A stretch of DNA of 64,000 nt from Opitutaceae bacterium (GTDB lineage Bacteria; Verrucomicrobiota; Verrucomicrobiia; Opitutales; Opitutaceae). Shown piece after piece: positions 1 through 64,000 of this stretch. The position numbers and the translations under genes are program-made. The stretch lies in assembly GCA_025355125.1 (NCBI GenBank), contig JANXLP010000490.1, forward strand, positions 49 to 64,048, in the 5' to 3' direction. The notes under the pieces were generated by a model, which worked only from the letters and a program-made list of their open reading frames with translations, was not told the DNA's origin and did not search any database. Within the stretch, counting starts at the first letter, position 1, and each line of letters starts with the position of its first letter.

Positions 1-10783
<10,783 letters not shown>

Positions 10784-10856
10784 AAAAACAAAGCTCCGCG
10801 CGCGCCGCCTCCGCCGTTGACACGCCGTGTGCGCGTGGCTGCGTAACTGCCCAACC
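10784..10856. promoter_or_regulatory. 73-bp divergent intergenic region between the FAAL-PKS gene and the NRPS gene (presumed bidirectional promoter)
   Basis: This is the only non-coding DNA between ATG 10783 (minus) and ATG 10857 (plus). No -10/-35 boxes could be assigned with confidence. Confidence 0.35.
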
Positions 10857-11045
10857 ATGGTCACGCCGTCCGCTCCCGCACCCGACCTGATCGCACTGCT
10901 CGACGCCTGCGCCGCGCGCGGGATCACGCTCGAAGCGGGCGCCAACGGCGCGTTGAAGCTGCGGGCGCCCGAAGGAGCCCTTACACCAGAACTACGGGCC
11001 CAGCTTGCCGCCCAAAAACCCGCCCTCGTCGCGCTCCTCGCCGCG
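10857..11045 (+). other. TubC_N-like docking domain
   Basis: The pattern L..L...G..L......L.L.AP.GALTPEL...L...K..L..LL matches TubC-type N-terminal docking domains of PKS/NRPS interfaces. Confidence 0.6.
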
Positions 11046-14000
11046 CGGACCGCGGGCGCCGCCGATCTCGCCCCGATTCCGCGTCGGCCGGCGGCACAGA
11101 CCGCACCGCTTTCCTCGGCACAGGCGCGGCTGTGGTTTTTAACCCGCCTAGATCCGGCCAGCAACGCCGCCTACAACATCGTCGCGGCGGTGCGCATCCG
11201 CGGGCCGTTGCAGGCCGGGGCGCTGCAACGCGCGGTCAACGCGCTGGCGGCCCGGCACGAGACCTTGCGCACGAGTTTTGCCGCCGAGGCGGGTCAGCCC
11301 GCGCTGCGGATCGCGCCGCTGGTGACCGTGCCGTGGGACCACGCCGATCTCGGCGCGCTCACGCCCGAGGCGCGCGAGACCGCGGTGCAGGCGCGGCTGC
11401 GCGCAGAGGGAGCGCGGGGCTTTGACCTCACGGTCGCGCCGCTCCTGCGCACGACGCTGCTCACGCTCGACGCGGGCGAAGCGGTTTTTATTTTCACGAT
11501 TCACCATCTCATTTCGGACGGCTGGTCGTCGGGCGTGATCGTGCGCGATCTGGCGGCGCTGTATGCGGCGGAAACGACGGGGCAACTCGCGGCGTTGCCA
11601 GAGCTTCCCGTGCAGTTTGCGGACTATGTTGTCTGGCAGGCGGAGCGACTGGCCGCGCCGGCGGCGGCGCAGAGTTTGGAATTTTGGAAGCAGGCGCTGG
11701 TGGACACGCCGGTGTTGAACCTCGCCACCGACCACCCGCGGCCACCGGCGATGAGCTACGCGGGCACGACCGAGTTTTTCACCTATCCGCCGGAGCTGGC
11801 GCGCGCGCTGGGCGAACTCGCGCGCACCTCGGGCGCGACGCTTTTTCAAGTCCTGCTCGCGGGCTGGAACACGCTGCTCATGCGCTACACGGGGCAGACG
11901 GATTTTGCCGTGGGCACTTCGATCGCGAATCGCGCGCATCCGAGTTTGGAGCCGCTGATCGGCTTCCTCACCAACACCCTCGCGCTGCGCACGCCGCTGG
12001 GCGGCGATCCGACGTTTGCCGAGGTGGTGCGGCGCACGCACGAAGTCGCGAGCGCGGCCTATGCTCACGCCGAGACTCCGCTCGAGCGCATCATCGAGGC
12101 GCTGCGGCCCGACCGCACGATGAGCCAGAATCCGCTTTTCCAAGTGTGCTTCTCGCTCCTGCAGGCGCATCGCGACGAGCTGCGACTCGGCGACGGCCTG
12201 ACGCTGGAGCAACTCAACGTCGCCGGTGCGACGGCACGTTTCGATCTGACGGTCACTGTTGAAGATACCCGCGCAGGTCTGCTCGTCGCGGTGGAATACA
12301 GCCGCGATCTTTTCGAACCCGCCACGATTGCCCGCATGGTGCGCCATTACCGCGCTCTGCTCATGAGCGCCGTCGCCGCGCCCGCCACCCGCATCGCCGC
12401 ACTGCCGATGCTCGACTCCGAGGAGCGGCGCACGCTTTTGCGCGATTGGAACGCGACCACCACACCCTACCCGCGCGACGCCTGCATTCATCAACTTTTT
12501 GAGACGTGTGCGGCGGCGAAGCCCGACGCGCCGGCCGTCACGGCGGGCGACCGCACGCTCACCTACGCGGAATTAAACGCCGCCGCCAATCGCCTCGCGC
12601 GCCGCTTGCGCGCACAGGGCGTGGGTGCCGACACTGGCGTCGCGGTCTGCGCTGAGCGCACCTTGGAAATGGTCGTCGCGCTCGTCGCGGTATTGAAAGC
12701 GGGCGGCTATTATCTGCCCTTCGATCCCGCCGATCCGGCCGAGCGGCTGAACTACCTTTTTGAGCAAACGCAGGCGCGCGTGCTGCTCGCGCCGGCCGAG
12801 GCACGGCCACGCTTGGCGGCGTTGCGACTGCCGTTATTGGCGGTGCAGCTCGATGCGCCAGAAATGCTCGCCGAGTCACCGGAGAATCTCCCCAACGTCG
12901 CGAGCCCCGACAACCTCGCTTACACGACCTACACGTCCGGCTCAACTGGCCGGCCGAAGGGTATCTGCATTCCGCACCGCGGCGTCGTGCGGCTCGTGCG
13001 CGACACAAACTATCTCCACTACGGTCCGGACCTGCGGATTCTAGAATTGGCGCCGGTATCGTTCGACGCCTCGACGTTCGAGCTTTGGGGCGCGCTCTGT
13101 CATGGCGCGCTGCTCGTGGTGCTGAGGCCAGGAGCGCCGTCGATCCGCGAACTCGGCGAAGAAATTCAACGCCATCGCATCACCTCACTCTACCTCACGT
13201 CCGCGCTGTTCAACCTTATGGTGGACGAGCATACGGCGGCCTTCTGCGGCGTTCGCCATCTCCTCGTGGGCGGCGACATCATCTCGGTCCCGCACGCGAA
13301 AAAAATCCTCGCGGCGCATCCCGGGCTTACGCTCATCAACGGCTACGGCCCCACCGAGACGACGACGTTTGCGAGCTGTGGCTTGATGGCGAAACCCGAG
13401 GACGTCGGCTACACCGTCACCATTGGCCCGCCCATTTCCAATACGACGCTCTACATTCTCGACGGCGAGATGGAGCCCACGCCCATCGGCGTGCCGGGCG
13501 ATCTCTACATCGGCGGCGACGGCAACGCGCGCGGCTACCTCGCCCTGCCTGCGCTCACGGCGGAGTGCTTCGTGCCGAATCCGCATCCCGCGACGCCGGG
13601 CGAGCGTATTTATAAAACCGGCGACCTCGCGCGCTGGATGCCCGACGGCACCGTGGAATTTCTCGGCCGCCGCGATTTTCAGGTGAAGGTGCGGGGCTTC
13701 CGCATCGAGTTGGGAGAAATCGAGAGCTGCCTCGCCGCGCATCCAGCGGTGAAGGAGACGTTGATCCTCGTCCACGAGACACGCCCCGGCGACAAGCGCC
13801 TCATCGCCTACGTGCAACCGCGTCCCGGCCCCGTGCCGAGCGATGAAACGCTGCGCGAACACGTGCGCGCCCGCCTACCCGACTTCATGGTGCCGGCCGT
13901 GATCGTGATCGTGCCGGAGTTTCCGCTCACGCCGCACAACAAAGTTGATCGCGCCGCCCTCCGCGCCCTCGGCGCCGGCGCCAGCACAGTGCGTGCGCAT

Positions 14001-14345
14001 GTGCCCCCGCGTAATCCCATCGAAGAAACCGTCGCCGGACTCTGGCGCGATGTGCTCAAACGTGAGCGCGTGGGCGCCGAGGACGATTTCTTCGATCTCG
14101 GCGGACACTCCCTGCTCGCGACGCAGGTCATGTGGCGCATCTCCGAGGTGTTTCGCGTCGAACCGCCGCTGCGCCTGCTATTCGAGGCACCGACGGTCGC
14201 GAGTTTTTCCACGGCCATCGCGGCGCTGGTGGACAAAGCCGCCGGAAAACCCGGACGCGCCGAGGCGATCGCGCGGGTTCACCTGCGCGTCAGCCAGATG
14301 TCACCGGAGGAAGTCCAGCGCCTGCTGGCCGCGAAACGCGCGTAG
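10857..14345 (+). CDS. NRPS module: TubC-type N-terminal docking domain - C - A - T with a short C-terminal tail
   Basis: Track ORF is 10827..14345; ATG 10857 (MVTPSAPAPDLIALL) is preferred.
- Docking: LIALLDACAARGITLEAGANGALKLRAPEGALTPELRAQLAAQKPALVALL.
- C: HHLISDGWS.
- A: YTTYTSGSTGRPKG, NGYGPTETT, GDLYIGGDGNARGY, YKTGDLARW, HNKVDR.
- T: FFDLGGHSLLATQV.
- Hand-extracted Stachelhaus code: DAFYLGGTFK (Val-like). Confidence 0.9.
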   Translation: MVTPSAPAPDLIALLDACAARGITLEAGANGALKLRAPEGALTPELRAQLAAQKPALVALLAARTAGAADLAPIPRRPAAQTAPLSSAQARLWFLTRLDPASNAAYNIVAAVRIRGPLQAGALQRAVNALAARHETLRTSFAAEAGQPALRIAPLVTVPWDHADLGALTPEARETAVQARLRAEGARGFDLTVAPLLRTTLLTLDAGEAVFIFTIHHLISDGWSSGVIVRDLAALYAAETTGQLAALPELPVQFADYVVWQAERLAAPAAAQSLEFWKQALVDTPVLNLATDHPRPPAMSYAGTTEFFTYPPELARALGELARTSGATLFQVLLAGWNTLLMRYTGQTDFAVGTSIANRAHPSLEPLIGFLTNTLALRTPLGGDPTFAEVVRRTHEVASAAYAHAETPLERIIEALRPDRTMSQNPLFQVCFSLLQAHRDELRLGDGLTLEQLNVAGATARFDLTVTVEDTRAGLLVAVEYSRDLFEPATIARMVRHYRALLMSAVAAPATRIAALPMLDSEERRTLLRDWNATTTPYPRDACIHQLFETCAAAKPDAPAVTAGDRTLTYAELNAAANRLARRLRAQGVGADTGVAVCAERTLEMVVALVAVLKAGGYYLPFDPADPAERLNYLFEQTQARVLLAPAEARPRLAALRLPLLAVQLDAPEMLAESPENLPNVASPDNLAYTTYTSGSTGRPKGICIPHRGVVRLVRDTNYLHYGPDLRILELAPVSFDASTFELWGALCHGALLVVLRPGAPSIRELGEEIQRHRITSLYLTSALFNLMVDEHTAAFCGVRHLLVGGDIISVPHAKKILAAHPGLTLINGYGPTETTTFASCGLMAKPEDVGYTVTIGPPISNTTLYILDGEMEPTPIGVPGDLYIGGDGNARGYLALPALTAECFVPNPHPATPGERIYKTGDLARWMPDGTVEFLGRRDFQVKVRGFRIELGEIESCLAAHPAVKETLILVHETRPGDKRLIAYVQPRPGPVPSDETLREHVRARLPDFMVPAVIVIVPEFPLTPHNKVDRAALRALGAGASTVRAHVPPRNPIEETVAGLWRDVLKRERVGAEDDFFDLGGHSLLATQVMWRISEVFRVEPPLRLLFEAPTVASFSTAIAALVDKAAGKPGRAEAIARVHLRVSQMSPEEVQRLLAAKRA

Positions 14346-14357
14346 CGGTAATAAAGG

Positions 14358-14376
14358 GGAGGCCAATTGAGCCTCC
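14358..14376. terminator. Weak hairpin between convergent genes (possible bidirectional terminator)
   Basis: ggaggc-caattga-gcctcc: 6-bp stem, 7-nt loop, no U-tract. Confidence 0.25.
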
Positions 14377-14413
14377 GTCACGGCGACACTCGCCGCGACG
14401 ACCCAGCCCGCCC

Positions 14414-15271
14414 TCAGGTCCAGTAAATCGCGGTCTGCGGGTCCTTGAACCCCATGAGGAAGGAGATCGTCGAACGAAACTCGCCCGGGTTGGACTGCGC
14501 TTGGACGGCGTGGATGAGTTTGCCGTTGAAGAAATAAATATCGCCGGCGTGAACGGGCAGATCGATGCGGTCGAAGCCATCGAGCCACTCGGCTTGATAG
14601 GGGTAGCCGGTCTCTTCGAGGCCGAGCGCGCGGCGGGTCGCGACGTCAGGTTCGATGTTCCAATAGACAAGCTGACCGCCGCCGGCGCCGTTTTGGAGGC
14701 ACATATTGACGGCCGCGAGGGGATTGCGGGCAACCTCCTGAATCTCAAAACCCGCCTGCAGTTTGGCGGTGAGTTGTGCGGCGTCGTCGTGCGCCGCGAG
14801 GGCGAATTTTCCGCCGCCGCTCCATGAGCGAATAACAAACTCCGCGGCGTCGCGGCCTTCGTGCCGGGCCGTGCGCAACGCGACGCCCGTGCGGGCGAGC
14901 TCGGCGCGCACTTCGGTCATGAGCTCGTCGAAAACATTGCGCCCGCCATCGAAAACTTCATGCACCGCGACGCTCGTGGCGGCGGCCTCGTCGAGATAGA
15001 GTGAGAGCTCCTTCGCGTAGTGGTAAGTGCCCAGATAGTAGGCAGGCACGGCGTCGCCGCGCTGGCGGCGCTGCGGGTGTTTCCAGAAATTATCGCACAC
15101 GCGCTGGCAGAGCGCCGGGTCCATCACGCCGCGGAAAATACAGCCCGCGACCTCACCGCGCATCACCCGGACAATTTCCTTGGCATCGAGCCGCGTGAAC
15201 TCACCGATCTTGAAATATTCCGGCGGGTAAATGCGGCCAGTGATGGCGGGGACGGCGGGAGAAACGGACAT
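14414..15271 (-). CDS. Putative Fe(II)/2-oxoglutarate-dependent oxygenase (tailoring)
   Basis: 285 aa. HxD motif (ALAAHDD), distal His (GKLIHAV) and a downstream Arg (FRSTISF), with spacing typical of the 2OG-Fe(II) oxygenase fold. The family call is by motif only. Confidence 0.5.
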   Translation of the reverse strand: MSVSPAVPAITGRIYPPEYFKIGEFTRLDAKEIVRVMRGEVAGCIFRGVMDPALCQRVCDNFWKHPQRRQRGDAVPAYYLGTYHYAKELSLYLDEAAATSVAVHEVFDGGRNVFDELMTEVRAELARTGVALRTARHEGRDAAEFVIRSWSGGGKFALAAHDDAAQLTAKLQAGFEIQEVARNPLAAVNMCLQNGAGGGQLVYWNIEPDVATRRALGLEETGYPYQAEWLDGFDRIDLPVHAGDIYFFNGKLIHAVQAQSNPGEFRSTISFLMGFKDPQTAIYWT

Positions 15272-15462
15272 ACGCCCAGTTTTTGGCGAGCGCTCCGGCG
15301 CGTGTCTAGCGTTCTCTGCTCAATATGTGTGTCAAAATCATGCCGCCATCCACCCTCCGCATAATCGCGCAAGCGCCCCGCAGCCAGCGGGCAATCCGCA
15401 CTTGATTAAGCGCGGGGGGCGGGACTTGCTCAGCGCCCGTCCCCGACCGCCCGGCCAAGCCC

Positions 15463-17094
15463 ATGCAACTTATTCATCTCATCAAGAGGGAGAGCACCAA
15501 CTCGCTGCAAACGTTGGTCGTTTTGACGGTCGTCTCGGGCATCGCCCAGGGCCTGCTTCTGGCCATCATCAACAACGCCGCCGCCACGGCCGCGTTCGCC
15601 GATCTCAACTTCCGCTATCTCCTGCTTTTCGTCATCGCGATCGCGATCTTCATCATCTCGAAGCGCGTGGCCCTCGAACGCTCATTCGTGATGACCGAGG
15701 AAGTGATCGCCAAACTGCGCATCCGCATCACCGACAAACTCCGCCGCTCCAATCTCGCGGTCGTCGAGCGTATCGGTAAGTCCAACGTCGAGACGCGCCT
15801 CTCGCAGGACACCCTCACGCTCTCGCAGGCCGCCGGAGAAATCGTCAATGCAGCGCAGTCCGCCGTGATGATCGTCGTCTGCGTCGGCTACCTCGCGCTC
15901 CTCTCGAAAATCGCCTTCTACCTCACCGCCGCCATGATCGTCGGCGGCGTCGCGATTTACCTCCGCAATCAGCGCGGGATCAACCGCGAGCTCCAGCTCG
16001 CGACCGTGAAGGAGACGGAGTTTTTCGTCTCCCTCGGCCACTTGATGGACGGCTTCAAGGAGCTGAAGATGAACCGCGCCAAGTCGGACGATCTCTTCGA
16101 AAATCACTTTAAGAAAATCTGCACCGACGCCGAGCGCGTCAAAGTCCGCACGGGCCTGGAATACGTGCGCAACTTTATCTTTTCTCAAACCTTCTTCTAC
16201 GTGCTGATCGCGGTGCTCGTTTTCCTGCTGCCCGCGCTCAACGAGGGCTACTCCGATGTGATCGTAAAGACGACCGCCGTGGTGCTCTTCATCATTGGCC
16301 CGCTCACCTCCCTCGTGAGTTCGATCCCGATCTACGCCCGCGCCAACGTCGCCCTCGGCAACCTCACCCAGCTCGAGGCCTTCCTCGATTCACCCAGCGC
16401 CGCCGCCGAGCGCCTCGTGGCCCCGGCCAAGATCGATTTCCACGGCTTCAAGACGATCACTATCGAGGATGCCACGTTCACCTACTTCGAGGAAGCCGGC
16501 GGGCAGGCCGCGTTTTCGACCGGGCCTTTCCGGCTGAACTTCACGGCCGGCGAGACGGTTTTCATCGTCGGCGGCAACGGCTCGGGCAAATCCACGCTGA
16601 TGAAGCTCCTCACCGGCCTTTATGCGCCGCAGGCGGGCGCCCTGCTCGTGGACGGCGTGCGCCTCCAACCCGCCCACTACGCGGCCTACCGCGACCTATT
16701 TTCGATCGTGTTTACCGATTTTCACCTCTTCGACCGCCTCTACGGCCAGAGCGACATCGACGAAAAGCAGCTCGCGCAACTCCTCACGCGCATGGATCTC
16801 GACGAGAAAACCGCCTACGCCAACGGCCGTTTCACCAACCTCAATCTCTCCACCGGCCAGAAAAAACGCCTCGCCCTCATCGTCGCCTGCCTCGAGGACC
16901 GCCCTGTGCTGGCGCTCGACGAGTTCGCCGCCGACCAAGACCCGGAGTTCCGCCGCTTCTTTTACGAAACGCTTTTGCCCGAACTCAAAGCCGCCGGCAA
17001 AACCATCATCGCCATCACCCACGACGACCGGTATTTCCACTGCGCCGACCGCGTGATCAAAATGGAATACGGCCAAGTCCAGCCCGCCGCTTGA
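15463..17094 (+). CDS. ABC exporter, fused TMD-NBD, cyclic-peptide transporter type (SyrD/PvdE-like)
   Basis: 543 aa with an N-terminal six-helix region. Walker A GGNGSGKST, signature LSTGQKKRL, Walker B VLALDEFAADQD, H-loop ITHDD. Size and architecture are typical of NRPS-associated exporters. Confidence 0.85.
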   Translation: MQLIHLIKRESTNSLQTLVVLTVVSGIAQGLLLAIINNAAATAAFADLNFRYLLLFVIAIAIFIISKRVALERSFVMTEEVIAKLRIRITDKLRRSNLAVVERIGKSNVETRLSQDTLTLSQAAGEIVNAAQSAVMIVVCVGYLALLSKIAFYLTAAMIVGGVAIYLRNQRGINRELQLATVKETEFFVSLGHLMDGFKELKMNRAKSDDLFENHFKKICTDAERVKVRTGLEYVRNFIFSQTFFYVLIAVLVFLLPALNEGYSDVIVKTTAVVLFIIGPLTSLVSSIPIYARANVALGNLTQLEAFLDSPSAAAERLVAPAKIDFHGFKTITIEDATFTYFEEAGGQAAFSTGPFRLNFTAGETVFIVGGNGSGKSTLMKLLTGLYAPQAGALLVDGVRLQPAHYAAYRDLFSIVFTDFHLFDRLYGQSDIDEKQLAQLLTRMDLDEKTAYANGRFTNLNLSTGQKKRLALIVACLEDRPVLALDEFAADQDPEFRRFFYETLLPELKAAGKTIIAITHDDRYFHCADRVIKMEYGQVQPAA

Positions 17095-17113
17095 GCCCAC
17101 CGCACCCACGACC

Positions 17114-18070
17114 ATGAGCGACTCCGATACCTCCGTCCCGACTCCGCCCTTTCCCCCGCCGCCCACACCGCAGCCGTCCTGGCGCCTGCGTTACGAGCGT
17201 TGGGTCGCCCGCCTGAGGGTGAAGGCGCGCGAGAACATGGTGCCGCTCTGCCTCAGCGGCCTCATCTTCAGCTTCCTCGTCGTCTATCTCGCCAACAGCA
17301 TCTTCATCCTCATCGGACCCGGCGAATCGGGCGTGCTCTTCCGCCGGCTGACCGACGGCACCGATACCGAGACGATTTACGGCGAAGGCCTCAACATCAT
17401 CGCCCCGTGGAACAAGATGTTCATCTATAATATGCGCGTGCAGGAGCGCACCCAGCTGGTCGAGGCGCTCAGCCAAAACGGCCTGACGATCCGCGTGACC
17501 GTCTCCATGCGTTATTTTCCGGAGAAGAAAGACCTCGCCCGCCTGCACCAGAAAGTCGGCCCCGACTACGCCGACCGCATCGTCCAACCCGAAGTGGTGA
17601 CCGGCGTGCGCGAAGTCATCGGCAAATACCTCCCGCAACAGCTCTACACGGAAAACACGCGCCTCATTTCCGACGCCATCATCGAGGCGGCAACGCGCTC
17701 GGTGAGTGAGAAATTCGTCCGCCTGGACGACGTGAACATCCTCAACATCCGCCTCCCCATGCTCGTCACCAATGCGATCGAGAGCAAACTCACGCAGGAA
17801 CAGATGGCCGAGGAATATAAATTCCGCCAGGACCGCGCCGAAAAGGAAGCGACCCGCATGTTGACCGAGGCCCAGGGCATCGCGAAGTCCAACAACGCGA
17901 TCTCCGCCAGCCTCACGCCCGACATGCTCCGCTTCAAAGGCATCGAGGCCACGCTCGAACTCGCCAAATCGACCAACGCGAAAGTCGTCGTCGTGGGCTC
18001 CGGCCGCGATGGCCTGCCGCTCATCCTCAACACCGCCGACGGCGCCCCGGCCGCCGCCCCCCGGCCCTGA
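17114..18070 (+). CDS. SPFH/band-7 (prohibitin-like) membrane protein
   Basis: 318 aa. Pro-rich N-terminus, one TM (LCLSGLIFSFLVVYL), then an SPFH core (PGESGVLFRRL...GLNIIAPW...VTVSMRYF...IVQPEVVTGVREVIGKY) and a coiled-coil tail (EEYKFRQDRAEKEA). Confidence 0.8.
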   Translation: MSDSDTSVPTPPFPPPPTPQPSWRLRYERWVARLRVKARENMVPLCLSGLIFSFLVVYLANSIFILIGPGESGVLFRRLTDGTDTETIYGEGLNIIAPWNKMFIYNMRVQERTQLVEALSQNGLTIRVTVSMRYFPEKKDLARLHQKVGPDYADRIVQPEVVTGVREVIGKYLPQQLYTENTRLISDAIIEAATRSVSEKFVRLDDVNILNIRLPMLVTNAIESKLTQEQMAEEYKFRQDRAEKEATRMLTEAQGIAKSNNAISASLTPDMLRFKGIEATLELAKSTNAKVVVVGSGRDGLPLILNTADGAPAAAPRP

Positions 18071-19399
18071 TCAAGGGGCGAGGGTCGAACCGAGATCCAC
18101 GCCGTCGGTGTCTTTGTTGGCGCGGGAAAACTCCGCCCAGACTCCGTCGTAAAGGTGCTGGGCATCGCCCACGCTATAAAGATAGAACCGCCGGTCGCGG
18201 CGATCTGGCGGCAGGCGCATGGAAGGCGTGCCGGCCAAAGAGGGCACCGGAGCGTTCTTCAGCGTATTGGCGTAGAAGCTACGCTCGCTCACCCGCGCAG
18301 CGATTTTCGGGTCCAACATGAAATTAACGAACTGCAACGCCAGCCGCTGATGCCCGGAGGAACGGGGGATCGCCAGCGTGTCCACGGTGATGAGCGTGCC
18401 ATCCTCCGGCAGGTGATAGCCGATTTCGGGGCGGAGACGGGGAATATCCACCGCCGGGATGAAAAGTTCTTCAACCCATTCGTTAAATCGCCACCACCAG
18501 CGCCGCAAACGGTGGATTTGACCCGGGCGCTCCGTCGGAAACTTATTCTGTGCGCGCGTTATTTCCGGCGACCAGGTGTGCAGGAGCGCCCCTTCGCCGT
18601 TTTGCAGCAACGGAGCGCCCTCGCTCAGGACGAGTCGCGGTCGTCCTGCAGCATTGAGCGCGTTCAGCACCCGGCCAGCGGCTTTGATTTCCTCGTTGTC
18701 ACGCGTGTTGGGACTCTTTCCGAGCGAGATCAAAGCCAGCCCGATCAGCTCGCGCGGCTCATCCAGCATCATCAACCGGCGGCCGTGCTTGGCCGCCATG
18801 TCGGGATTGAAGAACTCGCTCCATTTGTGAGGCGGCTCGGCACCGGCACCGCCACCGGGGAATTCCGTCTTGGAGTAGCCGATACCCGCGCAATTCCATA
18901 GATAGGGCAGGGCGTAGGCGTCGTCGCGCAGTTCGACCGGTGCGCTCAGCTCGCCGCCGATCTTGGGCGCGACCGAGATGATGTTCGCCGCCTTGATTTT
19001 CAACAACGGCTCGCTGCTGGGCAGTTCCTCGTGCGGGGGCGCGATCAGGAATTCGTCGGCGATGTTGGTCCGCCTCGGCACATCGATTTGGCTCAGCCTC
19101 ACCAACAACCCGTGCTGGCGCATCGTTCCGATCATATAGCTCGACGGCATGATCACATCGAACTCGTTCCAACTCACCTTCACCCGCGCCAGCATCTCGG
19201 CGTTGCTGGTATAGTTCTCCACCTTCACCCGCACGCCGGCCTCGCGCTCAAAATCGTCGATCACATCCGCGTAGATGTAGTCGTTCCAAATATAGAGGCG
19301 GAGCACCGGTTTCGAAGACCAGCGCCAATACGCGATCAAGGCCACGCCGGCGGCGAGCAGAACCAGAAGTTGCAGACTATGGCGGGTGGCGGGTTTCAT
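18071..19399 (-). CDS. PotD/PotF-like (polyamine-type) extracytoplasmic solute-binding protein, membrane-anchored and orphan
   Basis: Track ORF is 18071..20014; the real start is ATG 19399 ([25 protein letters not shown]). [41 protein letters not shown]...[11 protein letters not shown] is the classic PotD N-lobe signature. No ABC permease or ATPase gene is adjacent. Confidence 0.75.
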
Positions 19400-19555
19400 C
19401 GGAAGCGGCGGCCGCCTCGGCAAAGCGCCACTGTATGCCGAAACTCGCAAAGCCGTGTCAAGGATCGCCCCGACCGCACCGCAGTTTGCGCTGGCCAGCG
19501 GCTTGCCCGCACACATACCGACACCACCGGCACAATCGCTGCCGCCTCCGTCGCC

Positions 19556-19774
19556 ATGAGCACCACCGAATCCGCCCCTGAACTTTTCAAAGTCGTCGTA
19601 AACCACGAGGAGCAATATTCCATCTGGCCCGTTTACCGCGATAATCCCGCCGGCTGGCGCGACGCCGGCAAATCCGGCCCCAAGGAAGAGTGCCTCGCCC
19701 ACATCAAGGAAGTGTGGACCGACATGCGCCCCCTGAGCTTGCGCTTGAAAATGGCGGCAGACGCCGCGCGCTAA
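19556..19774 (+). CDS. mbtH: MbtH-like protein
   Basis: 72 aa, taken from the tail of track ORF 19031..19774: [53 protein letters not shown]. The canonical MbtH Trp/Pro signature is present. Confidence 0.9.
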
Positions 19775-19790
19775 ATCGCCCACGCGCCCG

Positions 19791-20570
19791 ATGCTCGCCC
19801 CCCTCGCCGCCAGCAAGTGGCTGAGTTGCCCGCGGCCCGACGCCTTCGCCCCGCTGCGTCTCTGGTGCTTCCCCTTCGCCGGTGGCGGTGCCGCCGCGTG
19901 GCATCCCTGGTCTGCCAAACTCGCCGGTGCCGCCGAAGTGGTCGCGTTCCGCCTTCCGGGTCGCGAAAGCCGCCTCGGCGAACCGCCGCTCCGCGACTGC
20001 ACGCAACTGATCACCGCCCTCGCTGATCAGATCGCCCCTCACACCAGCGAGCCCTACGCCTTCTGCGGGCATAGTCTCGGCGCCCTCCTCGCGTTCGAAG
20101 TCGCCCGCCTCTTGCGCGCGCGCAACCTGCCCGGCCCGGCCGGATTGATCGCCAGCGGCGCCCGCGCGCCCGACACACCGCGCCGCGAGCCCAACCTGCA
20201 CGCGCTGCCGGATGACGAGTTCATCGCGCAAGTGGACCGGCGCTACGGCGGCATCCCCCCCGCGATTCTCGCCCAGCGGGAATTTCTCGAATTATTTCTG
20301 CCCGCTCTGCGCGCCGATCTCACTGTCTTCGAAACCTACAATCACGCCGCCGACACTCCGCTCGCCCTGCCCCTGCTCGCGCTCGGCGGCGAGAGCGACC
20401 CGCGCGTTTCACGTGGCGATCTCCTCGCGTGGGAGTCTCACGTGTCGGGTCCCTTCTCGGCGGAATTTTTCCCCGGCGGGCATTTTTTTCTCCAACCGGA
20501 AGTGGACAGGGTCATCCCCCGGGTGCGGAATTTCCTATCGAATATCCGGGTTACTCCGACCTCATACTAA
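19791..20570 (+). CDS. Type II (editing) thioesterase, alpha/beta hydrolase
   Basis: 259 aa. LWCFPFAGGGAAAW, nucleophile elbow GHSLGA, C-terminal GGHFF. GrsT/TEII-like. Confidence 0.85.
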   Translation: MLAPLAASKWLSCPRPDAFAPLRLWCFPFAGGGAAAWHPWSAKLAGAAEVVAFRLPGRESRLGEPPLRDCTQLITALADQIAPHTSEPYAFCGHSLGALLAFEVARLLRARNLPGPAGLIASGARAPDTPRREPNLHALPDDEFIAQVDRRYGGIPPAILAQREFLELFLPALRADLTVFETYNHAADTPLALPLLALGGESDPRVSRGDLLAWESHVSGPFSAEFFPGGHFFLQPEVDRVIPRVRNFLSNIRVTPTSY

Positions 20571-20659
20571 TCGGTTTTTTTGATTGCGTGTGCGCTCCCA
20601 CGAGGAATCCTCCCGGAGAGAAATTTCCCCCGTAACCACTTAAATAGGAGTTCCATTCC

Positions 20660-21172
20660 ATGGCCGCGACCGCATCCACCAGCCCTAATCAAGTCCTCGC
20701 CGAAGCCGTCATTAATAAATATCTCCCGTGGTCGATGGGCGCAGGCCTCATCCCCTTGCCCATCATCGACGCCGCAGCCGTGGTCGGCATCCAACTCAAG
20801 ATGCTGTCGGAAATTTCCAAGATCTACGGGGTCGAATTCTCCGAAAACATCGGCAAGAGCATCATCGGTTCCCTCGTCGGCGGCGTGGGTGCCACCACCG
20901 TCGCGGCCGGAACTTTCGGCAGCATCGTCAAAGCCATCCCCGGTTTCGGCGTGATCCTCGGCGCCGCCACCCTTCCTGTGGTCGCCGGAGCCAGCACGTT
21001 CGCCCTCGGCAAGGTCTTCACCCAGCACTTCGCGTCGGGCGGCACTTTCCTCTCCTTTGATTCCGTCGAAGCCAAGAAGGTCTTCGCCGAAAGATTTGCC
21101 GAGGGTAAGAGCTGCGTCTCCGATCTCGCCCGCAAAGTTGACGCCAAGGTCGCCAAGGCCGTCGATTTCTGA
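20660..21172 (+). CDS. DUF697-like small membrane-associated protein, paralog 1
   Basis: 170 aa. INKYLPWSMGAGLIPLPIIDAAAVVGIQLKMLSEISKIYGVEF, then Gly/Ala-rich hydrophobic segments. AGGAG lies 8-13 nt upstream of the start. Family assignment is from memory of the DUF697/YcjF pattern. Confidence 0.65.
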   Translation: MAATASTSPNQVLAEAVINKYLPWSMGAGLIPLPIIDAAAVVGIQLKMLSEISKIYGVEFSENIGKSIIGSLVGGVGATTVAAGTFGSIVKAIPGFGVILGAATLPVVAGASTFALGKVFTQHFASGGTFLSFDSVEAKKVFAERFAEGKSCVSDLARKVDAKVAKAVDF

Positions 21173-21215
21173 GTTTTTCCCGTCCGTCTTAAATTAAACC
21201 GTCAATCCATCCGTC

Positions 21216-21404
21216 ATGATCATCAAACTGCTTCCCTACCTCATCCTCGTCGCGGTCGTCGCCTACATCGGTAAAGACCGCAAGTTCGGCTTCTGGGGCA
21301 ATTTCTTCTGCTCGCTCGTTTTCACGCCGCTCGTCGGCCTCGTGATCGTGTTCGCCTCCGACAAACGCGAGGTCGCCACGCCCGCCGTCATCACGGCCTC
21401 CTAA
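21216..21404 (+). CDS. Small two-helix membrane protein (62 aa)
   Basis: MIIKLLPYLILVAVVAYIGKDRKFGFWGNFFCSLVFTPLVGLVIVFAS: two hydrophobic helices around a GKDRKFGFW turn. A strong terminator follows immediately. Confidence 0.5.
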   Translation: MIIKLLPYLILVAVVAYIGKDRKFGFWGNFFCSLVFTPLVGLVIVFASDKREVATPAVITAS

Positions 21405-21422
21405 AAGGCCGTCTCTCTTACA

Positions 21423-21452
21423 AACTCCCGGGATCAACTCGGGAGTTTTTTT
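21423..21452 (+). terminator. Rho-independent terminator
   Basis: aactcccg (21423-21430) pairs with cgggagtt (21440-21447). 8-bp stem, 9-nt loop, followed by a T-run. Confidence 0.7.
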
Positions 21453-21490
21453 ATGCCCTCATCCAAGCGCAAAGCCCCGCTTTTCCGGCC

Positions 21491-22060
21491 ATGAAAATCA
21501 CCGTCTGCAATGGCAAGGGCGGCGCCGGTAAAACCACGCTCTCCGTGCTCCTCGCGTCCGCGTTTCGCCAGGCGGGTCATCGCGTCGCCCTGCTGGATCG
21601 CGACCCGCAGGGGACCGCCACCCGCTGGATCGGTGAAACCCACGACGTCGAACTCGCCGTCGCCGGTGGCGACCATCGTATTTTGATCATCGATACTCCG
21701 CCCCAGCTGGATTCGCCCCTGCTCCACCAATCGCTCGCCGAGTCCGATTGCGCGCTCCTCGTGAGCTCACCCTCGCCCGCAGATCTCTGGACCTCCCAGG
21801 ACTCCGTCGCTGTGATCCGCCGACACCTGCCCGCCGGCCGGCCCGCCCGCATTCTTTTTAACCAAGTCCAGCCCCGCACCGTGCTCGGCAAAGACCTCGC
21901 CACCCTCGCCCAGCGCATCGGCCTGCCCGCCCTCTCCGCCCACATCGGTAGGCGCCAGGCATTCCAACACGCCGCTCTCCTCGGCTGGAGCGCTCTCGAC
22001 GCCGCCAGTCGCGAGGAACTTCTGCAGGCCGCACTTGAACTGTCGGCCCTCCAACCCTAA
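21491..22060 (+). CDS. Small ParA/MinD-family P-loop ATPase (deviant Walker A)
   Basis: 189 aa. MKITVCNGKGGAGKTTLSV (KGGxGKT deviant Walker A), LLDRDPQGT, Walker B ILIIDTPP. No ParB-like gene or parS-like repeat array was seen nearby. Confidence 0.85.
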   Translation: MKITVCNGKGGAGKTTLSVLLASAFRQAGHRVALLDRDPQGTATRWIGETHDVELAVAGGDHRILIIDTPPQLDSPLLHQSLAESDCALLVSSPSPADLWTSQDSVAVIRRHLPAGRPARILFNQVQPRTVLGKDLATLAQRIGLPALSAHIGRRQAFQHAALLGWSALDAASREELLQAALELSALQP

Positions 22061-22069
22061 CACCTCCCC

Positions 22070-22741
22070 GTGCCCCGCGCAAAAAAGAGCGACCAATTGC
22101 TGAGCAAACTCAGCCGTTCCATGGAACGGCCCGCCGCATCGCCCGCAGACGGCGCGCCTCCTTCCCGGCCAAAACCCGCGCCCGCGCCCACACCCGCCGC
22201 GCCCACTCCCGAACCGGCCGCCCCCGCATCCTCCTCCTCGGCCGCAGAGTTGCCACCCTCGCCCTCCGTCACTCCCGTCGCATCCGCGCCCTCCACGCGC
22301 GCCGCCGCCGCCGAAGAAATCGTCCGCCGCCATCTCCCCTATGCGCTGGGCGCGGGCCTCGTGCCCCTGCCGCTTCTCGATGTCGCCGCGATCAGCGGCG
22401 TGCAGCTCAAGTTGATCGCCGAACTTTCCACGCTCTACGGCGTCGAGTTCACGCCGCATCGCGCGCGCAACCTCGTCACGGCCCTCCTCGGTGGGGTCGG
22501 CGCCTGGACGCTCGCGGTCGGAGCCTTCGGCAGCGCGATCAAGATTCTACCCGGCGTCGGCACGTTCTTCGGCGCGGGCACCCTGCCCCTCATGGCCGGC
22601 GCCGTCACCTACGCCACCGGGCGCATGTTTATCGCTCATTTTGAATCGGGCGGCACGCTCCTCGACTTCGACGCCGTTGCCCTTCGCTCCGCCTTCGCCG
22701 CCAAACTCGCAGAAGGAAAAGCCGCCCTCCGCTCGCTTTGA
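22070..22741 (+). CDS. DUF697-like protein, paralog 2, with a basic N-terminal peptide and a Pro/Ala-rich linker
   Basis: 223 aa. MPRAKKSDQLLSKLSR, then about 60 aa of P/A/S-rich sequence, then IVRRHLPYALGAGLVPLPLLDVAAISGVQLKLIAELSTLYGVEF, which is colinear with paralog 1. The start lies 10 nt after the ParA stop. Confidence 0.65.
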   Translation: MPRAKKSDQLLSKLSRSMERPAASPADGAPPSRPKPAPAPTPAAPTPEPAAPASSSSAAELPPSPSVTPVASAPSTRAAAAEEIVRRHLPYALGAGLVPLPLLDVAAISGVQLKLIAELSTLYGVEFTPHRARNLVTALLGGVGAWTLAVGAFGSAIKILPGVGTFFGAGTLPLMAGAVTYATGRMFIAHFESGGTLLDFDAVALRSAFAAKLAEGKAALRSL

Positions 22742-23328
22742 CGAGCTCTGCTCTCGTGACTGCGTCGCCTTCATCCGCGCCCGCCGCGCCGCTCCCGCCT
22801 TCGGCGCGCATCCTCGCCGCCCGGACGATCATCCGCCACCACGCCGCCCTCTGCGCTGCGGCCAGCTTCATTCCCATGCCGATCGTCGGCAGCGTCGCCA
22901 TCACCGGCGTGCAACTCGACATGCTGCGCGACCTCTCGCGCGTCTATGGCGTTCCTTTCTCCCAAGACACCGGGCGCGCCCTCTTGGCTTCGGCCGCCGG
23001 TGGCGTGCTCAACTACTACCTCGCGCAGAATCCTCTCACCCGCGCCGTCCGCGATTTTCTAAACGCCACCGTGCCTTGGCTCGCCTGGCCGCTGCGTATG
23101 CTAACAGGCCCCGCCCTCATGGCCGGCTACACCGTCGTGCTCGGCCAAGCCTTCGTCCGCCACTACGAGCAAGGCGGCACCCATCTCAATTTCAACTGGA
23201 GCGACTTCCGCCGCGAGCTCGCCCGTAAAGTCGGCCTCCCCTCGCCTGCGCCCGCAGCCGGCGGCGCCATCAACGTGGTCGCCACCGTCGTGCCGCCTTC
23301 CGCACCGGTCGCCGCCGCGTCAAGCTAG
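22738..23328 (+). CDS. Divergent DUF697-like protein, paralog 3
   Basis: 196 aa. TTG start overlaps the previous stop (TTGA); an alternative GTG lies at 22756. IIRHHAALCAAASFIPMPIVGSVAITGVQLDMLRDLSRVYGVPF keeps the family core, but the C-terminal half has diverged. Confidence 0.5.
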   Translation: MTSSALVTASPSSAPAAPLPPSARILAARTIIRHHAALCAAASFIPMPIVGSVAITGVQLDMLRDLSRVYGVPFSQDTGRALLASAAGGVLNYYLAQNPLTRAVRDFLNATVPWLAWPLRMLTGPALMAGYTVVLGQAFVRHYEQGGTHLNFNWSDFRRELARKVGLPSPAPAAGGAINVVATVVPPSAPVAAASS

Positions 23329-24075
23329 CTCCAGCCAGCGCACCCGCGCGATGCCCTTCGCCACGGCCACGGCGCCGGCATAGCCCGGCCCCATTGCCAC
23401 ATCGTGGAGCTCCCAGCGCTCCGCCGCCTGCGCATCCGCATCGTCCCCGAGCACCGCCGCCCGCACGCCCGGTGTGAGCCGCACGCGGAAACTCGCCAGC
23501 GGTTTGATCAACCCTGTCCCCAGCGCCTTCAGATACGCCTCCTTCCGCGTCCACCCGTGGAAAAACGCCTGCGTCCGCGCCTCCGCCGGCACCGCCGACC
23601 ACGCCGCAATTTCTTCCGGCGCGAAGTGGTCGCGCACAATCTCCGCGCCATCGATCTCCCGCCACCGCTCCACATCCACTCCGAGCGGCCGCCCCCGCGC
23701 AAAGCCCAGCAGCACCCACTCCCCCGAGTGCGACGTGTTAAACTCGATCCGCTCCGCCGCCGGCACATCCGCCAGCACGGGCTTCCCGCGCCCTTCAGTC
23801 GCAAACGCGATTCCTCCGCCATGCTGTCCCAAATACCCGCCCAGCAACTGCCGCATCGCACCCTTGCTGACCAACTCACGATGGGCGTCCTCCGCGAAGT
23901 GAAACCGCCCCAGCCGCGCGCGCTCGCCCTCGGTCAACAGCGCCCGCCAGTTCTCCAACTCAAACGCCGTCCGCGTTACCGCCACCCGCCACACGTGCAG
24001 TTCGTCCACACCCAACACCCCGGACGATGTCGCCCGTTCCCAGCCGCCGAATTCCGCCGTTACGTCGCACTCCAT
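23320..24075 (-). CDS. Sfp-type 4'-phosphopantetheinyl transferase
   Basis: Track ORF is 23320..25542; the real start is ATG 24075 (MECDVT), giving 251 aa. Motifs: GRGKPVL, FNTSHSGEW, GVDVE, WTRKEAYLKALG. Confidence 0.85.
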   Translation of the reverse strand: MECDVTAEFGGWERATSSGVLGVDELHVWRVAVTRTAFELENWRALLTEGERARLGRFHFAEDAHRELVSKGAMRQLLGGYLGQHGGGIAFATEGRGKPVLADVPAAERIEFNTSHSGEWVLLGFARGRPLGVDVERWREIDGAEIVRDHFAPEEIAAWSAVPAEARTQAFFHGWTRKEAYLKALGTGLIKPLASFRVRLTPGVRAAVLGDDADAQAAERWELHDVAMGPGYAGAVAVAKGIARVRWLELA

Positions 24076-24195
24076 CGCGACATCTTGCACCGCCCACGTC
24101 ACCCGTGGCAATGCGTCGCGCGCCCTTGCTGCGCTCTGCTGGCGCGCCCGCGAAAACCGCTTGCTCGCGCGCGACCCCAGCCGTCTCTTGGCGCG

Positions 24196-25428
24196 ATGGC
24201 GTCCTCCTCCGCTTCCCCGTCGCCCACCGCGTGGTGGACTCGTCCCGGGCTCGGCTACGTCCGCGGCGAATTGCACGTCGGCGGCCACGCCGTCGGCCCG
24301 CTCGCCCGCGCGCACGGCACTCCCCTCTACCTCTACGACGCCGCGCGCGTGACCGACAATCTCAGCCGCCTCCGCTCCGCCCTCACCGCTCGCGACCTGC
24401 CGTTTCGCGTCTGCTACGCGATGAAGTCCAACCGTCATCCGCCGCTCCTGCGCACCCTGCGACGCCTCGGCCAATGCGGCATCGACACCTGTTCGCCCGC
24501 CGAGGTCGCCCGCGCCCGCGCCTGCGGTTTCGCCGCCGAGAATATTTCCTTCACCGGCACCTCCCTCAGCGACGCCGATCTCAACACGCTCCTCCGCCAC
24601 GAGGGGCTCGTGATGAACCTCGACTCGCTGCACGACATCGCGCGCGTCGGCGCCCTCGCCCCCGGCCGCCGCATCGGCCTGCGCATCAATCCCGGCCTCG
24701 GCATCGGCTACCGTCGCAATCACCTCCTGCGCTACGCCGGCGGCGGCGGCACCAAGTTCGGCCTCCACCGCGAACAGTTTCCCGCCGCCCTCCGCCTCGC
24801 CCGCCGCCACGGACTCATCGTCGAGGGCCTCCATTTCCACACCGGCTGCGGCTACCTCACGCCGCAACTCCCCGTCCTCGACGAGATTTTCACCGCCTGC
24901 CGCGATTTCGTCCGCCGCGTCCCCGGCCTCCGCTACGTCAACATCGGCGGCGGCCTTGGCATTCCCCTCGTCGCCAGCGACCGCCCGCTCGATCTCGCGA
25001 AGTGGAGCGTCGTCGTCGCGCGTCATTTCGGCGGACACGGCCACGAGGTCTGGTGTGAGCCCGGCGACTACTTGGTGAAAGACGCCGGCGTCCTCGTCCT
25101 CGAGGTCAACACCGTCGAGCGCAAGGGCCGCACGCTCTACGCCGGCGTCAACGGCGGTTTCCAGCTCCACATCGAGCCCGCCTTTTACCAATTGCCCCTC
25201 GTGCCCGCGCCCGTGCGCGCCGCTTCCCCTCGCGCGCGCCTTCAGCCCACCACCATCGCCGGCCACATCAACGAAGCCCTCGACCTCCTCCACGCGGACG
25301 CGCCCCTTCCACCCCTCGCCAACGGCGACCTCCTCGCCTTCCTCAACGCCGGTGGCTACGGCGCCTCCATGGCCAGCAACCATTGTATGCGCGGCGACTT
25401 CACCGAAATCCTCCTGCCCGCCCCGTGA
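24196..25428 (+). CDS. PLP-dependent group IV decarboxylase (LysA / Orn-DAP-Arg decarboxylase family)
   Basis: C-terminal part of track ORF 23404..25428, starting at ATG 24196. HGTPLYLYD, PLP-Lys motif CYAMKSN, NIGGGLG, CEPGDYLV, AGGYGASMASN. The substrate cannot be assigned. Confidence 0.8.
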   Translation: MASSSASPSPTAWWTRPGLGYVRGELHVGGHAVGPLARAHGTPLYLYDAARVTDNLSRLRSALTARDLPFRVCYAMKSNRHPPLLRTLRRLGQCGIDTCSPAEVARARACGFAAENISFTGTSLSDADLNTLLRHEGLVMNLDSLHDIARVGALAPGRRIGLRINPGLGIGYRRNHLLRYAGGGGTKFGLHREQFPAALRLARRHGLIVEGLHFHTGCGYLTPQLPVLDEIFTACRDFVRRVPGLRYVNIGGGLGIPLVASDRPLDLAKWSVVVARHFGGHGHEVWCEPGDYLVKDAGVLVLEVNTVERKGRTLYAGVNGGFQLHIEPAFYQLPLVPAPVRAASPRARLQPTTIAGHINEALDLLHADAPLPPLANGDLLAFLNAGGYGASMASNHCMRGDFTEILLPAP

Positions 25429-26294
25429 AACCTCGCCCACACCCACGCCCTCGCCCTCGCCCCGCGCCCGCGCTCCTCGCCCGCACCCTCGCCGCCCTTC
25501 GCGCCGAGCTAGGCGACGATCCCGCCGTGGCCGCCATCGCACCCGCAGACGCCGCCACGCTCGCCGCCTCCGCCGGTGGCGATGCCCTTCGCCTCAAACG
25601 CTGGCTCAAGCGCCGCGCCTCCGGCGAACCCGTCGCCCACATCGTCGGCCACTTCACGTTTCGCGGCCTCAGCTTCGCCATCGATAAACGCGCCTACGTC
25701 ACCGATCCCGAGCTCACCCATCTCGTGGATGCCGTGCTCGCCCGCGCGAAAGCCCTCCGCGCCGCCGGCCGCCGCGCCCCCCTCCTCGCCGACTTCGGCG
25801 TCGGCTGCGGCAGCCTCGCCCTCGCGATCCGTCACCACCTGCCTGCGGCTCGCATCGTCGGCCTCGACCTCGACCCCGACGCCCTCGCCGTCGCCGCCCG
25901 CAACGCCACCGCGCACCGCCTCGCCTTGCGCCTCATCGAGAGCGACCTGTTCGACAGTTGGCCCACCACGCTCCGCGCGCCCGATCTCATCTACGGCGAT
26001 CCGCCCTGGGGCGATGCGACCACGCTCTACGAGACCACCGAACGCCCCGCCGGCCACTACCACGCCATGCCCCCGGTCTCGGCCTTTCCCCTCGGCGGCC
26101 GCACCGGCGTCCATGCGCAGATTCTCCGCGCCGTCGCCCGCCTCGGCTGGCACTCCGAGATCTGGCTCAACGGCGGCGTGCTTCCGCCCGCAGAACTCAC
26201 CGCTCTCGCCCGCAACGCCGGCGCCGCCGACTTCGCGATCGTCACACCGGCCCCCGGCTTGAGTCTACTCCGCTGCCGGATGCACCTCAGGTGA
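25425..26294 (+). CDS. PrmC/HemK-like SAM-dependent methyltransferase with a DPPW motif IV
   Basis: Track ORF is 25383..26294; the GTG at 25425 overlaps the upstream stop (GTGA). GEPVAHIVGHFTFRGLSFAIDKRAYVTDPELTHLVD is HemK-like. SAM motif I is LADFGVGCGSLA. Motif IV is GDPPW rather than NPPY. Confidence 0.65.
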   Translation: MKPRPHPRPRPRPAPALLARTLAALRAELGDDPAVAAIAPADAATLAASAGGDALRLKRWLKRRASGEPVAHIVGHFTFRGLSFAIDKRAYVTDPELTHLVDAVLARAKALRAAGRRAPLLADFGVGCGSLALAIRHHLPAARIVGLDLDPDALAVAARNATAHRLALRLIESDLFDSWPTTLRAPDLIYGDPPWGDATTLYETTERPAGHYHAMPPVSAFPLGGRTGVHAQILRAVARLGWHSEIWLNGGVLPPAELTALARNAGAADFAIVTPAPGLSLLRCRMHLR

Positions 26295-26321
26295 CTTTCT
26301 CACTGCTATTTGGGTGAAAGG

Positions 26322-26339
26322 AAGGGTGTCCAAAATTCC
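26322..26339. repeat. Left terminal inverted repeat of the IS
   Basis: aagggtgtccaaaattcc. Confidence 0.65.
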
Positions 26340-26391
26340 CCGTTGTAAACCAAGCGAGGAGGGCATGACGGCGGTCGCCGGCGAGCCGTAG

Positions 26392-27648
26392 CGAAGCAGA
26401 TTTGGCGGGCGTGCGCCCCCGTGCGGCAGCGCTCCGCAAACGCGCGAAAACGCCCGCAAGGCTCCGCTGTCGATTACCCTTGCGGAGCAGGTAGCAAAAT
26501 TTTCGGGTCTCATGGTCTCCTCCGACTCATTGCACTCGATCCTTTTTACGACACTCCACGCCCAAGCCAGCGGGCGTGGTTTTCTCCAGCAAGTCAGCCC
26601 GCTGCCGCCGGAGGGCCCGAGCCGAGGTCACTTTTTCGAGACGCTCAAAAGCCCCCGCCGGCTTGCTCCAGGCCAACGTCCTGCTTGCCCGCTTGCTGAC
26701 CGACGATCCCTTCGCTCACTCGGCGTGCTTGCGCGACTTCGACCTCTATGCGGCCGGCGGCCACTGGCACGGGGCCGCTGCCCATGCCCTCCCGCTCGAC
26801 GGGACCAAACGCGCGACCGGCCACTGCTTCGCGCTAAATTTGCGCACCCAAGCGCTCCTCCACCTCACTCGGGCGCAGGGGGAAAAGAACATGACATGCA
26901 CGCCCTCAAACGCCTCGACCTAGCCACCCTGCGCCACCATGCCCCGACCGGCCGCAAAGTGCTCTACGCCTACGACTGCGCCTCGATCGACTACGCCCAG
27001 TGGCACCACTGGAAACAAACCGGCGGCATCTATTTCGTTTCTCTCACCAAGCAGAAGATGGACCTGAGCGTCACCTGCCCGCGGGCCCTCGACCGGTCCG
27101 AGCCCAATCACGCGGGGATCACCGCCGACGAACTCGTCACGACCGTGGCCGGGATCGCCCTGCGGCGCATCCGCTACACGCAGCCGGCCACCGGCGAGGA
27201 GTATGAGTTCCTCACCAGCGAGTTCACGCTGCCGCCCGGAGTGATCGTCTTTCTCTACCTGCGGCGCCGGGATCTCGAAAAAGTCTTCGACGAACTCAAA
27301 AACAAGCTGGCGGCCAAACGCGCCTGGGCCAGCCGCCCCGCCGCGCAGATCATGCAGGCGCAGTTCCCCGGCCTCGCTTATAATCTGATCCAACTATTCG
27401 AGCGCCACCTCGCCGTAGCGCATCAGGTCCGCAACTACGCCGAGAACCAGCGCCGCGCGCGTCGGCTCGCGGCGCAACAGCACTTGGCCCGGGCCCGCAG
27501 CGCGGTCCTGCCCGCCCTCGTCCAGTCCCACCGGCGCCTCACGCAGACCAGTTTAAAACTCTGCCGCTGGCTCCACTGCCACTTCTTCAGCCCGCTTCCC
27601 CTGCCCATGCTATTGCCCGTTCTCTCCCGGTCCTACGCCCATCTTTGA
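26392..27648 (+). pseudogene. Frameshifted IS4-family transposase
   Basis: Protein-like sequence changes frame twice:
- Frame of 26512: SLHSILFTTLHAQASGRGFLQQ...GHFFETLKSPRRL.
- Frame of 26576: LLARLLTDDPFAHSACLRDFDLYAAGGHWHG...GHCFALNLRTQALLHL.
- Back to the frame of 26512 from about 26900: LYAYDCASIDYAQWHHWKQTGGIYFVSLTKQKM...YLRRRDLEKVFDELKNKL.
The last block resembles the Y..RW.IE..F..LK motif of IS4 transposases. Confidence 0.55.
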
Positions 27649-27650
27649 GT

Positions 27651-27669
27651 GGAAATTTTGGACACCCTT
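27651..27669. repeat. Right terminal inverted repeat of the IS
   Basis: ggaaattttggacaccctt, which is the reverse complement of the left repeat plus one extra t. Confidence 0.65.
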
Positions 27670-27704
27670 TGGCGAAATAGAAGTTGCCGACCACCGACAC
27701 ATAA

Positions 27705-28412
27705 TTGGAGTTTAACCCGTTGTCCACTCACCTGCACTCGCGCAAATTGAACGCGCACAACAAAACCGCGTGGGACCTCCTGTATGCCTCCACCCCGAAG
27801 TCGGTTTGGGGCCACAAGCCCGTCGGTTTTCTGATCCCTCACCTGCCCGCGCCCGAACTTCTCCCGCCCGGCGACATCCTCGACGCCGCCACCGGTGAGG
27901 GTCGCAATCTCGCGCCCCTCCTCGCGCTCGGCCGCCCCGTCACCGCCACCGACGCCTCCGCCTCCGCCCTCGCCAAGATCCCCGCCGATCTCGCCGCGCG
28001 CGTCACCCGCCTCCAGTGCGACCTCGCCGTCATCCCGGTGCCCGACCGCACGTTTGCCTTCGTTCTCCTCAGCGATGTCGTCGAGACACTCCCCGAGCCC
28101 GCCGCCGTGCTCGGCGAACTCCGCCGTCTCCTCGTCCCCGGCGGCCTCCTCCTCGTCAACATCCCCGGTGACGACGATGGCATCTCCGGCATCGACATGC
28201 AGCCCGCCCCGGATCGCGCCTGGCTCTACCGGGGCCGCTACTACTACAAATTTCATTCCCGCGCCGAGGCCGAGGCCCTGCTGGCCAACGCGGGTCTTGA
28301 ACTGGTCACGGTCCAGGTGATTGACTGGGAAGAAGACGCGCACCCCGAATTCCGCTCCGAACCCCACACCCACCGCAGCCTTGTCCTCCTCGCCCGACGC
28401 CCTCCGGCCTGA
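27705..28412 (+). CDS. Class I SAM-dependent methyltransferase
   Basis: 235 aa with a TTG start. Motif I ILDAATGEGRN, post-I TATDAS, motif III LLVPGGLLLV. The start lies 25 nt from the IS end. Confidence 0.65.
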   Translation: MEFNPLSTHLHSRKLNAHNKTAWDLLYASTPKSVWGHKPVGFLIPHLPAPELLPPGDILDAATGEGRNLAPLLALGRPVTATDASASALAKIPADLAARVTRLQCDLAVIPVPDRTFAFVLLSDVVETLPEPAAVLGELRRLLVPGGLLLVNIPGDDDGISGIDMQPAPDRAWLYRGRYYYKFHSRAEAEALLANAGLELVTVQVIDWEEDAHPEFRSEPHTHRSLVLLARRPPA

Positions 28413-28424
28413 TCGCCGCACCCC

Positions 28425-31400
28425 GTGACGCGGTTTGTCCAGCAACTGTTTCACATCGCCCCGGACGAAGGCTCCCGCATCGCCCGCTTCGCTCTGCTTG
28501 GCCTGCTCATTCAGGCCGGCCTCGCCCTCGGCACCAGCGCCGCCGACTCCCTCTTCCTCGTCAACGTCGGCGCCGAGAAACTCTCGCATATCTACATCCT
28601 GACGCCGGCGATGATGTTGCTCTACATCCCCGCCTACTCCGCCGCGCTCTCCCGCTGGGGCCTGGACCGCGTCTTCGACTGCACCCTCGCCCTGCTCGTC
28701 GCCGGCGGCCTCACCCTCTGGCTCCTGTGCCATCACTACGCCGCCGCCGAGCCGGTCGCCCTGTGCTACGCCGTCAAACTCTACTCCGCCCTCTGGTATG
28801 TCGGGCTCTACTCGCTGTTCTGGAATTTCATCGACGGCTACTTCGGCCTCACCGATGCCAAGCGCCTCTTCGCCCTCTTCGCCGCCGGCTCCGCCACCGG
28901 CGCCATCATCGGCGGCTCCCTCGTCGCCCCCATCTCCGCCCAATTCGGCGTCGCCACCCTCTTCCTCGGCTGGGCGATCTGCGCCGCCCTCGCCTGGCCC
29001 GTAGTGCTCATCACCCGACGCCGCACGCGCAAACTCGAATCCGACGAACCCGAGACCGCCGGTGGCTCATCCGCGCTGGCCGAGACCGCCGCCGCCGCCA
29101 AGCGCATCGCCGGTTCCCGCTACGCCCTCGTTCTCACCGCCGTTCTCTTTCTCACCCTGATCAACGCCACCGTCTGCGAATACCAATACATGGGCATCTT
29201 CGCCGCCGGCGTCGATGAAGCCACCCTCGCCGCCCTCCTCGGCAAGCTCACCGCGATGGTCAACGTCGTGAACCTCGCCGTCAGCCTCTTCTTCTTCAAC
29301 AAACTCGTCGCCCGCATCGGCGTGCGCAACGTCGCCCTCATCCAGCCCGTCGTTTACGCCGTCGTCTTCGCGTGGCTGCTCCTCAACGGCAGTTACCCCG
29401 CCGCCGTCGCCGGTTTTTTTGCCTACCAGGGCATCATGACCGCCATCGATTTCAACAACGTGAACCTCCTCTTCACCGGCCTACCCGCCGCCGGCCGCAA
29501 GCAGATCCGCACCGTCATCGAGGGTCTCTGCGAACCGCTCGCCACCGCCTCCGCCGGCTTGTTCCTCCTCTTCGCCGCCAGCCGCCTCAGCCCCGAACAG
29601 CTTTCCATCTCCGGCATCGTGGTCGCCCTTGCGTGCCTGGCCCTCGTCTTCGTTCTCCGCTACGATTACCTCAACGCCATCGCCGCCAATCTCCGCCGCG
29701 CGTGGCTCGATTTCTCCCGCCCCACCACTCCGCTTCTGAGTCGCGCCACCCCCGCCGATCTCGCGCTCGCCGAAGCCCGCACCCTCTCGCCCGATCCCGA
29801 TCTCGCCGCGTTCGCCCTGCGGATTCTCTGGCTCAACGACCCCGCGCGCCTCACCCGCGCGCTACCGCCCTTCCTCCACTCCGCCCCACCCGCGACCCGC
29901 CGCGCCGCCTTCCCCCTCATCGACGAAATCCTCGCCCAGCCCGCGTCGGAATCGGCCCAGGAAATCCGCCGCTGGCTCGACACCCGCCCGCCCGCCTCCG
30001 ATCCCGAACTCTCCGGCCAACTCGGCCGCAACGGCCTCCTCCCCGCTCACGCCGCCACGATCCTCACCCAATCCGGCCAACCCACCGCCCGCGCCGCCGG
30101 CGCCATCGTCCTCTGGCGCAGTTGGCGCGTCGGCGACAGCCACTCCGCCCTCCGCCAGATCGAGGCGCTCCTCGCCAGCGGCGACGAGGCCTCGTTGCTC
30201 GCCGGCCTCCGCGCCCTCGGCCAGCTGCGCGAGCCGCGCTACGCCTACCAGCTCCGCGACCACCTGCGCTCGCCCAACCCCGTCGTTCGCGGCGAGGCCC
30301 TCGCCGCCCTCGCCACGCTCGCGGATTCCACCTCGCGCGTTCTCCTCCCCGAGCTCCTCTCCACGTTCCCCGGCGGCACCGCCACCGAGCGCCACCTCGC
30401 GCTCGACGCCTTTGCCCGCATCGGCGACTCCGGCTCCCTCGCCGCACTCCTTGCCGGCGCCGGCACCTTCACCCCCAGCGAGCGCCGCCAGACCGAGCGC
30501 ATCATCGCCGGCCTCGGCGCCCGCGCCGTCCCCACGCTCATCGCCGTCGCCCAAAGCTCCGCCTACACCGTCACCGCGCGCTCCGTCGCCCTGCGCGCCC
30601 TCGGTAAACTCGCCCTCCCCCAGCTCCAGCTCCTCGCCGGTCCGCTCGTCGAGCTCACCACCCTCAAAGCTTACCTCGTCCTCAACGATTCCGTCCTCCT
30701 TGACCCCGGCGCCGCCGAACCCGGCCAGGCCGTCCTCCGGCGCATCTACCGCGACTACCCGCGCCTCGTCCTCTCCATCGTCCTAGAAACCCTCGCCGTC
30801 GCCGGTCGCCTGCCCAGTTTCGAATCCGTGCTCGCCGGTCTCGAAAGCAGCGAGGCCAAAGACCGCGGCTACGCCATCGAGACCGTCGAACAAGCCTGCG
30901 GCCGCGAGATCTTCGCCCTCCTCCTGCCGTTGATCGACGGCCGCCCCATCGAGGCACAGGTCGCCTTCGGTCGCGCCCGCGGGCTCATCCCCGAGGTCAC
31001 CGCCGACCAAGTCCTCGAACAGGCACTCCGCTCCGATTTCCCCCTCGAAGCCGCCGCCGCCGCTCAGGCGCGCCACGCCCTCGATCCCGAAGGTGCCGCC
31101 GAGCCGCTTCTCGCCAAACTCCGCACCATGCCCCGACCGTTGCTGCGCGAGACGGTGCTCACGTTGTTTGCCCGCCGCGCCGGTCGCGGCTCGCGCGCCA
31201 CCGCCCTCACGCCCATCGAGGCCGTGCATGCGCTGCTCGGCATCGCCCCGTTTTCCGGCGCGCTCTTCACGCACCTCGAGTTCATGGCGCCCCATCTCCG
31301 GCTCATCACCCCCGCCGCCGGCACCGTCCTCTGCCCACGCGGCGAGCCGCTCCCCGGCGCCTGGCTCGTGCGCGCGGGGACGATCCACATCGACGGCGGT

Positions 31401-31586
31401 CACTCGTTTCAGCCCGGCACCATCGCCGGCATCGGCGCGATTCACGGTGAACCCGTCGCCGCCGTCACGTTCACCGCCGGCCCCGGTCTCGAAGCGCTGT
31501 TTCTTCCCGCCGCCATCATCCACCGCTGCATCGAGACCTTCCCCGAGCTCGGCCTCAGCCTGCTCGCCAACGCCCCCGCTGCATGA
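28425..31586 (+). CDS. Multidomain membrane protein: TLC/MFS (ATP:ADP-antiporter-like) transporter domain - HEAT repeats - C-terminal cyclic-nucleotide-binding-like domain
   Basis: 1053 aa with a GTG start.
- Aa 1 to about 430: about 12 hydrophobic helices with the TLC-type motif FWNFIDGYFGLTDAKRLFALFAAGSATGAIIGG.
- Mid region: HEAT/PBS-lyase-like repeats (LLAGLRALGQLREPRYAYQLRDHLRSPNPVVRGEALAALATL, ERHLALDAFARIGDSGSLAALL).
- About 31200-31583: beta-roll cNMP-like domain (LITPAAGTVLCPRGEPLPGAWLVRAGTIHI). Confidence 0.65.
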   Translation: MTRFVQQLFHIAPDEGSRIARFALLGLLIQAGLALGTSAADSLFLVNVGAEKLSHIYILTPAMMLLYIPAYSAALSRWGLDRVFDCTLALLVAGGLTLWLLCHHYAAAEPVALCYAVKLYSALWYVGLYSLFWNFIDGYFGLTDAKRLFALFAAGSATGAIIGGSLVAPISAQFGVATLFLGWAICAALAWPVVLITRRRTRKLESDEPETAGGSSALAETAAAAKRIAGSRYALVLTAVLFLTLINATVCEYQYMGIFAAGVDEATLAALLGKLTAMVNVVNLAVSLFFFNKLVARIGVRNVALIQPVVYAVVFAWLLLNGSYPAAVAGFFAYQGIMTAIDFNNVNLLFTGLPAAGRKQIRTVIEGLCEPLATASAGLFLLFAASRLSPEQLSISGIVVALACLALVFVLRYDYLNAIAANLRRAWLDFSRPTTPLLSRATPADLALAEARTLSPDPDLAAFALRILWLNDPARLTRALPPFLHSAPPATRRAAFPLIDEILAQPASESAQEIRRWLDTRPPASDPELSGQLGRNGLLPAHAATILTQSGQPTARAAGAIVLWRSWRVGDSHSALRQIEALLASGDEASLLAGLRALGQLREPRYAYQLRDHLRSPNPVVRGEALAALATLADSTSRVLLPELLSTFPGGTATERHLALDAFARIGDSGSLAALLAGAGTFTPSERRQTERIIAGLGARAVPTLIAVAQSSAYTVTARSVALRALGKLALPQLQLLAGPLVELTTLKAYLVLNDSVLLDPGAAEPGQAVLRRIYRDYPRLVLSIVLETLAVAGRLPSFESVLAGLESSEAKDRGYAIETVEQACGREIFALLLPLIDGRPIEAQVAFGRARGLIPEVTADQVLEQALRSDFPLEAAAAAQARHALDPEGAAEPLLAKLRTMPRPLLRETVLTLFARRAGRGSRATALTPIEAVHALLGIAPFSGALFTHLEFMAPHLRLITPAAGTVLCPRGEPLPGAWLVRAGTIHIDGGHSFQPGTIAGIGAIHGEPVAAVTFTAGPGLEALFLPAAIIHRCIETFPELGLSLLANAPAA

Positions 31587-33676
31587 GCTCGCGCCTTCCC
31601 CGCCTCACGCTCCGCGGCTGGTTCCTCACCAGCCTCCTTTCCGTGCTCGCCGCGCTGATCGTCATTCAGGCCACGCACATCTACGTCTCGCTCAGCGATC
31701 TCATCACGCAGGGCTTCGACCGGAAGCTCCTCGCCATCTCCACCACCACCGCCGCTTTCATCGATCCCGCCGATCATGCCCGTCTCGTCGAACCCCTCCA
31801 ACTGACCGGCATCGCCCGCAACACCGCCGATGGCACCCTCCTCGCCTATGATCGCCGCAGCAGCGAATTCCTAAAAATCCGCCCCGCCGACGGTTTTGCC
31901 TCCGTCTCCACCCTGAAGCTTCCCCCCGGCTTCCACCAACTCGCCACCGGCACGGCTCCCGATACGCTCATCATCCTCGACGCCGCCACCGGCGAACTCC
32001 GCCTCTTCTCCCTGCGCACCGGCGAACACACCCCCCTCCACCGCCTGGAGCCGCCCGTGGTCGCCATCGCCTCCGATTCGGCCCGCGGCGTCCTCTACAT
32101 CGGAGGCCGCCACCTCGACCGGCTCGATCTCCGCACCGGCATCGTCACCCGCCTCGCGCAACTCCACGAACCCACCCGCGACCTCACCTTCGACCCCGAG
32201 CGCCAGACGCTCTGGGGCCTCGGCGAAAGCGGCTCTACCCTCCTCGATCTCAATTCCGCCGACGGTCTCCTCCGCCGCCGCATTCCCCTCGCGCAGGAAA
32301 AGCCCGAGGGCGCCGCCGAGACGTGGAAACCCGCGCCCGTCCGCCTCGTCGCTATCGTCTTCGACGAAGCCGCCAAAAAACTCCTCGGCACCGAACGCTC
32401 GCTCCTGCACATCGATCCCGCCACCGGCCTCGTTTCACCCAAAAAACTCCTCTCCGGCTTCGGTCGTGAGCTCGGCCCCGGCTACCTCCGCTACGCCGCG
32501 CCGATGCGCCGCATCACGAACCGCGCCAACCTCACCTTCCTCTACACCCAGCTCGTCACCGAGCGCGACCACATCATCTACGGGCTCGACGGCACCGTCG
32601 GCGAAAAACACTCCGCCATCCTCAGCACCGATACGCTCCCCGCCTCCGAGACCGCCGGCATCCAACAACTCCTCGCCGACGGCACCCCGCACCTCACGAC
32701 CGTCCGCGCTTGGGACCAGTGGGGCCTCCTCAAGAGCGCCTTCGCCCCCATCTTCGACGCCACCGGCCACCCCGTCGCCATGGTCGGGGCCGACGTCGAT
32801 ATCACCACCATCCGCTACGCCACTCATCGCGCCCTCGTCATCACCTTCGCCTTCGGTGCGCTGCTCCTCCTCGTCGCCGGCCTCCTCTCCCTCGCCATCG
32901 CGCGACAACTCGCCCGCCCCCTCGCACGCATCAAAGCCGCCGCCCTCCGCGCCGCCGCCGGCGACTACGCCCAACACGTCGCCGTCGCCCACCCCCGCGA
33001 GCTGCGCGAGCTCGCCGCCGGCTTCTCCAACGCCACCGCCGGTCTCGGCCGCCGCTTCGTGGAACTCGACGCTGCCGTCGCCGATGGCCGCGCCGTCCGT
33101 GATCGCGGCGCCCTCCTCACGCGTCTCGCCGATGTCCCCCCGCTCGCCGCCGCGCCTGCCCCCGGCGCCGTCTGGACTTGGGGCGCGCTCGATGCCGACG
33201 CCCCCGCGCCCGGCGGTGCCATCATCGCCGGCGACGCCGCGCTCGCCTGGTGCGGCGCCGCCGGGGCCGAACCTCTCATCGCCGCCGCCCACCGCGCCGA
33301 ACTCGCCGTCCTCGCCCACGCCCTGCTCACCCGCCACGGCGCCGATCCCGTCGTGCTCGCCCCGCTGCTGACCGCCCTCGCACCCAATGAAGTCGCAGCC
33401 TGGGTGCTCCTCACGTCTGCCGGCGTCCACGTGCTCGCCCGCCGCCCCGGCCTTGTCCACCGTCTAAGCCCCGGCTCCGCGCCCGCACCGCTGACGCCCG
33501 CCGCCTTCACCACTCCCATCGTCCCGGCTCCCGGTGAAGCCATCATCGTCACCTCGACTCCCGCCGGTCCGACATCCCCCGCAGCCGCTGCCCCCGCCAC
33601 CCTCGCCGCCTGGCGTCGCGCCGCCGCCGGTGCCCACACCGTCGGCTACGCCGTGATTTTCCAACCCTCCGCATGA
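31583..33676 (+). CDS. Membrane sensor: TM - large periplasmic domain (propeller-like repeats plus a Cache-like fold) - TM - HAMP - Ala-rich C-terminal domain
   Basis: 697 aa with an ATGA overlap to the upstream gene.
- Four repeats of the h-h-D-x-x-T/S-G type: ILDAATGELRLF, LDRLDLRTGIV, LLDLNSADGLL, LLHIDPATGLV.
- Cache-like end: WDQWGLLKSAFAPIFDATGHPVAMVGADVDI.
- TM: ALVITFAFGALLLLVAGLLSLAI.
- HAMP: ARQLARPLARIKAAALRAAAGDY...LRELAAGFSN.
- The C-terminal domain resembles a PP2C/SpoIIE fold lacking the metal-binding Asp residues (tentative). Confidence 0.55.
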   Translation: MSSRLPRLTLRGWFLTSLLSVLAALIVIQATHIYVSLSDLITQGFDRKLLAISTTTAAFIDPADHARLVEPLQLTGIARNTADGTLLAYDRRSSEFLKIRPADGFASVSTLKLPPGFHQLATGTAPDTLIILDAATGELRLFSLRTGEHTPLHRLEPPVVAIASDSARGVLYIGGRHLDRLDLRTGIVTRLAQLHEPTRDLTFDPERQTLWGLGESGSTLLDLNSADGLLRRRIPLAQEKPEGAAETWKPAPVRLVAIVFDEAAKKLLGTERSLLHIDPATGLVSPKKLLSGFGRELGPGYLRYAAPMRRITNRANLTFLYTQLVTERDHIIYGLDGTVGEKHSAILSTDTLPASETAGIQQLLADGTPHLTTVRAWDQWGLLKSAFAPIFDATGHPVAMVGADVDITTIRYATHRALVITFAFGALLLLVAGLLSLAIARQLARPLARIKAAALRAAAGDYAQHVAVAHPRELRELAAGFSNATAGLGRRFVELDAAVADGRAVRDRGALLTRLADVPPLAAAPAPGAVWTWGALDADAPAPGGAIIAGDAALAWCGAAGAEPLIAAAHRAELAVLAHALLTRHGADPVVLAPLLTALAPNEVAAWVLLTSAGVHVLARRPGLVHRLSPGSAPAPLTPAAFTTPIVPAPGEAIIVTSTPAGPTSPAAAAPATLAAWRRAAAGAHTVGYAVIFQPSA

Positions 33677-34104
33677 GCTCTGCCCCCACGGCTCTCTTCG
33701 CCCCGTCGCTCCTCGAAAAACTTTTCGCGCTGCGGGCCGTGTCTCCTTTCGACCGGTTGGCTCCCGCCGAACTCGCCCTCATCGCCGAGATCGCCGAACC
33801 CCGCGCCTACGCCCCCGGCGAAACCATCCACGCCGACGGTGATCGTCTCCTGCGCCTCGTCGCCGTCGTCGGCGGTCGCGTGCTCACGAGCGACGGCACC
33901 TCCGCCGGCACCTTGCTCGGCGCCGCCTCCCTCGTGCGCAACGCCCTCGCCCCGCACCTCGTCGCCGATCCCATCGCCGGCGCCCGCGTGCTCCGCCTCG
34001 AACGCGGCCCCTTCTTCACCCTCCTGCGCGAGTGCCCCGCCTTCACCCTCGGTCTGCTCGAACTCGGCGCAACCCCCGCTCCCGCTCCGGCTCCGCTCCC
34101 ATGA
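33673..34104 (+). CDS. Stand-alone cyclic-nucleotide-binding-like domain protein
   Basis: 143 aa with an ATGA overlap. LFALRAVSPFDRLAPAELALIAEIAEPRAYAPGETIHADGD...ARVLRLERGPFFTLLRECPAF follows the CAP/CNB beta-roll layout. The phosphate-binding cassette looks degenerate. Confidence 0.55.
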   Translation: MSSAPTALFAPSLLEKLFALRAVSPFDRLAPAELALIAEIAEPRAYAPGETIHADGDRLLRLVAVVGGRVLTSDGTSAGTLLGAASLVRNALAPHLVADPIAGARVLRLERGPFFTLLRECPAFTLGLLELGATPAPAPAPLP

Positions 34105-35420
34105 CGATCCGCCGGCAAATCCTTTTCTTCATTCTGCCGCTCTTCCTGGGATTTGGCGTCCTCTCCGGCGTGTTCTCCTGCTGGTTCAAACTCACTGAAG
34201 CCCGCGATGCCTTTGCCGACGGCTCCACCGCGCTCGCCCTCACCGCCGCCGAATTCATCGAGCCCGCCGATCTCGCCGCGCTGCGTGACGGAATTCCGCT
34301 TGAGCGCACGCGGTTAGGACCCGTCTTAGTTCGCCTGGAACGCTGGGCCCTGGTCCGCCGTTTTTATCTGCTCGATACCGCCAGCGGCAAGGTGCTGGCC
34401 GATATCGCGCCCGCCGGCACCCCCGTCGCCACCGCCGCCGAGATCGCCGCCCTCAAACCCGGCGAGATTGACCTGCTTCCCCTCCGCATCACGGCCGACG
34501 GACAATCGCGGCAGCCCGCCCTCGCGTTTACTGCCGCCCGCGGCGCGATCCTCGGCATCGAGACCTCGGCCGAGGATTATCTGGAGAGCCGGCGCGAAAT
34601 CTACCGCAGCGCCCTCTCCTACGGCATCCGCGCCTTCGTCGTCGGCCTCGCCCTCGCCTGGTGGATCGGGACCATGCTGCACCGCCAGATGCGCCGCCTC
34701 CAACTCACCGCCCAGGCCATCGGTGCCCCGGCGTTCGCCGCCACCGGCGTCTCCGACAGCGTCAGCGAAGTCGCCGATCTCGCCTCGACGTTTGGCGTCA
34801 TGCACAGCGTCAACGAGGAGACCGTGGACCGCACGCGCCGCTCCCTGGTGGACACCGATTACTATCGCGGCGAACGCGCCCTCACCGAGACCTTCCACGC
34901 GGCGTTCTCTCTTCGAGCCGCATGGAGCGGTGCCACCATCGACGCCGCGTGGCTGCCCGTGGGCGTGCCGCCTCCCGCCGCGCTCGCCGGCGCCGTCGCC
35001 ACCGGACCTGATTCCGGCGTGGCCTTCGCCGGCATCGCCGGCCCCGTCGGCGACCTCGCCGCCGCCCTCCGCGCCCGCGCCGCCACCCGCTATCTGGCCG
35101 AAGGCTTCGCCCTGCGCCCCGCCGCCGCCGTCGCCGCCGAAGCGCTCGCCCTCTTCACCTTGAACCGGCTCGAACTCGTCGTCTGGACCCCCGCCGGCCT
35201 CACGCGCTGGAACGCCGCTCACGACGCCCCGGCTGCGCCCGTCGCCTGGGACGGCAAACCCGTCGCCCTCACCTGCCTCGGCCCCATCAACGCCGAGCGG
35301 CTCGATCTCTATCTCGTGACGTTCCCCGCCCGCCCCGCCTCCGCCGCGCTCGACGATCTGCCGGCGCTCCTTGATGCTCAGGAACCCGGTGTGGTCCTCG
35401 TGCTGCGCCGCGCTACATGA
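34101..35420 (+). CDS. Membrane sensor paralog: TM - small periplasmic domain - TM - HAMP - Ala-rich C-terminal domain
   Basis: Track ORF is 34032..35420. ATG 34101 overlaps the upstream stop (ATGA), giving 439 aa. It shares the A.FI[DE]PAD...L motif, the HAMP placement and the C-terminal domain type (VAFAGIAGPVGDLAAALRARAA) with the 31583 gene. Confidence 0.5.
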   Translation: MTIRRQILFFILPLFLGFGVLSGVFSCWFKLTEARDAFADGSTALALTAAEFIEPADLAALRDGIPLERTRLGPVLVRLERWALVRRFYLLDTASGKVLADIAPAGTPVATAAEIAALKPGEIDLLPLRITADGQSRQPALAFTAARGAILGIETSAEDYLESRREIYRSALSYGIRAFVVGLALAWWIGTMLHRQMRRLQLTAQAIGAPAFAATGVSDSVSEVADLASTFGVMHSVNEETVDRTRRSLVDTDYYRGERALTETFHAAFSLRAAWSGATIDAAWLPVGVPPPAALAGAVATGPDSGVAFAGIAGPVGDLAAALRARAATRYLAEGFALRPAAAVAAEALALFTLNRLELVVWTPAGLTRWNAAHDAPAAPVAWDGKPVALTCLGPINAERLDLYLVTFPARPASAALDDLPALLDAQEPGVVLVLRRAT

Positions 35421-36802
35421 ACTCCATCATCCCCGCTCCCACGCTCGTCCCCACCGAGGCCCTGCTCGCGCACCAGATGATGTTCGACGGGGTCGCCCTC
35501 GTGCTGGCGCTGCTGCACCTCGCCCTGTTCGCCTTCGAGCCCCGCCAACGCGCCAACCTATTCTGCGGCCTCTTCGTCGCGTCCCTCGGCGCCGTCATTC
35601 ACGCCAACTTCGCCACCTTCCTCGATCCCCACGCCCTTTGGGCCGCGCGCATTTTTCCCGTCGCGATGGCCTTCGCGGTGGCGATGTGGCTGCGCACGCT
35701 GCACACCGTGTTCGCCGTGCGGCGGCCGTGGTTCTGGCGTATCCTCGTGCCGGTCGCCGCCGGCCTCGGCCTCTGGGGCGCACTGCAACCCGCGCGTTTC
35801 CACTACGGCCTGCTCGCCCTCATCGTCATCTCCGGCGCCCTCGCCACCGGCGAAGTCGGCCTCGCTTGGCGTGATCGCCGCCCCGGCTCCCGCCTGCTCG
35901 GCGTCGGCATGACCGTGTTTGGTTTACTCGTCGTTTACAGCGCGCTGCGCACCCTCGACCTCGCGCCCGATACCCCGCGGTCCGTCTTCGTTCCCGTTTA
36001 CGCCGGTGTCTGCGCCGCCCTCACCCTCTCGCTCTTTCTCGCGCAAAATCACGCCACGCTCTCCCGCCATGCCCTCGCCCTCGAACGCGAGAAACAATCC
36101 CTCGCCCTCGCCCGCGCCGACGAACTCGAACTCGTCGTCGCCGCCCGCACCTCCGAACTCCGCGATGAAAAGGGCCGCGTGGACGAGCTGCTCTACAACA
36201 TCCTCCCGCGCGAAACCGCCGACGAACTCAAGGCCACCGGCCGCGCCCTCCCCCGCCGCCACGAAGACGTCACCGTGCTCTTCACCGATTTCAAGGGCTT
36301 CACCAACACCGTTTCCGCGATGCCCGCCGACAAGCTCGTCACCGAGCTCAACGACATCTTCAACCGCTTCGACGACATCATGGATCGTCACGGCGTGCAG
36401 AAAATAAAAACCATCGGCGACGCCTACATGGCCGCTGGCGGCCTCCCCGGCCAGCCCGACGATGGCGCCGGCCGCATCGTCGCCGCCGCCCTCGAACTCA
36501 TCGCCACCATCGAGGAGCGCAACCTCCGCTCCGCCGTCAAATGGCACATGCGCCTCGGCGTCCACACCGGCGCGGTCGTCGCCGGCGTCATCGGCAAGCG
36601 TCGCCTCCTCTACGATCTCTTCGGCGACACCGTGAACATCGCCAACCGCATGGAAAGCCACGGCGAGCCCGGCCGCATCAACCTCTCGGCCTATTCCTAC
36701 GATCTCGTCCGCGCCCGCTTCGCCTGCGACTACCTCGGCAAGATCGACGTAAAGGGCAAAGGCGAGATCGACATGTATTGCGTCCGCGGCCCCGCCTCCT
36801 GA
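35417..36802 (+). CDS. Class III adenylate cyclase with an N-terminal multi-pass membrane domain
   Basis: 461 aa with an ATGA overlap. About 6-7 hydrophobic helices, a coiled coil, then the catalytic domain: VTVLFTDFKGFT (metal Asp), KIKTIGDAYMAAGG (Lys plus Asp), YDLFGDTVNIANRMES (Asn/Arg). The Lys...Asp specificity pair suggests ATP as substrate. Confidence 0.85.
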   Translation: MNSIIPAPTLVPTEALLAHQMMFDGVALVLALLHLALFAFEPRQRANLFCGLFVASLGAVIHANFATFLDPHALWAARIFPVAMAFAVAMWLRTLHTVFAVRRPWFWRILVPVAAGLGLWGALQPARFHYGLLALIVISGALATGEVGLAWRDRRPGSRLLGVGMTVFGLLVVYSALRTLDLAPDTPRSVFVPVYAGVCAALTLSLFLAQNHATLSRHALALEREKQSLALARADELELVVAARTSELRDEKGRVDELLYNILPRETADELKATGRALPRRHEDVTVLFTDFKGFTNTVSAMPADKLVTELNDIFNRFDDIMDRHGVQKIKTIGDAYMAAGGLPGQPDDGAGRIVAAALELIATIEERNLRSAVKWHMRLGVHTGAVVAGVIGKRRLLYDLFGDTVNIANRMESHGEPGRINLSAYSYDLVRARFACDYLGKIDVKGKGEIDMYCVRGPAS

Positions 36803-36899
36803 TCGCACGCCACGGGCAAAAACTTCCCGCGCCTTTTCCTTTGCCCGCCGGGCCTTTACCCGCCGACATACCCTTCGTCTCAACGCCCAAACCACTACC

Positions 36900-37973
36900 A
36901 TGAAACCTGCCCGCCTCCTCCTCACCGCGCTCGCCCTCGGGGCCGCCGTCACCGGCAACGCCCTCGCGGATTCGATCCGTCTCAAGAACGGCTCCGCCCT
37001 CGTCGGCACCGTGACTAAAACCGAAGCCGGAAAAATCTATTTCTCCGACTCCATTCTCGGCGAGCTCGTCCTCAACGAGGCCGATGTCACCGTCTCCAAG
37101 TCCGGCCCCACCGTCGCGCCCACGCCTGCTGAAGCCGCCCCCTCTGCGCCCACCGCCGGCCCCGCCATCTCCGTCGCCGCCTCCGCCGGCTCCGCCAATT
37201 TCCAAGGCCAGGCCAAAGACCCCAACAAGCCCGTCTGGACGAATTCCTTCAGCGTCGGCGGCAGCTACAACTCCGCCATCTTCGAGCAGGGCCAGTTGAA
37301 AAATGCCCCCGCCGGCGTCACCGGCGCAGCCCTCAAGCTCCCCGGCCGCACCTACGGCGTCCAAGCCTCGCTCAGCTTCATGCGCACCACGCAGAACGAC
37401 GCGCACTCCCTCGACTTCGCGCAGACCATCTCCGACTCCCAGCCCAACGGCAAAATCGCCGACAATTTCTCCAGCGTCTTCGCCTGGAATCATAAGCTGA
37501 CCGAACGCACCTACACCGTCAGCCGCACCTCCTACTCGATCGATAACGTCAAAAACATCGACTACTCCGCGATCCAGCTCTTCGGCTACGGCTACAAGGT
37601 CACCAACACCCAGCAGGCCAAGTTCGACGTCATCCCCGGCCTCCTCCTGATGCGCGAGAAGAAGGGCAACAAATACGACGACGAGACCATCGTCGGCGCC
37701 GGCTTCGCCGAGAGTTTCCTCTACCACTTCAACCCCTACGCCAGCTTCGAACAAAAGATGCTCTACCGCCGCAGCATCAAGGATAGCGACCTCTACGTCT
37801 TCGACGCCTACATCGGCTTCAAAGGCATGCTCTCCGCCAACCTCGGCCTCACGGTCGGCGTCAGCTACGTTTACGACAACACCCTCGGGCCACTCCCCGC
37901 CCCCTACTCCTTCGTCATCGCCCAAAAGAAGGATCTGATCCAGACGACCTACGGCCTGCAGTATAAGTTCTGA
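36900..37973 (+). CDS. Outer-membrane beta-barrel protein, DUF481/YdiY-like
   Basis: 357 aa. Signal peptide MKPARLLLTALALGAAVTGNALA, alternating beta-strand pattern, and a C-terminal ...YGLQYKF with terminal Phe. Confidence 0.65.
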   Translation: MKPARLLLTALALGAAVTGNALADSIRLKNGSALVGTVTKTEAGKIYFSDSILGELVLNEADVTVSKSGPTVAPTPAEAAPSAPTAGPAISVAASAGSANFQGQAKDPNKPVWTNSFSVGGSYNSAIFEQGQLKNAPAGVTGAALKLPGRTYGVQASLSFMRTTQNDAHSLDFAQTISDSQPNGKIADNFSSVFAWNHKLTERTYTVSRTSYSIDNVKNIDYSAIQLFGYGYKVTNTQQAKFDVIPGLLLMREKKGNKYDDETIVGAGFAESFLYHFNPYASFEQKMLYRRSIKDSDLYVFDAYIGFKGMLSANLGLTVGVSYVYDNTLGPLPAPYSFVIAQKKDLIQTTYGLQYKF

Positions 37974-38020
37974 TCTGGGTTAACCCTCCTCAACGTCGCG
38001 CCCACCGCGCGACCCACCCA

Positions 38021-38050
38021 GGCGCGCCGCACAACCGGCGCGCCTTTTTT
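38021..38050 (+). terminator. Rho-independent terminator
   Basis: ggcgcgccg (38021-38029) pairs with cggcgcgcc (38036-38044). 6-nt loop, then tttttt. Confidence 0.75.
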
Positions 38051-38118
38051 ATGCCCGTCATCGTAGCCAGGGTCGCCGCCCCCGGTTCATACCAACGTCA
38101 GCTGATTTTTTGACTTAT

Positions 38119-38145
38119 GGTAGCTGCGAGCGTGAGCGAGTGGTC
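38119..38145. repeat. Direct repeat, copy A
   Basis: ggtagctgcgagcgtgagcgagtggtc; 24 of 27 positions match copy B, which lies 106 bp downstream. Confidence 0.5.
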
Positions 38146-38224
38146 GTTCAACTATCGTCCAGATATCACCAGACGTTGGTATCACATCCCTCCGTATAGC
38201 GCCGGCGCTCGCCGAAGCCTTTCA

Positions 38225-38251
38225 GGTAGCCGCGAGCGCCAGCGAGTGGTC
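38225..38251. repeat. Direct repeat, copy B, overlapping a 9-bp-stem hairpin
   Basis: ggtagccgcgagcgccagcgagtggtc. Hairpin: ggcgctcgc (38204-38212) pairs with gcgagcgcc (38232-38240), 19-nt loop. Confidence 0.5.
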
Positions 38252-38310
38252 CGCCCGCCAGTTCTCAGCGTCCCTCCAACCCGCGCCCGAAACCGTCCCC
38301 ATCGTCGCCC

Positions 38311-40305
38311 TCACCCCGCCGCCAACACCACCATCCGATTCCCCCACAACTCCCGCAGCTCAGGCAACAACGCGACCGTCGCCGCGCCGTCCAATCCCGC
38401 CGCCGCGCCCAACGCCGCCAAGGTCGTCTTGCCATTCGCCGCGCCAAGTAAGCGATAAAGCTCAGCCGAGAGTTTCGCAGTCTTCCCGTGATGATAGGTG
38501 AACCGCGCTTCACGCACCCACGCTTGCTCCGTCGCGCTCACCCAGCGGCGCTCTTCCACGAGGGCCACGCTCGCCGGCAACGCTACGCGCAAGGCCAGCC
38601 ACGCTTCCGGCGTCGGCTCGCGCTTCAGCACGAGCCAGTCACCCACCGCCAGTGCGTTCAAATCCGTCGTGAGAAAACACACGATGCTATCCAACACCGA
38701 CTCCACGATGGGCTCGGCGTGATTGTTGAACGACGTGTTGAGCAGCATCGGCACGCCCGTCCGCTCGCCAAACGCCCGGATCAATTCCCAGTAGCGAGGG
38801 TTCATCGCACGCGTGACCGTCTGCACGCGCGCCGTGCCGTCCACGTGCGTGATCGCGCCCAACAGCGCCCGACACTCCGGCCGCACATCGAGGATCACGC
38901 TCATCGAGGGAAATTCCTTCTCTGTCGCCGTGGTCACAAAATAATCGTCCACCTTTTCCGCGAGCACCGAGGGCGCAAAAGGCCGGTAGGATTCCCGCTT
39001 TTTGACCATGCGGTTGATGATGTCCTTGTTCTCCGCCGGACGTGGATCGGCCAAAATGCTACGGTTGCCGAGCGCGCGCGGACCAAACTCCGAACGTCCC
39101 TGCACCCAGCCAATCGCCTTACCCGCCGCGAGCAGATCCGCCGCGCGCGATCCAATGTCGTCGCAGCGTTCCGCCGTCACAAAACCACTCCATGCCTGCA
39201 ACTCACGGCCGATCTCCTCCGTCGTGCCCGGCTCAGTGCCCCAATAAACATCCGTCAGCGCTTCCACCGGAGAGTTCGGTGCGAGCGCCAGTTGCACCGC
39301 CAACGCGGCGCCGATCGCGCAGCCCGCATCATGTGCCGCCGGCTGCACAAATATTTTCTCGAACAACCCCGAGTAGAGCAGCCGCCCGTTCATCGAGCAG
39401 TTGTGCGTCACGCCGCCGACGAGACAGAGATTTTTATGACCCGTCGTGCGCTGCCAGTGCGTGAGCAGATGAAGCGCGATCTTCTCCACCGTCTCCTGCA
39501 ACGCCGCCGCGATGTGTTGGTGAATCTCAGAAAACGCCTCGCCCTTCCGCCGCGGTTTCGCGACGCGAAAAAGCGCCGTGAGTCGGTCGAGGTGCAGCGT
39601 GTAATCGCCGGCGGGCTTCAGCTCGTAAAAGGTCTTGAACAGCTCGCGATACTTCGCCGCATCGCCGTAGGGCGCCATGCCCATGACCTTGTATTCGTCG
39701 AACATCTCGTAGCCCAAAAACCGGATCACCTCGCGATAGAGCGCGCCGAGCGAGTCCGACTCCGCAAAACGCTTCAGCGGCTTCAGCTCCCGGCCGCGCC
39801 CGTCGTAAATCACGACCGCAATACTTTCGCCCTGGCCATCGATGCTCGCCACGAGGGCCGCATCGAAGCCCGACATCGCATAGGCACTCACCGCGTGGCA
39901 CGTGTGGTGATCCACGAAATAAATCTTCGCCGGATCGATCTCCTCGCCCGTCGCCGTGCGCACGAGTCGCTGCACATAACCGCGGGGCGTCATCAGCTCG
40001 CGCTGACCAAAATCCGCGAGGTGCAGCATCTGCAGCACGCGCTGCACGTAAGGCTCCGTCGCGTAGAACGCCACCGCGTCCAACTGCGTCGCCTTGATCC
40101 CCGCCTGCTCGAGACAGAAACGAATCGCGCCGTGCGGAGCCTTGTTCGTGTGCTTGATGCGATTGAGCCGCTCTTCTTCGATCGCCGCCAGCACGCGACC
40201 GTCGCGCACGAGCACCGCGGCTGCGTCGTGGATGTTGTCGAAACGCACTGCAAACTCGTTCGCATGCGTGGGGTCAAGGCCACCCGTAAGCCCGAGGACG
40301 GTCAT
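38311..40305 (-). CDS. NodU/CmcH-family carbamoyltransferase with a C-terminal extension of about 100 aa
   Basis: Track ORF is 38311..40341; ATG 40305 (MTVLGLTGG) overlaps the upstream stop (ATGA). HDAAAVLVRDGRVLAAIEEERLNRIKH, LLNTSFNNHAEPIV. Confidence 0.85.
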   Translation of the reverse strand: MTVLGLTGGLDPTHANEFAVRFDNIHDAAAVLVRDGRVLAAIEEERLNRIKHTNKAPHGAIRFCLEQAGIKATQLDAVAFYATEPYVQRVLQMLHLADFGQRELMTPRGYVQRLVRTATGEEIDPAKIYFVDHHTCHAVSAYAMSGFDAALVASIDGQGESIAVVIYDGRGRELKPLKRFAESDSLGALYREVIRFLGYEMFDEYKVMGMAPYGDAAKYRELFKTFYELKPAGDYTLHLDRLTALFRVAKPRRKGEAFSEIHQHIAAALQETVEKIALHLLTHWQRTTGHKNLCLVGGVTHNCSMNGRLLYSGLFEKIFVQPAAHDAGCAIGAALAVQLALAPNSPVEALTDVYWGTEPGTTEEIGRELQAWSGFVTAERCDDIGSRAADLLAAGKAIGWVQGRSEFGPRALGNRSILADPRPAENKDIINRMVKKRESYRPFAPSVLAEKVDDYFVTTATEKEFPSMSVILDVRPECRALLGAITHVDGTARVQTVTRAMNPRYWELIRAFGERTGVPMLLNTSFNNHAEPIVESVLDSIVCFLTTDLNALAVGDWLVLKREPTPEAWLALRVALPASVALVEERRWVSATEQAWVREARFTYHHGKTAKLSAELYRLLGAANGKTTLAALGAAAGLDGAATVALLPELRELWGNRMVVLAAG

Positions 40306-40730
40306 GGCGCGGTCGCGGCCGGTCCCGCACTCTTCAGCCACGCCGCGAAATTAGCCGGCAACGCTTTCCGCTCCAGCGTTTGAATATCGATCGCCGTGTG
40401 ATCAGTGCGTGCGATCCCCACGAGCTTCTCCGTCGCGCCGAGGTGCACGATCCGATAGGAGAGGCCGAAGGCATTGTCGCCCACCGCCGTCGCCGTCAGC
40501 TCGATCCGCGCGCGATCACCGCTCTGCAACGGCCCGAGATACTGCGCCTGCACTTTCATGATCGGGATCAAGAGTCGGTTCTCGCCGAAAAATTTCCGCA
40601 GCTCGATGCCTGCGCCAAGGAGACTGGCCTCATACGCCTCGTGACAGAGCACGAGGTAGTTGGCGAAAAACAGAAACCCCGCGCCGTCCACATCGGCGAA
40701 TCGGATCGTGCGTTCGTAGGTCGTGCTCAT
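40302..40730 (-). CDS. Hotdog-fold thioesterase (4HBT/YbgC-like)
   Basis: 142 aa. TIRFADVDGAGFLFFANYLVLCHEAYE is typical of 4-hydroxybenzoyl-CoA-thioesterase-type hotdog proteins. It lies directly downstream of the last PKS gene. Confidence 0.7.
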   Translation of the reverse strand: MSTTYERTIRFADVDGAGFLFFANYLVLCHEAYEASLLGAGIELRKFFGENRLLIPIMKVQAQYLGPLQSGDRARIELTATAVGDNAFGLSYRIVHLGATEKLVGIARTDHTAIDIQTLERKALPANFAAWLKSAGPAATAP

Positions 40731-40758
40731 GGTGAAATCACTTTCGTGTGCGCTGCGT

Positions 40759-43700
40759 TTATTTCTTCGCCGCTTCGAGCGCCTGCGCGAGCGCTTCGAT
40801 GGTCGGGCCTTCGTAGAGCGCGGACGACGAGAGAGCGACCGCGAAGTCTTTCTTTACCCGCGAGAGCACTTGCACGCCGATCAGCGAGTCGCCGCCCAGC
40901 TCGAAAAAGTTGTCTTGCACGCCGATTTGTTCGATGCCGAGCAACCCTTGCCAGATATCCGCCAGCTTCGTCTCCGCCGGCGTGCGCGGAGCGAGGTAGG
41001 TGTTGCCGAGCGAGGGTCGTGGATAGAGTTTGCGCGCCGAGGGTTTTGGCGCCGACGACACTCCCGCGGGCGCCGCCGCCTGTGAATGTCCGCGCACGTG
41101 GTCGATGATCGGCTGCAGCGGACGTGGTGACACCACCATCTGCGCCGCTCCCGCCGCCATGATGCGCTCCAGCGCCGCGATGCCTTCGCTTGGGCTGATC
41201 GAGTCCGCCGTCGCGCTACCCTTCGCCTCGGTTCGCGCACCCGCTGCGATTCGCACCGCCCGCGCCGGCGGCGTGATCGTGAGCACGAGTTTACCGATAT
41301 GCCGTGCGCCCGCCATCGTCTGAAACGCCGTCGCGACTTCGTTGATGGCAAACACTTCCTTCGGCAACGGCTTGAACTGACCCGTGCGGAAACAGCCCAT
41401 GATCTCGTCGAGCATCGCCCGCACAAACTCCGGCCGGTTCAACATCAACGGCCCGAGCTCGATCGCCACGAACGAGAGGTTGTTCGCAAACGGCCGCAGC
41501 CCGAGCTGGCTGTTTTGGTAAATGTCGCGCGCGCCGATCTCGATAAATCGCCCAAACGGCGCGAGCACGCCGAGACCCTTCGGGATGAATTCACCCGCGA
41601 GCGAGTTCAGCACCACATCGACGCCTTTGCCTTCCGTGGCTTTCATCACGTCTTCGGCAAAGCCGAGCGAGCGCGAGTCGAACACATGCTTCACGCCGAG
41701 TGATTTCACATACTCGCGTTTCGCCGCGCTGCCCGCCGTCGCGTAGATCTCCGCCCCGGCGCGTTGCGCGCACTGGATTGCCGCCAAACCCACGCCGCCC
41801 GCGGCCGCATGGATGAGCACCTTCTCGCCACGCGTGAGCCGCGCCTGCACCTGCAACGCGTAATGCGCCGTCAGGAACACGAGGGGAATCGTCGCCGCGT
41901 CCTCGAAGCCCACGCCGTCCGCCAGCGGAGCCGCCGCCGCCGCCGGCACCGTCAGAAAGCCGCTGAAACATTTCGAACCCATCACGATCACGCGGTCGCC
42001 CGGCGCGAAGTCCTTCACTCCCGCGCCCGCGCGCACGACCACGCCCGCACCTTCGCCACCGAAGCCGATGGCCAGACCCGCGTCGTGATCCGACGACAAC
42101 ATGCCTAACCCGCGCAGCACGTCTTTGAAGTTCAATCCCGCCGCGTGCATCTGCACTTCGATCTGGCCCGGTCCCGGCTCCGTCCGCACAGAGGCTACTG
42201 GCGCGAGCGTGTCGAGCTCGCCGAGCGTCGCCATATTGACTTGGAAATTTTCCGCGCCCGGCAGGAACGGAAACATGTCCCCATCGCCCGCCGCCGCCGC
42301 GACGCTGCGTGCCTCCACCTTTTTCAGCACGTAGTCTTCCATCACCACGAGCTCGCGACCGGCTTCATCACAGATGAGCACCTCGAAATTCGCCGTGGGC
42401 TTACCCGTCATCAGGTCGTCGTATTGTTTGATGTAACTCCGGATGCGCGCCGGCAGCGGCCCGTAAACGCGCACGGTCCCATGTGAAAACGGAATGTAGA
42501 CACTCGCCGTCTTGAACGGGAAAAATGCCGTGAGATCGATCATGCCGGGATGCAGCGGGTGATCCACGAGATCGCCCACGTAAGCATCGCCCAGCCGCTG
42601 CGCCGCCATGCCCTCGCGGTCACCGAGCCGCACCCACTCCGGCGTCATCCACCGCGCGCCCATGCGCAGGTGATCCGCCTGACGCAGCAGTTCGCCCGGC
42701 ACGATTTTATCCGGCGCGCCGACTTCATGATATTCCACCGTGCAACGCGCCGCCATCGCCGCGAGATCGTGCGTGCGCTGCGGCTTGTCCGTGCCCGTCG
42801 CGATGTGGCCGCGCGCGTGTTCCAACCACACGTCATCACCCGCCACCTGACTCTTGATCGTGAAATCATAACCATCACCCGCCGTCGTCAGCACCGTGTG
42901 CAACTCGCGCGTTTGCCCGGGTTCGACCGAGAACGTCGCCAAGATAAACACGTCCGAAAACGCATACGTCTCCGCCGCCGCGTGCCGCGCAAACGCCGCG
43001 CGCGCGATCTCCAGATACGCCGTGCCGGGCAGCGTCGGTTTGCCGTAGAGTTCGTGATCCGTGATGAGCCACGGCCCCTGATCGCCATACGTGCCGACGT
43101 AGTGAATCTCGTCGCCCTTCGCGCGCATGCGCTGGAAGAGCGGATGCTCCACGGGCTTGAACTCCGCCGCGAGCTTCGCCGCGGCCGCCGCCTTGGGCCG
43201 CGCGATCGTCTCGACCGCCATGCCCACTTCCGACCACGCATCCCAGTTGATCGAGATCGTCGGCGCGCCACCCGCGAGCGTCGCCGCCCGCGCCATCACA
43301 TCGAGACCCGAGTTGGCACCGCAATAATCCACCTGGCCGAACCCGCCCACCACCGCCGCAATCGACGAATAGTGCACCGTGAAATCCGGCGGCGAATCTT
43401 TCAGCACCGCCTCAAGCACGAGCGCACCCTTGATCTTCGCCTCGATCACCGCCGCCGCGGTTTTCTTTTCCTTGAGCTGCATCACGCCGTCGCCCGCCAC
43501 GCCCGCGGCGTGCATGACACCGTCGATCCGGCCGAAACGCTTGCGCGCCTCCGCCACCGCCGCGCCCATCGCCGCCACGTCCGCCGTGTCCGCCGTCGTC
43601 AGTAACACTTCCGCGCCGAGCTGCTCCAGTTGTTGCACGCTCGCGATGCGACGGCTCACGCGATCATCCGTGCCGTGTTTTTGCATCCACGCCGTCCACT

Positions 43701-46700
43701 CCGCTTTCGGCGGTAGCGCCGAGCGGTTCGTCAACACGAGCCGCGCCTTCACCGTGCGCGCCAGCCACTCGGCCACCTTTAGACCGATGCCGCCGAGGCC
43801 ACCGGTGATTAGATAAACTCCATTCGTCCTGAGCAACGGCAACGCCGCGCCCGGCGCCGGCAAACGCTGCGCCTCGAATTGCTGCGCGTAACGCTGCGCT
43901 CCGCGCCACGCCACCACGGGCTCGCGCGGCGCCACCGCCAATTCCGCCACAATCGCCGCCGCCATCTCCACCGGCGTGCCCGCCACGTCGATGCCCGTGC
44001 TCGCGATCTCCGGATATTCCTGCGCGATCACTTTGCACGGCCCGATCAACGTCGCGCGATCCGCGCCCTTGATCGCTTCGCCCTTCACGCTCTGCAGCCC
44101 CGTCGTCACCACGCCGAGGTGCAGCGGCTTCGTGAGATTTTCATCGCCCAGCGCCTGCGCCAAAAACAACAGGCTATAGAAACCACGCGTCTGCGTGCGC
44201 TCGAAATTCGCCAGCGCATCGCCGGTCGCCGGCTGCTCGCTCCACGCGTGCACGATCACATCGGGGAAACGCTGTTCGCCACGCAACGTCGTCAGCAGCA
44301 GCGGAAACTCTTCTTTGCTGCCGGGGTTGATCGCGTAATGCGCGTCATCCACCAGCGAGAACGCCGACGCCGTTTCCACCAGCGTCACGCTCTCGCCATC
44401 CGCGCGCAGCCGCGCCGCGAGCGCATCACGCAGCGCCCCCGCATCCGCCAGCACGAGCCACTGGCGTCCGCCCACACTGGTCGCCGCCGGCGCCGCCGCC
44501 TCGCGCCACACCGGCACGTAAAACCAGTCCGTCAGATCCGCCTGCCGCGTAAACGCGACGGGCTTGGCCGCCGCCGTGGTCGCAGGCACCGCAGGCGCGG
44601 GCGCTTTCGCCTGCACCCAATAACGCTGCCGGTCGAAGGGATAGCTCGGCAACGGCACGCGCCGGCGACGTTCGCCCGCCGAGAAACCCGCCCAGTCGAT
44701 CTCCACGCCCGCGATCCAAAGTTTTCCCAGCGCCGCCAGCGCGTGCAGCGCGTCCGACGTTTTTTCCTGCGGATGTGGCAACGAGGTCACCGCCGCGCCC
44801 TGCGCCGCCAGCTCCGTGCGTTGCCGCGCCAGCGTGCTCAGCGTCCGGCCCGGCCCCACTTCGAGGCCGACGCGTTCGCCGTCTTTGAGCAACTCCGCCA
44901 CGCCGTCCGTAAACCGCACCGCGCCGCGCAGGTGCTGCGCCCAATACGCCGGGTCCTTCGCCTGCGCCGGCGTGATCCACGTGCCCGTGAGATTCGATAC
45001 ATACGGCAGCATCGGCGTGCTCCGCTTCACCTTCGCCACCAGCGCCGTGAACTCCGCGAGAATCGGCTCCATCATACTGGAGTGAAACGCGTGCGAGGTC
45101 TGCAACCGCCGCGCTTCCACGCCCCGCGCCTTGAGCGTCTGCTCGAGCGCATCCACCGCCGCCGTCGGCCCGGAGGCCACGCACGCCGCCGGCGCATTCA
45201 CCGCCGCCAGCGAAAGTTCTCCGCCCAGCAGCGGCGTCAATTCCGCTTCGCTCAACGGCACCGCGAGCATCGCACCCGCCGGCAGGCTCTGCATCAGACG
45301 GCCCCGCGCCGCCACCAGCGCGAGCGCGTCGTCCACCGAAAACACGCCCGCCAGCGTCGCCGCGACATACTCGCCGATGCTATGGCCGATCATCGCCGCG
45401 GGTTGCACGCCCCAGCTTTTCCAGAGTTGCGCGAGCGCATACTCGACCACGAACAGCGCCGGCTGCGTCAGCGCCGTCTGCTTGAGTTGCTCCGCCGCCG
45501 CCACCGCGCCGGCCGCCGCCGGATAGATCACCGTGCGCAAATCCAAACCCACCTGCGCGCGCAAGGTCTCCGCACAGCGATCCACCGCCGCCCGGAACAC
45601 CGGCTCGTTCTCGTAAAGTTCGCGCCCCATCCCGACGTATTGCGCGCCCTGCCCCGGGAACATGAACGCCACCTGCCGCTTCGACGCCACCGGCGCACCC
45701 GCATGGCCCAGGCCGCTCTTCTTGCCTTCCAGCGCCGCCACGATTTCCGCCGCGTCACGACCCACCGCGATCCGTCGCTGGCCGAAAACTTTCCGCCCGT
45801 TCTGCAACGTGAACGCCACGTCGGCGAGATTCGCCGCGGGGTTCTGATTCAAAAATTTCACCAACTGATCCGTCGCAATGCCCAAGCCGCTCTCCGAGCG
45901 CGCCGACAACACCACGATCTGCGCCGCCCGCGAGGGGCCCGACGGCTCGACCACGGGTGGTTGCTCCACGATGGCGTGCGCGTTCGTGCCGCCGACGCCG
46001 AGCGAGCAGATCAATCCACGCCGGGGCGTGCCGTTGGTGGTTTCCCACGGACGCAACACCGTGTTCACAAAAAACGGGCTGCTCTCAAAATCGATCTTCG
46101 GGTTCGGATTCTCGAAATGCAGCGAGGGCGGGATCACACCTTCGCGCACCGTCAGCGCCGTCTTCATCAAACCCGCCACGCCCGCCGCGCGGTCGAGGTG
46201 GCCGAAATTCGTCTTCGCCGAGCCCAGCGCGCAATACTGCCGCTGGGTCGCACCGCCCGCCACAAACGCCTGCGTCAGCGCCGTCACTTCGATCGGATCG
46301 CCAATCAACGTCGCCGTGCCGTGCGCTTCCACGAAACCGATCGTCTCCGGACTCACGCCCGCGCGCGCGATCGCCGCCGAGATCGACTCGATCTGACCTT
46401 GCACGCTGGGCGCGGTGTAGCCGGCCTTGATCGCGCCGTCGTTGTTGATCGCCGAACCGCGGATCACCGCGTGGATCGTGTCGCCATCCGCCAGCGCGCG
46501 GTCGAGCCGCTTCAACACCACCACGCCCACGCCATTTCCGAAAACTGTGCCGCTCGCCGCCGCGTCAAATGTCCGGCAGTGCCCGTCGCGCGACTTGATG
46601 CCGCCTTCCTCGTAGGAATAACCCGACACCGGCTCGTTGTTCAGCGACACACCGCCGGCCAGCACCATTTCGCAATCGCCCGTGATCAGACTCTGACAGC

Positions 46701-47289
46701 CGAGATGCACCGCCACCAGCGAGGTCGAGCAATACGTCTGCACCGTCACGCTCGGCCCTTTGAGATTCAGTTTATACGAAACAATCGTCGCCAGCGAATC
46801 GCGGTCGTTGAACAGCGTCAGCGCCGAGATCGCCCCCTGCCCCGCCGTCAGCTCGTGAATCTGCGGCAGCAGGTTCGCCATGAAATAATTGCTGAGGTTC
46901 GCCCCCATGAACACGCCGATGCGTCCCGCGAAACGATCCGCGTCCCAACCCGCCGACTCCAGCGCCTGCCACGAGCATTCCAGCATCAACCGGATCTGCG
47001 GGTCCATCACCTCGGCCTCGCGCGGCGTGAAACCGAAAAACGCCGGGTCAAATGCCGCGGTGTCCCCCACCTGCGGATTCGCCCGCACGAAATGCGGGTC
47101 CGCCAGCAACGACTCCGGAAAACCCGCCGCCAACAGCTCCGCGTCGTTGAAAAAACTGATCGATTCCACGCCGTTGCGGAGGTTCTGCCAAAACTCCTCC
47201 AGCGTCGTGGCCCCGGGATAGCGGAGCTGCATGCCCACGATGGCAACGTGCTTGGAAGGATCGAGGGCGTCGGCAGCGGGCTTGGTCAT
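40759..47289 (-). CDS. Type I PKS: KS - AT - KR - DH - ER - carrier protein (non-canonical domain order)
   Basis: 2176 aa. Domain motifs and approximate coordinates:
- KS: TYCSTSLVAVH, EAHGTAT, KTNFGHLD (about 46000-47250).
- AT: GHSIGEY, SHAFHS (about 44700-45700).
- KR: GVYLITGGLGGIG (about 43150-43830).
- DH: HELYGKPTLP, HPGMID (about 42250-43100).
- ER: LIHAAAGGVGLAAIQ (about 41350-42200).
- Carrier: FFELGGDSLIGVQV (about 40800-41000). Confidence 0.9.
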   Translation of the reverse strand: MTKPAADALDPSKHVAIVGMQLRYPGATTLEEFWQNLRNGVESISFFNDAELLAAGFPESLLADPHFVRANPQVGDTAAFDPAFFGFTPREAEVMDPQIRLMLECSWQALESAGWDADRFAGRIGVFMGANLSNYFMANLLPQIHELTAGQGAISALTLFNDRDSLATIVSYKLNLKGPSVTVQTYCSTSLVAVHLGCQSLITGDCEMVLAGGVSLNNEPVSGYSYEEGGIKSRDGHCRTFDAAASGTVFGNGVGVVVLKRLDRALADGDTIHAVIRGSAINNDGAIKAGYTAPSVQGQIESISAAIARAGVSPETIGFVEAHGTATLIGDPIEVTALTQAFVAGGATQRQYCALGSAKTNFGHLDRAAGVAGLMKTALTVREGVIPPSLHFENPNPKIDFESSPFFVNTVLRPWETTNGTPRRGLICSLGVGGTNAHAIVEQPPVVEPSGPSRAAQIVVLSARSESGLGIATDQLVKFLNQNPAANLADVAFTLQNGRKVFGQRRIAVGRDAAEIVAALEGKKSGLGHAGAPVASKRQVAFMFPGQGAQYVGMGRELYENEPVFRAAVDRCAETLRAQVGLDLRTVIYPAAAGAVAAAEQLKQTALTQPALFVVEYALAQLWKSWGVQPAAMIGHSIGEYVAATLAGVFSVDDALALVAARGRLMQSLPAGAMLAVPLSEAELTPLLGGELSLAAVNAPAACVASGPTAAVDALEQTLKARGVEARRLQTSHAFHSSMMEPILAEFTALVAKVKRSTPMLPYVSNLTGTWITPAQAKDPAYWAQHLRGAVRFTDGVAELLKDGERVGLEVGPGRTLSTLARQRTELAAQGAAVTSLPHPQEKTSDALHALAALGKLWIAGVEIDWAGFSAGERRRRVPLPSYPFDRQRYWVQAKAPAPAVPATTAAAKPVAFTRQADLTDWFYVPVWREAAAPAATSVGGRQWLVLADAGALRDALAARLRADGESVTLVETASAFSLVDDAHYAINPGSKEEFPLLLTTLRGEQRFPDVIVHAWSEQPATGDALANFERTQTRGFYSLLFLAQALGDENLTKPLHLGVVTTGLQSVKGEAIKGADRATLIGPCKVIAQEYPEIASTGIDVAGTPVEMAAAIVAELAVAPREPVVAWRGAQRYAQQFEAQRLPAPGAALPLLRTNGVYLITGGLGGIGLKVAEWLARTVKARLVLTNRSALPPKAEWTAWMQKHGTDDRVSRRIASVQQLEQLGAEVLLTTADTADVAAMGAAVAEARKRFGRIDGVMHAAGVAGDGVMQLKEKKTAAAVIEAKIKGALVLEAVLKDSPPDFTVHYSSIAAVVGGFGQVDYCGANSGLDVMARAATLAGGAPTISINWDAWSEVGMAVETIARPKAAAAAKLAAEFKPVEHPLFQRMRAKGDEIHYVGTYGDQGPWLITDHELYGKPTLPGTAYLEIARAAFARHAAAETYAFSDVFILATFSVEPGQTRELHTVLTTAGDGYDFTIKSQVAGDDVWLEHARGHIATGTDKPQRTHDLAAMAARCTVEYHEVGAPDKIVPGELLRQADHLRMGARWMTPEWVRLGDREGMAAQRLGDAYVGDLVDHPLHPGMIDLTAFFPFKTASVYIPFSHGTVRVYGPLPARIRSYIKQYDDLMTGKPTANFEVLICDEAGRELVVMEDYVLKKVEARSVAAAAGDGDMFPFLPGAENFQVNMATLGELDTLAPVASVRTEPGPGQIEVQMHAAGLNFKDVLRGLGMLSSDHDAGLAIGFGGEGAGVVVRAGAGVKDFAPGDRVIVMGSKCFSGFLTVPAAAAAPLADGVGFEDAATIPLVFLTAHYALQVQARLTRGEKVLIHAAAGGVGLAAIQCAQRAGAEIYATAGSAAKREYVKSLGVKHVFDSRSLGFAEDVMKATEGKGVDVVLNSLAGEFIPKGLGVLAPFGRFIEIGARDIYQNSQLGLRPFANNLSFVAIELGPLMLNRPEFVRAMLDEIMGCFRTGQFKPLPKEVFAINEVATAFQTMAGARHIGKLVLTITPPARAVRIAAGARTEAKGSATADSISPSEGIAALERIMAAGAAQMVVSPRPLQPIIDHVRGHSQAAAPAGVSSAPKPSARKLYPRPSLGNTYLAPRTPAETKLADIWQGLLGIEQIGVQDNFFELGGDSLIGVQVLSRVKKDFAVALSSSALYEGPTIEALAQALEAAKK

Positions 47290-47356
47290 GTCTTAAAAAG
47301 GCGGCGAAAAAAGAAAGTTAGAAACGGCAACACTGCGCGGGCCAAGCTCAGATACA

Positions 47357-50300
47357 CTACAACCGCGACGATTGTGCGCTGACGACTGCCGGCGCCAGCC
47401 GCCGCGGCGTCGGTGCGTCATAAAATAGGGTCACGGCTAGGGTAACGCCCAACCCGCTCTTGATCGCCGAAAGCGCCTGCATGGCGCTCAACGAATCGCC
47501 GCCGAGCTCGAAGAAATTGTCGTCCGCGCCCACTTTTTCGAGCCCCAGCAACGTCGCCCACTGCTCCGCGAGCTGCCGCTCCGCGCCCACCGCCGGCTCG
47601 GCGAATTCCGTCGTCAGCGCCGGCCGCGGATGCCGCGCCGCCGCCTCAATCATCGCCGTCGCCGCCGCGCCCACCGCCGAAAACCGCCCCGGCAGCCGCC
47701 CCGTCGAGACGATCACCTGCGTGCGCGGCGCCGCCAGCAGCCGCCGCAACACCTCGCCACCCTCGGCCGGCGTGATCGCAAACGGATTTCCCTTCGCCTC
47801 CGCGAGGCCCATCCCCGCGCCGCTCCAAAGATCCCAGTTCACAGAAATAACCGGCACGCCCCGCGCCGTCAGCGCCGCCGCCTGCGCATCGAGCCACGCA
47901 TTGGCCGCCACGTAATCGCTCTGCCCCGCGCTGCCCGACCACACCGCCAGCGACGAGCAGAACAGCACAAAATCAAAGCTCCGCCCCGCACTCGCCTCCA
48001 CCAGCGCCGCCGCACCGTCGATCTTCGGAGCAAACACCGCCTGCGTTTCCGCGCGCGTCTTCCGCATCGCGATGGTCCGCCCCGGCACACCCGCCGCGTG
48101 GATGACCCCATGCACCGCCCCCCAACGCGCTTCCGCCGCCGCCAGCACGCTCGTCCACGCCGCCGTCGTGCCGATGTCCGCCGCCAGCGCCAGCACTTCG
48201 CCGCCCAGTGCTTCCAGCCGCGCCGTCGCCTCGCTCTGTCCCGCGCCACCGCGCCGACTCACCAACACCAGCCGCGCCTTCGCCGTGCGCGCGAGCGTCT
48301 CCGCCAGCGCGAGACCGATGCCGCCAAAACCTCCCGTGATGACATATACGCCGCGCTCCCGCAGCCCCGCAGTCGCGGTCGCCTCCAACGCCGGCGACGC
48401 CACCGCTTCAAAATGCGGCAACCACCGCCCGCCCGCCCGCCACGCCGCGAGCCGTGCACGATCGCCGATCAAAAACTCCTCCGCTAAAATCTCACTGGCC
48501 CGCTCCGCCGTGTCCGCACCACCGAGGTCCACTTGGCGCGCATCAACCCACGGCAGCTCAATCGGTAACACCTGCGCCAGCCCAGCCGCCAACGCCCCCG
48601 CCGGTCGCACCCGATCCGTGCCCAGCACCCGATGCACGCCCACCGTCGGCAGCAACAACCGTAGCGGCTCTGTCGTCTCGGTCGCGACCAGCGCCGGCGC
48701 CAGCGCGATCAGCCGATGAAACGCCTCGCTCGCCTCCCCCTCGTTCGCCGCATCCATAAAATCCGTCGCCGCAATGCCCGCGATTCGCCGTCCGCCCGCC
48801 CGCGCCGCGCGCAATCCTTCCTCCCAGTCCGCACCCGGTTCGCGCTCAGTCACGACGCGCCCCGCCACCCGCCAACGCGCCGCCAGCGCCGCGCCCACGC
48901 CCGCTTTGTCCAACGTCACGATCCACGCCGCGCTCTCGATTTCCGCCGTCGCCGCCACCGGCCGCGCCACCGATTGTTTCCAAGTCGGCACATAAAACCA
49001 CTCGTCCAACGGCGCTCGCACCGGCGCCGACGCTTCACCGCCACCACCACCGGCCGCGCCACGCATCGGATCGATCCAGTGCCGCCGCCGCTCAAAGGGG
49101 TAAGTCGGCAGCTCCACCCGCCGCGTCAGCCCGGGCGCGCGCAGGCTTTTCCAATCGATGCTCACACCCGCGATCCACAGTCGGCCCAGCGTGCCCAGCA
49201 GCGTCGCGCCCTCGGGCTTGCGCTCGCGCGTGTCCGGCAGCGAGGGCCACACACTCCGCGTATCCGCCGTATCCAGATTCGACCGCGCCAGTCCCGCGAG
49301 AATCCGCCCCGGCCCGACTTCCACCAGCAACCGGTTCGGCTCTTTCGCTAGTTCGCGCAGTCCATCCGCAAAATAAACCGTCTGCCGCAACTGCCGCGCC
49401 CAGTAAGCCGGGTCCGTCGCCTCCGTCGCCGTGAGCCAGCGCCCCGTCACATTCGAAATCACCGGAATCTTCGGCGCGTGCAACTTCACCGCCCGCACTT
49501 CCGCGAGAAACGGCGCCATCACCGGCTCCATCAGATGCGATTGAAACGCATGTGAGGTCGGCAACCGCCGCGCCATCACCCCCGCACTGCGCAACGTATC
49601 TTCCAACCGCGCGATCTCTTCCGTCGCGCCAGCCACCACGCACGCCGTCGGACCGTTCACAATCGCCAGCGAGAGCGCCGTGTTCAGATGCGTTTTCACC
49701 TGCGCCGGCGCCAGCGTCACCGCCAACATCGCGCCTTCCGGTAGCGCCTTCATCAGCCGCCCCCGCGCCGCCACCAAGCGCACCGCGTCATCGAGCGAAA
49801 ATACTCCTGCGACACACGCCGCCGTCAGCTCGCCCAAACTGTGCCCGAGCAGCGCCGCCGGTTTCACACCCCACGCGAGCCACACCTGCGCGAGCGCATA
49901 CTCGACCGCGAAGAGCGCCGGCTGCGCGAGTTCGGTGCGTCTAAGCCGCGCCTCCGCCGCGTCATCCGCCACCGTCGGATACACCGCCGCATGTAAATCC
50001 TCGCCAATCAACGGACGAAACAGCGCCGCACATCGGTCAAACGCCGCGCGATAAACCGGCTCCGCCGCGTGCAGTTCCTTACCCATGTTGACCGCCTGCG
50101 CTCCCTGACCGGGAAACAAAAATGCCACTTCGCGCGTCCCCGTTTTCACGACGCCCGTCGCCACCCGCCCCGCGTCCACCGCCGTCAACGCCGTCACCGC
50201 CTCGGGCAGCGTCGCCGCCACGATCGCACGCCGATGTTCAAAATGCCGCCGGCCTTCGCGCAGCGTCTGCGCCGTCTCCGCAAGTGTCGGCGTCTGCGTC

Positions 50301-51742
50301 CCCGCCAGACGCGTCGCCAGTTTCTTCGTCGCCTCCGCCAGCGCCGTCTCCGTGCGCGCCGAGAGCACCAGCAATTCCCACGGCCGCACCGGCACCGCAG
50401 CATCCTTCACCACCGCCATCACGCGCGGCGCCTCTTCCAAAATCACATGCGCGTTCGTCCCACCCACGCCAAACGCACTCACGCCCGCCCGCCGCGGCGC
50501 ACCATCCGCCGTCTTCGGCCAGGGCTTCAACGTCGCATTCACCACAAACGGACTGCTCGCAAAATCGATCTTCGGATTCGGCGTCTTGAAATGCATGCTC
50601 GCCGGCAACTCGCCGTGGTGCAGCGCGAGCACGGTCTTGATAAGCCCCGTCACGCCACCCGCCGCATCGAGATGCCCGATATTCGATTTCACCGATCCGA
50701 GCGCGCAAAAACCGCGACGCTGCGTCGTCTCACGAAAAGCCTGCGTGAGTGCCGCCACTTCGATGGGATCGCCCAACGGCGTCGCCGTCCCATGTGCCTC
50801 GACGTAGCTGATGTCATCCGCGCTCACCCCCGCGTTCGCCAGCGCCTCGCCGATCACCTCCGCCTGCCCACTCACCGCCGGCGCCGTGAAGCCCGCTTTC
50901 GCCGCTCCGTCGTTGTTAATCGCCGAGCCCTTCAGCACCGCGAGGATGCGATCCCCGTCGCGCAACGCATCCGCCAACCGCCGCAGCACCACCGCGCCCA
51001 CCCCACTCCCAAAAATCGTTCCGCGCGCCGCCGCGTCAAAAGGCCGGCAATGTCCATCCGGTGACGTCACACCTTCCTCCGCATAACCGTAGCCCGTTTC
51101 CTGCGGCAAAATCACCGTCGCCCCGCCCGCGACCGCCGCATCGCATTCAAAATTCAACAAGCTCTGCGCCGCCACGTGCACCGCCACCAACGACCCGGAA
51201 CAAGCCGTCTGCAACGTAAACGCCGGCCCGCGCAGGTTCAGTTTATAACTCACCCGCGTCGCCAAAAAGTCCGGGAAATTTCCAATTCCCAGCGCCGCCG
51301 CCGCCTCGCTCGCGCGCGGATGTCCGTTGAGATTGTGCAGGAGATAAGAACTCGTGGGCGCCGCCGCGAACACGCCGATCAAGCCATCAAACTGATCCGG
51401 CGCCACGCCCGCGCGCTCCAGCGCCTCGTGCGCCGTTTCCAAAAACAGCCGTTGCTGCGGGTCCATCACCTCCGCCTCGCGCGGCGGAATCCCAAAAAAC
51501 GTCGCGTCGAATTGCGCCACGTCATCCAGCCGCGGCCGCGCCTTCACATAATTCGGATCGACCAGCTGCGCCTCGCTCACGCCCGCCGCGCGCAGTTCGT
51601 CATCGGTGAAAAAATGCACCGACTCCGTGCCGCTGCGCAGATTCGCCCAAAATTCCTCCACGTTGCGCGCGCCCGGAAAACGCCCCGCCACCGCGATGAT
51701 CGCGAGCGCATTCCGATCCGTTGTTTTCACCGCGTCACTCAT
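47357..51742 (-). CDS. Type I PKS: KS - AT - KR - carrier protein
   Basis: 1461 aa. KS: TACSGSLVAVH, EAHGTAT, KSNIGHLD. AT: GHSLGEL, SHAFQS. KR: GVYVITGGFGGIG. Carrier: FFELGGDSLSAMQA. Confidence 0.9.
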   Translation of the reverse strand: MSDAVKTTDRNALAIIAVAGRFPGARNVEEFWANLRSGTESVHFFTDDELRAAGVSEAQLVDPNYVKARPRLDDVAQFDATFFGIPPREAEVMDPQQRLFLETAHEALERAGVAPDQFDGLIGVFAAAPTSSYLLHNLNGHPRASEAAAALGIGNFPDFLATRVSYKLNLRGPAFTLQTACSGSLVAVHVAAQSLLNFECDAAVAGGATVILPQETGYGYAEEGVTSPDGHCRPFDAAARGTIFGSGVGAVVLRRLADALRDGDRILAVLKGSAINNDGAAKAGFTAPAVSGQAEVIGEALANAGVSADDISYVEAHGTATPLGDPIEVAALTQAFRETTQRRGFCALGSVKSNIGHLDAAGGVTGLIKTVLALHHGELPASMHFKTPNPKIDFASSPFVVNATLKPWPKTADGAPRRAGVSAFGVGGTNAHVILEEAPRVMAVVKDAAVPVRPWELLVLSARTETALAEATKKLATRLAGTQTPTLAETAQTLREGRRHFEHRRAIVAATLPEAVTALTAVDAGRVATGVVKTGTREVAFLFPGQGAQAVNMGKELHAAEPVYRAAFDRCAALFRPLIGEDLHAAVYPTVADDAAEARLRRTELAQPALFAVEYALAQVWLAWGVKPAALLGHSLGELTAACVAGVFSLDDAVRLVAARGRLMKALPEGAMLAVTLAPAQVKTHLNTALSLAIVNGPTACVVAGATEEIARLEDTLRSAGVMARRLPTSHAFQSHLMEPVMAPFLAEVRAVKLHAPKIPVISNVTGRWLTATEATDPAYWARQLRQTVYFADGLRELAKEPNRLLVEVGPGRILAGLARSNLDTADTRSVWPSLPDTRERKPEGATLLGTLGRLWIAGVSIDWKSLRAPGLTRRVELPTYPFERRRHWIDPMRGAAGGGGGEASAPVRAPLDEWFYVPTWKQSVARPVAATAEIESAAWIVTLDKAGVGAALAARWRVAGRVVTEREPGADWEEGLRAARAGGRRIAGIAATDFMDAANEGEASEAFHRLIALAPALVATETTEPLRLLLPTVGVHRVLGTDRVRPAGALAAGLAQVLPIELPWVDARQVDLGGADTAERASEILAEEFLIGDRARLAAWRAGGRWLPHFEAVASPALEATATAGLRERGVYVITGGFGGIGLALAETLARTAKARLVLVSRRGGAGQSEATARLEALGGEVLALAADIGTTAAWTSVLAAAEARWGAVHGVIHAAGVPGRTIAMRKTRAETQAVFAPKIDGAAALVEASAGRSFDFVLFCSSLAVWSGSAGQSDYVAANAWLDAQAAALTARGVPVISVNWDLWSGAGMGLAEAKGNPFAITPAEGGEVLRRLLAAPRTQVIVSTGRLPGRFSAVGAAATAMIEAAARHPRPALTTEFAEPAVGAERQLAEQWATLLGLEKVGADDNFFELGGDSLSAMQALSAIKSGLGVTLAVTLFYDAPTPRRLAPAVVSAQSSRL

Positions 51743-54700
51743 GCGCCGCCTCCGTCATGCCGTTCGCGTCGACGCGCCCCGCGCCGCTCGCGCGCCACCG
51801 GCGCCTCGACCGGTGTTTCCGCCCGCGCCACGCGCGCCGCCACCGCCGCCACCGTCGGCTGATCCAGAAACGCCGCCACCGTCAGCTCCGTGCCAAAGCG
51901 CCGGTTGATCCGCGCCACCACTTGCACCGCCGCCAGCGAATCTCCGCCCGCTTCAAAAAAATTCTGCTCCCACGTCGCCGGCTCCGCGCCCACCGCCTCG
52001 CGCCAGATCTCCGCCAGCGCGCGCTCCGCCTCTGCCCGCGTGACCGCCACCGGCATCACCACCGCCGCGGGTGCCGACGTTTTCCGCAACCACACCCGCA
52101 AGTCCGTCATCGCCACCGCCCACATGCCCGGCTCGCCGCGCGTGATCAGCCGCAACAACACCTCGGCTCCCGTTGCGCCATCAATGCCCGCACCGTCGCC
52201 GCCCCACGCCACGCTGATCCAGCCCGTGCCATCCGTCCGCGCCGCCGACTGCTCCGCCAGCGCATCGAGCGCTGCGTTCGCCGCCGCATAAGCGCCCAAG
52301 CCCGGCCCGCCCACCACCGCCGCCAGTGAAGAAATCGCCACGCGAAAATCCATCGCGCGCTCCGCCAGCGCCGCATCCAACGCGCGCCAGCCCTCAACTT
52401 TCGGCCGCCACTGCGCCGCACGCACCGTCTCATCCGTCTCCGCCGCCGCACGCACCGATTCCGCTCCCGTCACGCCCGCCGCGTGAATCACCCCGTGCAC
52501 CGCCCCCCAACGCGCCTCCGCCGACACCACCGCCGCGCGCATCCCAGCTTCGTCCGCAACATCTGCCGCCACCACCAGCACTTCACTGCCCGTGGCCTCA
52601 ATCGCCCGCACGCGCGCTTCGACGCCACTGGCCCCGCGCCGTCCGACCAACACCAGCCGCACGCGCCCCAACCGCGCTAACTCATCCGCCAGCGCCAGTC
52701 CCAGCCGCCCAAATCCACCCGCGATCAAATAGACACCGCCGTCGCGCCACCCACCGCCCGCCGCCACCGGCACCGCGTCCCAACCGCGCACCCAGCGCCG
52801 TCCACCGCGCCGCGCCACCACCGCTTCATCGGTCGGCGCACCAAACTCCGCCCCAACCGCCGCCACGCGTTCATCGCCGACCAATCCGCCGACATCCAGC
52901 ACGCGAAACCGCAACGTCGGCCACTCCTGCGCGAGCGCCGCTCCAAACCCAATCACCGCCGCCAACTCCGGCGCCGTCACATCGCCGCCTTCCACCGCGA
53001 GCACACCATCTACGAGCGCCACGATTTCCCGTTTCCCACCGAGCGAGGCCTGCGCCCTCAACGCCGCCACCGCCTCGACCGCATCGCAGCCGACAAAATC
53101 CATCACCACGCGCTCCCCCGCCACCGCCGCATCACCGCGCCGCCATGTCACCACGTTGAGTGGTTCACTTTGCCGTGTAACCCCGCGCCGCCACGCCGCG
53201 CGATAAATCCACTCCGACACATCCCGTTTCTCGAATTTCTGCGCACCTGCCTCCGTCGCCGCTACCACCGGCGCTTCGACCCAATGCCGCGTCCGCTCAA
53301 ACGCATACGTGGGCAACGCCACCGTGTGCCCCGCCGCCGTCAGTTCCTCCGGCCACACGCTCTCTGTGCTCGCCAGCCAATTCTTCACGCCCGCCGGTGC
53401 GTCCGCCGGCACTACGCCGTTTATTTCCCTGAAAGCCGTCGCCGCTTCGCGCGCATTCGTCGCCCGCACCACGCGACGCGCCGCAAAACCCCGCCGTCCA
53501 CGCTGCAACGTGCGCGCCACATCCGCCAGATTCCCCTCGGGATTTGCATCGAGCCAAGCCGCCAGCCGCTCGCTCACTCGCGCCAACGCCGCCGCGTTCC
53601 GCGCCGACACCGGCAACCACTGCACTCCAACCGCGCCCGCCGTCTCCACCCGCTCCGGCGCCTGCTCGAGCACCACATGCGCATTCGTGCCGCCAATCCC
53701 AAACGAGCTCACCCCCGCGCGCCGCCGTCCGCCCGCCACCGGCCACGCGACCGTCTGCACATTCACAAAAAACGGCGTCCCCGCCAACCCCGCCTCCGGA
53801 TTCGGCGCGGTGAAATGCAGCGTCGCCGGCACCACGCCCGCACGCACCGCTAGCGCCGCCTTGATGAGTCCCGCCACTCCCGCCGCCGCATCGAGATGCC
53901 CCAAATTCGATTTCACCGATCCCAGCGCACACCGCGCCGCTCCGCCCGCCCCGCCAAAAACTTCCGCCAGCGCCGCGACTTCGATCGGGTCGCCCAGCGG
54001 CGTCGCCGTCCCGTGCGCTTCCACCAAACCAATGCTCGCCGGCGTCACCTCCGCCGCCGCTAGAGCCAGCGCGATCACCGCCGCCTGTCCCGACGCCCCC
54101 GGCGCCGTAAAGCCCACCTTGTTCGCGCCGTCATTGTTCACCGCCGCGCCCCGGATCACCGCGATGATTTCATCGCCGTCCGCCAGCGCATCTTCAAGCC
54201 GCCGCAACACCACCACGCCGCAGCCACTCGCCGGCACCGTCCCGCGCGCCGCCGCATCAAACGGCCGGCAATGCCCGTCCGGCGACGCCACCCCGCCCTC
54301 CGTATAAACGTAGCCGGTCGCGTGGGGCACTTTCACCGATACCCCACCCGCCAGCGCCGTGTCGCATTGGAAATTCTGCAAACTCTGACACGCGAGCTGC
54401 GCCGCCACGAGCGAGGTGCTGCACGCCGTCTGCACCGTCACCGCCGGCCCGCGCAGATCCAGCGCATACGCCAGCCGCTGCGTCAGCGCATCCTTGTCGC
54501 TCGCAATCGCCGCCCCAAAAACGCCCACGCTCGCCACCAGCTCACGGTTCGGCGCCACATTGAACAACAGATACGTGTTCAAACTCGCCCCCGCAAAAAC
54601 GCCCACGCTCCCGCCGCCCCGCGCCGGATCGATCCCCGCATTTTCCAACGCGCTCCACGCGCACTCGAAAAACACCCGATGCTGCGGATCAAGAATCTCA

Positions 54701-54969
54701 GCCTCCCGGGGATTCAGCCCAAAAAACTCCGCATCAAACCGATCATAATCCGCGATTCCGCCCGATACCCGCACGAAATTCTTGTCCGCCAATTCCACCT
54801 CGCCCAATCCCGCCGCGCGCAATTCCGCCTCCGACAACGGCGCCAGCCCCTCACGTCCTGCCACCAGCATCTCCCACAGCGCATCCACATCGGCCGCCCC
54901 CGGAAAACGCCCCGCGATGCCTACGATCGCGATCGCATCCGCCGGCAAATTCATCGCGCTTGTGCTCAT
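51739..54969 (-). CDS. AT-less PKS module: KS - linker - KR - carrier protein
   Basis: 1076 aa. KS: TACSTSLVAAQ, EAHGTAT, KSNLGHLD. Only about 128 aa separate the KS end (about 53665) from the post-AT linker LPTYAFERTRHW (53281-53316). KR: GVYLIAGGFGRLG. Carrier: FFEAGGDSLAAVQV. ATGA overlaps at both ends. Confidence 0.9.
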   Translation of the reverse strand: MSTSAMNLPADAIAIVGIAGRFPGAADVDALWEMLVAGREGLAPLSEAELRAAGLGEVELADKNFVRVSGGIADYDRFDAEFFGLNPREAEILDPQHRVFFECAWSALENAGIDPARGGGSVGVFAGASLNTYLLFNVAPNRELVASVGVFGAAIASDKDALTQRLAYALDLRGPAVTVQTACSTSLVAAQLACQSLQNFQCDTALAGGVSVKVPHATGYVYTEGGVASPDGHCRPFDAAARGTVPASGCGVVVLRRLEDALADGDEIIAVIRGAAVNNDGANKVGFTAPGASGQAAVIALALAAAEVTPASIGLVEAHGTATPLGDPIEVAALAEVFGGAGGAARCALGSVKSNLGHLDAAAGVAGLIKAALAVRAGVVPATLHFTAPNPEAGLAGTPFFVNVQTVAWPVAGGRRRAGVSSFGIGGTNAHVVLEQAPERVETAGAVGVQWLPVSARNAAALARVSERLAAWLDANPEGNLADVARTLQRGRRGFAARRVVRATNAREAATAFREINGVVPADAPAGVKNWLASTESVWPEELTAAGHTVALPTYAFERTRHWVEAPVVAATEAGAQKFEKRDVSEWIYRAAWRRGVTRQSEPLNVVTWRRGDAAVAGERVVMDFVGCDAVEAVAALRAQASLGGKREIVALVDGVLAVEGGDVTAPELAAVIGFGAALAQEWPTLRFRVLDVGGLVGDERVAAVGAEFGAPTDEAVVARRGGRRWVRGWDAVPVAAGGGWRDGGVYLIAGGFGRLGLALADELARLGRVRLVLVGRRGASGVEARVRAIEATGSEVLVVAADVADEAGMRAAVVSAEARWGAVHGVIHAAGVTGAESVRAAAETDETVRAAQWRPKVEGWRALDAALAERAMDFRVAISSLAAVVGGPGLGAYAAANAALDALAEQSAARTDGTGWISVAWGGDGAGIDGATGAEVLLRLITRGEPGMWAVAMTDLRVWLRKTSAPAAVVMPVAVTRAEAERALAEIWREAVGAEPATWEQNFFEAGGDSLAAVQVVARINRRFGTELTVAAFLDQPTVAAVAARVARAETPVEAPVARERRGARRRERHDGGGA

Positions 54970-57900
54970 GACGCACCTCCCCGTCCCGCCCGCCGCCGCG
55001 CCAGGGCTTCACGCTGACGCGCGGCACGATTCACCGCATCATTCCCATCAGTCGCCGCGACCCCGGCTCCACCGCCCAAATATTCCGCCAGCGCGCGCAC
55101 CGTTGGATGCGCAAAAAGCGCCACGACCGGGATCGGTCGCGCGAAGACGGTTTGTAGGCGGGCTTGCACCCGCACGAGGAGAAGCGAGTGTCCGCCGAGG
55201 TCGAAGAAATTTTCCGTCACGCCCACCGCCGCCCGCCCCAACACCGCGCACCACACCGCCGCGATTTTCTCCTCCCGCTCATTCCCCGGCCCCTCTGATC
55301 CCGCTGCCACCGCGCCATCATCTTCAACCGGCGCCGGCAACGCCCGGCGATCCACTTTCCCATTCGGCGTCAGCGGCAGCGCCGCCATAAAAACCAACGC
55401 CGCCGGCACCAGCGCCGCCGGCAACCGCGCCCGCAACGCCGCCCGCAACGCCCGCTCATCCTGCACCGGCGCCACGTGCGCCACCAGCGCCGCCTCGCCA
55501 CGCCACACCCGCACTCCCACCGCCGCCGCGGTCACGCCCGGCAACGCCAACAGCGCCGCCTCGATCTCTCCCGGCTCAATCCGTTGTCCGCGAATTTTCA
55601 CCTGCTCATCCGCGCGTCCGCAGAATTCCAGCGTCCCATCTTCACGCCAACGCGCGAGATCGCCCGTGCGATAAAGCCGCGCGCCCGCGACACCGAGTGG
55701 ATCGCTCACAAAACGTTCCGCCGTCCAATCCGCCCGCCCCAGATAGCCCCGCGCCAAACTCGGCCCACCCAGACAAAGTTCGCCCACCGCTCCGCGCGCC
55801 ACCGGCCGCAATTTTTCATCAAGCAACCGCACCACCGTATTCGCGATCGGCCGCCCAATATCCGGCGCCCGTCCATCACCCGACGCCACCGGCCCCGAGG
55901 TCGCCACCACCGTGTGCTCCGTCGGTCCGTAATTATTGCTCAACCGAAACGGCAGTCCCGCCGGCGGCCCCGCCCGCAATCGATCTCCGCCCGCCAACAG
56001 CCACCGCAGCCGCGTCGCCGCCGGCCATTCCAGCGCCAGCAATCGTTCCGCCAGCGGCGTCGGCGCAAAGCTCACCGTCGCGCCCACGTCGACGATCCAG
56101 TCGCGCAGCCGCTCCGGCGATGCCACCGTTTCCACCGACGCCACCGCGACACTCGCGCCGCACGCCAGATAAGGCCACGTCTCCCACACCGCCGCATCGA
56201 ACGCCACGCCCGCCACCAGCGTCCCACGATCCGCCGCCGTCACGCCAAACGCCCGCGCGTGCCAGTGAATCAAATTCGTCAACGCCGCCTGTCCCACCGC
56301 CACGCCCTTCGGTTTCCCTGTCGAGCCCGACGTATAAATCACATAAGCGAGATCCTCCGCCCGCGCCTCCACCGCCACGCCCTCCGAAACATTCTCCGCC
56401 ACCAATTCCTCCGCCGTCACCGCCATCATCGCCCCAAATCCCGCGCGCCGTTCCGCCGTCGTGATCACGATCATCGCCCCCGCATCCTCCGCCAGTCCCG
56501 CCAACCGCTCCGCCGGATGCGCCGGATCGAGCGGCAGATAAGCCGCGCCCGCCCGCCACACCGCGAGCTGCGCCACCACGAGTGCCGCCGAACGCTCAAG
56601 GCAGATCGCCACCGCGTTTTCCACGCCGATACCCCGCACCCGCAACGCCGCCGCCAGGCGATCCGCGCGCGCCAGTAACTCCGAAAATGTCAGCCTCTCC
56701 TTGTCATCCACCAGCGCCACCGCGTCCGGCGTCCGCTGCGCCCACGCCGCCACCAAAGCTGGCACCGTCATGCTCTCATCAAAAGTGAGTTTCTCGCCGG
56801 TCCCGAGTTGCGCGAGCTCTGCTGCTTCCGCCGCATCGGGTGCCGTCAGCGCAGAAATGGGAGCGTCGGGTCTCGCTACCGCCGCCCGCAGCACGCGCAC
56901 CAGCAGCCGCGCAAATCGCTCCATGCTCTCCGGTGCAAACCGGTCCGCCGCGTAATCCAGCGCCCCGCTCACGCCCGCCACGCCGTCCGTTATGCCGACC
57001 GTGAGATCGAACTTCGCCACCACCTCCTCCGGCTCGATCGGCGTGAGCGTCACGCCCGGCAACGCCAGTCCGCCGCCACCCGCCTGCTCGAGCGAAAACA
57101 CCGCCTGCACCAGCGGCGTCGTGCCGAGTTCGCGCCCGGGATTGAGCGCCTCGACGAGCTTTTCAAACGGCACGTCCTGATGCGCCAGCGCCGCCTCCAG
57201 GCCTCGCCGCGTGCGCGTCACCAGCTCGCGAAACGTCGGTTCGCCCGCCAGCTCCGTCCGCAGCACGAGCGTGTTCACAAAAAATCCGATCAACGGCTCA
57301 AGTTCGCCGCGCGTTCTCCCGGCCACCGGCGCGCCCAGCGCAAAATCCCGCTGGCCACTCCACGCGGCCAGCGCCGCCTGACCCGCCGCGAGCAACGTCG
57401 CAAAAAGTGTCGCGCCCGTCTCCCGCGCCAGCCGGTGCAACCCGTCCCGCAGCGCCGCATCCGTCGAAAAACGCACGCGCCCTCCGCGAAATCCCTGCAC
57501 CACCGCCCGCGGAAAATCCGCCGGCAACTCGAGCACCGGCAATCCCGCCAGCCGCTCCCGCCACCAGCCGATCTGACGCTCCAGCTCGGCCCCCGCCAGC
57601 GTCGCCCGCTGCCACACCGCAAAATCCCCATACTGCACCGCCAGCGCCGGCAGCGCCGCCAACCCGCCCGCCGCGTAGTGCGCCCCGATCTCCCGGATCA
57701 GCACGCCCGTGGACCAGCCATCCGACACGATATGATGCAGCGTGCAAACGACCACGTGTTCCGTCGCCGCCACTTTCAAAATCCGCACGCGCACCAGCGG
57801 CCCGCTCCCCAAATCAAATATCCCCGCCGCCTCCTCCGCCGCCACCCGCCGCGCCGCGCCGCGCGCATCTGCCTCACCCGACACATCCGCAAATTCCGCC

Positions 57901-58259
57901 GCAAACCCATCCTCACCCACCGCCCGCACGCGTTGCACCGGTTCACCCGCAGCATCGAGGGCAAAGAATGTCCGCAACCCTTCATGCCGCGCCACCACCG
58001 CGTCCACACTCCGCGCCAACGCCGCCACATCGAGCGTCCCCGTCAACGTAAACGCCGCCGAGATATTATACGCCGCGTTGCCCGGCAGCAGCCGGTCCAG
58101 AAACCACAACCGCTGCTGCGCAAACGACAGCGGCGCCTCCGCCCCCGTCGTCCGTCGCGGAATCGTCGCCACCGCCCGCACCGGCGCAGCCACCCCCGCG
58201 CCGCCTTCTTCGGCGAGCAATCGCGCCAACAATTCGTCCTCTGCCGCCGCGTCGCTCAT
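54966..58259 (-). CDS. NRPS module C - A - T (Leu-type A domain)
   Basis: Track ORF is 54966..58385; ATG 58259 (MSDAAAEDE) overlaps the upstream stop (ATGA). C: HHIVSDGWS. A: YVIYTSGSTGKPKG, NNYGPTEHT, GELCLGGPSLARGY, YRTGDLARW. T: FFDLGGHSLLLVRV. The hand-extracted code DAWFLGNVVK equals a published Leu code. Confidence 0.9.
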   Translation of the reverse strand: MSDAAAEDELLARLLAEEGGAGVAAPVRAVATIPRRTTGAEAPLSFAQQRLWFLDRLLPGNAAYNISAAFTLTGTLDVAALARSVDAVVARHEGLRTFFALDAAGEPVQRVRAVGEDGFAAEFADVSGEADARGAARRVAAEEAAGIFDLGSGPLVRVRILKVAATEHVVVCTLHHIVSDGWSTGVLIREIGAHYAAGGLAALPALAVQYGDFAVWQRATLAGAELERQIGWWRERLAGLPVLELPADFPRAVVQGFRGGRVRFSTDAALRDGLHRLARETGATLFATLLAAGQAALAAWSGQRDFALGAPVAGRTRGELEPLIGFFVNTLVLRTELAGEPTFRELVTRTRRGLEAALAHQDVPFEKLVEALNPGRELGTTPLVQAVFSLEQAGGGGLALPGVTLTPIEPEEVVAKFDLTVGITDGVAGVSGALDYAADRFAPESMERFARLLVRVLRAAVARPDAPISALTAPDAAEAAELAQLGTGEKLTFDESMTVPALVAAWAQRTPDAVALVDDKERLTFSELLARADRLAAALRVRGIGVENAVAICLERSAALVVAQLAVWRAGAAYLPLDPAHPAERLAGLAEDAGAMIVITTAERRAGFGAMMAVTAEELVAENVSEGVAVEARAEDLAYVIYTSGSTGKPKGVAVGQAALTNLIHWHARAFGVTAADRGTLVAGVAFDAAVWETWPYLACGASVAVASVETVASPERLRDWIVDVGATVSFAPTPLAERLLALEWPAATRLRWLLAGGDRLRAGPPAGLPFRLSNNYGPTEHTVVATSGPVASGDGRAPDIGRPIANTVVRLLDEKLRPVARGAVGELCLGGPSLARGYLGRADWTAERFVSDPLGVAGARLYRTGDLARWREDGTLEFCGRADEQVKIRGQRIEPGEIEAALLALPGVTAAAVGVRVWRGEAALVAHVAPVQDERALRAALRARLPAALVPAALVFMAALPLTPNGKVDRRALPAPVEDDGAVAAGSEGPGNEREEKIAAVWCAVLGRAAVGVTENFFDLGGHSLLLVRVQARLQTVFARPIPVVALFAHPTVRALAEYLGGGAGVAATDGNDAVNRAARQREALARRRAGRGGAS

Positions 58260-61200
58260 GGCTTCGTCGTCGCTAGCATCCGCGCCTTCTCTTCCGACGA
58301 GAGCGCCCGCATGCGCAGACGCACCCGTGCGTAGCGTTCCGCGTGCCCCCCCATCGGCTCCAACGCGACCAGCGCCCGCGCGCATCCCGCCGGCGTCGGG
58401 TCTTCAAAAAATCGCATCAACGGCAGCTCCACCAACACTTGCTCGCGAAACCGCGACACCAGTTGCGTCGCCAGCAACGAATGCCCGCCGAGCATGAAAA
58501 AATTGTCGTCGCGCCCCACCTTCACGCCGCCGAGCAGCTCCGCCCACAACGCCGCCACCAATTCCTCCAGCGGCCCTTGCGGTGGCGCCGCATCCGACGC
58601 GCCCACCACCGCCATCGGTGCGGGCAACGCGCGGCGATCCGTCTTCCCCGCCGGCGAGAGCGGCAGCGCGTCCATAAAAACCCACGCCGCCGGCACCATG
58701 TGCTCCGGCAACTGCGCCGCGAGCGCCGCCCGCAATTCCGCCACCGTCGGCGCGACGCCACGCGCCACGACATAGCCCACCAGCCGCGCATCACCCGGCG
58801 CGTCCGTGCGCAGCGTCACCACCGCATCCGCCACGCCCGCCTGCGCGCGGACCACCGCCTCGATCTCGCCCAGCTCTATGCGAAAGCCCCGCAGCTTCAC
58901 CTGAAAATCCAGCCGCCCCAAATATTCCACTTCACCGTCCGCGCGCCAGCGGCCGAGATCACCCGTGCGGTAGAGTCGCGCACCCGCTACCGTCGGGTGC
59001 GGCACCCAACGCTCCGCCGTCAACTCCGGCCGTGCATGATAACCACGGCCAAGACCGACTCCGCCGAGAAAAACTTCGCCCGCCACGCCGATGGGCACTT
59101 CGCGCAACCCCGCATCCAGCACGTGGATTTCAATATTCGCGATCGGCCGCCCGATCGGCACCGGACCCGTGTCGCCGCGCCGAACCGCGTGCCACGTCAC
59201 ATCCACCGCCGCCTCCGTGGGGCCGTAGAGATTGTGCAGCGCGCAATTGAGTCTCGTATAAAAACGATCGGCTAGCTCACGCGGCAATTCCTCGCCTGAG
59301 CACACGACTAGCCGGAGCGACGTGCAGCGCTCGACACCGGGCGCATCGAGAAACGCGCGCAACATCGAGGGCACAAAATGCAGTGTCGTGATTTTCTCCG
59401 CCACGATCAGCTCCACCAACCGCGCCGGGTCGCGGTGCGCATCAGGCGCCGCGACCACCAACGTCGCGCCCGCCATGAACGGCCAGAAGAATTCCCACAC
59501 CGACACGTCGAAGCTGAACGGCGTCTTTTGCAGCACGCGATCCGCCGGCGTCAACGGCAGCGCCGCCTGCATCCAAAGCAACCGGTTCAGGATTGCGGAG
59601 TGCGTGTTGACCGCGCCTTTCGGCCGGCCCGTCGAACCCGACGTGTAAATCATGTAGGCCGCGCTGTCCGCATGCAGCGCCGGCACCGTGGCCGCGGTCA
59701 CCGCCGCGTCACCCTCCGTCTCCGCATCGATTAAAAAAATCTCCGCCGGCGTCGCCGGCAATTGCCCCGCCAACGCGCCCGTCGTGATCACCCACGCCGC
59801 CGCCGCATCCGCAAGCATGTGCGCCACGCGCTCCGCTGGATAACCCGGATCGAGCGGCACATAAACCCCGCCCGCCTTCATCACCGCGTGCAACGCCACC
59901 ACGAGTTCCACCGAACGCTCCAAATAAACGCCCACCCGCGTCTCCGCCGCCACGCCCCGCGCGCGCAACACCGACGCCAGCCGCGTCACGCGCGCGCCAA
60001 ATTCCCCGTAGCTCACCTTCCCTTCACCAAAAACCAGCGCCGTCGTCTCCGCAGAAATCCGCGCCGGCCACTCGTGAATCCACGGCCCCGCCGGCCACAC
60101 CCGCGCCGTATCGTTCCACCCGCGCAATTCCGCCGTCTCCGCCACCGATAACAACGGCAGCGCCGACAAACGTCGTTTCGGCTGCGCCGCCGCGCCCGCC
60201 AGCAGCGTCACATAGCGCGCCAGCAGCCGCTCCGCCGTCGCCCGGTCAAACAGCGCCGTGTTAAACTCCAGCGAGAGCCCGAGTCCGCCATCGCGCTCGC
60301 TCGCGCCGAGCGTGAGTTCGTATTTAGCCGTGCGCCCTTCCGCGTGTAGCGGCTCCAACGTTAGCCCCGCCACGCGCGCCTCGCCGACCGGCGAATTCTG
60401 CAACACCAAAAGCGTTTGAAACAGCGGCGGTCTCGCGAGATCGCGCGGCGGATTGAGCGCTTCCACGATCTGCTCGAAAGGCGCGTCCTGATGCGCGTAG
60501 GCGTCGAGCGTCGTCGTCCGCACCCGCGCCAACAGCTCCGTAAACAGCGGATCACCCGCCGTGTCCGCCCGCAGCACGAGCGTGTTGAGAAAAAGTCCGA
60601 TCAGCGGCTCCGCTTCCCGCCGCGTCCGCCCCGCGATCGGCGTGCCCACCGCAAAATCCGTCTGCCCACTGTGTCGCAGCAGCCACGTCTCCCAGCCCGC
60701 CAGCAACACCATGAAGAGCGTCGCCCCCGCATTCCGCGCCTGCGTCGTCAACGCCCCGAGCACCGCCGCATCGAGCGTCACCGCGACCATTCCGCCCACA
60801 TAAGTCTGCACCGGCGGACGCGCCCGATCCGTCGGCAGCTCTAGCACCGGCACCCCCGCGAGTTTCGTCCGCCAATAGTCCAACTGCCGCGCCAGTTCGC
60901 CACCGCGCAACCACGCGCGCTGCCACGCCGCGAAATCCCCGTAGCTCAACGCCAGCGCCGGCAACACTCGCCCCTCGTAGAGCGCGCCGAGCTCCCGCAC
61001 GAGCACCCCCTCCGACCAACCGTCGAAGATCGCGTGATGAAACGTAAATCCGAGCACATGCTCATCCGCACCTACGCGCACCAAGCGCACCCGCCACAGC
61101 GGACCGCTGCCGAGGTCGAACGCCGTCGCCGCATCTGCCGCCAGCAGCGTTTTCCAATCACCGCTCTCGGTCACCGCCAGCGTCACCGGCGCCCCCGTCG

Positions 61201-64000
61201 CTTCCGTCTGCATCACCGCGCCCGCCTCTTCGCGAAGACCCGTGCGCAACGGCTCATGCCGCGCCGTCAAGGCCACCAACGCCGCCGCCAGACGTTCCGC
61301 CACGAGCGGCCCGCGCAGGCGCACCGCGAGTTGCAGGTGATTCGCCGCATTGCCCGGCGTCAGCCGTTCCAACAGCCAGAAACGCTGCTGGCCAAACGAC
61401 GCCGGCGCCGGCCCGGTCCCATCGCGGGCCGTCAGCGGCGGCGGTGTGCCCGCACCGCCCGCCCGCTGCGCCGACACCCATTCCGCCAGCCCCCGCGGCG
61501 TGGGCGCATCAAAGATCGCGCGTAACGCCAGGCCCGGCGCCACCCGCTCTCGCAGCCTCGAGATTAACTTCGTCGCGAGTAACGAATGTCCGCCCAGCTC
61601 AAAGAAATTTCCATCCGCACCCACACGCCCGAGGCCGAGCACCTCCGCAAACGTGCCCGCCACCACGGCCGTCAGCGGTGAGCCATCAAGCGCGCAATCC
61701 GACGGCAGGCCCGCGTCACCTTCAGCATCCACTGCCGGCAGCGCCTTCTTGTTCACCTTGCCGTTCGGCGTCAGCGGCAGCGCCGCCACAAAAACCCACC
61801 CACCCGGCACCATGTGCTCGGGCAGGCGTTCGCGCGCCCACGTGCGCAACTCCGCCGCGCTCGCCGTCGCGCCCTCGCGCAGCGCGATCCACGCCGCCAG
61901 CTGCGTCACGTCGCGCACCGCGACCGCCGCCTCGCGCACGGCCGGATGCGCCGTCAACACCGCTTCGATTTCGCCCAGTTCGATGCGAAAACCGCGCACC
62001 TTCACCTGCTCGTCAATACGCCCCAGAAATTCCAGCCGCCCATCTTCGGCCCACCGCACGAGATCGCCCGTGCGATACAACCGCGCGCCCGGTTCGCGCG
62101 AAAACGGGTCCGGCATGAAACGCTCCGCCGTGAGTTCCGGCCGCCCCAGATAACCGCGCGCCAGACTCGCGCCGGCAATGCAAAGTTCACCCGCCACGCC
62201 CGGCGGCACGAGTCCACCCGCCGTGTCCAGCACCTGCGCCCGCGTGCCCGTAACCGGCCCGCCGATGGGCGCGTGCGTCTCGTCCGCGCGCAGTTCCGTC
62301 CACGTCGCCACGACCGCGTTTTCCGTCGGTCCATACGCGTTCACAAACCGCCGCGTCCCGTCGGCCCAGCGCTCCACCAAGCCCGGCCGGCACGCCTCGC
62401 CGCCCACGATCAGCAATCGCAGCGTCGCCCCCGCGCCCTCCGGCAAATGCGCCGCCGTGCTCGGCGGGAGCAACACGCAGGTGACGCCAAACGTCGCCAG
62501 CGTTTCCGCCAACGGCTCGCCCGGCCGCAACGCCTCAGCCGTCGCGCACACCAACGCCGCCCCGCTGCTCAGCGCCAGGCTCAGTTCCCACACCGAGGCG
62601 TCGAAACTCGTCGAGGCAAACTGCAGCACGCGATCGCCCGCGCCCAGTCCCGCCGCCTCCGCCTGAAACGCCGCCAGCGCCGCCCATGCCCCACGCGAAA
62701 CGACCACGCCCTTCGGCCGCCCCGTCGAGCCCGACGTGTAGATCACATACGCTGCCTGCGCCGCCTCCACGTCCTCAACCACCGCGTTCGCTTCCACTTT
62801 TTCTGCGGCGCCTTCCTTCGCATTCAGCTCTTCCCAGATCAACACCGTGCGACCCTCGCCGCGCACGCGCTCCGCGTGCTCGCGCGGCGCGATCACCAAC
62901 GCAGCCCCGCTGTCCGCCAGCATGAATTCAATGCGCGCCGCCGGATACGCCGGATCAATCGGCAGATACGCCGCGCCCGCGCGCACCACCGCCAACGCCG
63001 CTACCGGCCAATCCGTCGCGCGTCCAAAACACAGCGCCACGATTTTCTCGCGCACCGCACCCGCCGCCCGCAGTCGCTGCGCGATCCCCGCCGTCTGCGC
63101 TGCGAGCGCGGCATAGCTCATCTCACCCGCCGCCGAGATCAACGCCGGCGCCGTCGGCTGCCTGGCGGCTTTGCTTAAAAAGAGTCCCAGCCAATCCGGC
63201 GTCTCGGCTTTGCGCGCCGCGCCGCTCCACGCAGCGAGTTGCGTCAGCTCTGCCGGCTCCAGCAGACGAATCACCCCGAGTCGCGTCACTCCTTCACCCG
63301 CGGTGAGTTGCCGCACCGCCGCGCGAAACCGCACGGAGATATCCTCGCCCGCCGCCTTCGTTACACGCACGCCGTCGCACAACAACCGCACCGCCAATCC
63401 GCTTACGTCCGCCGCCGCGACCACCGTCAGCGGATAATGCGTGCGCTCCAAACTCCGCGCTTCGGCCAGCCTCAGTCCCGCCGGCAGCGCCTCCGCCGCC
63501 GCGCCCGCCCCCGGATAATTTTCAAAAACGAACAGTGTCTCAAACAACCCGCGCCCCGCCGGCACTTCGCTCCAGCCGCGCACGTTCGCCAACGGCGTGT
63601 GCTCATAAGTCCGCGCCGCCGCCAGCCGCGCCTGCACCGCCGCCAGCCATGCGCCCGCAGTCGCCACTGCCGGCACCGCCACGCGCAACGGCAGCGTGTT
63701 GATAAAAAGTCCCACCGTCTCCTCCGCCCGCGCCAACTCCGGCGGCCGCCCCGCCACCGTGCAGCCAAAAACCACCTCATCGCGCCCGCTCATCCGCGCC
63801 AACACCAGCGCCCACGCCGCCGTGGTCAGCGTGGCGAGCGTCACCCCGCGCGCCGCACTCCAGGTTTTCAACCGCGCCGTTTCTTCCGCACCAAAACCCG
63901 CCGACACTTCACACGGCGTGTCCTCACGATCACGATCCCCCGCTTCCACGCGGACCGGCAGCGGCGTCGGCTCATCAAAACCCGCCAGCTCACGCCGCCA
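58256..64000 (-). CDS. NRPS, 5' end outside the window: (partial C) - A - T - C - A - T with a C-terminal tail
   Basis: The frame stays open through position 64000 (hand-checked: WRRELAGFDEPTPLPVRV...), so the track's GTG at 63949 is not the real start.
- A1: YVIYTSGSTGRPKG, NAYGPTENA, code DAWLIGAVVK (Leu-like/hydrophobic).
- T1: FFELGGHSLLATKL.
- C2: HHAIFDGWS.
- A2: YMIYTSGSTGRPKG, NLYGPTEAA, code DVWHVSLVDK (Ser-like).
- T2: FFMLGGHSLLATQL. Confidence 0.9.
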   Translation of the reverse strand, partial: WRRELAGFDEPTPLPVRVEAGDRDREDTPCEVSAGFGAEETARLKTWSAARGVTLATLTTAAWALVLARMSGRDEVVFGCTVAGRPPELARAEETVGLFINTLPLRVAVPAVATAGAWLAAVQARLAAARTYEHTPLANVRGWSEVPAGRGLFETLFVFENYPGAGAAAEALPAGLRLAEARSLERTHYPLTVVAAADVSGLAVRLLCDGVRVTKAAGEDISVRFRAAVRQLTAGEGVTRLGVIRLLEPAELTQLAAWSGAARKAETPDWLGLFLSKAARQPTAPALISAAGEMSYAALAAQTAGIAQRLRAAGAVREKIVALCFGRATDWPVAALAVVRAGAAYLPIDPAYPAARIEFMLADSGAALVIAPREHAERVRGEGRTVLIWEELNAKEGAAEKVEANAVVEDVEAAQAAYVIYTSGSTGRPKGVVVSRGAWAALAAFQAEAAGLGAGDRVLQFASTSFDASVWELSLALSSGAALVCATAEALRPGEPLAETLATFGVTCVLLPPSTAAHLPEGAGATLRLLIVGGEACRPGLVERWADGTRRFVNAYGPTENAVVATWTELRADETHAPIGGPVTGTRAQVLDTAGGLVPPGVAGELCIAGASLARGYLGRPELTAERFMPDPFSREPGARLYRTGDLVRWAEDGRLEFLGRIDEQVKVRGFRIELGEIEAVLTAHPAVREAAVAVRDVTQLAAWIALREGATASAAELRTWARERLPEHMVPGGWVFVAALPLTPNGKVNKKALPAVDAEGDAGLPSDCALDGSPLTAVVAGTFAEVLGLGRVGADGNFFELGGHSLLATKLISRLRERVAPGLALRAIFDAPTPRGLAEWVSAQRAGGAGTPPPLTARDGTGPAPASFGQQRFWLLERLTPGNAANHLQLAVRLRGPLVAERLAAALVALTARHEPLRTGLREEAGAVMQTEATGAPVTLAVTESGDWKTLLAADAATAFDLGSGPLWRVRLVRVGADEHVLGFTFHHAIFDGWSEGVLVRELGALYEGRVLPALALSYGDFAAWQRAWLRGGELARQLDYWRTKLAGVPVLELPTDRARPPVQTYVGGMVAVTLDAAVLGALTTQARNAGATLFMVLLAGWETWLLRHSGQTDFAVGTPIAGRTRREAEPLIGLFLNTLVLRADTAGDPLFTELLARVRTTTLDAYAHQDAPFEQIVEALNPPRDLARPPLFQTLLVLQNSPVGEARVAGLTLEPLHAEGRTAKYELTLGASERDGGLGLSLEFNTALFDRATAERLLARYVTLLAGAAAQPKRRLSALPLLSVAETAELRGWNDTARVWPAGPWIHEWPARISAETTALVFGEGKVSYGEFGARVTRLASVLRARGVAAETRVGVYLERSVELVVALHAVMKAGGVYVPLDPGYPAERVAHMLADAAAAWVITTGALAGQLPATPAEIFLIDAETEGDAAVTAATVPALHADSAAYMIYTSGSTGRPKGAVNTHSAILNRLLWMQAALPLTPADRVLQKTPFSFDVSVWEFFWPFMAGATLVVAAPDAHRDPARLVELIVAEKITTLHFVPSMLRAFLDAPGVERCTSLRLVVCSGEELPRELADRFYTRLNCALHNLYGPTEAAVDVTWHAVRRGDTGPVPIGRPIANIEIHVLDAGLREVPIGVAGEVFLGGVGLGRGYHARPELTAERWVPHPTVAGARLYRTGDLGRWRADGEVEYLGRLDFQVKLRGFRIELGEIEAVVRAQAGVADAVVTLRTDAPGDARLVGYVVARGVAPTVAELRAALAAQLPEHMVPAAWVFMDALPLSPAGKTDRRALPAPMAVVGASDAAPPQGPLEELVAALWAELLGGVKVGRDDNFFMLGGHSLLATQLVSRFREQVLVELPLMRFFEDPTPAGCARALVALEPMGGHAERYARVRLRMRALSSEEKARMLATTKP

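Follow-up and report, generated by a model that had tools for sequence, protein, structure and literature searches.

Organization of the locus

We analyzed a 64,000-nucleotide (64-kb) stretch of an Opitutaceae contig, referred to here as the window, in which the genes and features relevant to this study are arranged as follows:

24196-25428, plus strand: LysA-like PLP-dependent decarboxylase (Orn/DAP/Arg decarboxylase fold)
25425-26294, plus strand: PrmC/HemK-like (MTS family) methyltransferase (Pfam MTS, Methyltransf_25)
26322-27669, no strand assigned: IS element with 19-nt terminal inverted repeats (95% complementary) and a transposase ORF at 26512-27648
27705-28412, plus strand: class I SAM-dependent methyltransferase (Pfam Methyltransf_23/11/25)
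28425-31586, plus strand: G2, NTT/TLC-HEAT-CNB fusion, GTG start at 28425
31583-33676, plus strand: G3, HAMP sensor with a pseudo-PP2C domain
33673-34104, plus strand: G4, small CNB-fold protein of 143 aa
34101-35420, plus strand: G5, second HAMP sensor with a pseudo-PP2C domain
35417-36802, plus strand: G6, 7TMR-DISM 7-TM region and class III adenylate cyclase
36900-37973, plus strand: DUF481 protein (Pfam DUF481, E 1.3e-17), a downstream neighbor found in 8 loci
38020-38045, plus strand: terminator-like hairpin (10-bp stem with 9 G-C pairs, T tract)

The six plus-strand genes from the second methyltransferase to G6 lie where the initial annotation had placed them, and an independent gene caller reproduced all six ORFs on two identical public contigs. 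The methyltransferase stop codon (28410-28412) is, as described, 12 nt upstream of the G2 start, and the ATGA start/stop overlaps reported at 31583, 33673, 34101 and 35417 are all present. With G2 as the query we retrieved related loci, of which 138 were confirmed, and we analyzed the best 80 of these 138. The 4-nt overlaps at G3/G4 and at G4/G5 are each kept in 58 of 67 related loci and that at G2/G3 in 34 of 74, and because they are kept across related loci this coupling is not due to chance.

The bounds first given to the unit, 27705-36802, proved too small: the LysA-like decarboxylase, which had been missed, and the PrmC-like methyltransferase upstream also belong to it. At the other end, the DUF481 neighbor is conserved in close Opitutaceae only. 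The hairpin at 38020-38045 is the strongest plus-strand terminator-like site 3’ of the methyltransferase start at 27705, with only weak stems of 5-6 bp between 27705 and 37973, and is likely the 3’ end of the transcription unit.

Decarboxylase and methyltransferase genes

Read from the ATG at 24196, the decarboxylase has 410 residues, the same length as its L061 ortholog, and it matches NCBIfam lysA with an E-value of 4e-67, under the equivalog cut-off. According to an iterated HMM search, 55 of the best 80 of 138 loci, from different phyla, have this gene beside the cassette. The PrmC-like methyltransferase (NCBIfam PrmC, E 3e-27, under the cut-off) accompanies the cassette in 29 of the same 80; its start could form a GTGA overlap with the decarboxylase stop codon, and the gene caller chose 25527. 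The gene at 27705-28412 had correctly been called a methyltransferase (Pfam Methyltransf_23/11, E about 1e-14). The closest named family is that of an amine N,N-dimethylating daptide methyltransferase (NCBIfam daptide_MTase, E 2e-12, far under the cut-off). Of the best 80 of 138 loci, 34 have a counterpart of the window gene immediately 5’ of G2.

In relatives the two methyltransferase genes are adjacent, with no element between them. In the window the IS element, whose transposase ORF has a weak DDE_Tnp_1 match, has inserted between the two and cut the decarboxylase and PrmC-like genes off from the six genes that follow, so the window copy may be mis-regulated.

Fusions of the decarboxylase to a class I methyltransferase were detected with Pfam in at least two loci, L033 (a Lysobacter MAG) and L047 (an Opitutaceae MAG); ORFs of fusion-like length also occur in other Lysobacterales and Verrucomicrobiota loci, and SET::decarboxylase fusions exist. 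The accessory N-methyltransferases belong to three unrelated folds (class I, PrmC-like and SET), two of them found fused to the decarboxylase. Since the PrmC-like and SET families methylate proteins, these enzymes could modify a protein of the cassette rather than a small molecule.

A transporter-like fusion and degenerate CNB domains

G2 consists of a 12-TM NTT/TLC domain (approximately residues 1-430), a HEAT solenoid of about 500 aa (approximately residues 435-940) and a degenerate CNB domain (approximately residues 945-1050), in agreement with the original domain calls. Although the Pfam match of the window protein to TLC is weak (E 0.012), the call is confirmed by the fold of its AlphaFold model (pLDDT 89.9, pTM 0.74), whose best PDB matches are the NTT1 ATP/ADP translocators 9j3n, 9j3m and 9j3l (TM 0.67-0.73), and by 27% identity to the Chlamydia trachomatis NTT-HEAT protein (E 3e-34). 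The HEAT region matches Pfam HEAT_2 (E 2.6e-8). The CNB domain matches Pfam at E 0.052 and is further supported by PF00027 records for many homologs and by a modeled beta-barrel at residues 959-1028.

G4 has no Pfam match, but its family profile finds the CNB domains of PKG, PKA and MloK1 (E 3.5e-25 to 5e-7), which upholds its assignment as a CNB protein. It was found by HMM in 67 of the best 80 of 138 loci and in two more by tblastn. The G4 alignment shows strict or almost strict conservation of T116 and of a C121-P122 motif, and no conservation of FGE or R-[ST]-A. Both G4 and the G2 CNB domain of the window clade are missing the canonical cNMP contacts, Glu and Arg of the phosphate-binding cassette, and in both this cassette is one residue short.

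The three-domain architecture of G2 is that of a described protein family. NTT-HEAT and NTT-HEAT-cNBD fusions were reported, and called uncharacterised, by Major, Embley and Williams (2017; PMC5381601), whose dataset includes the C. trachomatis protein; these authors also noted a separate cNBD gene a short way downstream of some NTT-HEAT genes, and proposed that cAMP controls ATP uptake. The HAMP/pseudo-PP2C proteins, the decarboxylase and methyltransferase genes and the partner-switching or cyclase outputs described here are absent from that work, and the cAMP proposal contrasts with the lack of canonical cNMP-contact residues in the window CNB domains. A membrane transport domain followed by a cytoplasmic CNB domain is also seen in SLC9C1 and CNG/HCN-type proteins, and structure searches with the G2 model matched SLC9C1 and HCN4, among others. 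However, their transport domains are unrelated to that of G2, and their CNB domains bind cAMP or cGMP through the canonical residues that G2 is missing.

Two membrane sensors with degenerate PP2C domains

In G3, a first TM helix is followed by a periplasmic beta-propeller (approximately residues 60-285, matching YncE and 1l0q with E 1e-12), a conserved Cache-like module (approximately residues 296-415), a second TM helix, and a cytoplasmic part made up of a HAMP domain (residues 439-481) and a pseudo-PP2C domain (approximately residues 520-697). G5 has a single periplasmic Cache/PDC-like domain between its two TM helices, then a HAMP-like helix and a pseudo-PP2C domain; its family comprises 514 representative clusters and has no Pfam model. 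Foldseek searches with the G5 AlphaFold model (pLDDT 90.9) returned a WalK-like architecture, the CitA/DcuS sensor domains, the SpoIIE PP2C domain (E 7e-4) and the C-terminal PP2C domain of RssB. Sequence profiles of the G3 and G5 periplasmic modules matched no ligand-defined domain in the PDB, and likeness to such a domain comes only from the G5 structural model, which resembles CitA and DcuS.

The description of G3 and G5 as two paralogous HAMP proteins holds: they align with an hhalign probability of 99.6%, the G3 HAMP domain is recognized by Pfam (E 1.5e-8), and that of G5 follows solely from its homology to G3 and a weak HtrII match. Both also align with active HAMP-PP2C paralogs from related loci (for G3, 99.65% and E 5e-25 over residues 298-662; for G5, 98.5%). 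The PP2C homology (PF07228) is thus real, but the catalytic residues are gone. The metal-binding Asp columns are invariant in 23 active paralogs, and no conserved acidic column was found in the C-terminal domain across 36 G3 or 98 G5 sequences. With every metal-binding Asp lost, both proteins are classed as pseudophosphatases: judged by sequence, they are paralogs of RsbU-like HAMP-PP2C phosphatases in which the PP2C domain is catalytically dead. Overall, the domain families were essentially as first called, except that the HAMP proteins carry degenerate PP2C domains and the CNB domains lack Glu and Arg.

The PP2C fold is shared with RssB, and the G5 model matches the C-terminal domain of Pseudomonas aeruginosa RssB (3f79) with a TM-score of 0.48. 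In the RssB family, the catalytically inactive PP2C domain is a protein-binding module. RssB itself is a soluble response regulator/adaptor, whereas G3 and G5 sit in the membrane as HAMP-containing sensors.

A conserved four-gene core

We asked how far this gene order extends, counting as informative those loci with at least 4.5 kb of DNA downstream of G2 (n=64, from the best 80 of 138). In 63 of the 64, the genes G2-G3-G4-G5 follow one another in this order on one strand, a co-conservation that is conditional on the presence of G2 since G2 was the query. These loci are spread over 14 tabulated taxonomic groups from about ten phyla. A minimal variant, L053, reads G2-G4-SET::decarboxylase and has no sensors. 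The invariant core therefore consists of four translationally coupled genes, G2-G3-G4-G5. The five-gene block of the initial annotation is co-conserved only to that extent, as the G6 cyclase is limited to the window and five close Opitutaceae loci. The earlier reading did not recognize the gene set as a described system, and our literature search found no published description of it.

The cassette lies between two megasynthase arms, as had been noted: PKS/NRPS genes are found on both sides. It might accordingly be an accessory of that cluster, exporting or regulating the metabolite under the control of the sensors and using the decarboxylase and methyltransferases for tailoring. In 10 of 13 long close-Opitutaceae loci, and likewise in L025, L057 and L066, the cassette has a carbamoyltransferase, PKS or NRPS gene less than 10 kb away, and a PPTase gene abuts it in the window, L004 and L066. 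However, cassettes with the decarboxylase and methyltransferases included are free of PKS/NRPS genes in Lysobacterales, Sphingomonadales, Azospirillaceae, Cyanobacteria, Gemmatimonadota, Kiritimatiellae, Bacteroidota, Bdellovibrionota and Leptonemataceae. Megasynthase adjacency is conserved inside Opitutaceae and missing from every other phylum, and since synteny with L004 extends to unrelated genes of the window (ABC, SPFH, SBP), the adjacency may simply reflect family-level synteny. We consider an accessory role quite improbable.

Lineage-specific output enzymes

G6 carries a 7TMR-DISM_7TM domain (Pfam E 1.7e-12) and a Guanylate_cyc domain (E 1.7e-54). Alignments to the mammalian C1/C2 domains of AC8 and AC5 show all six class III catalytic residues (two metal-binding Asp, the ATP-specifying Lys/Asp pair, Asn and Arg), bearing out the intact catalytic signature claimed for it. 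G6 is thus predicted to be a catalytically complete adenylate cyclase, and it appears to be a lineage-specific add-on: among the best 80 of 138 loci, orthologs were found only in the close Opitutaceae loci L005, L006, L007, L012 and L018. This 7TMR-DISM cyclase is not a paralog of the sensors and could answer a separate signal.

The initial annotation saw the locus as built around cAMP parts, a self-contained signalling or transport device. Read as a circuit, cAMP made by G6 would bind to the CNB domains in G2 and G4 and so gate the transporter, with G3 and G5 as periplasmic input. The presence of an apparently intact, ATP-specific cyclase coupled to G5 by an ATGA overlap, of two CNB-fold domains in one operon, and of cyclases that joined the cassette independently in Opitutaceae, Bacteroidota and Bdellovibrionota would fit such a circuit. 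However, in 72 of the best 80 of 138 loci no class III cyclase lies within 10 kb of G2, although the CNB domains of these loci are equally conserved; in L053, one of the remaining eight, the cyclase is 4 kb away on the opposite strand. The CNB domains of the cyclase-bearing loci L023 and L030 are no more canonical than the others, and G4 and the window-clade G2 have the shortened phosphate-binding cassette without Glu and Arg. The restricted distribution of the 7TMR-DISM cyclase and the missing canonical contacts speak against cAMP as the organizing principle, and we regard the circuit as unlikely.

A cyclase next to CNB-domain membrane proteins also recalls the Pycsar anti-phage systems, with their cyclase and CNB-domain effectors, and G6 matches the PADLOC PycC model (E 3e-16). 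That match is far weaker than the generic Guanylate_cyc match, the G6 Lys/Asp pair is ATP-specifying, a PADLOC search gave nothing for G2 to G5, and the core order is fixed across phyla that lack the cyclase, unlike mobile defence islands. A Pycsar-like function is very improbable indeed.

Half of the loci have a different enzyme. Of the best 80 of 138 loci, 40 encode a third HAMP-PP2C paralog with an active SpoIIE domain (E 1e-43 to 1e-53), and 31 of these 40 contain STAS genes and 30 a HATPase_c_2 (RsbW-type) kinase; this half has one to three STAS genes and one kinase. Neither STAS nor HATPase_c_2 kinase genes were found in those of the 80 loci without the active PP2C. In L023 and L030 (Bacteroidota and Bdellovibrionota), a HAMP-cyclase replaces the PP2C paralog. 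The N-terminus of the L023 protein is orthologous to the PP2C paralog (hhalign 100%, E 5e-53), and the L030 protein aligns with this paralog at 96%. Class III cyclases have thus been recruited into the cassette at least three times, with separate entries in Opitutaceae, Bacteroidota and Bdellovibrionota, one of them a clean PP2C-to-cyclase domain swap. The cassette has a single catalytically competent output enzyme, and its identity differs between lineages.

The coupling of a membrane HAMP-PP2C sensor to a nucleotide second-messenger cyclase is reminiscent of SiaABCD of P. aeruginosa, which comprises the HAMP-PP2C protein SiaA, the kinase SiaB, its substrate SiaC and the diguanylate cyclase SiaD. 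The HAMP regions of G3 and G5 match the SiaA model weakly, and one of the PDB entries matched by the active third paralog is the SiaA PP2C domain (6k4e). Unlike SiaABCD, the locus has no SiaB, SiaC or SiaD homologs, its PP2C domains appear dead, and its cyclase is a class III adenylate cyclase rather than a GGDEF enzyme.

A further parallel in the sensors is the chlamydial Rsb system, which includes RsbU (CT588), the pseudo-phosphatase CT589, RsbV1/V2 and RsbW (Thompson et al., 2015; PMC4552016). RsbU and CT589 are paralogs that span the membrane and combine a periplasmic domain with HAMP and a cytoplasmic PP2C domain, which is active in RsbU and has lost the metal-coordinating residues in CT589, and Chlamydia, of the same PVC superphylum, has an NTT-HEAT gene (PMC5381601). 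By this analogy, and since half of the related loci contain genes for an active RsbU-like PP2C, for STAS proteins and for an RsbW-like kinase, the window sensors might take part in Rsb-type partner switching, with the STAS protein, kinase and active phosphatase encoded elsewhere in the genome and a sigma factor or regulator, not the transporter, as the target. Compared by architecture, however, the window has two pseudo-phosphatases and, within its 64 kb, no STAS, HATPase_c_2 or active PP2C gene; in Cyanobacteria, Gemmatimonadota, Leptonemataceae and most close Opitutaceae the surroundings of the cassette are free of them too. It is G2 and G4, rather than partner-switching proteins, that invariably accompany the sensors. 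Furthermore, the peptide reported for the Tn junction in CT590 is missing from the NTT-HEAT N-terminus, so that linkage of chlamydial NTT-HEAT to rsbU is not supported. We think partner switching of this kind improbable.

Model for the cassette

In the best overall explanation, to which we give about even odds as a whole, the window locus is the form that a widespread, uncharacterised membrane cassette takes in Opitutaceae, and the mechanism that we suggest for it is a sensor-controlled transporter complex with variable output. From gene order, fusions and folds we infer that the proteins form a complex, what the transporter moves and in which direction, and what the decarboxylase and methyltransferases produce. 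G2, G3, G4 and G5 would assemble into one membrane complex, in which a ligand bound at the periplasmic modules of G3 and G5 would be relayed through HAMP to the pseudo-PP2C domains. These might dock onto the HEAT/CNB arm of G2 or control it allosterically, and so set transporter activity. The decarboxylase and methyltransferases may make or modify a small basic molecule, lysine- or diamine-like and N-methylated, that could be either the cargo of the transporter or the ligand of the sensors. The repeated recruitment of cyclases suggests that G6 is probably a genuine output of the system in the Opitutaceae lineage, where the state of the complex would be reported to the cell as cAMP rather than through a partner-switching phosphorelay.

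Gene content of the block

The six plus-strand open reading frames that the initial annotation had placed at 27705-36802 were all present, and a gene caller returned identical models on two public contigs carrying the same sequence. Annotations of the closest homologues place the organism in the Opitutaceae (Verrucomicrobiota). The 4-nt ATGA overlaps reported at 31583, 33673, 34101 and 35417 were likewise all found, and 12 nt separate the stop codon of the methyltransferase gene from the GTG that opens the transporter gene, as had been described. We refer to the encoded proteins as G2 to G6, and to the G2-G3-G4-G5 core with its accessory genes as the cassette.

Features of the cassette region in the window (locus counts are from the best 80 of 138 related loci recovered with a G2-family profile)
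24196-25428, plus strand: LysA-like PLP decarboxylase, with the cassette in 55 of 80 loci
25425-26294, directly after the decarboxylase: PrmC/HemK-like methyltransferase, in 29 of 80 loci
26322-27669: small, complete IS element with 19-nt terminal inverted repeats, AAGGGTGTCCAAAATTCCC / GGAAATTTTGGACACCCTT
27705-28412, plus strand: class I methyltransferase, in 34 of 80 loci
28425-31586, plus strand: G2, predicted NTT/TLC transporter-HEAT-CNB protein
31583-33676, plus strand: G3, HAMP sensor
33673-34104, plus strand: G4, small CNB protein
34101-35420, plus strand: G5, second HAMP sensor
35417-36802, plus strand: G6, predicted 7TMR-DISM adenylate cyclase
38020-38045: terminator-like hairpin, 3' of a DUF481 gene

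Pfam directly recovered the methyltransferase, HEAT_2 in G2, HAMP in G3, and both 7TMR-DISM_7TM and Guanylate_cyc in G6, and gave no match for G4 or G5. The TLC and cNMP_binding domains proposed for G2 fell below threshold with its own sequence (E 0.012 and E 0.052, respectively) and stand on fold and homologue evidence instead. Rfam had no match across the entire window, and neither did a sigma-70-like promoter scan of 23000-38600. For all genes, our functional readings rest on sequence, structure prediction and gene context.

G2 and G4 carry transporter and CNB-type domains

The AlphaFold model of G2, built with 82 homologues (pLDDT 89.9, pTM 0.74), comprises a 12-helix membrane domain, an all-helical solenoid at about residues 435-940 and a C-terminal beta-barrel at residues 959-1028. 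The top three Foldseek matches to this model were NTT1 ATP/ADP translocators of Chlamydia pneumoniae and Arabidopsis (TM 0.67-0.73), which ranked above other MFS carriers among the PDB matches. A single-sequence PDB search with the transporter domain gave no match, and BLASTP aligned the membrane domain with the C. trachomatis NTT-HEAT protein at 27% identity (E 3e-34; sequence from the dataset of Major, Embley and Williams 2017, PMC5381601). PF03219, the family to which the N-terminal 12-TM domain corresponds, is annotated in several G2 homologues and PF00027 in many. HEAT_2 matched five stretches C-terminal to the transporter (E 2.6e-8), and an HMM built from the G4 CNB domain also picked up the modelled C-terminal barrel of G2, with 100 bits. 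By these three predicted domains, G2 is a member of the NTT-HEAT-cNBD fusion family. NTT-HEAT and NTT-HEAT-cNBD fusions have been described as a monophyletic, widespread and wholly uncharacterised branch within the nucleotide-transporter family, with no characterised member in the fusion clade (Major, Embley and Williams 2017, PMC5381601).

A 30-sequence G4 family profile searched against the PDB matched the CNB domains of PKG (E 3.5e-25), PKA and MloK1 (about E 5e-7), so G4 has a CNB fold. Its phosphate-binding cassette is degenerate: in the window protein it is one residue short, and across the family alignment (30 sequences) the cyclic-phosphate contacts of the canonical G-E...R-[ST]-A motif (FGE and R-[ST]-A, including the Glu and Arg) are not conserved. 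The G2 CNB domain has no phosphate-binding-cassette Arg in the window clade; some distant-clade G2 CNB domains retain an Arg at the canonical position.

G3 and G5 are predicted pseudophosphatase sensors

On the periplasmic side, G3 has a beta-propeller (YncE-like, E 1e-12) and a second module that is strongly conserved; TM2, a HAMP domain and a C-terminal domain come after these. In the G5 model (pLDDT 90.9), TM1 leads into a PDC/sCache-like domain, and beyond TM2 and a HAMP-like helix comes a C-terminal domain resembling the PP2C domains of SpoIIE (5ucg, E 7e-4) and RssB (3f79). The two proteins are paralogous, as the initial annotation had it (hhalign 99.6%). Both are also homologous to a third paralogue that occurs in related loci, an active RsbU-like HAMP-PP2C (SpoIIE) protein: hhalign gave 99.65% (E 5e-25) for G3, with the alignment extending to the TDG-motif region, and 98.5% for G5. 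The SpoIIE check suggested at the outset thus points to a real PP2C homology, by hhalign for both proteins and by structure for G5, but PF07228 itself matched neither of them even at E 10. The G5 family profile likewise found no PP2C among PDB sequences; the relationship is visible by profile-profile comparison and structure only.

The metal-binding Asp residues of PP2C (GGD, DVSGKG, TDG and DD motifs) are invariant in 23 active paralogues. No column of the C-terminal domain was acidic in at least 80% of sequences in either G3 (36 sequences) or G5 (30 and 98 sequences), and G3 and G5 are thus, as judged from these alignments, pseudophosphatases throughout both families. The G5 family has no Pfam model and spans 514 representative clusters in an exhaustive search of a library of 1.84 billion proteins, which we used because word-indexed protein searches, even with a 30-sequence profile, returned only 7-8 homologues.

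The core is conserved across distant phyla

A scan with a G2-family profile, in which each species was represented by a single genome, yielded 138 confirmed loci, and we analysed the best 80 of them by tblastn and HMMs iterated from the window proteins on six-frame ORFs. Single-linkage clustering of all six-frame ORFs had been swamped by low-complexity antisense ORFs of GC-rich genomes and was replaced by these HMMs; ORF-level HMM calls in GC-rich DNA are open to confounding by such antisense ORFs, and key families were cross-checked with Pfam.

The proposed five-gene synteny held for the first four genes. Among the best 80 of 138 loci, the G2-G3-G4-G5 order and strand were kept in 63 of the 64 with at least 4.5 kb downstream of G2 (61 by HMM and two by tblastn), a co-conservation that is conditional on the presence of G2 since the loci were seeded on it. 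The cyclase, however, was seen within the same 80 loci in the window and otherwise in just five, all from close Opitutaceae (L005, L006, L007, L012 and L018). The 4-nt overlaps were kept in 58/67 cases for G3/G4, 58/67 for G4/G5 and 34/74 for G2/G3 (best 80 of 138 loci). Hosts among these best 80 of 138 loci belong to Opitutaceae, other Verrucomicrobiota, Kiritimatiellae, Victivallaceae, Cyanobacteria, Gemmatimonadota, Lysobacterales, Bacteroidota, Bdellovibrionota, Leptonemataceae, Armatimonadota, Azospirillaceae and Sphingomonadales/Caulobacterales; cultivable ones include Niveispirillum, Novosphingobium, Sphingopyxis and Pseudomarimonas.

Two unusual arrangements were seen. The order is permuted to methyltransferase-G3-G4-G5-G2 in a cyanobacterial locus (UBA8530; L040, 3177-10105), and a Magnetospirillaceae locus (L053, 9974-14557) is a minimal variant with G2, G4 and a SET::decarboxylase fusion, without G3 and G5.

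Two pseudophosphatase sensors and a degenerate CNB protein thus almost always accompany the NTT-HEAT transporter, and a decarboxylase/methyltransferase pair and a swappable output are its usual companions. An orphan protein family whose members occur in Chlamydia trachomatis and oomycetes as well as in free-living bacteria thereby becomes a multi-gene system of defined composition. Full-text literature searches gave no description of this gene combination, in agreement with the initial view that it was not a described system.

The output module differs among lineages

Within the best 80 of 138 loci, the active HAMP-PP2C paralogue occurred in 40. One to three STAS genes were present in 31 of those 40 and an RsbW-type HATPase_c_2 kinase in 30, and neither was found in any of the loci lacking the active PP2C. 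Loci with PP2C, STAS and RsbW-type kinase together carry what is, by homology, a complete partner-switching set. None of the three was found within the 64-kb window, and such genes may lie elsewhere in the genome; in this lineage the 7TM cyclase is coupled to G5 instead.

The catalytic domain of G6 matches PF00211 (Guanylate_cyc, E 1.7e-54), and its motifs FTDFKGFT, KIKTIGDAYM and YDLFGDTVNIANRME align with the C1/C2 domains of AC8 and AC5. It has both metal-binding Asp residues, the Lys/Asp pair that specifies adenine, and the transition-state Asn and Arg of class III cyclases. The catalytic signature is thus intact, as had been claimed, and from its sequence G6 should be an active adenylate cyclase.

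In two other loci a cyclase takes the place of the PP2C domain itself. A Bacteroidota locus (L023, 8256-9968) keeps the third paralogue's sensor and HAMP portion (hhalign 100%, E 5e-53) and carries a class III cyclase, with TPR, where PP2C would be; a similar replacement is found in a Bdellovibrionota locus (L030, 17104-18987). These two loci represent a natural swap of output from PP2C to cyclase on one sensor chassis. The output of the cassette is modular, catalytic and swappable by lineage.

A further arrangement was seen in Niveispirillum irakense and Azospirillum sp. RU38E, where the G5 orthologue has a C-terminal RsbW-type HATPase_c_2 domain (L055/L083, 14807-16893; L058, 14816-16585). 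Pseudophosphatase sensor and partner-switching kinase are here one polypeptide, and in L055/L083 a STAS gene follows the fusion.

These observations bear on the initial model of the block as a cAMP-centred circuit, with the cyclase as source and the CNB domains as receivers. The model is weakened on two counts: a cyclase is missing from most loci, and the canonical binding residues are absent from the CNB domains of G2 and G4. That cyclases have been recruited repeatedly into the cassette nevertheless backs a real functional tie. We also considered the Pycsar anti-phage system and rejected it: PADLOC gave a generic PycC match for G6 alone (E 3e-16) and none for G2 to G5, and G6 has the Lys/Asp ATP specificity pair.

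Decarboxylase and methyltransferase genes accompany the core

The LysA-like decarboxylase is fused to methyltransferases in two ways. Pfam identified a C-terminal class I methyltransferase domain in Lysobacter (L033, 1956-4076) and Opitutaceae (L047, 8027-9985) proteins, and further Lysobacterales and Verrucomicrobiota loci have ORFs of similar length. A SET-domain protein stands in for the methyltransferase in Alphaproteobacteria, and SET is fused N-terminally to the decarboxylase in L053 (12827-14557) and L069 (Sphingopyxis, 16378-18090). Because the two fusions are independent and involve unrelated methyltransferase folds (class I versus SET), their sequences argue that decarboxylation and N-methylation belong to one pathway.

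Gene callers report a long PPTase on the minus strand (23320-25542, 708-740 aa) that overlies the plus-strand decarboxylase. Its true PPTase part, with ACPS/AASDHPPT domains, is the last ~200 aa (23376-23949); the rest is an antisense shadow of the decarboxylase. The sequence therefore likely encodes a PPTase at 23320-24075 (minus strand) and the decarboxylase at 24196-25428 (plus strand). Apparent tblastn matches to 'PPTase' beside the cassette in many phyla were rejected, being the same antisense shadow; among the best 80 of 138 loci, the window, L004 and L066 are the only ones with a genuine PPTase domain next to the cassette.

The IS element, whose transposase is a degenerate 378-aa DDE ORF, has inserted between the gene for the PrmC-like methyltransferase and that for the class I enzyme. 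In relatives these two genes sit side by side, and the insertion may divide the operon or supply it with a new promoter.

The STAS/kinase genes upstream of the cassette in further Verrucomicrobiota and in Kiritimatiellae (L038, 3261-6902; L026, 2708-5949; L046/L047/L049/L050) are interspersed with genes for an isoamylase-like glycoside hydrolase and a GlcNAc-2-epimerase-like protein, which hints at a carbohydrate-related neighbourhood.

Flanking megasynthase genes

PKS and NRPS genes do lie on both sides of the region, as had been noted. The flanks (2903-15271 and 38311-63949) encode a loading PKS with AMP-binding and luciferase-like monooxygenase domains, a TubC-docking NRPS, a WelO5-like halogenase (14414-15271) and a carbamoyltransferase (38311-40341), and the carbamoyltransferase-PKS arm is conserved beside the cassette in several Opitutaceae. 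Carbamoyltransferase/PKS/NRPS genes adjoin the cassette in 10 of 13 long close-Opitutaceae loci and in no other phylum among the best 80 of 138 loci. Plus-strand GC skew lies between +0.04 and +0.12 over 1-10 kb and between -0.2 and -0.35 over 22-64 kb, with a cumulative maximum at about 10-12 kb; the skew, unusually strong and independent of gene orientation, could mark a replication terminus or a rearrangement boundary.

Relation to the chlamydial Rsb system and a possible mechanism

The closest studied analogue is the chlamydial Rsb system, in which an active membrane RsbU is accompanied by the paralogue CT589, which has no metal ligands (PMC4552016). Chlamydia likewise carries an NTT-HEAT gene, and by analogy the cassette data suggest an ancestry for its RsbU/CT589 pair. 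CT590, beside CT589 and rsbU, was considered as the C. trachomatis NTT-HEAT gene and rejected, since RVQDL (aa 123-127), the peptide published for its Tn junction, does not occur in the N-terminal sequence of the NTT-HEAT protein.

We propose that the four core proteins may form a single membrane complex, in which the dead PP2C domains of G3 and G5 would pass periplasmic sensing on to the HEAT/CNB arm of G2. The decarboxylase and methyltransferases would act in making or modifying the molecule that is transported or sensed, predicted to be basic and N-methylated, and cAMP from G6 would be the read-out in the window lineage.

A more far-reaching reading, which we regard as improbable though worth stating, is that the cassette is a self-contained loop in which a small molecule of the N-methylated lysine or diamine type is made, transported and sensed. 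Synthesis would fall to the LysA-like decarboxylase and the fused or adjacent N-methyltransferases, the NTT-HEAT transporter would carry the product across the inner membrane, and the RsbU-like sensors and pseudo-sensors would detect it with their periplasmic modules, the result being reported through a partner-switching phosphorelay or, in the window, through cAMP. If true, the cassette would be an autocrine or quorum-type signalling system, not recognised before, in some ten of the bacterial phyla covered here, and the NTT-HEAT proteins of Chlamydia and oomycetes would gain their first functional context.
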